Shown in pieces: positions 1 to 64,000 of a DNA stretch of 64,000 nt; position 1 is the first letter of the stretch, and the number at the start of each line of letters is the position of its first letter. The stretch covers positions 8,605,213 to 8,669,212 of the forward strand of contig CM119270.1 in assembly GCA_051294375.1 (NCBI GenBank), given 5' to 3'. The stretch is from Paraspadella gotoi (Eukaryota > Animalia > Chaetognatha). The position numbers and the translations under genes are program-made. Under the pieces are notes generated by a model. The model had not been told where the DNA came from. It saw only the letters and a program-made list of their open reading frames with translations, and did not search any database.

Positions 1-284
1 AATTAGTTTACATAAAAAAAATATGAGTCACATTTACTTGAATCTTTTTGCTTTCATGATCATGTTAGTCCTGCAATGTTACTTATTTTAACCCATAATT
101 ACTCGAATTAATCATATTTGAATTAATAGATTGAAAAGGAAAGTGTGTGAAGAAGCTAGATATAAAGTTTTGACGGAATTGTGCCAGTTGAAATGAGTTT
201 AAATGGAAAAAACATGAGTCACATTTACTTAAACCTTTTTTATTTATGATTACTAATAAATGTTTTAATTAATTAATTAATTAA

Positions 285-775
285 TTGGAAAAAATGATAC
301 AATTTAAAAAAATTATGCAAGTCGAAAAAATTATGTAAGTTGAAAAAAATATGCAAGTTGAAAAAAATATGCAAGTTGAAAAAAATATGCAAGTTGAAAA
401 AAGTATGTAAGTTGAAAAAATTATGCAAGTTGAAAAAATTATGCAAGTTGAAAAAACTATACAAGTTGAAGAAAGTATGCAAGTTGAAGAAATTAACCAA
501 GTTGAAAAAATAATGCAAATTGAAAAAATGATGCAAGTTAAAAAAAATAATGCGAATTGTAAAAATGATGTAAATTGAAAGAATGATGAGTTGAAAAAAT
601 TATGTGCGTGGAAAAAATGATGCAAGTTGAAAAAATTATGCAAGTTAAAAAAATGATACAAATTGTAAAAATGATGTAAATTTAAAAAATGATGAGTTGA
701 AAATTTATGTGTGTGGAAAAAATTATGCGAGTTGAAAAAATGATGCGAGTTAAAAAAATGATGCAAGTTAAAAAA
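285..775. repeat. 18-bp minisatellite (GTTGAAAAAATTATGCAA)
   Basis: Direct tandem array; produces the spurious FFNLH ORFs. Confidence 0.9.
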
Positions 776-1365
776 AATTTTAAAAAATATTGTGATTTAT
801 CATCTGATTAGCAGATTACCGCTTAATTATTGTAGGCAGATCTGACATTGTTTGCTCAAACTTGTTTTGAAGATGGTCTGTTCTTGATAAGCTTCGACAA
901 TCCCAGTCTTTGATCCTTTATTCCGTCTCTGTTGGTCATTGGTTTGACGTTGGTTGTTGTTAGGTCTGTGATTAGTTAAAACTGTTTGATGATCTCAGAA
1001 TAGGACATGACAAGGCCGAGAGGTTCCATCTCTGGATCTATTTCGACGATGATAAAAAAAAATCCAAAAAATAAGAATAAATAAATAAAATAACTTTGTA
1101 TGACTTCTCCCAATTAGTGTTTCCTTAACTGTTAATTTTTCTACAACGTCGGTTAACCGTTAAAAATCGACTTTTTAAACCGCCTCTGCTTACAATCCTC
1201 GCATTCAGGAAAAAAACTACTTTTTCCAGTATTGTTCAGTTACTATTAACGAAATTAACTTAATTTTCACCATAATATAAATTGGGCCAAAATACGGAAT
1301 GGTTAAAACCATCTCCAGCTATTTCTAATCATATAAGAGTAACATTTTTGCAACTTTTAAGAAAA

Positions 1366-2558
1366 ACAAGTTTGAGCAAACAATGTCGGATCTGCCTACG
1401 AAAATTAATTAATTAATTAATTAATCGATTAATTAATTAATTAATTAATTTTAATGTTTAATAAATAATTATAAATTTATATACAGCTTATCATCATCGA
1501 TGTCCTTAAAATATATTTATATCTAGCTTCTTCACAAACTTTCCTTCCCGCTCACAAAATCTCATCTCAATCTATTATGGGTTAAAATAAGTAAAAAGAG
1601 TCAAGTAAATGTGACTCATATTTTTTTCATTTAAACTCATTTCTACTTGTACCGAAACTTTATATCAAGCTTCGTCACACATTTTCCTACCCACACAAAA
1701 TTTGAACTCAATCTATCCATCCAATTATGATTAATTAGACTATTTATTGGTTAAAATAAGTAAAAAGATTTTAGTAAATGCGACTTATGTTTTTTCCATT
1801 TGAACTCATATCCACTCACACAATTCCGTCGAAACTTTATTTCCAGCTTCATCACACATGTTCCTACCCATACACAAAATTTCATTCTGATCCAACCAGC
1901 CAATCATGAGTTATTGGGGCTTTTTGCTAAGGTGGGACGGATGGACGGATTCATTGACTGATTAATTAATTAGTGATTAATTAATTGACTAATTGATTAA
2001 TTAACTGATTAATTATTTGATTTATTAATACATCCTGCATATACATTTAATATAAAAGGAAAAAAAATCATAATCAATTAGTGAAACAGGTTTTTTGTTT
2101 TTTTCCATTTAAACTCATTTCCACTCAAACGATTCCATCGAAACTTGATTTCCTGTTCAATCACACACTTGCATACAAAATTCCAGGTCAATCGCCCTAT
2201 CTACTCATGAGCAATTGGTGTTCAAATAGTGAATTATATTTTTTTTGTTTTTTCCGTTTAAACTCATTTCCACTAGGACGATTCCATCAAAACTTTATAT
2301 CCAGCTCAATCACACACTTCCCTACCCACACACAAAATTTCATTCAAATCTACCCATCCAATCACGAGTAATTGGTGTTTTTCGCTAAGGTGGGACGGAC
2401 GGACGGACAAACGGACATCATTTTTTTGCATAATTTATCATAATTCGATGTTCTGACATGATATAAGTTAGTGCCCGACAATATTGAGGGGGCGGACCGA
2501 CGGACCGACAAAGTGAATTATAGAGTCGGTATCTGCTGATAAGCAGATCTGACTAAAA
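1366..2558 (-). mobile_element. HINE/DINE-1-like element
   Basis: Both termini present, same family as 9626-11478. Confidence 0.72.
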
Positions 2559-2571
2559 AGTTAAATGGCAG

Positions 2572-2686
2572 ATTTACCGCTGTGTTCGCTTATCATCTGA
2601 ATTTATATCCTTCTTTGGCTCAATGCTTGGATACATTGTAGTTGGGATAATCTGCGGCCGAGTCTTACCTAATCTGCAAAATCCAT
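2572..2686 (+). CDS. SLC9C1: Probable SLC9C1-like exon (NHE TM10 region)
   Basis: AG/GT bounded; encodes SSEFISFFGSMLGYIVVGIICGRVLP, resembling the NHE 'WE..AF..N..IF..VG.I' helix. Phase with the next exon is not resolved. Confidence 0.55.
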
Positions 2687-5600
2687 GTGAATTAACTATT
2701 TTGTATATTATAACTTTTATAATAAATACGGGTACTTATCGCCAGACCGACTATCGACCTCACGAGAACGACTTTCATTTCATTTTCTCATAGAATCGAC
2801 ATCGATGTGATAAGAAAAAAAATCGATGTCATAAGATAAAAATTTTAATTAACTTTAACTTTTGTCAACTGATAAGAAAAAGAAAATTTTGTTGATTGAT
2901 TTGATGAGAAAAATAAAAAAATCAGAATCTACTTAATGTGAGAAAATAAAAATTCCTGAATCGATCTCGTGAGAAAAATATTAATGCTATTGGATGGAAA
3001 GTCAAAAACAAAAAGATAGAGACTTTAGTTACATTAAATAATGTCTCTAAATAAACAGTTGTTTGTAGTAAACACTTTATACTATACCCTATCCTTATGT
3101 ATCATCAACGGAATGGACCTATAAACGGACTTGGTTGGCCTAGTGATGTGATTGCTCGTCTCCTTCACGAATCATCAGAATTCCGACGAACCACAGACCT
3201 TACTTCAACCTTAGAATGACCAATGACCGACAGAGGAACCAAGGGAGGGATTGATGGTCAAAATTGCTAAGAGAACTCTAGGCATTCACCTCTACACTGA
3301 AACTCAAGAAAGAACACTTCTTCAAATAATTATTGAACTGTTTAATATTGTCATCACCTTTGTCTTAACCTTTGTCATCGTGTCATCGTTACCTATGTCA
3401 TCACCCAAACCATTGTCCGTCATTAATAAACTATTGTCAACCAAATACTTTGCCACTTATTATTTACCCTCGTTATTTGACTAAACGTCAACGGTATCAT
3501 TACTCTAATCTATTAATTGATATTATACTAATCATGTACATTAATTGAATTAAAATGCTTGTTTATATCTTCCAGAGTTGAAAACAATGAAATTGGTTAA
3601 AGTTTTCAGTTACAAAAAATTCTTAAGACATCGATTTCCCACATTTTTTTCTTATGAGATCGATTCAGTCAATTTCACTTTATCATGAGGAAGACCATCA
3701 AATTTTGCAATATTTTTAGATCGAAAGCTTTGAGCAGTTTTTCAGAATCTACCTGGCAAGAAAAACTTTTTAAAAACTTTGAAAAAATTCCGAGTCGATC
3801 TGGCGCGACACCCACAGTCGTCCTGGCGGGATGACCCCATAAATACTAACCTTCATTTTCCCTTTTTTTCTGCTTCGTCGAGAGAAGTCTTGGGTATGTC
3901 ATTGTCTATAGTTTTTTACATTTTGCTTATGGTGACAAGAGTGCTCTTTGTACTTATACTCTATCCACTGCTTCGTATCACGGGGTTTGGGATTACTTGG
4001 CGTGGCGCCGTCGTCATCGTTTGGAGCAGCATTCGGGGAGTGGTCCCTTTATTTTTAGCTGCAAGGGTCCATCTTCAGCCAAGACACGCATATTTTGAAC
4101 CTTTGGACAAGAAGCGGTGAAAATTACCATTAGAGCATTCAGAATTTTTTAGTAATAGATTATAAACAATCTTGTATTACATAGTAAATAAACAAACTTT
4201 TTAAAAATTTATTCTTAATTATATTTATTATACAAACATTTTAAAAGGTTCTTTTTAGTTTTGAAAGCGGAATTAAATTTATCAAAATTAATAAAATAGT
4301 TTTTAGTCGGATCTGCTTATAAGCAGATCCCGACTCTATAGTTCACTTTGTCGGTCCGTTGGTCTACCTCCTCAATTTTGTCGGGCATTCACTTATATCA
4401 TGTCAGAACATCGAATTATGACAAATTATACAAAAAAAAAAGATGTCCGTCCTTCCATAATGATTTACATGGTTATTTACCAACTAGTTATTGGCAGCTG
4501 ATCAAAATACGGACAAAATGGTCTGTTGCTACTGAAAACAATCATTGCATAATTTGGTCAACTTGCATATTTTAATAAACTTGCATTATTTGATCAATTG
4601 GCATAATTTGGTCAACTTGCATTATGTGGTAATTTTGAAAAATTTAGTCAACTTGCATAATTTGGTCAACTTGCATAATTTAATAAACTTTCATTATTTG
4701 GTCATCTGGCATAATTTGGTCAACTGACATAATTTGATCAACTGACATAATTTGGTCAGCTGGTATAATTTGGTCAACTGGCATAATATGATCAAATGGC
4801 ATAATTTGGTCAACTGACGTAATTTTTTTCAACTTGTATAATTTGGTCACGTTGCAAAATGTAATCAACTAGTATAATTTGATCAACTGACATAATTTGG
4901 TCAACTAGCATAATTTGGTCAACTGGTATAATTTGGTTAACTGGCATAATTTTGTCAACTAGCGTAATTTGGTCTACTGCCGTAATTTGGTCAACTGGCA
5001 TAATTGGGTCAACTGGCAATATTTGGTGAACTGGCATAATTTGGTTAACTTGCAGAATTTGGTCACTTGAATAATTTGGTCCATTGGAATAATTTGGTCA
5101 ATCAATCAATCAAACAGAGAAAGATATAGAAACTTTTCAAAATTCAAATAAATGTGTCTTATGGTTTTCTAATTTAAAATATTTTCCACTCCAATGATTC
5201 CATCAAAAATTTATATTCAGCTTAATCACGTACTTTCCGAATCACACACAAAATTCCATTTCATCTATATATCAAATTTTTTACTTGCATCTTTTTTTAA
5301 CTTGCACCATTTTTTAACTTGCATTATTTGATCAATTGGCATAATTTGGTCAACAATTGCATTATGTGGTAATTTTGAAAAATTTAGTCAACTTGCATAA
5401 TTTGGTCAATTTGCATAGTTTAATTTTGCATAATTTAATTTTGTTTTGAACTCGTATATATGTTTTGAACTCACATAATTTTTTTGAAATTGCATCATTT
5501 TTTCACCTTGCCATCATTTTTTCAACTCGCATCATATTTTCAATTCGCATAATTTTTTTAATTTGCTTCATTTTTAAGCTTCCATCATTTTTTAGCTTCC

Positions 5601-8600
5601 ATAATTTTTTTAACTTACATAATTTTTAGTTGGATCTGCTTATCAGCAGATTCCGACTTGATAGAATCGTGCGAGTGGAAATGAGTTTAAATGGAAAAAA
5701 CAAAAGTCATATTGACTTGAAGCATTTTTACTTATATTTACTTATAATTATTATATTTATTAAAAATTGGATAGATAAATTAAAATTAAATTTTGTGTGT
5801 GGGTAATAAACTATGAGATTAAGCTGGATATAAGTTTTTGATGGAATAGTAGGAGTGGAAAAGAGTTTACATTAGAAAACAAAAACAAAAAACATTTATT
5901 TAAATTTTTTAAAGTTTTTTTACTCTATCTCTCTCTGATTGATTTAATGATTATTTGATTGGCCAAATTATGCCAGTTGACCAAATTATTTCAGTTGACC
6001 AAATTATTCAAGCGACCAAATTCTGCAATTTGGCCAAATTATGCCTGTTAATAAAATTATGCCAGTTGACCAAATTATGCAGGTTGGCCAAATTATGCCA
6101 GTTGAGCAAATTATGTCAGTTGATCAAATTATGCCAGTTGACCAAATTATGTCAGTTGACCAATTTATGTCAATTGACCAAATTATGTCAGTTGACCAAA
6201 TTAAGCCAGTTGACCAAATTATGTCAGTTGACCAAATTATTCAAGCGACCAAATTCTGCAAGTTGATCAAATTATATATGTTGATAAAATTATGCCAGCT
6301 GACCAAATTATTCCAGTTGACCAAATTATGCCAGTTGACCAAATTGTGCTGGTTGACCAAATTATGCCAGTTGAGCAAATTATATGTGTGAAGAATTGTT
6401 TATTCTCACGCTTAGCGAAGACGAGCATTTGACGTCGCCCGTTCAGAAGAGTCTAACATGAGTTTCACATGATTGAAGAAAAAGGCGATGAATATTTTTA
6501 AAGGCTTTAATTTTCATTAATTATCATTAAGAAACCCGTAAGAACGGAGTTTCCAAACGGGACAGACATATATTTTGTGAGTCTTTGAAGCCAACTAAAA
6601 ACTGGTTCACAGTCTCTCTAATTATGGAAATATTAAATGACCCAATGCGGTCATAGTGGTCAAATGATCGTAAAAGGTCAATTGAACGAGTTTTTAAACG
6701 AGGGGAGAGAGAGTGAAAAAGAGAAACGAGGCAACAGATTTCACAATATGAGTTGATCAAATTATGCCAGTTGAGCAAATTATGTGAGTTGATCAAATTA
6801 TGCCAGTTGACCAAACTATGACAACTGACTATTAAGTAGTTTGTTATGATTTGTTATGATCTGTTAAGATCAAAAATTGAAAGTCAGAAAAAATTGTGAT
6901 TTATCATCAGATTAGCTTATTATCGCTTAATTATATTAGGCAGATCCGACATTGTTTGCTCAAACTTGTTTCATGCACTCATTTCCATTTCTCGATTCCA
7001 TCAAAACTTTATATCCTGCTCAATAACACACTTTCCTACCCACACACAAAATTTCATCTCAATCTATCCATTAAGGCGTAGTAAAAGTTATAAATTAAAT
7101 TTTAATTAAAATTCTAAAAGTGAGGAACGAACAACTTTATACTAATAAACATTTATGTATAAAACAATTTTATAATAAATTTTATAATTTATACAGTAGG
7201 CCATATTTATACTAGTACTAATCCAATAAATGTTAAAATTTCAAAAATTTTTTTTGTAAGATTTTTTTGCAGATTTGGATTCGTCATAAAAAGTTGTTAA
7301 AAAGAAATATAACTCTTTTTGAAAAATGTTTTCATTAAGTTGATCAAATATTGAAAAAACCTATATTTTAAGCTGAAAATTAAAAATTTATATGAAATTG
7401 GCACAACCAATATAAAAATTATCCATTCATTTAATAAATAAGCTATCTTGTCCCTGACTTTGGATAGGCTTTGGTGGTTTAAGGCCTCCATCACACTTAC
7501 AAGATAATAACATAGCAGGTTTCTGCAAGCTTTCAATCAAGACTCTCTTACAGTCTTATTTATTCACTCCCAGTGAACCTGGCTTCCCTATCAATGAAGT
7601 GGTATAATATTTCAAAGAATGTTTGAATTGTATGAAAAGACCACTCCCTTAAGTATTAGATCGGGGAATACTATTTATTACATATAGTTTTTTTAATTTT
7701 TAACCCACTTAATAAAAGAATTTTTAAAAATGATTTATATTTTCTTTTATCAACTTTTACCAAGGAATTCAAATCTGCAATTAAAATTGAGAAAAGCCTA
7801 TTTTAAAATTTTTAGATTTTATAAGAATAGTACTATATATAAATATAGCCTACTGCGAAAATTGAACAACCTAAAATTAATTTTTTTTACAAATTAATGT
7901 TCACTGATGGTATGTTGTTCAAAATGGACATTTGGAATTTTCGTATTTAACTTTCGCTACGCTCTACTATCCATCCAATTATGACTAATTCGAGTAATTA
8001 TGGCTTAAAATTATTCAAAAGTTTCCAGTAAATGTGACTTATGTTTTTTCCATTTAAACTCATTTCCACTTGCACAATTCCATCGAAATTTAATATCCAG
8101 CTTCATCACACACTTTCCTACCCACACACATAATTTCTTCTCAATCTATCCATCTAATTATGATTAATTCGAGTAATTATGGGTTAAAATTAGTAAAAAG
8201 ATTTTAGTAATTGTGACTTATGTTTTTTCTTTTAAATTCATTTCCACTCGCACGATTACATCAAAACTTTATATCCAGATTTATCACACACATTCCTACG
8301 CACACACAAAACTTTATTACAATCCATCCTTCCAATCACGTGTAAGGGGGCTACGGACGATAGACAGACAGATTAAAATGCTTTTCTGACAAAGTGATTT
8401 GAACTTCTTTGGCCATTTGGCTTTTCATGATAATAATTTAAACAAATAACAGTTTTAAAATTAACACCTTTTAATTTCGTTGTAGGTCTGAAATAGCCGA
8501 TACAATTTTGGTTTCGACTGTAGGGGTATCGCTTTTACTCATGGTCATCAATGGGATAACTATGTCGGCAATGCTTAGCGCACTTGGATATAACCAAGTT

Positions 8601-11600
8601 TCATTGGCCAAAAGGGTGAGATAAGAAATAATAGAGACATCTACACTGCGGCGCAAAAAAAACCACTGTTTTCACACTCAAAAAAATATAAATTGGATGG
8701 CTGAATTTAACAAAGATATAAAAACATAAACAAAAAATCTGAAAAGAACAAATTAATTTTAGTCAGAAAGTGGCTACGACTTTTCCTTATTATAAAATCA
8801 TTTAAGTTAGAAGACAGGATATTTATAATATGAAATTAGCTGAACAAATTCAGCTTCAAATATCTGTAGGGATAGTCGGAGAGGTGTTAACAATTTTTAA
8901 CCTAAATCAAATTAAAATAAGGAAACTATATTGAAAAACAATCTTATAAAAGTAGAGAAAAAGCAGTTGATTGATAACTTAATAAAGATTATTTTCAAAG
9001 CTTTTTCACATATAAGTTTTTTCCTTATGTCATCTCGTGTTGAAGCAGACAAATATAAACTCTCACAATTATATTAGAACTAATTTTTTTATTTTTATCA
9101 TAGAATTACTTTTTGATTTTTAAATAATTTTTTAAAAAAATTTATTGTTTTTAATATTTATTTTAGTTTGAAATAAAGTCTTTTACAATAACGACAAGTT
9201 TTTATTAAATGGTCACATATCGCCTTTACTGTACCATGATGGAAAAATTTTTTTAGCGGTTTGGAAAAGTCGGTTAATTTCATTGTTAAATATAATTTTG
9301 GGCCGGTAAATAAGTTTTAATAATTATTATGACCTCCCTATGACTGAATAAAAAGATTATTTTTTAAAAGCATAAAATTTTTAACGCACTCAAATACGTC
9401 CAAAAAAGGTTGTTTCTTAGTGTTTTCATTTCTTTTTGATCAAGAGGACTACTCACATTATTTTTAATATTATATCTCCGACATAATATTTTTATCAGAT
9501 TTAGGGCTAAAAATGGTCCTTGGCAAGCAGTGAAAAAGATTGATCCCCTATAAAGTAAACCAGGCTTGAGTTGTTGTTGCATAATGTGATGATGCATTGT
9601 CTTTCATTTCAACAAAATCTTGATTTTTAGTCAGATCTGCTCATCAACAGATCCCGACTCTATAATTCACTTTGTCGGTCCGTCGGTCTGCCCCCTCAAT
9701 ATTGTCGGGCACTAACTTATATCATGTCAGAACATCGAATTAGGATAAATTATGCAAAAAAAAAATAATGTCCGTCCGTCCGTCCGTCCTACCTTAGCAA
9801 AAACACCGATTACTCGTGATTGGATGGATGGATTTGAATAAAATTTTGTGTGTGGGTAGGGAAGTGTGTGATTGAGCTGGATATGAAGTTTCGATGGAAT
9901 CGTCCAAGTGGAAATGAGTTTAAATAGAAAAAACAAAAAAATATATTTCACTATTTGAACACCGATTGCTCAATGCTCATGAGTGAATGCGGCGATTGAC
10001 CTGGAATTTTGTATGTGGGTAGGAAAGTGTGTGATTGAACAGGAAATCAAGTTTCGATGGAATCGTTTGAGTGGAAATGAGTTTAAATGGAAAATAACAA
10101 AAAACCTGTTTCACAAATTGATTATGCTTCTTTTTATTTTTTTATTAAATGTATATGCAGGATGTATTAAAAAATTAAATAATTAATCAGTTAATTAATC
10201 AATTAGTCAATTAATTAAACAATAATTAATTAATCAGTCAATCAATCCATCCATCCGTCCTACCTTAGCCAAAAGCTCCAATAACTCGTGATTATCTGGT
10301 TGGATTGGAATGAATTTTTGTGTGTGGGTAGGAAAGTGTGCGATAAAGCTGGATATAAAGTTTTGATGGAATCGTGTGAATGAAAATAAGTTTAAATGGA
10401 AAAAACATAAGTCGCATTTACTAAAATCTTTTTACTTATTTTAACCAATAAATACTCTAAATAATACTCGAAATCATTCCAGAATCTTCTTCCTCTTCCG
10501 GAATCCTCTTCCTTAATCCTTTCCTCTGTTTCCGGGTTTCATTCATCTGTGATGATTGGATGGATAGATTAGGTACAAATTTTGTGTGTGGGTAGAAAAG
10601 TGTGTGATGAAGCTTGATATAGAGTTTCGTTACGAGTGGAAATGAGTTTAAATGAAAAAAATATGAGTCACATTTACTTGAATCTTTTTACTTATTTTAA
10701 CCCATAATATTGAAATTTTGTGAGCGGGTAGGAAAGTGTGTGAAGAAGCTAGATATAAATTTTTGATGGAATTGTGCCAGTGGAAATGAGTTTAAATGGA
10801 AAAAACATAAGTCACATTTACTTGAATCTTTATTGTTTATGATTACTAATAAATGTTTTAATTAATTAATTAATTAATGTGAAAAAATGATGCAATTTAA
10901 AAAATTATGCAAGTTGAAAAAATGATGCAAGGTGAAAAAATCTTAAAAGCATAAGGATCGTCGCAATTGCAAACAAAATAAAAATATGATGTTGCGATAG
11001 CAAAATGATAACATGCACAAATGCGATGCTTAATTTTCTGAGTTCAATCCTAATTCAATTTTTTTTAAAATAAAAATGCAGAGAGAGAGAGAGAGAGAGA
11101 GAGGCAGCAGCAGAGGCAGCCAGAAAAAAATAAAGAAATCAAAAGGCAGCAGTAGAAGCAGCAGGAGAAAAGAGAGAAAAAGAAAAAGCCCCTGCAGAGC
11201 CAGCTGCAGACTCGTTTTTTTTCCCATGAATCAGCACTAAAAATGATCATAAAAATGGCACAAGTTAAAAAAATGATGCAAGATGAAAAAATGATGCGAA
11301 TTGTAAAAATTATGTGAGTGGAAAAAATGATGCAAGTTGAAAAAATGATGCGAGTTAAAAACATTTAAAAAAAATTGTAATTTATCATCTGATTGGGTGA
11401 TTACCTACTATTTTCGTCTTCTACAACCGCTTAATTATTGTAGGCAGATCCGACATTGTTTGCTCAAACTTGTTTTTTTTTTTACTTGTTTGATATTTGG
11501 TAATTTGATAATACATCCAGAGGTAAATAAAAATGATAACTTTGCTCATAGAAAGGCTACCCAGAGTATAATAACTTTTATTGATACTTTACAATATAAA

Positions 11601-14600
11601 AAGAATATTATGGAACATTTACATTTACATTTACATGTATTTTTAATGCTGTTATTTTTTTGATATATGAATTAAGCTTCAACCCTGAATCTATCTTAAT
11701 GGAGATGATGCAATAACTATTTGACGTGAGACTGAGAAAAGGCAGGGATTTTTAATAGTAACGGTTTAACTCAAAAAGTAATAAAAAAGAATCGGAAATT
11801 AGTATAAATGAAAAGTATAGATATGAAAAAGATAAAAAAAAGGAAGTATTTTTTTGTAATTTTTGTCGTACATAAATGAGACTCAGCTCATATGAATAAA
11901 AAATGCCGAAAAATAGCTGGAAAGTAATCGCGAAAATTTTTTTTTCCATCATGGTACAAGCCTTCATTCGCTTTTTCACAATTTTCAAGATTTTGGTTTA
12001 CCAAAATAATATTGAGAAAGAGAGGGGGAAGGAAAGTTGCCAATAAAGATGTGAGACAGGACAGTGATGAATTATGAGGACAGGTTAAGTTGGGAAGAGA
12101 GAGAGAAAGAAGGAGAGGGAAAAGAAATGAAATTGGTGAGTGAGAGAGAGAGAGAGAGAAGCAGAGGTCATCATTTGGTGAATCAATACCCTCCTCTCTG
12201 CGGAGGCGTGGGTTCGAATCCCACTGCTGCCACCACATTTAAGTAAGTTGACTGGGATTTCAATATGAAATCAAAGTGGAATTTTATTATCAGAAAATAG
12301 ACAAGAGAAGACTGTCAATTTTCAGACAGAGTGAATCAAAGCAGAAACAGAGGCTATTTATAAAGGTTAAGTAGACGAAGCCAGATTCCTATTCCGGAAC
12401 CTCTTCTGGAACCATTTTTTCCTCTTCCGAAAGGTATTGTTCCTCTTCTGGATTTGGCTTCCAAAATCCTGTTCGAAATCATTCCAGAATCTGCTTCCTC
12501 TTCCGGAATCCTCTTCCTTAATACTTTTCTCTGTTTTCGAGTTTTTATTCATCTATGATGATTTAAAAAAAAAAAAAAATCAATGTGTCCAAATTTTATT
12601 ATAATTGATCAAGTGATTTAAAAGATATTATTTTTTAAACTTGAGTATTCCAAAACCAAATGAGAAAATAGATTTTTATCTAAAAGTTTCAAAATTATAG
12701 ACTAGTCATTCATCAAATGTTTTAATAAACTTAAGATCATTATTTATGATTCCAGTTATCCAGCTATCCTTCCTGATGTCCAGTGTAATTTTGGTTCATT
12801 TTTAATCTACTACATGGTGACAATTTTACAAGCGCCGGTAGAAAAACGCTGTCATTTGCAAACCCATGAAGATTTTTTCAATGTTAAATATGAATTTCAA
12901 AGTAAAAACCCAAACTATTTATGAATGCAAATTTTATCAGAATCGACTTTGATATGCCTCAGCAATGATAGCAGGAAGATGGACTCTTTCATGATACTTA
13001 TATAAATAATAATATTTTATGTTATAATAATTTAAACAGGTCATATATTTTGAAAAAAGATTTAAAATTTTAAATAATTCACTTTTGACACTCTTAAATT
13101 AACGAAGGCTGGGCAGCTTACTTTTTATGTTAAAGTTTTTGTAAGTATATAATTCTCTTCATATTTTAAGGGCTTTCTGAAGATATTAATATTGTTAAAC
13201 TTTGTTTAAAAAAGTTATAAAAGTTTTAAAAAAAATTTAAAAACAGTGAGTTGGAAAATGAAACCCGATTTGAAAAGCCAACTTTCTCCACTTATTGTCA
13301 AGGCATATCTTAACTGATCAATATAAAATTTTAACACATAAATGGTTTTAGTATTTTCTACTCAAGTAATTTTTAAAATCAATGAAATAACCACTGGTTT
13401 GCAAATTTCAGCGTATTTCTACCGGGGCTTGTAAAATTGACACCTTGTGCAAGGAAAAAAAAATTAGAAGAAAAAAGATTAGTTTTAAATTTATCAGATT
13501 TTTTCCCGTTCAGCTTTGCGGTAGAGTACTTCTTAAAAAATCACTGCTCCTAAACGGACGGCCCGATAATAATAAAATTTATGACAGACTTATTATCTTT
13601 CAATAAACTTTACTTTAAAATTAAAAAAAAATATTGAAATAGGGTCATATTTAAAGCCCGAAATAAAGTTACGCGAATCAGAAGATCCCGACTCTATAAT
13701 TCACTTTGTCGTCCGTCGGTCCGCCCTCTCAATCTTGTCGGGCATTCACTTATATCATGTCAGAACATCGAATTATGATAAATTATGCAAAAAAACGATG
13801 TCCGTCCGTCCGTCCGTCCATCTGTCTGTCCGTCAGTCCCACCTTAGCAAAAAACTCAAATTGCTTGTGATAGGATGGATGGATTGGAATGAAATTTTGT
13901 GTGTGGGTGGGGAAGTTTGTGATTAAGCTGGAAATCAAGTGTTGATAGAATCGTCTGAGTGGAAATGAGTTTAAATGGAAAAAACAAAAAACCTGTTTCA
14001 CTAATTGATTATGCTTTTTTTATTTTTATATTAAATGTAAATGCAAGATGTATTAATTAATCAAATAATTATTCAGTTAATTAATCAATTATTTAATTAA
14101 TTAATCAATAATTAATTAATCAGTCAATTAATCAATCAATTAATTATTAAATCAATCATTTATTTATCTATTAAATTATTATTCAATCAATTTATTTATT
14201 AATTAAATAATTATTTAATCAATCAATTAATCAAGTCAATCGTTATTGGCATTGTTGTCATCATTGCCATCTTCGTCGTTGCTTTTATCGTGGTAAGTAA
14301 TCAAAAGACCTAAAAACAAACATTTCGGATCAAATTAATTAACTACCGCTAATGCAAGTGGAAATAAGTTTGAATGGAAAAAACAAAAGTCATATTTACT
14401 TGAAGCATTTTTACTTATATTTACTCATAATTAGGCACTTTTTTCATCAAAGCCCCCTTTCTGCGACTCCTGAAGCAGCGGACTCAAACACGCGCACAAA
14501 ACTTGTCTCTTTTGCTGCTTCCATCGCCGCTTTATGCGTCACTCCTTTTTTCATCACTCTCATCGTTGCAACTGCTTCCTCCATCGTTCAAATTATTGTA

Positions 14601-17600
14601 GTCAACCTTGATCTTGATGGAGGCTAAATTCTTTCTTTCACTGAGTTACCCAGCAAGCCAGAATTTTTTTATTGCTAAAGTAGCATAGCGAAAAACGACC
14701 CTAATTCTTAATCCCTAACCCTATCTATTCCCTAATATAACCTCATTCCTAACCGAAACTCTAAACAATTAATTAATCGTTCAAATTATCGTCTTCGTTT
14801 TTGTCGATCCCAATCCTGACTCTGAGTCATCCAGCCAGAAAGAGAGCGAGAGAGATTCGATGCTCCGTCATACGGCAAGGTTGATTAGATGATTAAAAAG
14901 GTTGATTAGGGAGTCATAATCAATTAGAAAAACAGTTTTTTTGTTTTTTCCATTAAAACTCATTTCCACTCAGACGATTCCATTGAAACTTGATTTCCTG
15001 CTCTTTCCTATGCACATACCAAATTTCATGTCAATCGCCCCATCAACTCATGAGTAATTGGCATTCAAATAATGAAATCGATTTTTTTGTTTTTTTTTTA
15101 TTTAAACTCATTTCCACTTGGACGATTCATTCGAAACTTCATATCCAGCTTAATCACACACTTCCCTAACCACACACAAAATTTCATTCCAATCTATCCA
15201 TCTAATCATGAGTAAATGGTGTTTTTTGCTAAGGTGGGACGGATGGGCATAATTTATCATAATTCGATGTTCTGACATGATATAAGTGAATGCCCGACAA
15301 GATTGAGCGGGCAGACCGACGGACCGACAAAGTGGATTATAGAGTCGGGATCTGCTAATAAGCAGATCTAACTAAAAAAAAGGTTAATATTGGTTGAAAA
15401 CTGTAAAGTTTTTCAATCCTAGAATTATTGTAACATTCAAAGATTGACTTTTATGCTACAGGTTAATATGTGGACTGTACTTAAAAAAATCCAACTCAGC
15501 ATTGAAAAATGGGCACTTTTCCTACACAGCGACAGGTTCATAATTTTTTTATGTTTTCTCTTTTTATCGAGTCTTCCGGCGAAGCCGGTTCAGGCTCGAT
15601 TTCCATTCGGTTGATCTTCTTTGTGACATTGTCGTCGTCGTCGTCATCGGCGTCACGCTTTTTTGCAATCATGGCTGTAAAGAATAGTCGTACGTCATTA
15701 ACACTTATCGATAATTACTGTCTCTTCATATGAAATTTTTACTATACTTTACTTATTAGTATTCAGTAATCTGTTGAATTACAAAACAAAATAAATATTT
15801 AGTTTTTTTAAATCAATAATATATAATCCATTCTAACGCATATTTACGATTTGGATTCCACCGAATTTTTTAGGTTTTTGGCGGACGCTGACTGGGCCTA
15901 CATCGAAAGAATCGTGGTTTTTGATAGCCCTTATGGAGATGAGTTTGAGATGCAAAAAGAACTTTTTCAAGAGCGGTGGACAACTTGTCCTGAATGCCAC
16001 TCGAGGCATCCCAATAGCCCGTCAAACAAAGAATTAGAGGATATGGAGGAAGAGGCTAGGTAGTTAAGATAATTTTTTCAATTTCTGATCGTAACAGATA
16101 ATAACATACTAACTCATAATAAACTTCTCTGTAAATCTATGAAAAAATCTATAAATCAATCGGTCAATGAACCAGTGGCTGCTCCAATACATGTAAATAA
16201 CTTTTAAGGGATTAAACTGAATGTTACTCCGGCACAAATATTTCTTTATAATTTCCAAAAAAAATTTGTCAATAAAAAATAATATTATGAATATTTTGTT
16301 CATTTTTTTGGTTGCATCATTCTTTCAACTTGCATCATTTTTTCAACTTGCATAATTTTTTTAACTTGCATAACTTTTTCAACATACTGTGGGAAAACAA
16401 TTCGCCGATCCTCTGGCCAATTATTTTGTCCGAAGATTCTGGCCGTGAACTCTCTATCTCTCCCTCTGTGATATCAAGCATTCCAGCGTCGTCCGTCCCG
16501 TGAAAGTCTGACGTAGGTTTCTATGAATATTTCTCGCTGAATATCGAGTATTTTTATAGTACACCAAATATCCATAAAAAATCTCCCGAGTCTCGCAAAA
16601 TTACGTCACAAAGACCGACAAAAGACAGACAAAAGATCAACAAAATAACCGGAAAACATTGGTCGAACCCGCGAGGACAGGTAAAGTACGGTCAAAGATA
16701 AAAGTTCGGCTGAGAGAAGCATTTAAGTAAGTAGACAGAGATTTGACGGACGCATTCTGCTCGTTTGTTTTCTTATAGGCATTGTTCCCGCTAGGCCCCT
16801 AAGACCTCGAAGGTGTTGAAGTCCAGGTCGCGGTCAATGCTTTTGATGGAGCTTTCGGGCGCAGGTGGCGCTGCCGGCTCCGCCTTTTTCCTGACGGCAA
16901 AGTCCATCTTCTTGAACGATGTAGGTATTTATACAGAGCAAGCGGATCATCGACACGGGTTGGTTTTCCGGATGGCATGAAGCCCATCTTGTGATTGGTC
17001 AATTCACTTGGTGGTTCGTCCAATGAAAGAGCAAATCCGGATTCCGTCGCGGATCCGATTCCATTTTCGGTTCCTATTCAATCTGCGATGGAAGAAAAAG
17101 ACAATAGCGAGGCATAATATTTTACACCCTCTCTCTCTCCCTTTACGGCTGATTGATACCTTAGCTAAGGTCACAGTCTTGTTTCCTTTATAAAGAGCCA
17201 AAATATGTCTTCGTTTTAATCTCTAAAAATGTTGTTTCTATGTCCTTTTTCTTCCGTTTTACATTCGTCTAATACGCAACCTCTCTCTGCTTCCTACTCG
17301 CCGGCAGCAACAGACAACTTTCTGATATCCACGCGCCTCTCAAGCTCCAAAGCCTTGTGATCATCACTTTACCATAGCGACTTATTATTATTTAACTAAG
17401 TCGCTGAAAAAAAATATTTTAGGTAGTTTGAAAGATTTGAATATTCTAAAATTGACGAAAAGTATTTTTGTCATTGGCTTTAAGTGCTGATAAAATGTGA
17501 TATAATTGTTTGATTTTAAAAATAAAGACATCATATAAAACTGTTAAGAACTTTTGAATCCAACGAGTAAATTAAATGCAATTTTTATAACTGTACTGAT

Positions 17601-20600
17601 TCACGGTATTCATTTGTGAAGTGACAGTACGCTTGAGACACTCTGTGTGAGAGAAAGAAAGAGAAACTTTAAAAAAAATTTAAATGAATGTGACTTTTGT
17701 TCTTTTCATTTCCTCTTAATCGATTCCACCAAAACCTTATGTCCAGTAGAGCTCCCAGAAATACCATGCATTTTTGAAAGTTCCTGATACCAAATTTAGT
17801 GGAGAAAACGAATATCACAATAAAAAATTTTCCTGAATGCTCTTGATGGATTTTCCACGCCAGTTTTTGCGTCATACCACTTCCGGTTTTAAAAAATGAG
17901 CAGTTATTCAGCAAGCATACTTAAATTAATCAAAATAAAGTTATTAATAACCTCATTACTAATTTTTTTGTTGTGGTTTTTAAAAAATTATTATTAAGAA
18001 AGACTTCAAATTATAAATTATTAATTTTTTTAAGCCAAATCGTCCCTGACCAAATTACTATACAAATTCTAATAAGATTGTATAAGAAAGTATGATTTGG
18101 TTATACAAATAGAGATTTTAAATATTTAATCCTTAAGCCAAGATATTGGCCAAATGATACAAAAAGAAAGTAGCGAATTAGATAAAAGGCGCCTTGGCCT
18201 TTGTGGATAGCAAGCCTCCCACACGAGCTTAGGTTAAGGTTAGGGGAAAGGCTGCTCGGGTTAAGATTCAGACTTGGTGTAAGACAAGAAGCCCACGTTA
18301 GGGTTAGGGCTATGGTTAGGTTAGATATCCCAAGCCAGGGAAACTGATTAAGATTAAAGTTTTGTTTAGAGCCCGGTTTAGGGTTAGGGTTGATTGAGAG
18401 GCTTGCTAGCTGCAAAGGCCAAGTCGCCTTCCTTCTAATTCGCTACTTTTTTTTGCATCACTTGATTGGGGTTCAATTAAAGTTTCCTAAAAAAATTTCA
18501 TTATTTGCTTCCGAGGCTTTTGAATGAGCATGTTGTTCCAATGAAGTTACGGTATGAACTCTACCAGGTTGCATTACTAAATTTCAACCTTCATAAGTTT
18601 CTTAGAAACAATCAATAAAAATCTCAGAAAAAAAATCTAAGTATAAATCTAAGTCTAACTTTTGACAAATTCTACTTTCTCCGCAGACAGCGTATTCTCC
18701 GATTAGAGGGCGTGAATTACAGCCAACAATACAATAAGGGGAGTATCAACCAAGAAGTCTATCACGACCTGTATGGCCGTAAAGAGGAGCTGTTAGAGAC
18801 GCCTCGAGGCTACACCAACATTGACGAACAAATGGTTGAATACAGGTATTTGTATTATATGATATTTTGAGATAAAAATTGAGGATGATGTTATGTTTAA
18901 ATCAGTTTCTAAGTTTACGATAACCATTAACTAATTTTAACTTAACCGCTAATATATTTATTTTAATGGTTAAATTCGGTTAATTTTCAAATATGATTTT
19001 GTTATCTTTTGTTATAAAATCTTTGATATTTTAAAAGAAAAGTATTTTCCTGTCCTCTCTTATTCTTCTCTCCCTTTCTTACCATATTTCCCCCCTCTCT
19101 CTCTTCTCCGTTTTTCCTTTAATCTGTTTTCTATCCAAATCTCTCTCTTATTCTTTATTCCGCTCACTTTTTACCTTTCTGTTCTTTTCTTTTTCTTTCT
19201 CTCTTTTCCCCTCCTTCTTTACCCCCGTTTTTTGCTTTTAACTTTTTTTTTTTCGTCCTTCCAGTATTTTTTTTTACTTACTTTCTCCCAATTTTTTTTC
19301 GTTTTTTCTTTTAACGAATTTTATGCATATATACATAAAATAATATTTTGAAATATAATATATATGCACATTAGAGCGTAGTGAAAGTTACATACAAAAA
19401 TTCTAAAAGTCAATTATGAACAACAAACCATCAGTGAACATTAATTTGCGAAAAAAATTAATTGTATGTTTTTACTTTTCGCATTAGAGTATATTTATAT
19501 ATAGTACTATCCTTTTAAAATGGAAAAATTTCAAAATAGGCTTTTCTTTATTTTGTTTGCAGATTTTAATTCCTAGTAAAAAGTTGATAAAAGAAAATAT
19601 AACTCATTTTTAAAAATTATTTCATTAAGTGGGTAAAAAATTAGAAAAAACTCTATTTAATATTGATCGGGAAAACATTGAGGAGAGAGGAAGGGTTTAG
19701 ACAGAGAGACCGGTGGTAAGTAGCTTCACCAGGTACTCTGGGAGTGAATAAACGAGATTGTGTGAGAGTCTTGATTGAAAGCTTGCAGGGACCTGCTATG
19801 TCATTATCTTGTAAGAGTGATGGAGGCCTTAAACCACCAAAGCCTGTCAAAAGTCAGGGGCAAGAAAGCTTATTTATTAAATGGATGGATAATTATTATA
19901 TTGGTTGCACCAACTTCATATAAAAAGTTAATTTTCAGCTTAAAATATAACTTTTTTTCATTTTTGACCCATTTAATGAAGGAATTTTTCAAAAAGAGTT
20001 ATATTTTTTTTATTAACTTTTTAAGACGAATCCAAATCTGCAAAAAAAATATTTAAAAAAAACTGTTTTGAAATTTTCATATTTATTTATACTATGTATA
20101 AATATAGCCTAAAGCGTAAATTATAAAATTTATATAAAATTTATTTATACAGAAATGCTCACTTTTAGAATTTTAATTAAAGTTAAATTTAGAAATTTTA
20201 CTAAACCTTACTGTATAATCTAAAGACATAAAAGCATACATCAAATGACAATACTGCAAAATAATGATTATGGTAAATTAGGTTTACGCCAAAACTTGTT
20301 ATCATTTGAAACCAGGAAAGATATGGAAGCTTTAGAGACGGGAGTCCGTATTGGAAAAAAAAAAGAAAAAAAAAAGAATAAGGCTGTCAGTCGATTGGAA
20401 GAGACACAAAACACAAAAAGTGAAAATATTAATAAAAATCGCAATATCCTTGGAAGAATGAAAAAAACGGGTATGATAGTAAAAAAATAGGAAATTAGTA
20501 AAACAATAAAGATTTGGCCTAATAATAATAGACAAGACCTCAAACTAAAATTTAAGAGGTTTTCTTTCTGGCGATAAAATAAATGCTTTATAAAGTAATA

Positions 20601-23600
20601 TACTAGTATCTTTATGTTTATGTCTAGTAAATCGTTATATATTTCCTAATACTTCAGGAAGAATTTTTAACAAGAACTTAAAGCGCTTATCAAGTGAATA
20701 CACAAAAATTTTATATAAGAGGTAAAACTTTTTTCACTCAGATTAAAATAAGAGAACAATATTTGCTAGAAATTGAAAAACAGGTCGCGGAATTGCAATA
20801 ACGATTCCAATACTCCAGATAACGAATGGGAAGCCATGGATGAAGTCAATGTGGTAGGCTAAAAGAATTAATAAATAAACAAGTTTGAGCAAACAATGTC
20901 GGATCTGCCCACGATCATTATCGGTAATTAATTAAATAATAATTAATTAATTAATATTTAATTCAAGTTAATTAATTATTTAATTAATTAATAATTAATT
21001 TATTCAAGTTAATTATTTAATTAATTAGGCAATTAATTAACTAATTTGATCTGAAATGTTTGTTTTGATTGATTAATCGACTGATTAATTATTGATTAAT
21101 TAATTGATTAATTAACTGATTAATTATTTGATTTGATTTGATCGTTGCCTCAACATCTTGCATTTGTGGATAAGGCGCTAAGTGGGCTGAAGATGACTAT
21201 CTTTAACTTCTTTAACCCCCTCTAGCAGCTATGGAACGGGTCCTGGGCTTGGAACCAGGCTTGAGGGTTTACCACGCCCCCAAGGCGGCTTACGGCCGTC
21301 CTCACACTTCCCGCAGAATAGGTACCGGGTTGGGATTGAACCCGGTACCTGGTGGTCATGAGCTGATGGCTTTACTCAATGAGCCACCGGGTCACGACTG
21401 CAGGATTCATGCTTAGAGGCGGGGTGAACTTTGCTATGCCCGACTACACATTTACATTTAAAATAAAAAGAACCATAATTAATTAGTGAAACAGGTTCTT
21501 TGTTTTTTCCATTTAAACTCATTTCCACTGAAACGATTCCATCAAAACTTGATTTCCAGTTTAATCACACACTTTTCTACCTAAATACAAAATTTAAAGT
21601 CAATCGCCCCATCCACTCATGAGTAATTGGTGTTCAAATAGTGAAATATATTTTTTTGTTTTTTCCATTTAAACTCATTTCCACTCGGACGATTCCATCG
21701 AAACTTCATATCCAGCTCAATCACCCACTTCCCTACCCACACACAAAATTTCATCCTAATCCATCCATCCAATCACGAGAAATTGGTGTTTTTTGCTAAG
21801 GTGGGACGGACGGACGGGCGGACGGACGGACAGACAGACGGATGGACGGAAATCGTTTTTTTTTGCATAATTTATCATAATTCGATGTTCTGACATGATA
21901 TAAGTGAATGCCCGACAAGATTGAGGGGGCGGACCGACGGACCGACAAATGAATTATTATTATTATTATTATTATTTTTTTTTTTATTATTATCCGACTA
22001 AAAAAGTTTGAGCAAACAATGTCAGATCTGCCTACTTTAATTAAGCGATAATAAACTAATCCGATGATAAATCACGACAATTTTTTTCTGACTTACAATT
22101 TTTGATCTTAACAGATCATAACAAATCGTAACATAACAAATCATAACAGACTTCTTAATAATCTATTAAAAAATATATAAATCAAATGATCTATCAACTG
22201 TTACCAGTAGCTGCGCATAATTTGGTCAACAGGCAAAATTTGATCAACTTGCATAATTTAATAATTTTGCATAATTTGGTCAACTGACATAATTTTTTCT
22301 ACTTGTATAATTTGGTCGACTCTAAAAATGTGGTCAACTGGCATAATTTGATCAACTGGCATAATTTTGTTAACTGGAATAATTTGGTCAACTGGCATAA
22401 CTTAGTCAATGGTCATTTGATCTAATTTGGTCAACTGACGTAATTTGGTAAACTGAAACAATTTGGTCAACTGGCATAATTTGGTCAACTAGCATAATTT
22501 GGTCAACTGGCTTAATTTGGACAACTGACATATTTTGTCTGCTGGCATAATTTGGTTAACTGGCATAATTTGGTTAACTGGCATAATTTGGTCAACTGGC
22601 ATAATTTGATCAACTGACATAATTTGCTCAACTGGCATAATTTGGTCAAATGGCATAGTTTGGTCAACTGGCATTATTTGGTCAACTGGAATAATTTGGT
22701 CTACTGGCATGATTTGGTCAAATGGCATAATTTGGTCAATAAATCAATCATTCAGAGAGAGATAGAATGTGCCTTTTGGTTTTCTATTTTAAACTCTTTT
22801 CCTCTCCTACGATGCAATTAAAAATTAATATCCAGCTTAATCACCTACGTTCCTACCCTTAAACAAAATTTCAGTTCAATTTATTTATCAAATTTTATTA
22901 AATATAATTATTATTAGTAAATATAAGTAAAAATACTCAAAGTCAAGATGACTTTTGTTTTTTTCTATTTAAACTCATTTCCACTTGCACAATTCCATCG
23001 AAACTTAATATCTTACACTTTCCCACCAACACACAAATTTTCATTCCAATCCATCCATCCAATCACGAATAATTGGAGTTTAATGCTATGGGGAGACGGA
23101 TAGACAGACAGATGGACAAACGGACGGACATAATTTTTTTTGCATAATTTATCTTAATTCAATGTTCTGACATGATAAAAATTATTTACCGACAAGATTT
23201 TGGGATGGGACCGACGGACTGGCAAAGTGATTTATATAGTCGGAATCTGCTGATAAGCAGATTCAACTACAAATTCTAATATCTTTTTTAGTCGGATCTG
23301 CTTAATAAGCAGTAAAGCTTGTACCTGTGAACATTTTTAAATACAATTTTTTATTTTTTTATTTTTAAAAGCACATTATGTCATAACATCGAAATATGAC
23401 AAATTATGCAGATTGAATTGGACATGTTTGGGCTCAGTTTCGAGCCTTCATCACCCGATAGACACATTTGAATAGCGGGTGAATGGTCAAATTCCAATGC
23501 TCGATGTGCTGGTAAAGCGCAAAGAGGGTGGCTCATTGGAATTTTCAGTATATCGCAAACCAACCCACACTGACTAATATATTCCCTTTGATTCTCATAC

Positions 23601-26600
23601 TCCCTTGTCGCACAAGCTCGCCACGGTCAGAGCCAGAAAATGCGAAAATTGAGAAATTTTTAAAAAAAATTTTTTAGTCGGATCTGCTGATAAGCAGATC
23701 CCGACCCTATAATTCACTTTGTCGGTCCGTCGGTCCGCCCCCTCAATATTGTCGGGCACTAACTTATATCATGTCAGAACATCGAATTATGATAAATTAT
23801 GCAAAAAAATTTATTGCCTAATTAATTAATTAATTAATTTTTTAATGATTAATGATTAACTATTCGAATTTTGATCTGCAACTTTCACTACGCCTTACTG
23901 GGCGTCCATTCAGATTCCAGCCTATCCAACTTTTAATTTAAACTCATTCCCTCTTGCACGATTCCATCGAAACTTTATATCCAGCTTCGTCACACACTTT
24001 CCTACCCGCACACAAAATTTCATCTAAATCTATCCATCCAATTATAATTAATTAGAGTAATTATAGATTAAAATAAGTTAAAATTTTTTATTAAATGCGA
24101 CTTATGTTTTTTCTACCCACACACAAAATTTCATTCCAATCCTACCATCCAATCACGAGTAATTGGAGTTTTTTGCTAAGGTGGGACGGGCGGACGGACG
24201 GAGGGACGGACAGACAAACGGACGGACATCGTTTTTTTGCATAATTTGTCATAATTCGATGTTCTAAAATGATAAGATTGAGGGGGCAAACCGACGGACC
24301 GACAAAGTGAATTATAGAGTCGGGATCTGCTGAAAGCAGAAAGGGTGCAAAATCTGAAGTTGCTATAACAAATAATTTGATCTTTTCATTTCACTCACAT
24401 TTGAAATCCGTATAGGTGTATAGTTTTTGTGCACACCCAGATGCCTTCCCTAGGTAGGACCCCCTGACGTCGCCCCTCGCCACACGCCAGGGGGAAGGCT
24501 TTTATTCTGACGGTATACTTGGTAAATAGAGTTTAAATGGGGGACGTATGGAAGGACAGATGAAATGAAGGGACCGAAGGGTGTCATTTTATTTTATTTT
24601 ATAATTTGAATTGTTTTATAATTCGATGTTACAAGATGTTTCATAAATTTTTTTACAATAAAATGGGGAGAACGACAACGTTAATCTATGAGTAGTCAGC
24701 AGTAAGCTCACAAGACCAAGAGTATAATTCTGTTGTAAAAAAATCTGAATTTCAACAAAGTTTTATGTTTTAATTCATTGGCTTAATGATTTAATTGATT
24801 AGGACGTCATGAGTTCGCTCCCTTCGGGGCCTGATACCGGCTCTTGCAGTCTTTGTCAAGCTCGCTATCGCCGCGCCATTCGTTCCGATCGGGAGGATCT
24901 GCAGCGTTGGGCAGCCACCTTGGGGATGATGAAGGCCTTTGAAAATGGTGGGTTCACATACAGTGCACTGACATTGATAAACCATCAGTTGATCGCTACA
25001 GATTTCAATGACAACCGGGCAACTCGAGGAGCGCAAGCGGCGGATGAGCTTGTGGGACCGGCAACTGAAGCGGCAGATTGGGCGCGATCTCCAAGATCAG
25101 CGAAGAGAAGAGCTTCTAGGGTTTCGAAAAGAAAATCAAGTGAAGTCACGATGTGGAAAGAAGGGTCGCGCAGTGCTAACAAAGGAAACATGAAAGAGAC
25201 AGACAGACAGACAGACACCAAATTACGTCCAGAAACACCTTCTCGAAGAGTAAGCAAAGCATAATTGTGGCGCATTTTGAATACTTTTTCTGTTTGTTAT
25301 CTTAATCGTTCTTAATTATATTATATATTATATAATATTATATTATTGTATTATATTACATAGTTGCATAGTTGAGCATTAGAAAAATAAAAATTTATTT
25401 GAGCTATCTAACAACAAGAAGAACCGTAATTCAAATGTGTTGCGCCGTGTGACTTTCTTTTCACGTGTATTTATGGCACGCATTGCATCTGAATCTTGTC
25501 TTTTATTCTTTAAAGTTTTAGGATTTTTTGAAGGCGGCGCTAGCAGTCACTTAGATTTGAGGTTTTTTCCAGTATTAAAAAATGAGCATTTTTAACAAAA
25601 ATGGGATATACCAACCGACCGAAAAGTGACTTATAGATAATAATTTAATAATATAATATCATTTCAGATGGAATCAGAACCAAGAATTGAATCGGATCCG
25701 CGACTCGGATAAAATCTACCAAGGACTCGCCGATTGGATGAATCATCGTCGGGAATCAACCAATGAGAAGACGGGCTTCATCCCATCGGGAAACCGAGCC
25801 CATGTCAATGATCCGATTGTTCACTATAAATAGCTGACCATTTTTGTACTGATTCATTCTGTCTCAAGTTCTGACACCGTCTTGCTCTTGTTCATATTTT
25901 AAATAAATTCCACTTTGGTTTCATGTTAAAATCTCTGTCTACTTACTTAAATGTGGTGACAGGAGTGGACTCGACTAACCACTACTTCGGAAACAAGAGA
26001 GAAGCCTTAACCACCGCAACCACGCAACACCTTAAGAAGTAGACTTCGCCGTCAGAAGGAAGACGGCTCCGGCAGCCCCAGCAGCTCCACCAGCTCCAGC
26101 GGCGCCCGGTAGCTCAACGGAGAGCGAAGACGGTAGCATTGAGTGGGAACTCGACATCCACACCTTCGAAGTCTCAGGAGCCCTGTGTCAACAATGCCTA
26201 GAGGAGATCAAGCAGGCCGAGAGAATACGCCAAATCCTCAAGCTGATGAACACCAACAATTTGAAACAACAGCAAAATTATCAACAAGTCAATCAACGAC
26301 TCGAGGAAAACGAGGCCAGGATCAATCATCGCCTCGACCAGACCGAGGTGCAACTCGGATCCAAACTGGGAGAGTTGCACCAGATGATGAAAGACATGAT
26401 GAAGGAGACTCGCGATATGATGCAAGAAAATCGCGAATATCGGGACAAGCAGGACATCAACACCCGACACCCAACACCCCAAAGCTCCACCTCCCCACCC
26501 CCGTCACTCTACCCGAACATTAACCCCAACATCATGCCGCCGGCGGGGCAGCCTCGAAACCCGTACGAAGGCCGTCCGCTTGGAAAAGGTTGCCAGCCGC

Positions 26601-29600
26601 CACCGGAGGACACTTCCTCTGAGAGTGGCCGAAGCGATCCTCCTTCCTACACGCCCAACGAGCATCCCATCAAGCTCGAGAAGAGGCCCAACGACGGGTC
26701 GCCCGAGGATTTTCTGCGCAGCTTCTATGAAGCTTTCAAAGACTCTATGGCGACGGACAATGTTGATCAACAATGTCGATGATCCGATTGTTCACTATAA
26801 ATAGCTGACCATTTTTGTACTGATTCATTCTGTCTCAAGTTCTGACACCGTCTTGCTCTTGTTCGTATTTTAAATAAATTCCACTTTGGTTTCATGTTGA
26901 AATCTCTGTCTACTTACTTAAATGATATAATAATGATAAAATATAAAAATGATTTTTGATAAAAATTACTAAAAATTCATTCAAATTCAGCATAAAAGCA
27001 TAACACTTTCAGTTGTGACTCGGTGGCTCATTGAGTAAAGCCATCTGCTCATAACTACTATGTACCAGGTTCAATCCCAATTTGGTACCTACCCTGCGGG
27101 AAACGTGAGCTGGGCCGTAAACCGCTTTAGGTGCATGATAAACCCTCAAGCCTGGTTCCAAACCCAGGTCCTGTTCAATGGCTGCTGAGCGGGCATAGAA
27201 GTTATGGATAGTCGTCTTCAGCCTTATTATGCTATTATTATGCCTAAGAAATTTCAATAGGTCTTAAATTTCATAATCTTCTTATTAAAATGCTGCAAAA
27301 AGAAGTAAAATTAAATTAAATTAAATTTTTACAATCGTTCGACTCAATTCTTCTGGCTTGCAAAAACTTCTTCGATGCAATTATTCAAGACTTTATTGCT
27401 TTACTTTTATTAACCGATTCTAGTGTAGATAATTAATAATTAATTAATTAAAAAAGTTAACAGATTTCACTAATTTTATAAAATATTGAAGAAAACCGAA
27501 ATTTCCTCCCCCAAAAAAATACTAAAATTTTTATTTTAAAATACTATGGTTAATACCTTTTTTGAACCTTCAGCGATCACAAGATGATATTTCCTGGCAA
27601 ACTACCTCGATGTCTAGAAGGACAAAAATTCCGGATATGGAGGGAACGGGCATGAATAAGCCAACTGACAAGAAAACCTGCGAGCAACGGGTTGTCCACT
27701 CGCTTGCTTTTGAGATTATCTTCATCATCCTTATTATTGGCAACTCCGTGCCTCTGCTGATCGAAGCAATCAAGTGTTTTCTTAATAAAATTTTATTATG
27801 AATAGGGTGGTTGAACTTATTCGATTTTTTTTTTTGCAAGATATGGCACGTGTTCAAACTGGTATCTTTTTTGGGTCGATGTTTGCTTCATGACTCTCTA
27901 CATTATTGAATTCGCACTGAGGTACAAAATTACAAATTATAACAAAAAATCATAATAAAGAAGATCGTGTAGAGATATGTCCCCCTTTTTCCCCCATTTA
28001 TTTGTTTTGCCTTTTGTTATTACCATTTCTGCCGATAGATGTCTTTTTCCTTTTCTTTAGGAGATTACACTCCTCTTTCTTTTCTTACCAGATATTCTAG
28101 GCCCATGTAGATTCTTAGGACTTTTCCGCCCGTCACCAAACTGCCTTTTACGAGGTTCCAGGACGCCCTCATGTCACCATTAGTCACCTTTGATACCGTT
28201 CACAGACAGTGATGCCACGGCCATAGAGCTTGTGGCGAGACCACACTCCAAGAGACTCGTGGGCTTACTCGTGGTCAGACTTTAGACCCCGTCATAGACT
28301 GGTGGATGGACTTGTGGCCCACCACATTCGGCCACACTCGGGTGACAATAGCCTCGCGACTACTTCCTCACCACGGCGAGCCGACGGTTTCGGCGCAAGC
28401 ACAACGGCGCTGGACGCGGCCACGCCCACTTCTGGAGGCGTCAGCGGGGACCTGGGGGACGGCGGTCCTCCGTAACAGCACGACGGCGGCGAAGCGGAGG
28501 CGGCTACACGAGCACACGGCAAGTGTTCGTACAGTAAAAGGCAGAATTTAGTCTCCTCTGGCCTAAGCATCTTTTTTGACGTAAAAGATGTAGAGCTAAA
28601 GACGATATTAGTAAAAGATGTTGGGATAAAGATTTTGTATTGTATTACGAATTACTGTCATAAAAAATTGATTTTTTCTCTCTCTTTACATGTCTCGCAC
28701 GATGGCATCGGTCTCTCAGAAAAGCGGCGCCCCTCAGAACGGAGCAGATGGAGTCAGTCCGGACGAATTTGCCGAACAGCTCGAGTGTCTTCGGCATACC
28801 TTCGAAGGCCTCTTAACCGGGCCGTCGAGACAGGAACGTCAGCGGACCGCCACGTCTGCCAACAGCATGAGGGGCGCTGTTCAACAAAGAGACAGGAGGC
28901 GATGCGTCTGGCGGGAGGCTGGAGAGTGAAAACAACTGATCCTCTGGGACGAGGAATTGAAAGAGTAAGAGAATTTTTATTGGCAAATCCCGCTTTCCCG
29001 CCACTTTTGGTGGCTACGGGAGACGATACGATTATTGCTAATCCCGCTTCCGATTCCGGCTCTCGAACCGGATCCCCGTTGCTCTTTCCCCCCGATGCCC
29101 CAGGTCCGGTCGCGGGAAGAGGACGATACGGGTAGCGGAAGAACGATGGTTGTGGGAGAGCGGCGACGACGACATCGGCGGAAGATCAAAACCCGATTGC
29201 CCGTCGCTTGAGATCCTCTGTATCGGCGGCTCCGCTGTTCCAGACGGCCTTCATGACTCCGCCCACCTCTGATTTACCTGTACGGTCGCCGCGGCAGGGC
29301 ACCTATACGAGCGCTTTCGCGCCGGGTCCTGCCCACGAACCCGACTTCCGGGGCGACGACCATGCCGATGGTGAGAACGATAGCCACAGTGGCGACGGCG
29401 ACCGCGACTTCTACCGTGGTCACCTCCACAATTGTACACACTACCTCTGCAGCAACGACAGCTCTACCTCCCGTCAGCTTTGCTGATGAGCAGCAACGAG
29501 CGTTTTGAAGAGGCAGTGCAGAGGGCAGTTAACGATAGAACTACTAAAGCTGCACGAACCGAAGAAGATTTTGAGAGAGAGATGGCGATGCTGCAGGAAG

Positions 29601-32600
29601 AAAATGATCGATTACGACAAGCTGCCGAGAGGCAGTCGGCTCGACGACGTCTTCGAGCTGCAAGGGAATCTGCAGCCGATCGATTAGCGGAAGAGACACG
29701 CGCTCAACGAGTTCCAAATGCTTCGCAAGCGCCAGCGGTCATCTCGGGACCGGCGCCGATCTTCCCCGCGTTGCCGGCGCCCATCCCGATTTCCGTCTAG
29801 GTTGGCGCGGACGTCGCGCCTTGCCGAGAGGTCTGGTCGAGTTAGCAACGGGTCTGAACGCCTTGCCTGCGAGAAGAGCCGGACCTTCAGCCGAAAACAG
29901 CCCGTCGGCGGCAAATCTGACGACTTTGACCGAGAGATTGTCCGCGATAGAGATTGTCGCCCAGCGGCAGGTCGCCGCGCACGAGATCGAACGAGAACAG
30001 TGGAGACTCGAAAGGGAGAATCTTCAGAGGAATTTTGAGGCCACGGTAATGAGAATGGTTACGATGATTTTAGGGCGCCCAGCGGCGAGAATGCAGCCCC
30101 ACGGATAGAAACGCCGCCTTCTCCACCTCGGGCACCGCTTCCTCGGACTCCTACTCATCAGCCCCACGCTTCGACTCTCCATGATTCTTTACCTCAAAGA
30201 AACAATTCTCAGAGAGATCCAGCGATCGACGCACAACAAGCGCAAATTGCTCAACTTTCAGAACACACTACGACAAGTACAAGAGAATCTGAATGCTTTT
30301 CAGCACACGAGAACGGTGGGGCGGCTTCTGGGAGGCGGCCCCGCCTCCTGAGGCTCCCCCCGCCGAGAACGATCGACTACAACAGTATTTACACTCCCAA
30401 TCGATAGAGTCGACGATCCGCATGCTCAAAGACTTACGCCCAGAAGAAATGTTAGGAATGAAGGAGCTAAAACAAAGTAGTCTTCGAAATTCACATGAGA
30501 CAATGGGAGGCGGCGATGACTCAACCTGGTGTCACCGCTCAGATGCGTCATCAGGAACTACGCCACTGGTTCGGCGGTCTCGCGCGGTTGAAACTCCAAA
30601 AATTTTTTCATCGGACTGATTATTCGGCGGCCGTAGATGAAGCCGTCGCAATGCTTCATCAGGAATTCGGACGACCCGACGCCTCGCCTCACGAAATGCT
30701 AAAAGATTGTTTAGCCGGTGGTAAGGCAACGGAAGCGACGGAGATCGACGAGACGATTACGCATCTAGAGAATATCGCCGGCATCGCGGAGGCAAAGGGC
30801 CGAATGCGCGATTTGAACCGCGACACGGTTATCTCAGAGATTCTCGACGCAAAGTTTCCTCAATGGAAAGACAAATTTGCAGAGGAAAATTCGCAATCGG
30901 TCTTTAGAAATGGACGAAAACTTACGCTTTACGAATTTATTGAATTTTTGAAAATTCACCTTGTTGCGGTGAAATCGGTCTATGGCAAAAAGAAAAGATA
31001 GCGACGACGGCTGCGGTGGCGGCGGTTGCGGCAAACACTGGCACGCTGCCCCCGTCGAACAACGGTGGCATCGAGGATCAGAAAGGGAAACGAGTGCCAC
31101 AGACTCGTTCGATTCGTCTGACGCAGCCGATCCCGCCCAACCGGAGTTGCAAAAGAAAAAGAAAAAGAAGAAGCGACGAAAGAGAGCATAACTGAAGCGA
31201 AGCCCACGGTTCCTCTCCCAGAAGCCGATTGTGCCTACATAACAGCCCAATGGCCGACTTATCCGGCCATTCAGCCGGTGCAGCCGCCGATTCAACAGGC
31301 GGCGGCTACACCTGCTCCCCAGATCCAGATGGTGACGAATACGCCAGGAGTTCCGATGTATACCTCGACGCCGACTCGCCCGTCAAACTCCGCATTGCTA
31401 CTTTTGTGGACAAGACCATATGATCTGGGAGTGTACAGGCTATCAGGCACTCGGCGTCCAGGCGAGAGCCGACTTAGCGGCAGGCCGACGATTATGTTTT
31501 AAATGTTTAACTCCTAACCATTTAGCAATTAGATGTAGATCTAGTGTATCATGTAATCAGTGCAGGGGAAATCATCATCCCATGCTGCACGGCGCGGCGC
31601 CGGTGCCCCGACAGATGCCGGTTAATCAGGTGGCACAATATCAGCCACAACTGGTTTATGTTCAAACTCCTGCTCCCGGCCATGCTACACCTACCCTTTT
31701 CCAATCCGCTCCTTCCTCATATGCTGTTTTTTCTCCTTCCCAGCCCCTTCAGGACCCTGGGACGGCGAACGCTGCGGCGACGGCGCAGGGAGGACTGGCC
31801 GATTCAGATCAAACGAGACCAATGACGACGGTTCCATGCCCCCGGCAGCAGCAGCGACACCAGCAGCGATGCCCACTCCGCAAGCGGGAACAATCAACAG
31901 TTGACTAGCAGTTGCGTTCGCTCCTGGCGAGGCGACCTTTCGTCCTGTCGTGCCAGTCGTCGTCGAGATGAACGGACGCAAACGCACGACTTATGCAATG
32001 ATCGATAGCGGCTGTAATCGCTGTGTATTGAAAGAAAACATTGCCAACGATCTAAGTATAACTTGCAATGATGTAAAAATGCGAATTCGAACTTTAGATA
32101 GTGATGTTTATTGTAGACAAGAAAGTTGCTGATTTTAATATTGAACCACTTAATGGAACTTTTTCTCTTTCTATCAGGAAAGCGATTGTGGGATGTTTAC
32201 TGACTTCGGAGGACGACCTCCCCCGTGCGATGCAGATTGGTCGACAAGCCTCATCTCAAGGGGGTAACGTTCCCCAACCTCCCTGACAAGGAGGTCGGCG
32301 TGCTCCTCCCGGCAAACTACGCCTACACTTGGATTGATGGAGAGGTTCGACGAGGTTCGCGAGACCAGCCGGTAGCATCAATACGATGTTCGGCTGGACT
32401 TTGATCGACCCAGAGATGGAAAAGCGGCGATGACGTGGATTGCGGCACGCATGACCGCCAGATTGTTGAAGATTTACCAATTGTACATAAATATATCGTT
32501 GACTTACTTGACGACTTTCGTTTAGTACAGTCGATGCAAAAGATGGTGAAAGATTATCGGTTTTGCGACTTCCGTAAAACAAAAAAAAAGTGAAATGTTG

Positions 32601-35600
32601 CGAATCTCAAACAATAAGCCAACAACTTTGTCGACAACCGTGGCGCCAACCGACAACAGATCCTTTCTCGGTCACCGAAATCCTTGCTCAGCTCCTTCCT
32701 TCCCCCTCGATGCCGGAGCTCATTTCGGCGGGGGAGAACCATTTTCAGCAAAGACGAGAACCAACCCATGATCTTTGAAAGAGACGAGGCGCCCAAGTCC
32801 GTGCCCCGCCGACTTACGGCGGGCCAGACGCGGCCTGGCGCTCGTCAGAAAGAACATTGAAGCTGATTCTGTCGCGACATCGCAGCCAAAGACCGGAAAT
32901 TGTCCATGGACGCTGTTGTATTATAGACTCGTTTTTAAAATTTTATCCATTCGTTTTTATCTATTAGCTTGTAGTATCCTTCTTGAAACGTTCGATTTTA
33001 TCATTTAAAGATTAGTTCCCCTTTTTTTTATTGTTTGCTCAACTGGTTGTTCTACTAAGAATTTGACGCGTACGCTCAAAAGAAATTTTATTTTGACGGT
33101 CTCGTGACTTGGTTAAAATTCATTGTGTAACACATTGCAAAAAATAATTTATTACTTTGATATTGATTGTGACATTCAAACGTTAGAAAGATTCAATCAC
33201 ATAAAAAGTAAAAGAAGGTACAGTTTTTGACAGGCATTGAAAACAACACGGATAAACAATATTTTCTTCCTCTCCCCTTTTCTTATTTTTTTTCATTTGT
33301 TTCTACACTTTATTTATTTCTTCTTTTCTTCACTTTGTCTTATTTCTCCGCTTCCACTATCTTGATTCTTCTCTTCCCCTTTCTTGATTCTTTCTCTTCC
33401 TCTTGGGCATGCTTTACACTGCCCCTTCCAGATCAGAGTGGTTTTCGTTGGAGTTTTTCCACCGCTCTGATGGAGCTGGGGTGGGGTGTAGAGATATGTC
33501 CCCCTTTTCCCCCATTTATTTGTTTGCCTTTTGTTATTACCATTTCTGCCGATAGATGTCTTTTTCCTTTCTTTAGGAGATTACACTCCTCTTTCTTTTC
33601 TTACCAGATATTCTAGGCCATGTAGATTCTTAGGACTTTTCCGCCCTCACCAAACTGCCTTTTACGAGGTTCCAGGACGCCCTCATGTCACCATTAGTCA
33701 CCTTTGATACCGTTCACAGACAGTGATGCCACGGCCATAGAGCTTGTGGCGAGACCACACTCCAAGAGACTCGTGGGCTTACTCGTGGTCAGACTTTAGA
33801 CCCCGTCATAGACTGGTGGATGGACTTGTGGCCCACCACATTCGGCCACACTCGGGTGACATATAGCCTCGCCGACTACTTCCTCACCAGCGAGCCGACG
33901 GTTTCGGCGCAAGCACAACGGCGCTGGACGCGGCCACGCCCACTTCTGGAGGCGTCAGCGGGGACCTGGGGGACGGCGGTCCTCCGTAACAGCACGACGG
34001 CGGCGAAGCGGAGGCGGCTACACGAGCACACGGCAAGTGTTCGTTACAGATCGGTCCATCCAATCTGTTGCGCCGCAGTGATTTTTTTTCACGGGTATTT
34101 CCCTGAAATCATATGATTAAGAAATTTATGTTTAACAAATGTCTTATATATTGTATTTGTATTTATGACACGCACTGCATAGGAATTCTGTCTTTTATTC
34201 TTTATACTATAGTTTTAGGATTTCCTGAAGGTGGCACTAGCAGTCCCTTAGATTTGAGTTTTTTCTTATCTGAATAAATGAGCAACCAAGTATAGGCTAG
34301 TTACGAGCATTTTTTAATAAAAGTCGGAAAGACCGATGGACAGTTCGACCAAAAAGATATCCAACAACATTGTAACTTTTTAAAAAATCTAATTAAAGAT
34401 TAAGTTTTTATTTTAAGCTAGATTTATTCTGAAATCATAAATTAATGATTAAATAAAATGATTAATTAATTGACTAATTGATTAATTAACTGATTAATTA
34501 TTAGATTTATTAATAATCCTGCATATACATTTAATATAAAAGGAAAAAGAAGCATAATCAATTAGTGAAACAGGTTTTTTTTTTTCAATTTAAACTAATT
34601 TCCACTCAAACGATTCTATCGAAACTTGATTTCTGTTCAATCACACACTTTCCTACCCACATATAAAATCCAGGCCAATCGCCCCATCCACTCATGAGCA
34701 ATTGGTATTCAAATAGTGATATATATTTTTTGTTTTTTAGTCGGATCTGCTTATCAGCAGATCCTGACTCTATAACTCACTTTGTCGGTCCGTCGGTCCG
34801 CCCCCTCAATATTGTCGGGCACACACTTATATCATGTCAGAACATCGAATTTGATAAATTATTCAAAAAAAATGATGTCCGTCCATCCGTCCGTCCGTCC
34901 ATCCGTCCGTCCGTCCCACCTTAGCAAAAAACATAATTACTCTGTGATTGGATGGATGGATTTAAATGAAATTTTGTGTGAGGATAGGTAAGTGTGTGAT
35001 TGAGCTGGATATGTTTCGATAGAATCGTCCAAGTGGAAATGAGTTAAATGGAAAAAACAAAAAAAATATATTCACTATTTGAACACCAATTGCTCATGAG
35101 TGGATGGGCTGATTAACCTGGAATTTTGTATGTGGGTAGGAAAGTGTGTGATTGAACAGGAAATCAAGTTTGGATGGAATAGTTTGAGTGGAAATGAGTT
35201 TAAATGGAAAAAAACAAAAAACCTGTTTTACTAATTGATTATGCTTCTTTTTCCTTTTATATTAAATGTATATGCAGGATGTATTAATAAATCAAATAAT
35301 TAATCAGTTAATTAATCAATTAGTAAATAAATTAATCAATAATTAATTAATTAGTCAATCAATCCGTCCCATCCGTCCCATCTTAGCAAAAAGCTCCCAA
35401 AACTCGTTGATTGACTGGTTGGATTGGAATTAAATTTTGTGTGTGAGTAGGAAAGTGTGTGATAAAGCAGGATATAAAGTTTCGATGAAATCGTGTGAGT
35501 GGAAATTAGTTTAAATGGAAAAAACATAAGTCGAATTTACTAAAATCTTTTTACTTATTTTAACCAATAAATACTCTAATTAATCATAATTGGATGGATA

Positions 35601-36276
35601 GATTGAGTTGAAATTTTGTGTGTTGGGTAGGAAAATGTGTGACGAAGCTTGATATAAAGTTTCAGTGGAAATGTACCAGTGGAAATGAGTTTAAATGAAA
35701 AAATATGAGTCACATTTACTTGAATCTTTTTATTTATTTTAACCCATGATAGATTGAGATGAAATTTTGTGAGCCAGTAGGAAAGTGAGTGAAGAAGCTA
35801 GATTATAAGTTTTGACGAAATGCAAGTTAAAAAATGATGCAAGTTGAAAAAATGATGCAAGTTAAAAAATCTTAAAAGCATAAGGATCGTCGCTATTGCA
35901 AAAAAGAGAGAGAGAGAAGAGAGAGTGAGAAAGAGAGAGAGTGAGAGAGAGAGAGTGAGAGAGAAGAGAAGGAGACATAAATAGAAAAATCTTAAAAGAC
36001 TCAAGATCGAGCCAGAGCCCACTATCAAAGAAAATTAATGAAAAAACCCGGGAAAAAACGAATGAATCATGCGATAACGAATTATTGATGTAATAGTAAT
36101 TGATTGAGGTAATACTAATTGATTGATGTAATAGTAATTTATGATGTAATAGGAATTGATTATTGGTTCGATGATAATCAATTATTTATGCGATGATAGT
36201 CATTCAGCATGACTGATGATGATTGTCATTCATTGATGCGATGATAGTCAATAAAACAAACAATGCGTGTATGAGT

Positions 36277-36312
<36 letters not shown>

Positions 36313-39300
36313 TGGAGAGAAAGAAATAGAATAAATCCTCGAAAATCTCGGATGAAATATGGGATTTTGTATTGAAAAAAAGCGCGGAATAAATGGTAAT
36401 AATAAAAAGTTTTTAGAAGGAAAAAAATAATCAGAATTTTTCAAAAACAAAACGATTACGCAAGAGATCGGACAGAGAGGGACAGACACACACAGAGAGA
36501 AAAGAGAGAGAGAGACAGCCGCTGCAGAAAAAAGAGAGAGAGAAAGAGCGATATATAATAATTAAAAGAGAGAGAGAGAGAGAAGCTCTACAGCCCCTTT
36601 ACTCGTTAAAGAATCAGCAGTACTATGGCGCCGGACGTAGCGTGAGCTCTTCTTTACTCAAAGGACCCGGGTTCGCACCCTGTTCGCGGCATCGTTTTTT
36701 ACATTAGTGAGCCCACATTATATCTAAAACTTTTTTTGTAAAAAAAAAAAAAAAAAGAGAGAGAGAGAGAGAAAGAAGCTGGACAGACGCTGCAGAGCCG
36801 GAACTCGTTTTTAGACAAATCAGAAGAAGCAGTGACGGAGAAAAGAGAGAGAGGAGAGAGAGCGGACATATATTTAAAAAAAGAGAGAGAGAGCGACATA
36901 TAATTAAAACGTTTTTGTTTTGTAAATAAAACAAACAAATACGAATATTGGTATGAAACATGAGAATTTTAAAGATCTTGATCTTAAAAGCCATATATGA
37001 AATTTCAACTCCCTATGATATCACACTTTCAGAAGCCATGATTGCAAAAAAGCGTGACCGAAAGCTAAACCGAATCAAAATCTAGTAATGTTATATTTGT
37101 TTGTTTTGATAAAATGTAAACAAAACATTTAATAACTGTCCTGACTCAATTTTAAGGACATCGATGATGACAAGCTGAATATTAATTATAATTAATTATT
37201 AAAATTAATTAATTAATTAATAATCTATTAATTAATTAATTAATAATCAATTAATTAATTAATTAATTAATCTAATAATTAATTAATTATCGTAGGCAGA
37301 TCCGACATTGTTTGCTCAAACTTGTTTCATTTAAACTCATTTCCACTCGGACGATTCCATTGAAACTTTATATCCAGCTCAATCACACACTTCCCTACCC
37401 ACACACAAAATTTCATTCCAATCCATCCATCCAATCACGAGTGTTTTTTGCTAAGGTGGGACGGACGGACGGACGGACAGACGGACGGACGGACATCAAT
37501 TTTTTTGCATAATTTATCATAATTCGATGTTCTGACATGATATAAGTTAGTGCCCGACAATATTGAGGGGGCGGACCGACGGACCGACAAAGTGAATTAT
37601 AGAGTCGGGATCTGCTGATAAGCAGATCCGACTAAAAAGAGAGAGAGAGAGAGAACGACATATAATTAAAACGTCTTAGTTTTGTAAATAAAACAAACAA
37701 ATCCGAATACTGATATGAAACATGACAATTTCAAAGATCTTGATGATGGGAAGCCATATCTAAATTTTTAACTCCCTATGATATCACACATTTAATAGAA
37801 TCAATGTTAAAAAAGCGTGTCGCCAACGATAACGACGACGACGTCACAAAGAAGCTGAGCCTTTGCTTAATCTCGCCAAGACGGGCTTTGGCCAGTCTGG
37901 CGAGATAAAAAGAAATTTCAACAAAAATCATAACTTATCATCCTATTCGCTGCTTACCGCTGACTGCTTGCGCCGCCTTCAGGAAATTCTAAAACTATAA
38001 AGAATAAAAGACGGAATTCCAATGCAGTTTGTGCCATAAATACAAATACAATTTAAAGATGTTTGTTATACATAAATTTCCTAGTCATATAGTCATGTGA
38101 TCATAGGGAAATGTAAAAAAAAAGTCACTGCGGCGCAACACATTGGATTGACCGATCTTGTTTACATAACAATCTGATCCGATTGGCTTCCTTATAGGTT
38201 TCTGAGTCCTACAATGTTGGTTAAGCAAGAAAAGCAAAAATTAACATTTTTTAAAAAATATCTCTTTTTAACAGTAAAAATAATTGAAAAATTATAAGGG
38301 AAAAAGAGGGAGGAAAATGTAAGCATTAGGATAGCGCCTTTCCCTCTCATTTTTAAAATAAAATTTGACTATGGACTGCTTTGAAAAATCATTGATTCAT
38401 TAGTAGAATCGAATGGCATAAAAATAAAAATATAAAAATAATTCTACAACAAATTGCTTTATACTAATTTACAATCTACTGTGCCTGTGATGTCTCTCTA
38501 ACAACAAATAAATATCTATATTCTCCTGTTAGGTTTGCAGCTGATAAAAAACGCTTCTTTCCGGGGTCAAGCTGGGGCTGGCTTGATTTCATAACCCTTA
38601 TTTTGGGAATTATAAACATTATCACCGTGCCAATACAGGCTAATTGGATTGGGAGTGAAAACTGCCGCGTTGCAAGGGAAACTCAGGGGCAAACAGTTGA
38701 TATTAGGTAATTAAATACATTAGATACATTCTTTTACTATTTAGGCGACTGCTATTTCAGAATTCTGAAGGATTTTGTATTTATCTTTGTTTTTAATTGT
38801 AACAAATCTAACTTTTCAAAAGAGTTTAACTTTAATATTTATAACTATCACTTAAACTCATACTTTTGACAAAATCTTGCCACAGCAACTATTAATAAAC
38901 ACTATGAAAATGTTTACCAATAATTTTCCTAATGTACGAGGGTGATTATTATAATTATCAAATAGTATTTAAATTTTCTTTTTTCAGTCGAAGCTCTTTT
39001 TTCATTCGCATTCTTCGTCTAGTTCGATTTCTGAGACTATTTCGGCTTCTCCGCATTTGCTTGCCAGAATCTTCTTCCATCGTCCAAAACATAAGAGACA
39101 AGGCCTTTTACAAGTGAGGCATATTACTTTGAATTTTTATATTAATGTACTTTGTACTTTATATTTGTATTCTTAGGGTATTTGCCAAAGCCGCGGGTAT
39201 GACAGAAGCTCAAGATTTTATTGCGGATAACTTGAAGCACAATATGATTGCCCCGTCCTCACTTATCGTTGATGGCATAACTGCCAGAGTTCACGCTAAC

Positions 39301-42300
39301 CGTTTCGTCGGATACAAGTGTTTTACAAGTGTTATAATTAATAATCTTTTTGCTTTATTAGTCGGATCTGCTTATCAGCAGATCCCGACTCTATAATTCA
39401 CTTTGTCGGTCCGTCGGTCCGCCCCCTCAATATTGTTGGGCAGTCACTTATATCATGTCAGAACATCGAATTATGATAAATTATGCAAAAAAAACGATGT
39501 CCGTCCGTCTGTCTGTCCGTCCGTCCGTCCTTAGCAAAAAACACCAATTACTCGTGATTGGATGGATGGATTGGAATGAAATTTTGTGTGTGGGTAGGGA
39601 AGTGTGTGAATGAGCTGTATATGAAGTTATATCTTGAAAACTATTATATTAGTGAATACTAATCTATAGTTATTTTTATTTTTGCATAAATATAGTAGCC
39701 CAGTCAGCTTATTTTGTATATAGTACTACCCTTATAAGCTTATATAATGTCAAATTTCAAAATAGTTTTTAAATTCTGAGAACAGATTCAGATTCCTTGT
39801 TGAAAGTTGATAAAAGAAAATATAACTATTTTTTTAAATTGTTAAAATATGTAGGTTAAAATTACAAAAAACTATATTTTTAAGCTCAAAATTAAAAGTC
39901 GGCATCTTAAATATAGTTTTTTAGATTTTTGACCAACTTAATAAAACAATTTTTAAAAAAGAATTATACTTTCATATATTAACTTTTTGCAAGGAATCCA
40001 AATCCGATCTTAAAATTTAAAAATTTGTATTTTGAAATTTTAGCCATTATAATTTATATACTATGGTGAACTAATATCCATTAACTGTTCATCAGCGGCC
40101 ATTGGTGCTGGAGGCAAGTCATTCGCTTCTCAACCCAAAGGTCTGGGGTTCTAGCCCGGTGGCTGCCTAGCAGTTAAGAGAGACAGGGCGCTTAACCCGC
40201 CTGTAACATGGTGTTACAGCCTGATCCAAAGTTCAGGGACTGCTTATATTGAACGGTTCTGTCATTAACACATCACAATTATCACTGATGTTCATTGGTG
40301 AGCCCGACTTTTGAACACAACAGCAACAACACTTTCAGGCGACAGGCCTCAATCTGGCGATGCACTTTCCGCCAGCAACACATCAGGCAACATGCCTTAA
40401 CTTGGTGACGCACTTTCCACCAACAACAATTCACTGAAGAGACGCAACTGACTTCTCCCTACGGGAGGGGGGGATGAATGGTGGACTAAAATCCACCAAC
40501 CGTTCATCAGCAGTCATTGGTGCTGGAGGCAAGTCATTCGCCTCTCAACCGAAAGGTCCGGGGTTTTAGCCCGGTGGCTGCCTAGCAGTTAAGAGGGACG
40601 GGGCGCTTAACCCGCCAGTAACATGGTGTTACAGCCTGATCCAAAGCTCAGGGACTGCTTATATTGAACGGTTCGGTCATTAACACATAACAATTATCAC
40701 TGTCTCTTCAATACTTATTATTATATATTTATTTGGGCAAAATGATTTTTGTTTCACAACGAATTTTATTTTATCATATAAACGTACATGTTTCGGCTTT
40801 GGATACAAGCCTTCTTCAGCGTCAATGATTTGTGAAAATTTGTACAGTTTTTTGTGTGAAAGAAGGGAGAGAGAGAGAGAGAGAGAGGGCAAAGTTTCCA
40901 ACACAGAGTTGAGAAAAAAGAATAGTGGCGTGTCATTGGTTGAGAGGACAATTGAACCGAATATGTTATTATCGGGCTAGGGAGGCTTCCTTGCGGAAAC
41001 ATTCCAAGTGCTACTCGAATGTCTCTTTGGCCTGATACGCCTGCCAGCTGCCCTCTTCTCGCCTGCTGACGAGGTGGGCGGTTGTCAGTTCTTGCCACTT
41101 TTGTGACAGGAGTGCTGGACTCCTCCCCCTCCTCCTGAAGCCGTCGTTTTGGTCGACGCTCGGTCCCCAGAGAGAGGGATTGAGTTCCTACCAGTCGAAG
41201 AGGAGAGGCATCGCCTGCCCATTGCCTGCGTAAGGGTCTCCGCCTGTCACGTTGAGTAGCAACAGGGGAATCATTGTGCGGACGTGGTGGAGGCGGGGCT
41301 TCCACCACGCTTTTTATAAGCGAATCATAGTTGGAGGGAGGTCGAATCGTCCTCCATCACGGTTCAAAGAGGTTCAAGAGCTTTGATATAGATGCCTCCC
41401 TAATACCTCTTGAGAACCAGTTCGGGTCATGGGACAGCACGAGACAGTCTGACTCTCTAAATGAGTGGCCAGTGTTTGCTGTGTGCTCAGCAACAGCGGA
41501 CAGGAGTGCCCGCGAGCGTCACGGTAGGGTTTCGTATATTGAGGATTTTACCGTAACGCCGTGAGCGAGCTAGTGTTTTCTGACCTGCTATTTATTATAA
41601 AGATTCGAAGAATGTAAAAATTAGTAATATTTATATGTGAGTTATTCAGTAGAGACGATGAGCAAGCTAGCGTGAGACGTGAAGCACAGTAGAAGGGAGA
41701 CATAAAGCAAGTCGAAGGAGATCAAGATAAGGCAAAAGTCGAAGAGCTAAGCTCGAAGGGAGACTATTATCTAGAAGATAGCAATCAAAAAACATCTAAA
41801 GATACTTATAATAAAAAAAAATAAAGTCAACTTTAAGCTTAACCATAAAATTACAAATATCATTTTAAATGCTTAACGCATCGTCACGAAATCATTGGTA
41901 ACTTATCCTCTTAGTTTTAGGTAAGCACATCTCTTTTATATCTTGTTAAGGCACAATCATAAGGACTAACCAATCAGAGAGACGACGTTTAAAATACTTG
42001 ATCAAACAGATACTTCGTAAGCAACAAAATACGAATTCAATAATAAAAAGGGCATCAAACAACCGACGAGAGACTATCTCGTAACAAATAAATTTAACAT
42101 CGTATGTTGCTAGAACCGATCCGTCAGAGACTTCCTGTCTCGCCCACGTAGCTGCTGTGACAGGGTTGGTTGCCCGCTCACTTTGAGCTCTATCTTAATT
42201 CTTAATTTCTAACTTTATAACAATCTTCTACACTAAATGTATCTTTCACTTTCACATTTCATTTCACCTTCACTTATTTATTTATTAAATAGTTAATTGT

Positions 42301-45300
42301 TAATAACAGTTAAAAACTTATATTGTTGTACATTTGAAATGTAATATTATTTTCTCTCTCCCTGTCTCTCTCTCTCCCTCTCTCTCTCCCTCTCTCTCTC
42401 TCTCAATCTCTCTCACTCTGACCATTTCATTTCTTATTCAAAACTAAAATCTCTATCTGTCCTCATTCTTAACCTGTCCTACCACACCCTTGACCACTAT
42501 TCTTTTTTCTCAACTCTGTGTTGGAAACTTTGCCTCTCTCTCTCTCTCTCTCCTCTCCCCTTCTTTCACACAAAAAACTGTACAAATTCACAAATCATTG
42601 ACGCTAAGAAGGCTTGTATCCAAAGCCCAAACATGTACGTTTATATGATAAAATAAAATTCGTTGTGAAACAAAAATCATTTTCCCAAATTAAATGTAAC
42701 AGAAAAAGAAAGGTTATTACCACTATATATTTATTATATAATATATATAAATGTAGCTCACTGGTGCCCACTAATGTATGAAATTAAAAAATAAATTTAC
42801 CAAAGTATTCTTAATGGTTTTTATTTTCACGTTTTATATGCTAAATTTTAATTTTCTAAAATTTTATCATTTTCACATCACTCTAATGGTCAGTATTTTT
42901 TTCATTGAATTAGTTCATAAATAATGAGTTTCCAAGGAAAAAGATTGTTGTATGGACTAAAATCCACCAACCGTTCATCAGCGGCCATTGGTGCCGGAGG
43001 CAAGTCATTCGCCTCCCAACCCAAAGGTCTGGGGTTCTCGCCCGGTGGCCGCCTAGCAGTTAAGAGGGACGGGGCGCTTAACCCGCCTGTAACATGGTGT
43101 TACAGCCTGATCCGAAGCTCAGGGACTGCTTATATTGAACGGTTCTGTCACTAACACATATCAATAATTACTATCTCTTCAGTTATTACAATCGATTTAA
43201 TTCTACTATCTCTATCAGCTACGTCGCTCAACTCTCAGCTCAGAATCCACCCGTAGAGGTATCTCTACGGACTCGGCATGCGGCCACCAGAATTCTTGAT
43301 GTCGTGTCTCATCGCGTTAGGCTCCTCTATGTTCACGGAGTATTGGAGGATTCCGAAAAGGTGCGGCTATTCTTCAGCCCAACTTTTTATCTTGCAAGCC
43401 TTTGGCACTTCAAGATATACGTATGAGAAAACAATGCCGGATCTGTTCACGATAATTTAGCGGTAAGCAGCTAAGCAGATGATTAACCCGCCAGTAGGCT
43501 TAGGCCTGCTGCCAGATTCAAAGCTCTGGACTACATGAACATGCTGTCTCGCTGTCGCCACGAGGTGACACCGCTGCGGGTGTGGCGCCCTGTAAAACCA
43601 GCCTCTTCAAGCGGTGATTAAGGATAAAAAGCTAATCAGATGATTTACCAACTCTGCCCTAATTTAGATACCTCATATGACAGCTAATTTTAAATTATTT
43701 TTTATATATTTTCATGCCAGTCCCTGGAGGATGCTCTCAATATTCACTAGCAAAAACAGTTTTAAAGTTCCTACAATAGTTTCCGAGATATAGTCATAAA
43801 CGTCAGCCTCGAAAGGCAAAATTTTTCAGAATAAAATTTTCTAGTTTCTCTAAAGATTTCTGACGCGCTATTTGAAAAAAAAGAGAAAACGTTTCGCTGA
43901 TTTCTACAAGCATTTGCCATAAATGAGTTATACAACTGAATGTGATATGTCTCTAAATAACAAAAAATTTGCCGAAATTTTTATTTAACAAAGCTTTGTA
44001 TTGCGTAGTTCAAATCCTTAGTTCTTTAACAGAAAGAAAAAAGGTAGCAAGGTGGTTGCGGTATCAAATTAAAGCCCTAATCATGGGACACCTTTTTAAA
44101 ATAGTTTTAATAAATTTTATCCCCAAATATTTATACAGTTTTTTACAAAATTTATGGAGGAATCTACCTAATTATATATCGTTTAAAAATGAGGTGCAAG
44201 GAATTAAAAAAAAAAATCATGAAATTAATAACAGTTATGAAATACTCTTAAGGAAACATTGGACAACATCTTAGAGCGAAAGCGACTGGACCTTTGCCAC
44301 ATGCCGCCGCGTTTAGAGGAGATGCCACTTGAAGATGTTTTCCGCACGATTCCTTGGCTGGAAGGATTTAAGATGGCACAGAGATTTATTCATCAGGAGG
44401 CAACAGTCATTAAATTTAAAGAGGGCGAGGTGCTCAACCAAACTTTTAGATATGAGGTAATGTAAGAATGAATATAATGATTGAAATACTGTTCATGATG
44501 ATTATGCTACAATTCTTTTTAAAACTTGTCTTTCTGTATAAAAAGTTTACAGTATGGCAATGGGGAGACATGTGTGATGCCCGGGGGGTGAGGCATCTCC
44601 GACAGCTGTCGCACAGGGCTCTGAACCTGCAGTGACAACCCCATGTCACTGGCGTGAATATGCCGACACCATCACACTTTAAGCAACGTGACCGTGAGGG
44701 GACAGAACCAGGAACTCACGGTCGGAGAACGAGCACTTAGGTTTCCAAGCTAATGGGACGAGCAGATTTTTACCAAGCTATACGGGAGGCGAATTTAGTA
44801 TTCGCCACAATAAAAAGTTTTTCTGGTATGGTCTCGTCATTTAATTGAGAAAAAAATATATTATAGGGAATTTATATTTTGGCCCATGGATATGTTTTGC
44901 TGAAGGGATTGAAAGGCCTCATCCGTGCCATAGTGGTCAATGGTCTTAAAAAAGAATACAGTGGTACTAAATTAGACATATTTGGCAGGTTGAGTCTAAA
45001 CTGTGCTTTGCCACAGCTTTAACAATCAATTCTTTAATTTTTCTATAAAAAAAATTTGGGTATTATTTTTCTCCAGCTGGCCAGATTACATTCCATTCTT
45101 GTATCTCAAGTACCTGCTTCGCCGCGGTCCCTCTGCTTCTTACATTGAGCAGGGATTTGGGGCCGAGATAAGAAACGACATGTTGCAGATGGAATTTGCA
45201 TTCGTCACCCGCGGATACGTTATAAACGAGATAAATATGCTCATGCCAAACATTACTGTTTGCAAGGCAATCTGCAAGACACCAGTCATAGCTTATTACT

Positions 45301-48300
45301 TGCCGGTTATAAGATAACATTTACAATAATTCTAATTATGGACATGTACTAGTATGCTTAGAACTTTTTGGTAGTTGGGTATTAATTGGGTAAGGACTCT
45401 CGGGCTTTATTTATTTATGATCCATGATTTAAGGCGGCAAAAGCAAGTATTCTCTTAAAGAAGTTTGCCTATCGCTTCGAAAACCTCGAGGCTCGGCTGT
45501 GGAAGGATCTGGCAATGGACTATTATCATGAACTGCCGAACGAGCCGCTCGATCTGGCATCACTAAGGCGGGGATTCGTCGTATTCATGGATGAAGATCA
45601 CAAAAAATCCAGTGGGGAAAGAGTCAAATAATAATTATAATCATTACTAAGTTATCAATCGATAATATTATTTTAATTACCATGATGGGAAAAAAAAGTG
45701 CCGCCGTTTGGAAAAGCCAGTTAATTTTATTGTCAAATATAATTTTTGGCTAATAAATAAGTTTTAATAGGTAATATGACCTCCCTAAGACTGAATAAAA
45801 TGATTATTTCTCAACAGTATCAAATTATTCAATGCATTCAAATAATTCCAAAAGAGGTTGTCTCTAACTGTTTTCACTTCTTTTTGATTAAGAGATTATT
45901 ATATCTCTGACATGATATTTTTTATCAGATTTGGGGTAAAAAATGGTCCTTAGCAAGCGGTGAAAAAGATTGATTCTCTATAAAGTAAACCAGGCTTGAG
46001 TTGTTGCTGCATAATGTGATAATTCATTGTCTTTCACTTCAGTAAAATATTTAGTTGATACTTGATTCCGATAATACATCCAAAGGCAAATAAAAATGAT
46101 AACTTTGCTTACAGAAAGGTTACCTGGAACCTTATAACTTTTATTGATACTTTACAATTTAAAAATAATATTCTGTAACATCTATAGCATCAATGTATTT
46201 TTAATATTGCTCTTTTTTGACATATGAATTAAGATTCATTCCTGAATCTATCCTAATGGAGATAATGCAATAACCATTTGACGTGAGACTAAGAAAAGGC
46301 AGGGATTTTTAATAGTATGATGAAGACTCGTACCACTAAGAGTCGAAACATGTACAATATTAAAAATAAAATTGCTATTCCAACGAATTTTTCGTTTCAT
46401 CTCGAGATTCTTACATTAAAATGCCGAAAAATAACTGGAAAGTAACTTTTTTTCCCATCATGGTAAAATAGATAATTTGATAATTTGATCTTGAACAATT
46501 TTTTAGCTTTGGAAAAAGTTACGTTCACGATGGATTACACCAACTTTCACTCAGCAATGTTACTGGAGGGGACAGCTTATCTTCCGACATTAGAGAAGGC
46601 GATAATATTTGGCTTTATTTAGTTATTTAAAAGTCTAAGTTCTAGTGTTTTTTAGTAGTGCTGCGAGTACTGTTATTAAATGAGACTCAATGTTTAAAAT
46701 TTTAAAATTTTTAGCAATTTTTAATGAATAATTTAATAATAAACAAATTTTCATGAATATTATTTCGAGTTTTGACTCTATCAGAATTGTGTATTACCCC
46801 TTTAGTATTATCACAATACTAAATAGAAATGCGGTCACGTGTATAGTACTCGGTTGTTTTTAGCTCACTTTAGAAAGTCAATGCGGCGCAACACGTTGAA
46901 CTTGCCAGTTCTTGTTTCCATTTCAGACCATCACAGGTCCTTGCGAGATGCCAAGAGGTGAACAGTTCATGGAATTTACAGAAAAAAAAGCATCAGGTTT
47001 GAAAGAGCATATTTTTATTAAAAAAATGAATCAGTTATGAATTATTAATAATTATCAGTATTAGTTTGAATTCATAATTTTAAAAATTAAACAGAAGGGA
47101 CAAACAACAGTTCACATTTCACAGCTATAAAAATATTATTGTTAAGACGCTAACCGATCAAATTAAATATTAATGGGAACAGCATAAAAAAAAATCCCGT
47201 TATCGAAGTTTATAATTATGTTGAGGCGGCCCGTCTCGAAGAGCTGAATAATTTTCTGTCTGAGAGAACAAAGAGTAGTATCTTCTTCAAACTCGAATGT
47301 CTATTCTCTCAAAAAACATCGTTTTTATAGCATGAAAAAGGCATGCCGCAAAAACATTACAAAATAAAGGGAAAGACATGCCCGGACAGAAAAGGCATGT
47401 CTGGACAGAAAAGTCATGCCCAGACCCAAACCGACAATGAGCTGACGCAATATTTACCAAAAAAAAATGACACCTCGCGTCGCGAGAGGAAAACTAAAGA
47501 TAGAGACTATGATAATGACAAAGCAATGATACAGGAGCCGACGAAGGAAAATTAGTTTGTAATCGGCATCTTCAATGTTAAAATATTTTTTTTTAGTCGG
47601 ACTCTATAAGCCACTTTGTCGGTCCGTCGGTCCGCCCCCTCAATCTAGTCGGGCATTCACATATATCATGTCAGAACATCGAATTATGATTAATTAAGCA
47701 AAAAAAAAATGATGTCCGTCCGTCCGTCTGTCTGTCCGTAAAAAACACCAATTACTCGTGGATAAATGGATGGATTGGAATGAACTTTTGTGTGTGGGTA
47801 GGGAAGTGTGTGATTGAGCTGGATATAAAGTTTCGATGGAATCGTCAGAGTGGAAATGAGTTTAAATGGAAAAAACAAAAAAACCTGTTTCACTAATTGA
47901 TTATAGTTCTTTTGCTCTTTATATTAAATGTAAATGCAAGATGTATTATTAATTATAAAAAACTAATTAATCAGTCAATTATTCCATAAATTATTCAATC
48001 AATCAATTTAGCTATCTATTAATTGATTATTCAATCAATCAAGCGATCAATCAATCAATCAAATCAATTGTTATCGGCATAAATTTTTGTCGTCGCCATC
48101 GACGTTGTTATTGCTTTTGAGTTTTGTCGTGGTTAGTGATAAAAAGACTTAAAAACAAACATTTCGGATCAAATTAATTAATTAATTGCCTGATCGCATG
48201 ATATACGTGAATGCCCGACAAGATTCAGGGGGCGGACCGACGGACCGACTAAGTGAATTATAGAGTCGGGATCTGCGGATGGCAGATCCGACTAAAAATA

Positions 48301-50428
48301 GATACATTGTGGCGGTATATTCACACCGCCTCAACATTTAGATTTAATACTGCAATATGTAAATAAAATTGAGAATTCAATCTCATTTAAGATCATATTA
48401 AATAATCATCTCTTACAGTTGGACTTCTCTTTTTCTCTTTCTTTCTCTCTCTTTCTCTATCTCTCTCACTCATACTTTGTTACTTTGTTTTATTTACGAT
48501 GAATGATTAATCACGTCAATGAATGACTATCATCGCATCAATGAATGATTATCATCACATCAATGAATGACTGTCATCGCATCAACATTTGATTATCATC
48601 GCATCAATCATTTCGTTATCATCGCTTCAATTATTGGTTATTAGTTATCATCGCATCAATTTTTTGTTTTTCTTCTTTTATTTCTTTATTTCCTTCTCTC
48701 GTCTGGCGAGATCACTATTATTTTAAGATTTTTTATTACCAAACCCAATCGCTAACCGTAATCACCAACCCTAATCCCTAACTCCCGAACCCTCGACTCC
48801 AATCCTTAATTTTAACCCGAACCTTTAAGCTTAGTCCTTAACCATAATCCTTAATAACAATCACTAACCTGAACCCTAACCTAATCTCGCACCATTATTC
48901 AGAATTTAAGGCGAAATGTGGTGCTTTGAGAAGCCCAAAGGCCGCTTTGTAAGGGCGAACTACAATGTCTGACATTCAATTAATTTCTTATTTATGAATA
49001 TTATTTGTACTAATCCAGTATCCCATATTCATTAATGATATATTAAGTAGTAAAGTAGCATATCCATTTATATGTGGATAAGGCGCTAAGTGGGCTGAAG
49101 ATGACTATCCGCAAATTCTTTAACCCATCTAGCAGCCATGGAACGGGTCCTGGGCTTGGAACTAGGCTTGAGGGTTTTCCACGCCCCCAAGGCGGCTTAC
49201 GGCCGTCCTCACACTTCCCACAGGGTAGGTACCGGGTTGTACCGGGTTCAATCCCAACCCAGTACCTAGTGGTCATGAGCTGATGGCTTTACTCAATGAG
49301 CCACCGGGTCACAACTGAAAGTGTCATGCTTATTGGCGGGGTGAACCTAGGCAATGCCCAACTACATATATAGTTATTATTCCAGGTCAGTACCTAGGCA
49401 AAGTGTTTGTTGTTCCTCATTCTCGTGCCAATCACTTTGTGAAAGGGGCCAATCTTGAAGACATTAAAGAGAAGGTATTGTATAATATTTTAATAATAAA
49501 ATGGTAAGAAATTATATATTTCGTTGTCTGCAGGTTGCAGAAATGCTTATTCAACGAAAGATTGATGGCGTTCAACATAAAGAGAGTGTGGACGACCTCA
49601 TGCAGGTGGCGCTGCAAAGACTGGACGGATCTGACAGAGTTTTCAACCGCAACAGTATGCTGCTCATCTGCATGAGAGCCAGGATTAAGCAGGTCAAAGA
49701 TAACTTGAGGCGATGTCATAGATGATGATTGATGAGGATCATAATGAATACGATGGTGATTATTATGACGAGTGATCAGGTGATTCGCGCGGCTTACACT
49801 CTGGAGGACGAGACAATCACTGCCGAAGGCGTGATTCTTAATGAGGGATGCCTTGCGCCCGACAGCGAAGAGGATGAAGAGAAAAGGATTCAACACGCCA
49901 TAGAAAAATTAGGCAAGCTGATGCAGGTAATTGGTTGGATTTGCAAAAGGAAGTAATATATAAAACATATTATTATATTATATTATTAACTTCATATATT
50001 ATATAAATAATAGATAATATCTGTAATTGAAAAAATAAATACATAAATACAGAAGGCCCATACAGTTTACAATGCATCATGACAAAAAAAAAAGATTATC
50101 ATTAATATATTCTGGGTCACATTCTTTGAAATATTATACAACTTTATTGATAGGGAAGCCAGGTACTCTTGCCTTGGAGTAAATAAACTCGACTGCAGGG
50201 ACCTGCTATGTAAGATATGTAAGATTGATGGAGGCCTTAAACCACCAAAGCCTGTCCAAAGTCAGGGGCAAGATAGCTTATTTATGAAATGAATGGATAA
50301 TTTTTATATTGGTTGTACCAATTTCATAAAACGAACGAAAAACAAAAATAGTATTAAATTTTTTCTAGGTTCCTCCGACTACGGGGGCCACGTACGGTGG
50401 TGCGAAATCCGTCCCAGGAGTTTCTTAA
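2572..50428 (+). CDS. SLC9C1: SLC9C1/sNHE-like voltage-gated Na+/H+ exchanger, multi-exon, 5'-partial (overall span)
   Basis: Manually spliced exons: 2572-2686?, ~3883-4116, 8486-8615, 15462-15535, 15874-16059, 18687-18845, 20658-20721?, 20784-20853, 24803-25249, 27574-27773, 27841-27921, 38533-38706, 38988-39113, 39177-~39317, 43219-43360, 44253-44456, 44867-44988, 45077-45305, 45434-45611, 46507-46598, 46927-46957, 49386-49474, 49534-49692, 49780-49926, 50369-50428. Domain order NHE TMs > cytosolic helices (DRFLADADW) > VSD S1-S4 > CNBD > C-terminal beta region is the SLC9C architecture. Most junction phases are consistent; two are not resolved. Confidence 0.88.
3883..4116 (+). CDS. SLC9C1: SLC9C1-like exon (NHE TM11-TM12)
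   Basis: VTRVLFVLILYPLLRITGFGITWRGAVVIVWSSIRGVVPLFLAA matches the CPA1 'W..LRGAV.L.LA' motif; donor at 4117; acceptor approximate. Confidence 0.85.
4545..5100. repeat. 18-bp minisatellite (CATAATTTGGTCAACTGG)
   Basis: Tandem array; related arrays at 5960-6380, 6750-6820 and 22215-22740. Confidence 0.9.
5960..6820. repeat. 18-bp minisatellite (CCAGTTGACCAAATTATG), interrupted by a solo LTR
   Basis: Tandem array, reverse complement of 4545-5100. Confidence 0.9.
6387..6745. mobile_element. Solo LTR inserted in an 18-bp minisatellite
   Basis: TGTGAA...TTCACA termini, 5-bp TSD ATATG. Confidence 0.7.
7072..7966. mobile_element. hAT-like MITE
   Basis: Imperfect TIR TAAGGCGTAGTAAAAGTTA/TAACTTTCGCTACGCTCTA with 8-bp TSD CTATCCAT. 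Confidence 0.82.
8486..8615 (+). CDS. SLC9C1: SLC9C1-like exon (NHE TM13)
   Basis: TILVSTVGVSLLLMVINGITMSAMLSALGYNQVSLAKR; tgtag|...|gtgag, in phase with the previous exon. Confidence 0.85.
9234..11954. mobile_element. Tc1/mariner-like MITE containing a nested HINE
   Basis: TIR CCATGATGGAAAAA/TTTTTCCATCATGG, TA on both sides; paralogue at 45680-46463. Confidence 0.8.
9626..11478 (+). mobile_element. Helentron-associated non-autonomous element (HINE/DINE-1-like), full-length example
   Basis: T-run, 5' hairpin AGTC(G/A)GATCTGC..GCAGATCCCGACT, GTCC microsatellite, ~155-bp internal tandem units, 18-bp minisatellite, 3' subTIR GCAGATCCGAC plus GTTTGCTCAAAC hairpin and T-run. Confidence 0.75.
11957..12180 (-). 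mobile_element. Old Penelope pLTR relic (continues at about 9180-9231 across a MITE)
   Basis: Minus strand resembles 42400-42620 and ends in AAGGCTTG|TA; continues CAGTAAAGGCGATA beyond the MITE. Confidence 0.55.
12195..12235 (+). pseudogene. 3' part of tRNA-Leu with encoded CCA (extended PBS copy)
   Basis: TCTCTGCGGAGGCGTGGGTTCGAATCCCACTGCTGCCACCA is the variable arm, T arm and acceptor 3' strand of eukaryotic tRNA-Leu plus CCA; the 5' half is absent. Confidence 0.85.
12236..12560 (-). mobile_element. LTR-like repeat related to 25659-25953
   Basis: Minus strand reads TATAAATAGC...AATAAAATTCCACTTTGATTTCATATTGAAATC...CTTACTTAAATG, the same 3' end as 25953 and 26924. Confidence 0.75.
12813..13448. 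mobile_element. MITE with ~55-bp TIRs (Tc1/mariner-like)
   Basis: CATGGTGACAATTTTACAAGCGCCGGTAGAAA..TTTGCAAACC mirrored at 13396-13448. Confidence 0.7.
15462..16059 (+). CDS. SLC9C1: SLC9C1-like exons 15462-15535 and 15874-16059 (first cytosolic helices)
   Basis: Spliced product ...LFLHSD|RFLADADWAYIE...CPECHSRHPNSPSNKELEDMEEEAR; DRFLADADW and the CPxC...EEAR segment are typical of SLC9C1. Confidence 0.88.
16720..17087 (-). mobile_element. Internally deleted relative of the 25659-26924 element
   Basis: Minus strand aligns to 25666-25830, then 26030-26200, then the terminal AAATCTCTGTCTACTTACTTAAATG. Confidence 0.7.
18156..18459. mobile_element. MITE with ~60-bp TIRs and internal TTAGGG-like repeats
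   Basis: AAAGTAGCGAATTAG..AAGGCG..TTGGCCTTTG..TAGCAAGCCTC mirrored at 18399-18459; degenerate GGTTAG units between. Confidence 0.72.
18687..18845 (+). CDS. SLC9C1: SLC9C1-like exon (cytosolic helices)
   Basis: RQRILRLEGVNYSQQYNKGSI resembles 'RLRMLKAEKISYWKQFEHGML'; good splice sites and in phase. Confidence 0.8.
19372..20210. mobile_element. hAT-like MITE, inverted copy of 7072-7966
   Basis: Full-length reverse-complement similarity; TSD decayed; fragments also near 39700-40060 and 50140-50330. Confidence 0.75.
21165..21448 (-). mobile_element. Solo LTR, second tRNA-carrying family
   Basis: TGT...ACA ends, 4-bp TSD CATT inside a HINE; minus strand has A box TGGCTCATTGAG, CTCAT loop, B box GGTTCAATCCC. 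Confidence 0.82.
22215..22740. repeat. 18-bp minisatellite inside a HINE
   Basis: Tandem CATAATTTGGTCAACTGG. Confidence 0.9.
23440..23635 (+). pseudogene. Penelope reverse transcriptase fragment
   Basis: NGQIPMLDVLVKRKEGGSLEFSVYRKPTHTD*YIPFDSHTPLSHKLATVR, the PLE RT thumb motif, with an in-frame stop. Confidence 0.85.
24803..25249 (+). CDS. Probable large in-frame insert exon of the SLC9C1-like gene (149 codons)
   Basis: gattag|GAC...AGA|gtaagc, phase 0/0, open in ORF 24809-25264, fits between exons 20784-20853 and 27574-27773. No recognisable homology. Confidence 0.55.
25659..26924 (+). mobile_element. Deleted LTR-like retroelement with tRNA-Leu-type PBS and gag-like ORF
   Basis: 152-bp direct repeats 25802-25953 and 26773-26924 (TATAAATA, AATAAA; 3 A/G differences); TGGTGACAGGAGTGG at 25954; coiled-coil/Pro-rich ORF 26246-26782. 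Confidence 0.72.
26995..27226 (+). mobile_element. Truncated copy of the second tRNA-carrying LTR family
   Basis: Reverse complement of the 21165/49073 copies, including GGTGGCTCATTGAG...CTCATAAC...GGTTCAATCCC. Confidence 0.75.
27574..27921 (+). CDS. SLC9C1: SLC9C1-like VSD S1 (27574-27773) and S2 (27841-27921) exons
   Basis: HSLAFEIIFIILIIGNSVPLLIE (S1) and WVDVCFMTLYIIEFALR (S2 with F..Y..E...R/K). Confidence 0.85.
27968..34048 (+). mobile_element. Bel/Pao LTR retrotransposon, internally deleted (gag-PR only)
   Basis: Near-identical LTRs 27968-28533 and 33487-34048 (TGT...ACA), 5-bp TSD GATCG, purine-rich tract before the 3' LTR, Bel/Pao-type Cys-His boxes and DSG protease; no RT/RNaseH/IN visible. 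Confidence 0.93.
28690..32300 (+). pseudogene. Frameshifted Bel/Pao gag-protease
   Basis: Fragment ORFs 30495-31001 (gag core-like), 31420-31908 (LCFKCLTPNHLAIRCRSSVSCNQCRGNHHPMLH zinc knuckles), 31950-32132 (TYAMIDSGC aspartic protease). Confidence 0.85.
34737..37326 (+). mobile_element. HINE/DINE-1-like element with extra internal sequence
   Basis: 5' hairpin at 34739, 3' subTIR at 37296-37326. Other full or partial copies at 1-866, 4302-4450, 5627-6970, 13683-14420, 14930-15376, 20878-21950, 22005-23270, 23675-24335, 37330-37636, 39358-39630, 47594-48297. Confidence 0.68.
36613..36718 (+). other. Degenerate tRNA-derived unit, probably a diverged TRIM LTR remnant
   Basis: A-box-like TGGCGCCGGACG, B-box-like GGTTCGCACCC, T-run, then ACA followed by TTAGTGAGCCC, which resembles the 40295 PBS. 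Confidence 0.5.
38533..39317 (+). CDS. SLC9C1: SLC9C1-like VSD S3 (38533-38706), S4 (38988-39113) and following helix (39177-~39317) exons
   Basis: SWGWLDFITLILGII (S3); FIRILRLVRFLRLFRLLRI (S4, six Arg at i+3 spacing); phases consistent. Confidence 0.9.
40062..40710 (+). mobile_element. Complete TRIM with tRNA-like cassette in each LTR (Helenus-like)
   Basis: LTRs 40062-40294 and 40475-40710; PBS-like TGGTGAGCCCGAC at 40296-40308; PPT GGGAGGGGGGGA at 40463-40474; TSD ATAC; tRNA-like unit at 40095-40167. Confidence 0.85.
40731..41505 (-). mobile_element. 5'-truncated Penelope-like element (GIY-YIG C-terminus plus pLTR)
   Basis: Minus-strand SAVAEHTANTGHSF...VLSHDPNWFSRGIREA/IYIKAL..LNRDGG (frameshifted), followed by a tail with a hammerhead motif; inverted pLTR copy at 42497-42690. 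Confidence 0.85.
40781..40823 (-). ncRNA. Minimal type I hammerhead ribozyme (Penelope-type)
   Basis: GACG-CTGAAGA-A-GGCTT(gtatcca)AAGCC-GAAA-CATG-TA-CGTT: intact core, stem I, stem II and palindromic CATG stem III. Confidence 0.8.
42497..42690 (+). repeat. Inverted Penelope pLTR copy with mutated hammerhead
   Basis: Reverse complement of 40731-40925; core reads CTAAGA...CAAA (42600-42641). Confidence 0.8.
42949..43181 (+). mobile_element. Solo LTR of the same tRNA-carrying TRIM family
   Basis: Highly similar to the 40062/40475 LTRs; tRNA-like unit 42981-43052 with perfect GCGGCCA/TGGCCGC acceptor-like stem. TSD not clean. Confidence 0.8.
43219..46957 (+). CDS. SLC9C1: SLC9C1-like C-linker, CNBD and beta-region exons (43219-43360, 44253-44456, 44867-44988, 45077-45305, 45434-45611, 46507-46598, 46927-46957)
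   Basis: QNPPVEVSLRTRHAATRIL, IPWLEG, FKEGEVL..GIYILAHGYV, LEARLWK, LRRGFVV, MLLEGTAY, GPCEMPR follow the SLC9C1 C-terminus in order. Confidence 0.85.
44553..44808. mobile_element. Diverged relative of the 56047-56301 element
   Basis: Shares TGTGATGCCC, the CAGTGAC..GTCACTGGCG hairpin and a terminal GGCGAAT..ATTCGCCACA hairpin. Confidence 0.55.
45680..46463. mobile_element. Tc1/mariner-like MITE
   Basis: TIR CCATGATGGGAAAA, TA TSD, internal similarity to 9234-9620 and 11480-11954. Confidence 0.8.
46318..46400 (+). mobile_element. Penelope-type 3' tail with 5'-clipped hammerhead
   Basis: TGATGAA-GACTC(gtaccactaa)GAGTC-GAAA-CATG-TA followed by AATAAA; absent from the paralogous MITE at 11757. 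Confidence 0.65.
49073..49366 (-). mobile_element. Solo LTR, second tRNA-carrying family
   Basis: Same family as 21165-21448; TGT...ACA; TSD TATA. Confidence 0.82.
49386..50428 (+). CDS. Probable terminal exons of the SLC9C1-like gene (49386-49474, 49534-49692, 49780-49926, 50369-50428 stop)
   Basis: AG/GT boundaries with consistent phases; KVFVVP resembles the end of the beta region; the remainder is unconserved. Confidence 0.55.
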
Positions 50429-53040
50429 ACTTGGAAACAAAACAAAAATTCATGATTAGACAAAAAAAAAAAAAAAAACCATAAATTTGGTAGAAAAATT
50501 TTATTCAGCTTTACCGAAAATCACTCTTATTTGTTTTGAAATATATTCAGTTTTATGAATCCGGTTAAAAACTGTCAGGTAGGTAGGTTCAGAGAAAATG
50601 AAACTAAAAGTTTAGGAAAATGCCATAAATAAAATTAACACAAGTAAATAAAAAAAAATTACTGACATGGACGATGTGCTTGAGAGTATCTCCAGACTTT
50701 ACTCTTGGTATTACGCGATAAATAGATGGACGGCTAACATTTAGCTTCAAAAAATACTGTAAAGTAAATGCTGCTCAAAAAAAGTCACAGTTTGATAGAC
50801 AAACATTATAGGCTTCATTTTTTAAAAAAGGAGCTTTCTACGGCGTCCTGGACGCCGTCTACAGGCCCCGGAAGCCGTCTCAATAATTATGTGTCAGATG
50901 TTAAACTGAATGATTCTGGAAAAGATTAGTGTGTGGCGGTATATTCACACCGCCTCGCTTCATTTACTTAATCCCAATTGCTCAGAGATAACTTGAGGCG
51001 ATGTCTAACCTTAAACCTTAAACCACTTAACCCTAACCACCCCTAACCTTAAGCCACCCCTAAACAATCCTTAACCCAAACCCCTCCCTAATCCCGGTCG
51101 GCGAAGGTAAAAGTAACCCCATATATATCATAAGTTTTTTTTCGGGTTTGATAAAAATGGGTGGGTACGTGTAAAATGTTTCTCAGGTGCCTACGACTTC
51201 GGAGGCCCCGTAAGGTGTTCAAAAAGCAGTCCCAGGAGTTTCATGAAATATTTAATAAAATGTATAGGCAATTTTTAAAAAAAATCTCTGAAATTGGTAT
51301 CGCATCCTTATTTCTTTGCCTATGCGATTGTCAATTTTCTTCATTGTAAAATAAATTTATTCAGTTCTGTCATTTTTCTCTAAATCAGATTGCAACAACA
51401 TTTATCAAAAAAAAAAGATTATCAAAAATTTTATTGTGTTAGAAACGTAGATGTCGCTACAAAATGGCCAACGATTAGCAGTGCACAAAATTAAACAAAA
51501 GTTACGAATGTTAAGTTTAAAAGTTCCAAAAAAATCTTAACATTCAATTTTGTTCGTAGGTTTATCAAAAGTATATTTTTAAAATGTTTGTATCATTCCT
51601 CAATCCTCATGCGTATAAATAGATATCTTTTGAATTATTACGAGAGGAGCCAAGGTAGTAACTCACTTTAGCTTCAGCAGGTATAAAATTTTTATATTTC
51701 ATGTCTTTTTTTTTCAAATCTGCCTTTAGTGACGTCCTATACTTTAATCCTTTTTTTATAATTGGTTGAAAACAAATGTTACAAGACAAAGCCTTACTAC
51801 AACATCGGATTGTATTTATTGTATCTAGGAAAAAAGTAAATGACATTTTTAATAAAAGATATCTACTCGAAAACTTATTTAATTTAAAAAAAATCAGAAC
51901 GTTTCCGAATCTATATTAAATTTCTTTTCAGTAGCTTCCTTCTATTTTTTTGTAGGTCAAATCGTTTAGAAGTTACAAGCAAAAAAATATTGTTACTTCA
52001 AATAAAAAATGGCGAAAAAAAAGAATTTAATTTTCTACCATTTTTTGTATTTAGTTATTTGTATTTATTTTAAATAGAGTTAGTCATTTTTTTAATATTT
52101 TTTTAATTTGGCAATGCTAAAGGCCTTGCACCTCTTTCTAGTTCAAAAAAGTATTATTATAGCTCTCAGAAAAGAGGGAAAGATACGCAACATTAATATT
52201 GGGGCTGCGCAGAATTGCGTTAAAGATGTTGAAAAACATTTCACTGTAATACCTCAATTTGCTGTATAAGAGCATACCCAAACAAAGGCAAGCAGTAGTT
52301 GATGCCGAGGAAGGGTATACCAAATATTGAGAATGTCATCATAATGTTTTACTCATATTTAATATACCAACTTTTTATTGAATAAATGAATTATGTCATA
52401 TACTTTTTTCCTAGATTGTATATTATATATTTAAAAACTCTTACAAATCTGACTTAACTCGCTGCTAAAATTCTACAGCTGCTGAAATTTAGACATTGAA
52501 ATATATCAGGTGAATTGAATTTTATTGTTTGAAAATAACTGACAACATTAATAAATTTGATTAGAAAAAAAATAAATTCGCGTAGAAAATACGGACCAGA
52601 TTAAATCATGACTAATTGTAAATACATCAATCTAAAATAAAAGCATGGTGATGGCATGGTGGTTTTTCTTTGCTTTTGTGTAGTAAATATGTTCTGTTGG
52701 GGTACCTACCGCATAGGTCGGTACGAAGGCAATGAAATAAGATTTAAAAAAAAACACTCATGAAGTTACAAAATAACGAATCTACAAACATGGATGAATG
52801 ATGTACTTGCTTGAATGCGGCTTTCGAAATAAAATCATACAACTTTTAGCAACCTCAAATTAATGGCAGCGTTTTCTTCAGAAGGTGGATTGGTAAATGG
52901 GCGAAAAGCGTCGGCATAAAACTAGTGTTAATTCTAAAATTTGAGATTGTGGGTGTGGAAATTATCTTGGTTGAATCGAACCAATGAGGTCTTTGGGAAG
53001 CGGAAGCCGCCGAAGGTTCTCTTTCAACTTCATAAACGAT

Positions 53041-56687
<3,647 letters not shown>

Positions 56688-57065
56688 CTGTAAACAAAAC
56701 AAAAAGAACAAGTTCATTAATTGTTCGTTGAGCTCGAAAATACGTGTTTTTCCTGTTTTAGGTTGGAAGAGGCGTTGATATTATTTATCAATTTATGCAT
56801 GGCTTTAATTTCAACGTCTTGGAATACATATGACGAATCTCGAATATAGTAACTATATTTGAAAAACATTATGAATGTAATTGAAATTAAAAAAAAAAGA
56901 TTCAGCTTTCGTTCACAGCAGGCCTAAATTTACAGCACACACAGAAGCAAAGAGACCACACAGCGTTTTCAAAAAAATGTATGTAATTGCATAACCAGTT
57001 AACCACCTTACACAACTCAGATTCAATTACGCAGATTCTTTTGATTGACTTTAAAAGAATGAAAA

Positions 57066-57102
<37 letters not shown>

Positions 57103-57196
57103 TGAAAAACTCGTGTTTGGCAATTTTTTTCCGACGTCGGTTCACAGAATGACATTCTGATTTCGTTTCTTTCTTGTTTATTTATTCGCTCAATGT

Positions 57197-57237
<41 letters not shown>

Positions 57238-57351
57238 ATATTTCTACGAAAAAATCGAAACTAAGAAATGAGTTAACATCGGTCGACTTCTTTCATTGAC
57301 TTTAGTTTGCTATTTGTTTGTTTTGATGAAACAAACAAAGTTTAGACAAAC

Positions 57352-57529
57352 CTTTCTTCTCCTAATCAGCGCCTTTGTAACGGCGTCGTCGGCGGCGTAG
57401 TCTCCGGCCACGCCCACCGCCAAATTATTGAACTGGAAGTAAGAATTCCTCGCCCTTCGAGTCGGCGAGACGGAGCGGGATTTGGCGGGAGAAGCGGAGC
57501 GACGGGGAAAGGAGAAAAAGCGCTTGGGA
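57352..57529 (-). CDS. Candidate alternative upstream exon of the TRIM9-like gene
   Basis: cag|...AAG|gtttg, open frame SPKRFFSFPRRSASPAKSRSVSPTRR...TKALIRRRK, joins in phase to TELSHVLQ; GC-rich like the other exons. Confidence 0.45.
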
Positions 57530-57850
57530 CTGTTTTGGTAGAAAGGGGGAAGATGATGGAGGAAATAGAATGAGGATAGAGAAATCAGTAGGGAAGGGTG
57601 AGATGGAAATATTAGAAAAGAAGAGAGGAAGGGGTGGAAGGAGAAAAGAAGATATTAAGTTAGGAAATAGTTTAGGGCAATGTGAGAAAGAGAAAGTAAT
57701 GAGAAAGAGCAGCGTTGAAAAGCAGAGGGAGAAACGACATTAATTTTGGAACCTGTGATCCTTGAACGCGCGGGATAGCGAGACCGAATGATCAGCGCGA
57801 AACTAATGACAGATGGTCATTGTTCGGTCATCGGGTCCACGACCCCGAAA

Positions 57851-57907
<57 letters not shown>

Positions 57908-58008
57908 TGGCCGTGTTTCTCCCGCGGCTCGACAACAACATAGCCTGCAGCGAGTCTTCGATCATTCGCACCTGATCGGCGACGTTGACGTCGACGATGC
58001 CGCCGACG

Positions 58009-58044
<36 letters not shown>

Positions 58045-59226
58045 TTGATGACGTCGAACTTCGAAACGACAAAGTCATCGGCATTTTCTTTTTCTTTTTC
58101 TTTTTTTTTTGTTTGTTTCAAGGAAACGAGTCTTGACGGAAATACTTCGTTTGTTAAGAATAAAAATGTTTTGGGATAATTTCTTGTAACGTTCTTCAGC
58201 GTTAATCTTTCTCTTGTTTTTTTTTGTTGTTTAAAATGTTTATTTTAATATATTAGCTATATGATCTTTTCTTCAGAATTATTTTTTTCTCGTAATTTCA
58301 ACTTTTAGTCAACCACCGCGGGCTTTCTTTCGATCAGTAAAATGACGTCATTGTAATTTTATTTTTTCGGCGTAAATTAATTTCCGTAATTAGAGCCCGA
58401 CGTTCCGCCTCTCGTGCCGAGGGCGAGAGATAGAGAGATGAATTTTTCGGGAAATACAATTTTAATTAACCGAATGAATCCGCGGTTTTATAGAAGTCTA
58501 ATCGATATTTTTTGGTAGGCGAATAAAATAGAGATAAAAAACGTCAGAAATGACACGTAGGAATTTTATTAGAAACGAAAGTTTCGGCCCAAACTTTGTT
58601 TTTATTCGATGCTGACGTTTCTGTTCACGTCGACGCCGATCACAAATTCTGCGAAAAACAACTCGTGTGAGATGTGACAAAGTCTAAAAAGCCTTTTTCG
58701 TGGTTCCGCTTCTCGCTGAGGGAGGTGGTGATGGGGGGGGTGACGAAAGACGAATAGGAGAAGGAGGGGTTTTAGATTCAACCAATGAGAGTGTCAGGAG
58801 TCGTCGATCGAATAGAGAGCCTCAACATTTTAAATCATGCTTCTCTGAAAAGATGAGCACCATGGAAACCAACCAATCGGAGGAAAGAAAAAACATTTGT
58901 TTCATAAGATTTGACCAATCAGTGATGGAATAAGCGATATAGTACGAGTTGAAAAAAGAAAACTCATCAGAATATATATCGTTGCTCTAATTAAACAGAA
59001 AATATCCACTCATCGCGGAGGTAATTCGTCTACCTTTTAGTTTTAACATCATTACCTCCTCCAATCAAAAACAAAAACAAGGTTCGAATCTCGAGATTAT
59101 AGACCAATCAGAAGCCAGGAAAAAATCCCGCGAGATTTTTCATAATCTCGATTTCGCCATCGGGAGAGTTCGTGAAAACTTAATGAGAAACTTTGAGCAA
59201 CGAGTAGGATAGAGAGCGAGACCATC

Positions 59227-59338
<112 letters not shown>

Positions 59339-59714
59339 TGGCAGAGGGTCACTCAGCCACGCGTTCCTTTCACAAGGGCGGTTTGTGATGTTTTAAAAAG
59401 CGTGACAGAAGGCTCTCAATAGAAAAGAGAGGAAGGAGAAGGAGGAGGAGGAGAGAGGACGGAGGAGGAGAGAGGGGGTGGGACGGAGGGCGCCACGGAC
59501 CTCAGAGGTTTGTGGCTTGAAATGGTTGAATGATTAATGATTCCGACGCCATCCTTTTAAAATACGACTTCGTTTATCGTTTCGAAAACATCTTTTGTTA
59601 AATATTACTTTTATTTTTTTTTTCTTCTCTTTTTCAATTTGAGTAATGGCTAATTCTGCCTTTAAAAAGGATATGAAGAATAAAAAGAGAAGGGAGCTTG
59701 TAACATTTTATCTT

Positions 59715-59754
<40 letters not shown>

Positions 59755-59766
59755 CTCTATCACTCT

Positions 59767-59801
<35 letters not shown>

Positions 59802-60614
59802 GAGATTTCAAAGCAATTCGTCGGTGGCAAAAAGAAAATCTTCTTCGTCGAAGATTAAAAGTTAAAAATCTAAAAAACGCGAATGAATCATCCAAATGAA
59901 TCACATTCATTTTTTTAATTCATATCAGTTCAAAGGTAAAAATCGGCGAAAACTCAAAGGCTTCGGGGTCGAAGGCTCCTCGACTTTAATTCAATTCCGA
60001 CTTTATTTTCAGTCGTTTCGCCATTGATGTAATCGTCCTAAAATCTTCTTTGATGGTCGATCAAACTTGTCTTTTGTCTGCCCATCATTCAATTAATTTC
60101 ATGGAAATACGAGACTGGATTGAGTAACTCTTTCGTCTAAAGTCGCTTTGTCACTGGTCAGTCAGTCAATATATAATCAAAACTTTGAGCAACGATTTCG
60201 ATGGAATCCTGCGATTATGTGATGGAGTCCTTCGATTATGTGATGGAGTCCTGCGATTATGTGATGGAAACAAGCCAAAAGTCGGAATATTACTTGAGGT
60301 TTTCTCTCATCCTCAAATTTTGAATCAAAACAAATCGGAGTTATAGCAAAAGGTTGGAATCATGCCAGAGTCCGAACATATAACAACATAACGAATCGTA
60401 TTTAAAGTTCAATAAAGTCGTGTTTGTTGGCAGACTCACAAATAAATCAAAAAAACACCTGGTAATTAAGATAATTAGCTAATGCTAAAACTCGAGGTCA
60501 TAGCGTTTTAAAGTGAAATCGTTAAAACTGAAATAAATTCAATTGTAAGATGTGAATATAAAAAAAAGCTAAATCCAATATATAAATAAGATATATCTAA
60601 AAGCTAAATAGTAT

Positions 60615-60931
60615 NNNNNNNNNNNNNNNNNNNNNNNNNNNNNNNNNNNNNNNNNNNNNNNNNNNNNNNNNNNNNNNNNNNNNNNNNNNNNNNNNNNNNN
60701 NNNNNNNNNNNNNNNNNNNNNNNNNNNNNNNNNNNNNNNNNNNNNNNNNNNNNNNNNNNNNNNNNNNNNNNNNNNNNNNNNNNNNNNNNNNNNNNNNNNN
60801 NNNNNNNNNNNNNNNNNNNNNNNNNNNNNNNNNNNNNNNNNNNNNNNNNNNNNNNNNNNNNNNNNNNNNNNNNNNNNNNNNNNNNNNNNNNNNNNNNNNN
60901 NNNNNNNNNNNNNNNNNNNNNNNNNNNNNNN
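60615..60931. other. Assembly gap
   Basis: Run of N. Confidence 1.
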
Positions 60932-61309
60932 NGAGGATGACGTCGAAAAAGGGTTAAGTACTGTTTATATGAATTTATGATGTATAGCGTGAAATTTCAG
61001 AATATTATCGCGAATCTAAATGTTAACGTTCTCTGTATCAAATCGATGCCTCGCAAGTTTCATTCTTGTCCCCGCCTAAAACACATTTACTTACGTATTT
61101 TTGCTTGATATAAAAAATTCAATTCATTTTCTCTCTTTTTTCTCTCTTTCTATTTCTCCATAAATAAAAAACCCCCGCTGATGCTCTTCGGATGATTCCG
61201 AATTGATTCCCTACATTCTCTCTCTCTCTCTGTGCACGGTACATTCGTAATTCCTTTTTTGTATCGTCAGAGAATTGCCAAATTGCCGTTAGACTACGCG
61301 CGAGTGAGA

Positions 61310-62581
61310 CGACGACGACGACCGACGAACGACGACGACGACGACGACGTTGATGACGTCGAAGAGAACTTCGAAACGACAAAGTCCTCGGCATTTCTTT
61401 TCTTTTTCTTTTTTTTTTTTTGTTCAAGAAACAGAGTCTTGACGAAATACTTCGTTGTTAAGAATAAAAATGTTTTGGGATAATTTCTTTGTAACGTTCT
61501 TCAAGCGTTAATCTTTCTCTGTTTTTTTTTGTTGTTTAACAATGTTTATTTTAATATATTAGCTATAAATCTTTTTCTTCAGAATTATTTTTTTCTCGTA
61601 ATTTCCAACTTTTAGTCACCACGCGGGCTTTCCTTTCGGATCAGTAAAATGACGTCATTGTAATTTTAATTTTTAAAGGCGTAAAATTAATTTCCGTAAT
61701 TAGAGGCCGACGGTTCCGCCTCTCGTGCCGAGGGGAAGAGATAAGAGATGAATTTTTCGGGAAATCAATTTAATTAACCGAATGAATCCGCGGTTTTATA
61801 GAAGTCTAAATCGATATTTTTTGGTAGGCGAATAAAATAGAGATAAAATTACGTCGAATGACACGTAGGAATTTTATTAGAAACGAAAGTTCGCCCAACT
61901 TTGTTTTTAATTCGATGCTGACGTTTCTGTTCACGTCGACGCCGATCACGAAATTCTGCGAAAAACAACTCGTGTGAGTATGTGACAAAGTCTAAAAAAG
62001 CTTTTTCGTGTTCCGCTTCTCGCTGAGGGAGTGTGATGGGGGGGGGTGACGAAAGACGAATAGGAGAAGGAGGGGTTTTAGATTCACAACCAATGAAGAG
62101 TGTAGGAGTCGTCGATCGAATAGAGAGCCCTCAACATTTTTAAATCATGCCTTCTCTGAAAAGATGAGACCAATGGACAACCAATCGAGGAAAGAAAAAA
62201 CATTTGTTTCATAAGATTTGACCAATCAGTGATGAATAAGCGATATATACGAGTTGAAAAAAGAAAACCCATCAGAATATATATCGTTCCTCTAATTAAA
62301 CAGAAAATATCCACTCCATCGCGGAGGTAAATTTCGTCTACCTTTTAGTTTTAAACATCATTACCTCCTCCATCAAAAACACAAAACAAGGTTCGAATCT
62401 CGAGATATAGACCAATCGAAGCCAGAAAAAATCCGCGAGATTTTTTCATAATCTCGATTTCGCCAGTCGGGAGATTGTGAAAACTTAATGAGAAAACTTT
62501 GAGCAACGAGTAGGATAGAGAGCGAGACCATCTGGGAGAAGACGAGAGAGAGAGAGAGAAGGAGAGAGAGAGAGAGAAGAA

Positions 62582-62618
<37 letters not shown>

Positions 62619-62619
62619 C

Positions 62620-62658
<39 letters not shown>

Positions 62659-63925
62659 TGGCAGAGGGTCACTCAGCCACGCGTTCCTTTCACAAAGGCG
62701 GTTTGTGATGTTTTTAAAAAGGCGTGACAGAAGGCTCTCAAAGAAAGAGAGGAGGCAGGAAAGAAGGAGGAGGAGGAGAGAGGGGGTGGGGACGAAGGCG
62801 CCACGGACCTCAGAGTTTGTGGCTTGAAAATGGTTGAATGATTAATGATTCCACGCCATCCTTTTAAAATACGACATTCGTTTACGTTTTCGAAACCATC
62901 TTTTTGTTAATATACTGTTTATTTTTTTTTCTTCTCTTTCCAATTTGGTAATGGTAAAATTCTGCCTTTAAAAAGGAATATTGAAGAATAAAAATAGAAG
63001 GGAGCTTGTAACATTTTATCTTTCTATCTCTCTCTCTCTCTCTCTCTCCTCTCTCTCTTCTCTCTCTCTCTCGTCTCTTCTCTCTTCTCGTCTCTCTCTC
63101 TCTCTCTCTCGAGATTTTCAAGCATTCGTCGAGGCAAAAGAAAATCTACTTCGTCGAAGTTAAAAGTTAAAAATCTAAAAAACGCGAATGAAAATCGAAT
63201 CCAATGAATCACATCAATTTTTTTTAAATTCATATCAGTTCAAAGGTAAAAATCCGGCGAATAAAACTCCAAAGGCTCGGGGTCGAAGCTCTCGACTTTA
63301 ATTCAATTCCGACTTTATTTTCAGTCGTTTCGCATTGAATGTCATGTCCTAAAATCTTCTTAGATGGTCGCATCAAACTTGTCTTTTGTCGCATCATTCA
63401 ATTAATTTCCATGAAATACGAGACTGGATTGAGTAACTCTTTTCGTCTAAAGTCGCTTTGGTCATGGTCCAGTCAGTTCATATAACTCAAAACTTTGAGC
63501 AACGATTTTCGATGGAAACCTGCGATTATGTGATGGAGTCCTTCGATATGTGATGGAGTCTGCGATTTATGTGATGGAAACAAGCCAAAAGTCGGATTTT
63601 ACTTGAAGGTTTTCTCGCATCCCCTCACATTTTGAAATCAAAAAAACAAATCGGAGTTTATAGCAAAAGGGTTGGAATCATTGCAGTCCCGAACCATATA
63701 ACACATAAACGAATCGTATTTAAAGTTGCAATAAAGTCGGTGTTTGTTGCTAGACTCATAAATAAATCAAAAAAACACTGGTAATTAAGATAATTAGCTA
63801 ATGTAAACTCGAGGTCATAGCTTTTAAAGTGAAATCGTTAAAATTGAAATAAATTCATTGTAAGATGTGAATAAAAAAAGCTAAAACCACTTATATAAAT
63901 AAGAATATCTAAAAGCTAAATAGTA
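61310..63925 (+). repeat. Indel-rich duplicate of about 58010-60614 (probable false duplication)
   Basis: Colinear copy on the other side of the gap, differing mostly by 1-bp indels. Confidence 0.85.
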
Positions 63926-64000
63926 TCTTAAAATGAAGGAAATGAAATAAAGGAAGCCGAAACCTCCGCGAAAAAGGATTTGATTTTTTTTTCTCTTCTC

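Follow-up and report, generated by a model that had tools for sequence, protein, structure and literature searches.

A candidate animal LTR retrozyme: a Helenus-type miniature LTR element of Paraspadella gotoi with a tRNA-like unit and a predicted twister ribozyme in its LTRs

Described systems closest to the element

Helenus (TRIMp3) elements (Kojima, 2024; PMC10886601) are non-coding, shorter than 1000 bp and flanked by two LTRs, with a core bounded by a PBS and a PPT, a tRNA-derived part in the LTR and, in animals, 4-bp TSDs. All these features are found in an element at positions 40062-40710 of the window, i.e., the 64,000-nt stretch of Paraspadella gotoi DNA analysed here; the mention of Helenus in the first-pass annotation of this DNA is borne out by Kojima's account. 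The nearest layout is that of Helenus-2_SyJa and Helenus-2_SyUm of Synergus wasps, which resemble the element in three ways: their PBS is of the Trp type (13-nt match in the wasps), the tRNA part falls within the 5' half of their LTR, and it is not directly followed by a T4 run; LTRs that start with TA, as here, occur in five wasp Helenus families. The element differs from Helenus in its more degenerate boxes and in the twister-like motif of its LTR. Kojima (2024; PMC10886601) reported no ribozyme for any Helenus and left their Pol III transcription unvalidated. In the supplement of that paper, none of five LTR and PBS probes of the element found a match, four twister loop probes were absent, and the animal entries read by eye (parts 1 and 5-11 of 11) held no similar LTR, which supports the annotation's suggestion that the family is probably uncatalogued. 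Separately, two wasp Helenus LTRs (Synergus, Trp PBS) were found, on reading by eye, to have a hammerhead-like core behind their tRNA part.

The plant LTR retrozymes (Cervera et al., 2016; PMC4918200) have in common with the element a ribozyme motif in each LTR (a predicted one in the element), a non-coding core, PBS, PPT and 4-bp TSDs, as well as a predicted unit RNA without a terminal repeat and a presumed Gypsy helper. The element is distinguished from them by its animal host, a predicted twister instead of a hammerhead, a tRNA-like putative promoter in the LTR, a Trp rather than Met PBS and a predicted unit of 415 nt compared with 600-1000 nt, the circle being only predicted here.

Among animal self-cleaving RNAs, the metazoan non-LTR retrozymes of axolotl have a stunted helix with a palindromic loop that is rescued by dimer formation (excerpt of PMC7229834), and the twister variants of Perere-3 LINEs still cut with a poor P1 (PMC8501958). 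Unlike the element, both lack LTRs, PBS and PPT, and the twister of Perere-3, a LINE that is autonomous, occurs once, at its 5' end. Cassandra, likewise a TRIM, has in its LTR the promoter of a small RNA made by Pol III; it differs in its 5S origin, plant hosts and terminators within the LTR, and no ribozyme is reported in the excerpt of PMC7215508 from which these features are taken. Against this background, we propose that the element is a Helenus-type TRIM, likely working as an animal LTR retrozyme in which a tRNA-like unit is combined with a predicted twister (rough probability 0.55).

Anatomy of the element and its copies

The 649-bp element is real, multi-copy and non-coding, and it has two LTRs, as follows.

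40058-40061, plus strand: left TSD ATAC, matching the right TSD; empty-site-like contig ends
40062-40294, plus strand: 5' LTR, 233 bp, TA...CA, ends set by junction contigs
40295-40476, plus strand: non-coding core, 182 bp
40296-40308, plus strand: PBS TGGTGAGCCCGAC, tRNA-Trp-like, 12/13
40335-40430, plus strand: pair of 48-nt repeats that each hold two small hairpins, a candidate packaging signal
40463-40474, plus strand: PPT, a purine run, then TG before the LTR start
40477-40710, plus strand: 3' LTR, 234 bp, with loose contig ends before 40478 and behind 40710
40711-40714, plus strand: right TSD ATAC, 4/4 match to the left one

The miniature LTR retrotransposon of the first-pass annotation thus stands, with its PBS and PPT. 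The LTR starts with TA rather than TG: none of the 5' junction contigs (150, 142, 95 and 32 across four runs) has TG before the LTR start. The TSD that it reported is found on both flanks (a 4/4 match is expected by chance at ~0.005) and is further backed by host-repeat contigs without the element, which show a single ATAC followed by right-flank-like sequence (27 contigs in run X1 and 24 in run X2). As the annotation had it, the PBS matches that of tRNA-Trp with one mismatch, 12 of 13 bases being those of the PBS printed in Kojima's Figure S2 (PMC10886601); the mismatch, relative to the printed PBS rather than a host tRNA, is common to other copies. The two LTRs differ by 20 substitutions over 235 columns; this genomic copy is old and its predicted ribozymes have decayed. 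A Pfam scan of one ORF in the core (58 aa) gave no match, and exons near the element have no significant PDB match. The TRIM9 exon has matches at 69-73% identity, the named ones among the best 120 of 1278 being from vertebrates.

Many copies with identical ends are seen in the contigs of all four runs, with the consensus ATAT on both flanks; LTR depth, added up over the contigs, exceeds single-copy depth by a factor in the thousands, which is not a copy number. The ends are sharp, the flanks are heterogeneous and lack a tail, and the PBS of other copies lies at the same LTR-end junction, all of which refutes the tandem-SINE alternative that the annotation had raised. A 21-nt probe from the LTR had no match in a scan of metagenomes. 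Within the window, the following relatives were identified.

42951-43181, plus strand: solo LTR of the same family (family 1), TSD GTTG/GTTA
15694-15728, plus strand: 3'-end fragment of a family-1 LTR
21165-21448, minus strand: family-2 solo LTR, TG...CA, TSD AATG, tRNA-like boxes, twister geometry at 21242-21307
49073-49366, minus strand: family-2 solo LTR, TSD TATA
54503-54766, minus strand: family-2 solo LTR, TSD CATC
26996-27223, plus strand: truncated and decayed family-2 LTR
50223-50266, plus strand: family-3 twister-like motif, repeat ends undefined
19815-19858, plus strand: family-3 twister-like motif, repeat ends undefined
7453-7496, minus strand: family-3 twister-like motif, repeat ends undefined

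The family-1 solo LTR had been noted before with a start at 42949; it is present, and starting it at 42951 raises the TSD match from 1/4 to 3/4. All three measurable family-2 solo LTRs have 4-bp TSDs, and the three families show no whole-repeat BLAST similarity among them. The stretch 15471-15728 was considered as a sister or helper LTR and rejected, as only its last 35 nt are in common and 15561-15664 is a separate repeat.

The twister-like motif of the LTRs

Behind the tRNA-like unit, the annotation had described two hairpins. They are present as parts of a closed three-stem junction that fits the type-P5 twister ribozyme; the earlier reading was incomplete in missing this motif, which in family 1 occurs at three places.

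40169-40244, plus strand: twister-like motif with closing P5 stem in the 5' LTR, 9/12 scored pairs, decayed; predicted cut after 40193
40584-40659, plus strand: twister-like motif in the 3' LTR, 11/12 scored pairs; predicted cut after 40608
43055-43130, plus strand: twister-like motif in the solo LTR, 12/12 pairs; predicted cut after 43079

The motif follows the order of Rfam RF02684, P2'-GAxyz-(P1)-UAA-P2-GC-P3-P4/L4 with UxxxAAGC, three T1 and two T2 pairs, and ends in P5; P4 has 4 bp and a closing pair, with the L4 loop. It differs from RF02684 in the presence of P3, in scoring below Rfam detection and in three further respects. The P1 helix is replaced by a 6-nt palindrome, compared with 14-44 nt in 22 phage P5 twisters, which suggests that two ribozymes act as a dimer. 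The P2 strand has 3 nt, with two firm pairs in all three families compared with four in the Rfam consensus, and the L4 closing pair of family 1 is A-U, not G-C. According to a review, the closing G-C is essentially invariant in twister and altered P2 length might disrupt the active site; P1 has been found dispensable and P2 defects tolerated (excerpts of PMC11662667 and PMC5408937).

A descriptor read off the Rfam twister consensus, written after the resemblance was noticed and loosened to admit the short P2, found 10/10 Rfam-matched phage twisters and 0/10 non-matches. It matches the solo LTR (0/20,000 shuffles with full T1) and the 3' LTR (7/20,000 shuffles with at least two T1 pairs), finds no match in the 5' LTR motif, and also matches an unrelated AT-rich stretch at 3654-3734. 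A model (R1), with a training set confined to four copies of family 2, places the three copies of family 1 next after these (E 2e-5 to 2e-4; 24.8 bits and E 1.2e-4 for the 5' LTR motif). The best Rfam match of family 2 is Twister-P5, at 19.7 bits and E 0.075, below the gathering cut-off of 37.6; Rfam gave no twister match in family 1 and no hammerhead match in the element, where no hammerhead core was seen by eye either. A scan for the short-P1 geometry had no hits in viral contigs and two in metagenomes (L128 and L129), rejected as chance since they lack P4, repeats and an Rfam match.

The core bases G-A / AA / U / AA are kept in 10/10 copies of the three families. With one copy per family, 35 of the 36 scored cells pair, and the pair types vary between families in T1 (C-G, G-C, U-A), T2 (G-C, A-U), the L4 closing pair (A-U, G-C) and the palindrome (G-U, C-G, A-U), so that both pseudoknots covary. 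If the 3' letters were dealt among the families, all pairs would be kept with a chance of ~2e-4 (a product of per-column counts, with one broken column left out), the three families being only three independent points. Pairs were counted on script-parsed segments, the MAFFT alignment of families 1 and 2 being wrong in its 5' part. Family 2 alone has no two-sided change, and RNAalifold found none in 67 pairs of the three family-1 LTRs, these copies being too alike. T1 (three pairs) and T2 (two pairs) are complete in the solo LTR and in at least one copy each of families 2 and 3; T1 is broken in both LTRs of the 40062-40710 copy. This copy has six pair-weakening positions, and at five among those listed the pairing letter makes up 50-99% of the depth in all four runs. 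We predict, from the covarying pairings, that the motif in every LTR is a twister ribozyme, cleavage being a prediction only.

With such a motif in its LTRs, the element is more likely to work as a retrozyme than as an ordinary TRIM. The strongest alternative, to which we give a rather low probability, is an ordinary Helenus TRIM with linear RNA and terminal repeats, in which a non-cutting twister-like fold serves as a structural signal for termination, packaging or dimerisation. The short P2, the absent P1, the A-U closing pair and the lack of an Rfam match in family 1 all fit such a role, as does the palindrome, palindromes being known dimerisation signals in retroviral RNA; most Helenus families, furthermore, have no reported ribozyme. 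The pseudoknot-free minimum free energy structure is a non-twister fold, with the T1 strand paired to P2/T2 bases. A purely structural role, however, would not require the catalytic bases, and 10/10 copies of the three families retain the general-base G, the A of the cleavage site and the A that follows it while the helices covary, which counts against this alternative.

The tRNA-like unit and the proposed life cycle

The tRNA-like unit precedes the twister-like motif in each family-1 LTR.

40095-40167, plus strand: tRNA-like unit of the 5' LTR, a Glu/Gly-like pseudo-tRNA, ARAGORN 86% of threshold, 0/300 shuffles as high
40103-40114, plus strand: A-box-like stretch of this unit
40147-40157, plus strand: B-box-like stretch of this unit
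40510-40582, plus strand: tRNA-like unit of the 3' LTR, ARAGORN 88% of threshold, 1/300 shuffles
42981-43053, plus strand: tRNA-like unit of the solo LTR, an ARAGORN pseudo-tRNA

Judging by its sequence, the unit is likely a Pol III promoter. With the threshold lowered, ARAGORN recovers a pseudo-tRNA in 3/3 LTRs, at 84-88% of the normal value (0, 1 and 9 of 300 shuffles scored as high); at the normal threshold it calls no tRNA gene, and Rfam has no tRNA match in the element. The B box assigned to every LTR by the annotation is exact in the 5' LTR and has two mismatches in the other two copies, and the A box has one, as counted against consensus sequences; GGTTC is present in two of the three family-1 copies, and the A box of this family departs from Kojima's TRGCY/YGG motif. 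A second tRNA proposed by ARAGORN behind the first (Leu/Tyr, 75%) is better explained by the twister junction. The two T4 runs of the 40062-40710 copy are private changes, as seen in the contigs of four runs, which leaves the family without a Pol III terminator.

We propose the following life cycle. Pol III would probably start near 40095 and read into the 3' LTR, meeting no T-run stop. That the twister-like motif cut itself in active copies is the step we hold most probable. By analogy with axolotl hammerheads that have one base pair and a palindromic tetraloop and cut as dimers (excerpt of PMC7229834), the 6-nt palindromes of the two LTRs may, on balance, pair and supply the missing P1. We consider it rather likely that cuts after 40193 and 40608, 415 nt apart, would release a 415-nt unit without a terminal repeat and that this RNA would be closed into a circle by a host ligase, e.g., RtcB. 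With confidence second only to that in self-cutting, we expect that a Gypsy-type helper would package the RNA, use tRNA-Trp as the primer and regenerate the two LTRs by copying around the circle, before removing 2 nt at each end and integrating at NTAN-rich sites with a 4-bp duplication; a Trp PBS is common to Gypsy-32_NVi and Helenus-2_SyJa.

An unlikely variant would have the ribozyme replace the Pol III terminator only, the 3' motif cutting and the 5' motif mostly not, which would yield a linear RNA of ~40095-40608 with a 99-nt terminal repeat and no circle. It would account for the absence of a T-run behind the tRNA-like unit, would retain the standard strand-transfer route and would be helped by a poorly active monomer that spares the 5' copy; yet the LTRs are identical at insertion, nothing obvious restricts cutting to one of them, and the conserved palindrome suits paired, symmetric action. 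Less probable still is a retrozyme transcribed by Pol II or host read-through, with the tRNA-like unit as a relic or structural module. Read-through was proposed for retrozymes in reviews (excerpt of PMC7761336), though the LTR of a Nicotiana retrozyme drives transcription (excerpt of PMC9695139). The degenerate A box and the sub-threshold tRNA score agree with such a relic, but the boxes lie at tRNA spacing (44 nt), the acceptor-like stem has its full 7 bp, family 2 keeps a canonical B box at the same place relative to the motif, and the LTR contains no canonical AATAAA. Finally, a tandem SINE pair or satellite mimicking an LTR element has a tRNA-like head and a precedent in Schistosoma repeats that combine a Pol III promoter with a ribozyme (excerpt of PMC6765202), but is extremely improbable given the fixed ends, the lack of tails, the 4-bp TSDs of both the 40062-40710 copy and the family-2 solo LTRs, and the PBS and PPT that other copies have at their proper sites.

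Spread through an RNA that LTR ribozymes cut out and that closes into a circle is a design which our literature search found in plant elements only, with a different ribozyme. If the retrozyme reading is correct, the element would, within the literature searched, be without precedent as an animal LTR retrozyme, as a case of a twister inside an LTR and as a natural twister that acts as a dimer. It would join the tRNA-promoter TRIMs with the ribozyme-bearing LTR retrozymes, described separately, and extend the latter from plants to animals. Cleavage would offer a Pol III-driven LTR element a way to define its RNA ends without a terminator or a terminal repeat. A twister that cuts only when two copies come together would be a mode of action new among natural ribozymes; it would explain how host transcripts that contain one of the many solo LTRs could stay intact, and it would be a compact tool for circular RNA production. 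More tentatively, there may be a superfamily of animal LTR retrozymes, i.e., Pol III-driven TRIMs with twisters that cut only as a palindrome-paired LTR dimer and a ~415-nt circle copied by a Gypsy helper, the wasp Helenus with hammerhead-like cores being a convergent second case. Because the motif escapes Rfam, elements of this kind may go unnoticed in the genomes of other animals.

Structure and surroundings of a Helenus-type element

The miniature LTR retrotransposon that the first-pass annotation placed at 40062-40710 of the window is present, with both LTRs, core, PBS, PPT and an ATAC on either flank (TSD) located as follows.

Family 1 features
40062-40294, plus strand: 5' LTR
40295-40476, plus strand: core
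40477-40710, plus strand: 3' LTR
40296-40308, plus strand: PBS, 12/13 bases as in the tRNA-Trp PBS printed in Fig S2 of Kojima (2024, PMC10886601), in line with the one mismatch first reported
40463-40474, plus strand: PPT, a 12-nt purine run
42951-43181, plus strand: solo LTR
15694-15728, plus strand: LTR-end piece of 35 nt

The two LTRs differ at 20 of 235 alignment columns, indicating that the insertion is old. In the core, a 48-nt repeat occurs twice, each copy having two small hairpins; these repeats might be a packaging signal. Helenus has been defined as TRIMs with tRNA-derived sequence in the LTR (Kojima, PMC10886601); the element fits this definition and is a genuine Helenus-type TRIM, as had been proposed. 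None of the Helenus families listed by Kojima matches it (supplement parts 1 and 5-11 by eye, parts 2-4 by motif searches), which agrees with the claim of an uncatalogued family.

Other copies were sought in the contigs of four runs from three studies (4/9 runs), of which 15,397, 8,292, 2,713 and 997, respectively, were placed on the element. Contig breaks cluster at two points, with 150, 142, 95 and 32 contigs breaking off before 40478 and 69, 61, 40 and 15 behind 40710. The sharpness of these ends, the AT-rich, mixed flanks at the breaks, the lack of any tail in these flanks in the four runs, and the T plus same PBS that directly follows the LTR end in other copies rule out a tandem SINE, so that the original reading as an LTR element stands. 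The left flanks terminate in the consensus ATAT, abutted directly by the first T of the LTR, and the element accordingly starts with TA, not TG; the right flanks open with ATAT or ATCT, and host-repeat contigs without the element carry a single ATAC. The solo LTR supports the TA start, its TSD being 3/4 from 42951 vs 1/4 from 42949; thus, the solo LTR reported at 42949-43181 is real but its start has to be moved. TG separates the PPT from the 3' LTR and a single T precedes the PBS, an arrangement that would fit integrase trimming 2 nt at both ends.

Neighbouring features of the window
27967-34049, plus strand: LTR element; LTRs of 571 bp, 98% alike; 5-bp TSD GATCG
40724-42698: 2-kb element bounded by ~205-bp terminal inverted repeats (95% alike), 13 bp right of the TRIM
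~53040-55950, minus strand: exons of a TRIM9-like gene (coiled coil, fn3, PRY-SPRY)
3848-4081, possibly through ~49950, plus strand: exon of a SOS1/SLC9C-like Na+/H+ exchanger (E 7e-10)

The element at 27967-34049 has broken gag-like frames with Cys/His knuckles as well as a match to aspartyl protease and is presumably BEL/Pao-like; given its 5-bp TSD and the lack of a matching PBS, it was dismissed as a likely helper. Pfam searches found nothing in the frames of the 2-kb element. A conserved TRIM9-like exon is 69-73% identical to its best hits, the named ones among the best 120 of 1278 all being from vertebrates; this level of identity suggests an invertebrate host lacking closely related annotated species, and the TRIM9-like gene and the BEL/Pao-like element both point to animal DNA. 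An S4-like exon at ~38990-39100 (E 4.6) weakly suggests an intronic position of the TRIM, within the SOS1/SLC9C-like gene and on its sense strand. The TRIM inserted at the border of a palindromic, AT-rich repeat (39743-40051) with relatives at ~7.2-7.8 kb and ~19.5-20.1 kb. A separate ~104-bp repeat (15561-15664) has sharp ends in the contigs; a tRNA-Leu-like 3' half with a CCA end (~12190-12236, plus strand), the reverse of which matches the Leu PBS of Kojima Fig S2, is possibly a reverse-transcribed tRNA fragment; and a 2.7-kb tandem duplication around an N run (58005-60614 / 61308-63926, 90% alike) is possibly an assembly artefact.

A tRNA-like unit and the twister-like motif behind it

At its normal threshold, ARAGORN detects no tRNA genes in the family 1 LTRs, and Rfam yields no tRNA match in the element. 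At 84-88% of the threshold, a Glu/Gly pseudo-tRNA is predicted at the same position in 3/3 LTRs, with 0, 1 and 9 of 300 shuffles scoring as high. The A-box-like and B-box-like motifs are spaced 44 nt apart and, in the 5' LTR, each has one mismatch to the consensus. There is no T-run behind this unit, and the sequence 3' of it was therefore examined; the two T4 runs of the element are private changes that are mostly missing from the other copies in the contigs. A 9-bp inverted repeat (40498-40506 / 40665-40673 in the 3' LTR) brackets the unit and the motif described here in 3/3 LTRs.

The 76 nt after the tRNA-like unit fold into a closed junction. When compared with the Rfam consensus lines of Twister-P5 (RF02684) and twister-P1, this motif follows the twister order, i.e., GA with three bases of the T1 pseudoknot, UAA, a short P2, GC, P3 and P4, with C-G closing the P3 hairpin and the loop UCCGAAGC on P4. 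A descriptor derived from these consensus lines and relaxed post hoc so as to allow a 3-nt P2 strand and 2 pairs found 10/10 Rfam-matched twisters and 0/10 non-matches in phage loci (20/127 loci scanned by Rfam) and matched four places in the window.

Descriptor matches
Solo LTR of family 1
3' LTR of the element, T1 2/3
21242-21307, minus strand
3654-3734, in an AT-rich stretch and for this reason taken for chance

The 5' LTR motif was not matched by the descriptor. Among 20,000 shuffles each of the solo LTR and the 3' LTR, 0 and 3 matched when full T1 was required, compared to 6 and 7 at T1 of at least 2. T1 is broken in both motifs of the element. Six positions of the element weaken a predicted pair; at each of the five listed among these, at least half of the depth has the pairing letter in every run.

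Rfam detects no twister in family 1, where P2 is short and the closing pair of L4 (the P4 loop) is A-U. One review flags P2 length as a concern and describes the L4 closing G-C as essentially invariant (PMC5408937); in tests of ~1,900 natural type-P1 twisters, defects of P1, P2 and P4 were tolerated and pseudoknot defects were not (PMC11662667). The pseudoknot-free MFE structure of the motif is a different fold, not a twister. Beyond the P. gotoi genome, the motif geometry was not found in viral-contig and metagenome collections, which contain few animal sequences. We rate it as quite likely that the predicted twister was once an active ribozyme.

Recurrence in two further families and a palindrome in place of P1

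The descriptor match at 21242 belongs to a second repeat family that consists of three solo LTRs (264-294 bp, starting with TGTAG, with a 4-bp TSD in 3/3) and one further truncated copy, and has a tRNA-like A/B-box unit upstream of the twister-like motif. Its best Rfam match is Twister-P5 (19.7 bits, E 0.075), under the cut-off. The covariance model R1, trained on the four family 2 copies alone, produced 12 matches in the window at E<=1, namely, the four training copies, the three family 1 LTRs (28.0, 24.8 and 24.0 bits; E roughly 2e-5 to 2e-4), three members of a third family and a pair of weaker sites.

Family 3 repeats around a minimal twister motif
7388-7622, minus strand
19729-19924, plus strand
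50119-50331, plus strand

The family 3 repeat appears to end in CA. The weaker sites, which may represent further families, are 43457-43529 (plus strand; 20.3 bits, E 0.0016), with good P3, P4 and L4 but lacking the 6-nt palindrome, and with a direct repeat of 32 nt located 161 nt further on, and 44613-44677 (minus strand; 11.6 bits, E 0.23), with a tRNA-like stretch upstream.

BLAST comparison of the three families found nothing alike beyond 9-10-nt words; families 1 and 2 give a borderline result in gapped local alignment (25/500 shuffles), so that these two might share a distant common descent. The core bases are kept in 10/10 copies of the three families, and pair types change between families in T1, T2, P2 and P3 as well as at the closing pair of L4; family 2 by itself displays no two-sided change.

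The P1 position holds exactly 6 nt in all three families, where 22 phage P5 twisters have 14-44 nt. This segment (GGCGCU in family 1, CGGCCG in family 2, AGGCCU in family 3) is fully self-pairing in 9/10 copies, and palindromic 6-mers make up ~4% of those in the family LTRs with G-U allowed. The outer pair comes in three different forms; as a self-duplex, the segment has an energy of -8 to -11 kcal/mol in families 1 and 2. The closest precedent is the axolotl hammerhead, in which one pair has a palindromic tetraloop as its cap and which is far better at cutting when dimeric (PMC7229834).

A possible retrozyme cycle

LTR retrozymes have been reported from plants and bear hammerheads (PMC4918200), and twisters have been linked to non-LTR elements (PMC8501958). 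Our literature search, which most subscription papers fell outside, turned up no report of a twister in an LTR, an animal LTR retrozyme or a dimeric twister; such copies could figure in the genome-location tables that accompany PMC11662667 and PMC8501958. The text of PMC10886601 mentions no ribozyme in Helenus; by eye, Helenus-2_SyJa-LTR and Helenus-2_SyUm-LTR from its supplement contain a core resembling the hammerhead (CTGATGAG...GAAAC) and stems flanking it, 3' of the tRNA-like part.

We propose that transcription by Pol III would begin at the tRNA-like head and extend into the 3' LTR, and that the two LTR motifs, paired with one another via their palindromes, would cleave the RNA behind 40193 and behind 40608, freeing a 415-nt RNA that runs from the LTR tail through PBS, core and PPT to the promoter-bearing LTR head. 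As this product would have no terminal repeat, it would need to be circularised, a reaction that RtcB performed in vitro on animal retrozyme RNAs (PMC7229834). The circle would then be copied by a helper, proposed to be of the Gypsy type because the PBSs of animal Helenus, Trp included, are shared with Gypsy elements only (Kojima, PMC10886601). For this mechanism as a whole, we put the probability slightly above even, at about 0.55. Animal retrozymes have been described as devoid of LTRs, PBS and PPT (PMC7229834, PMC7761336), whereas the P. gotoi element possesses all three and probably functions as an LTR retrozyme based on a twister.
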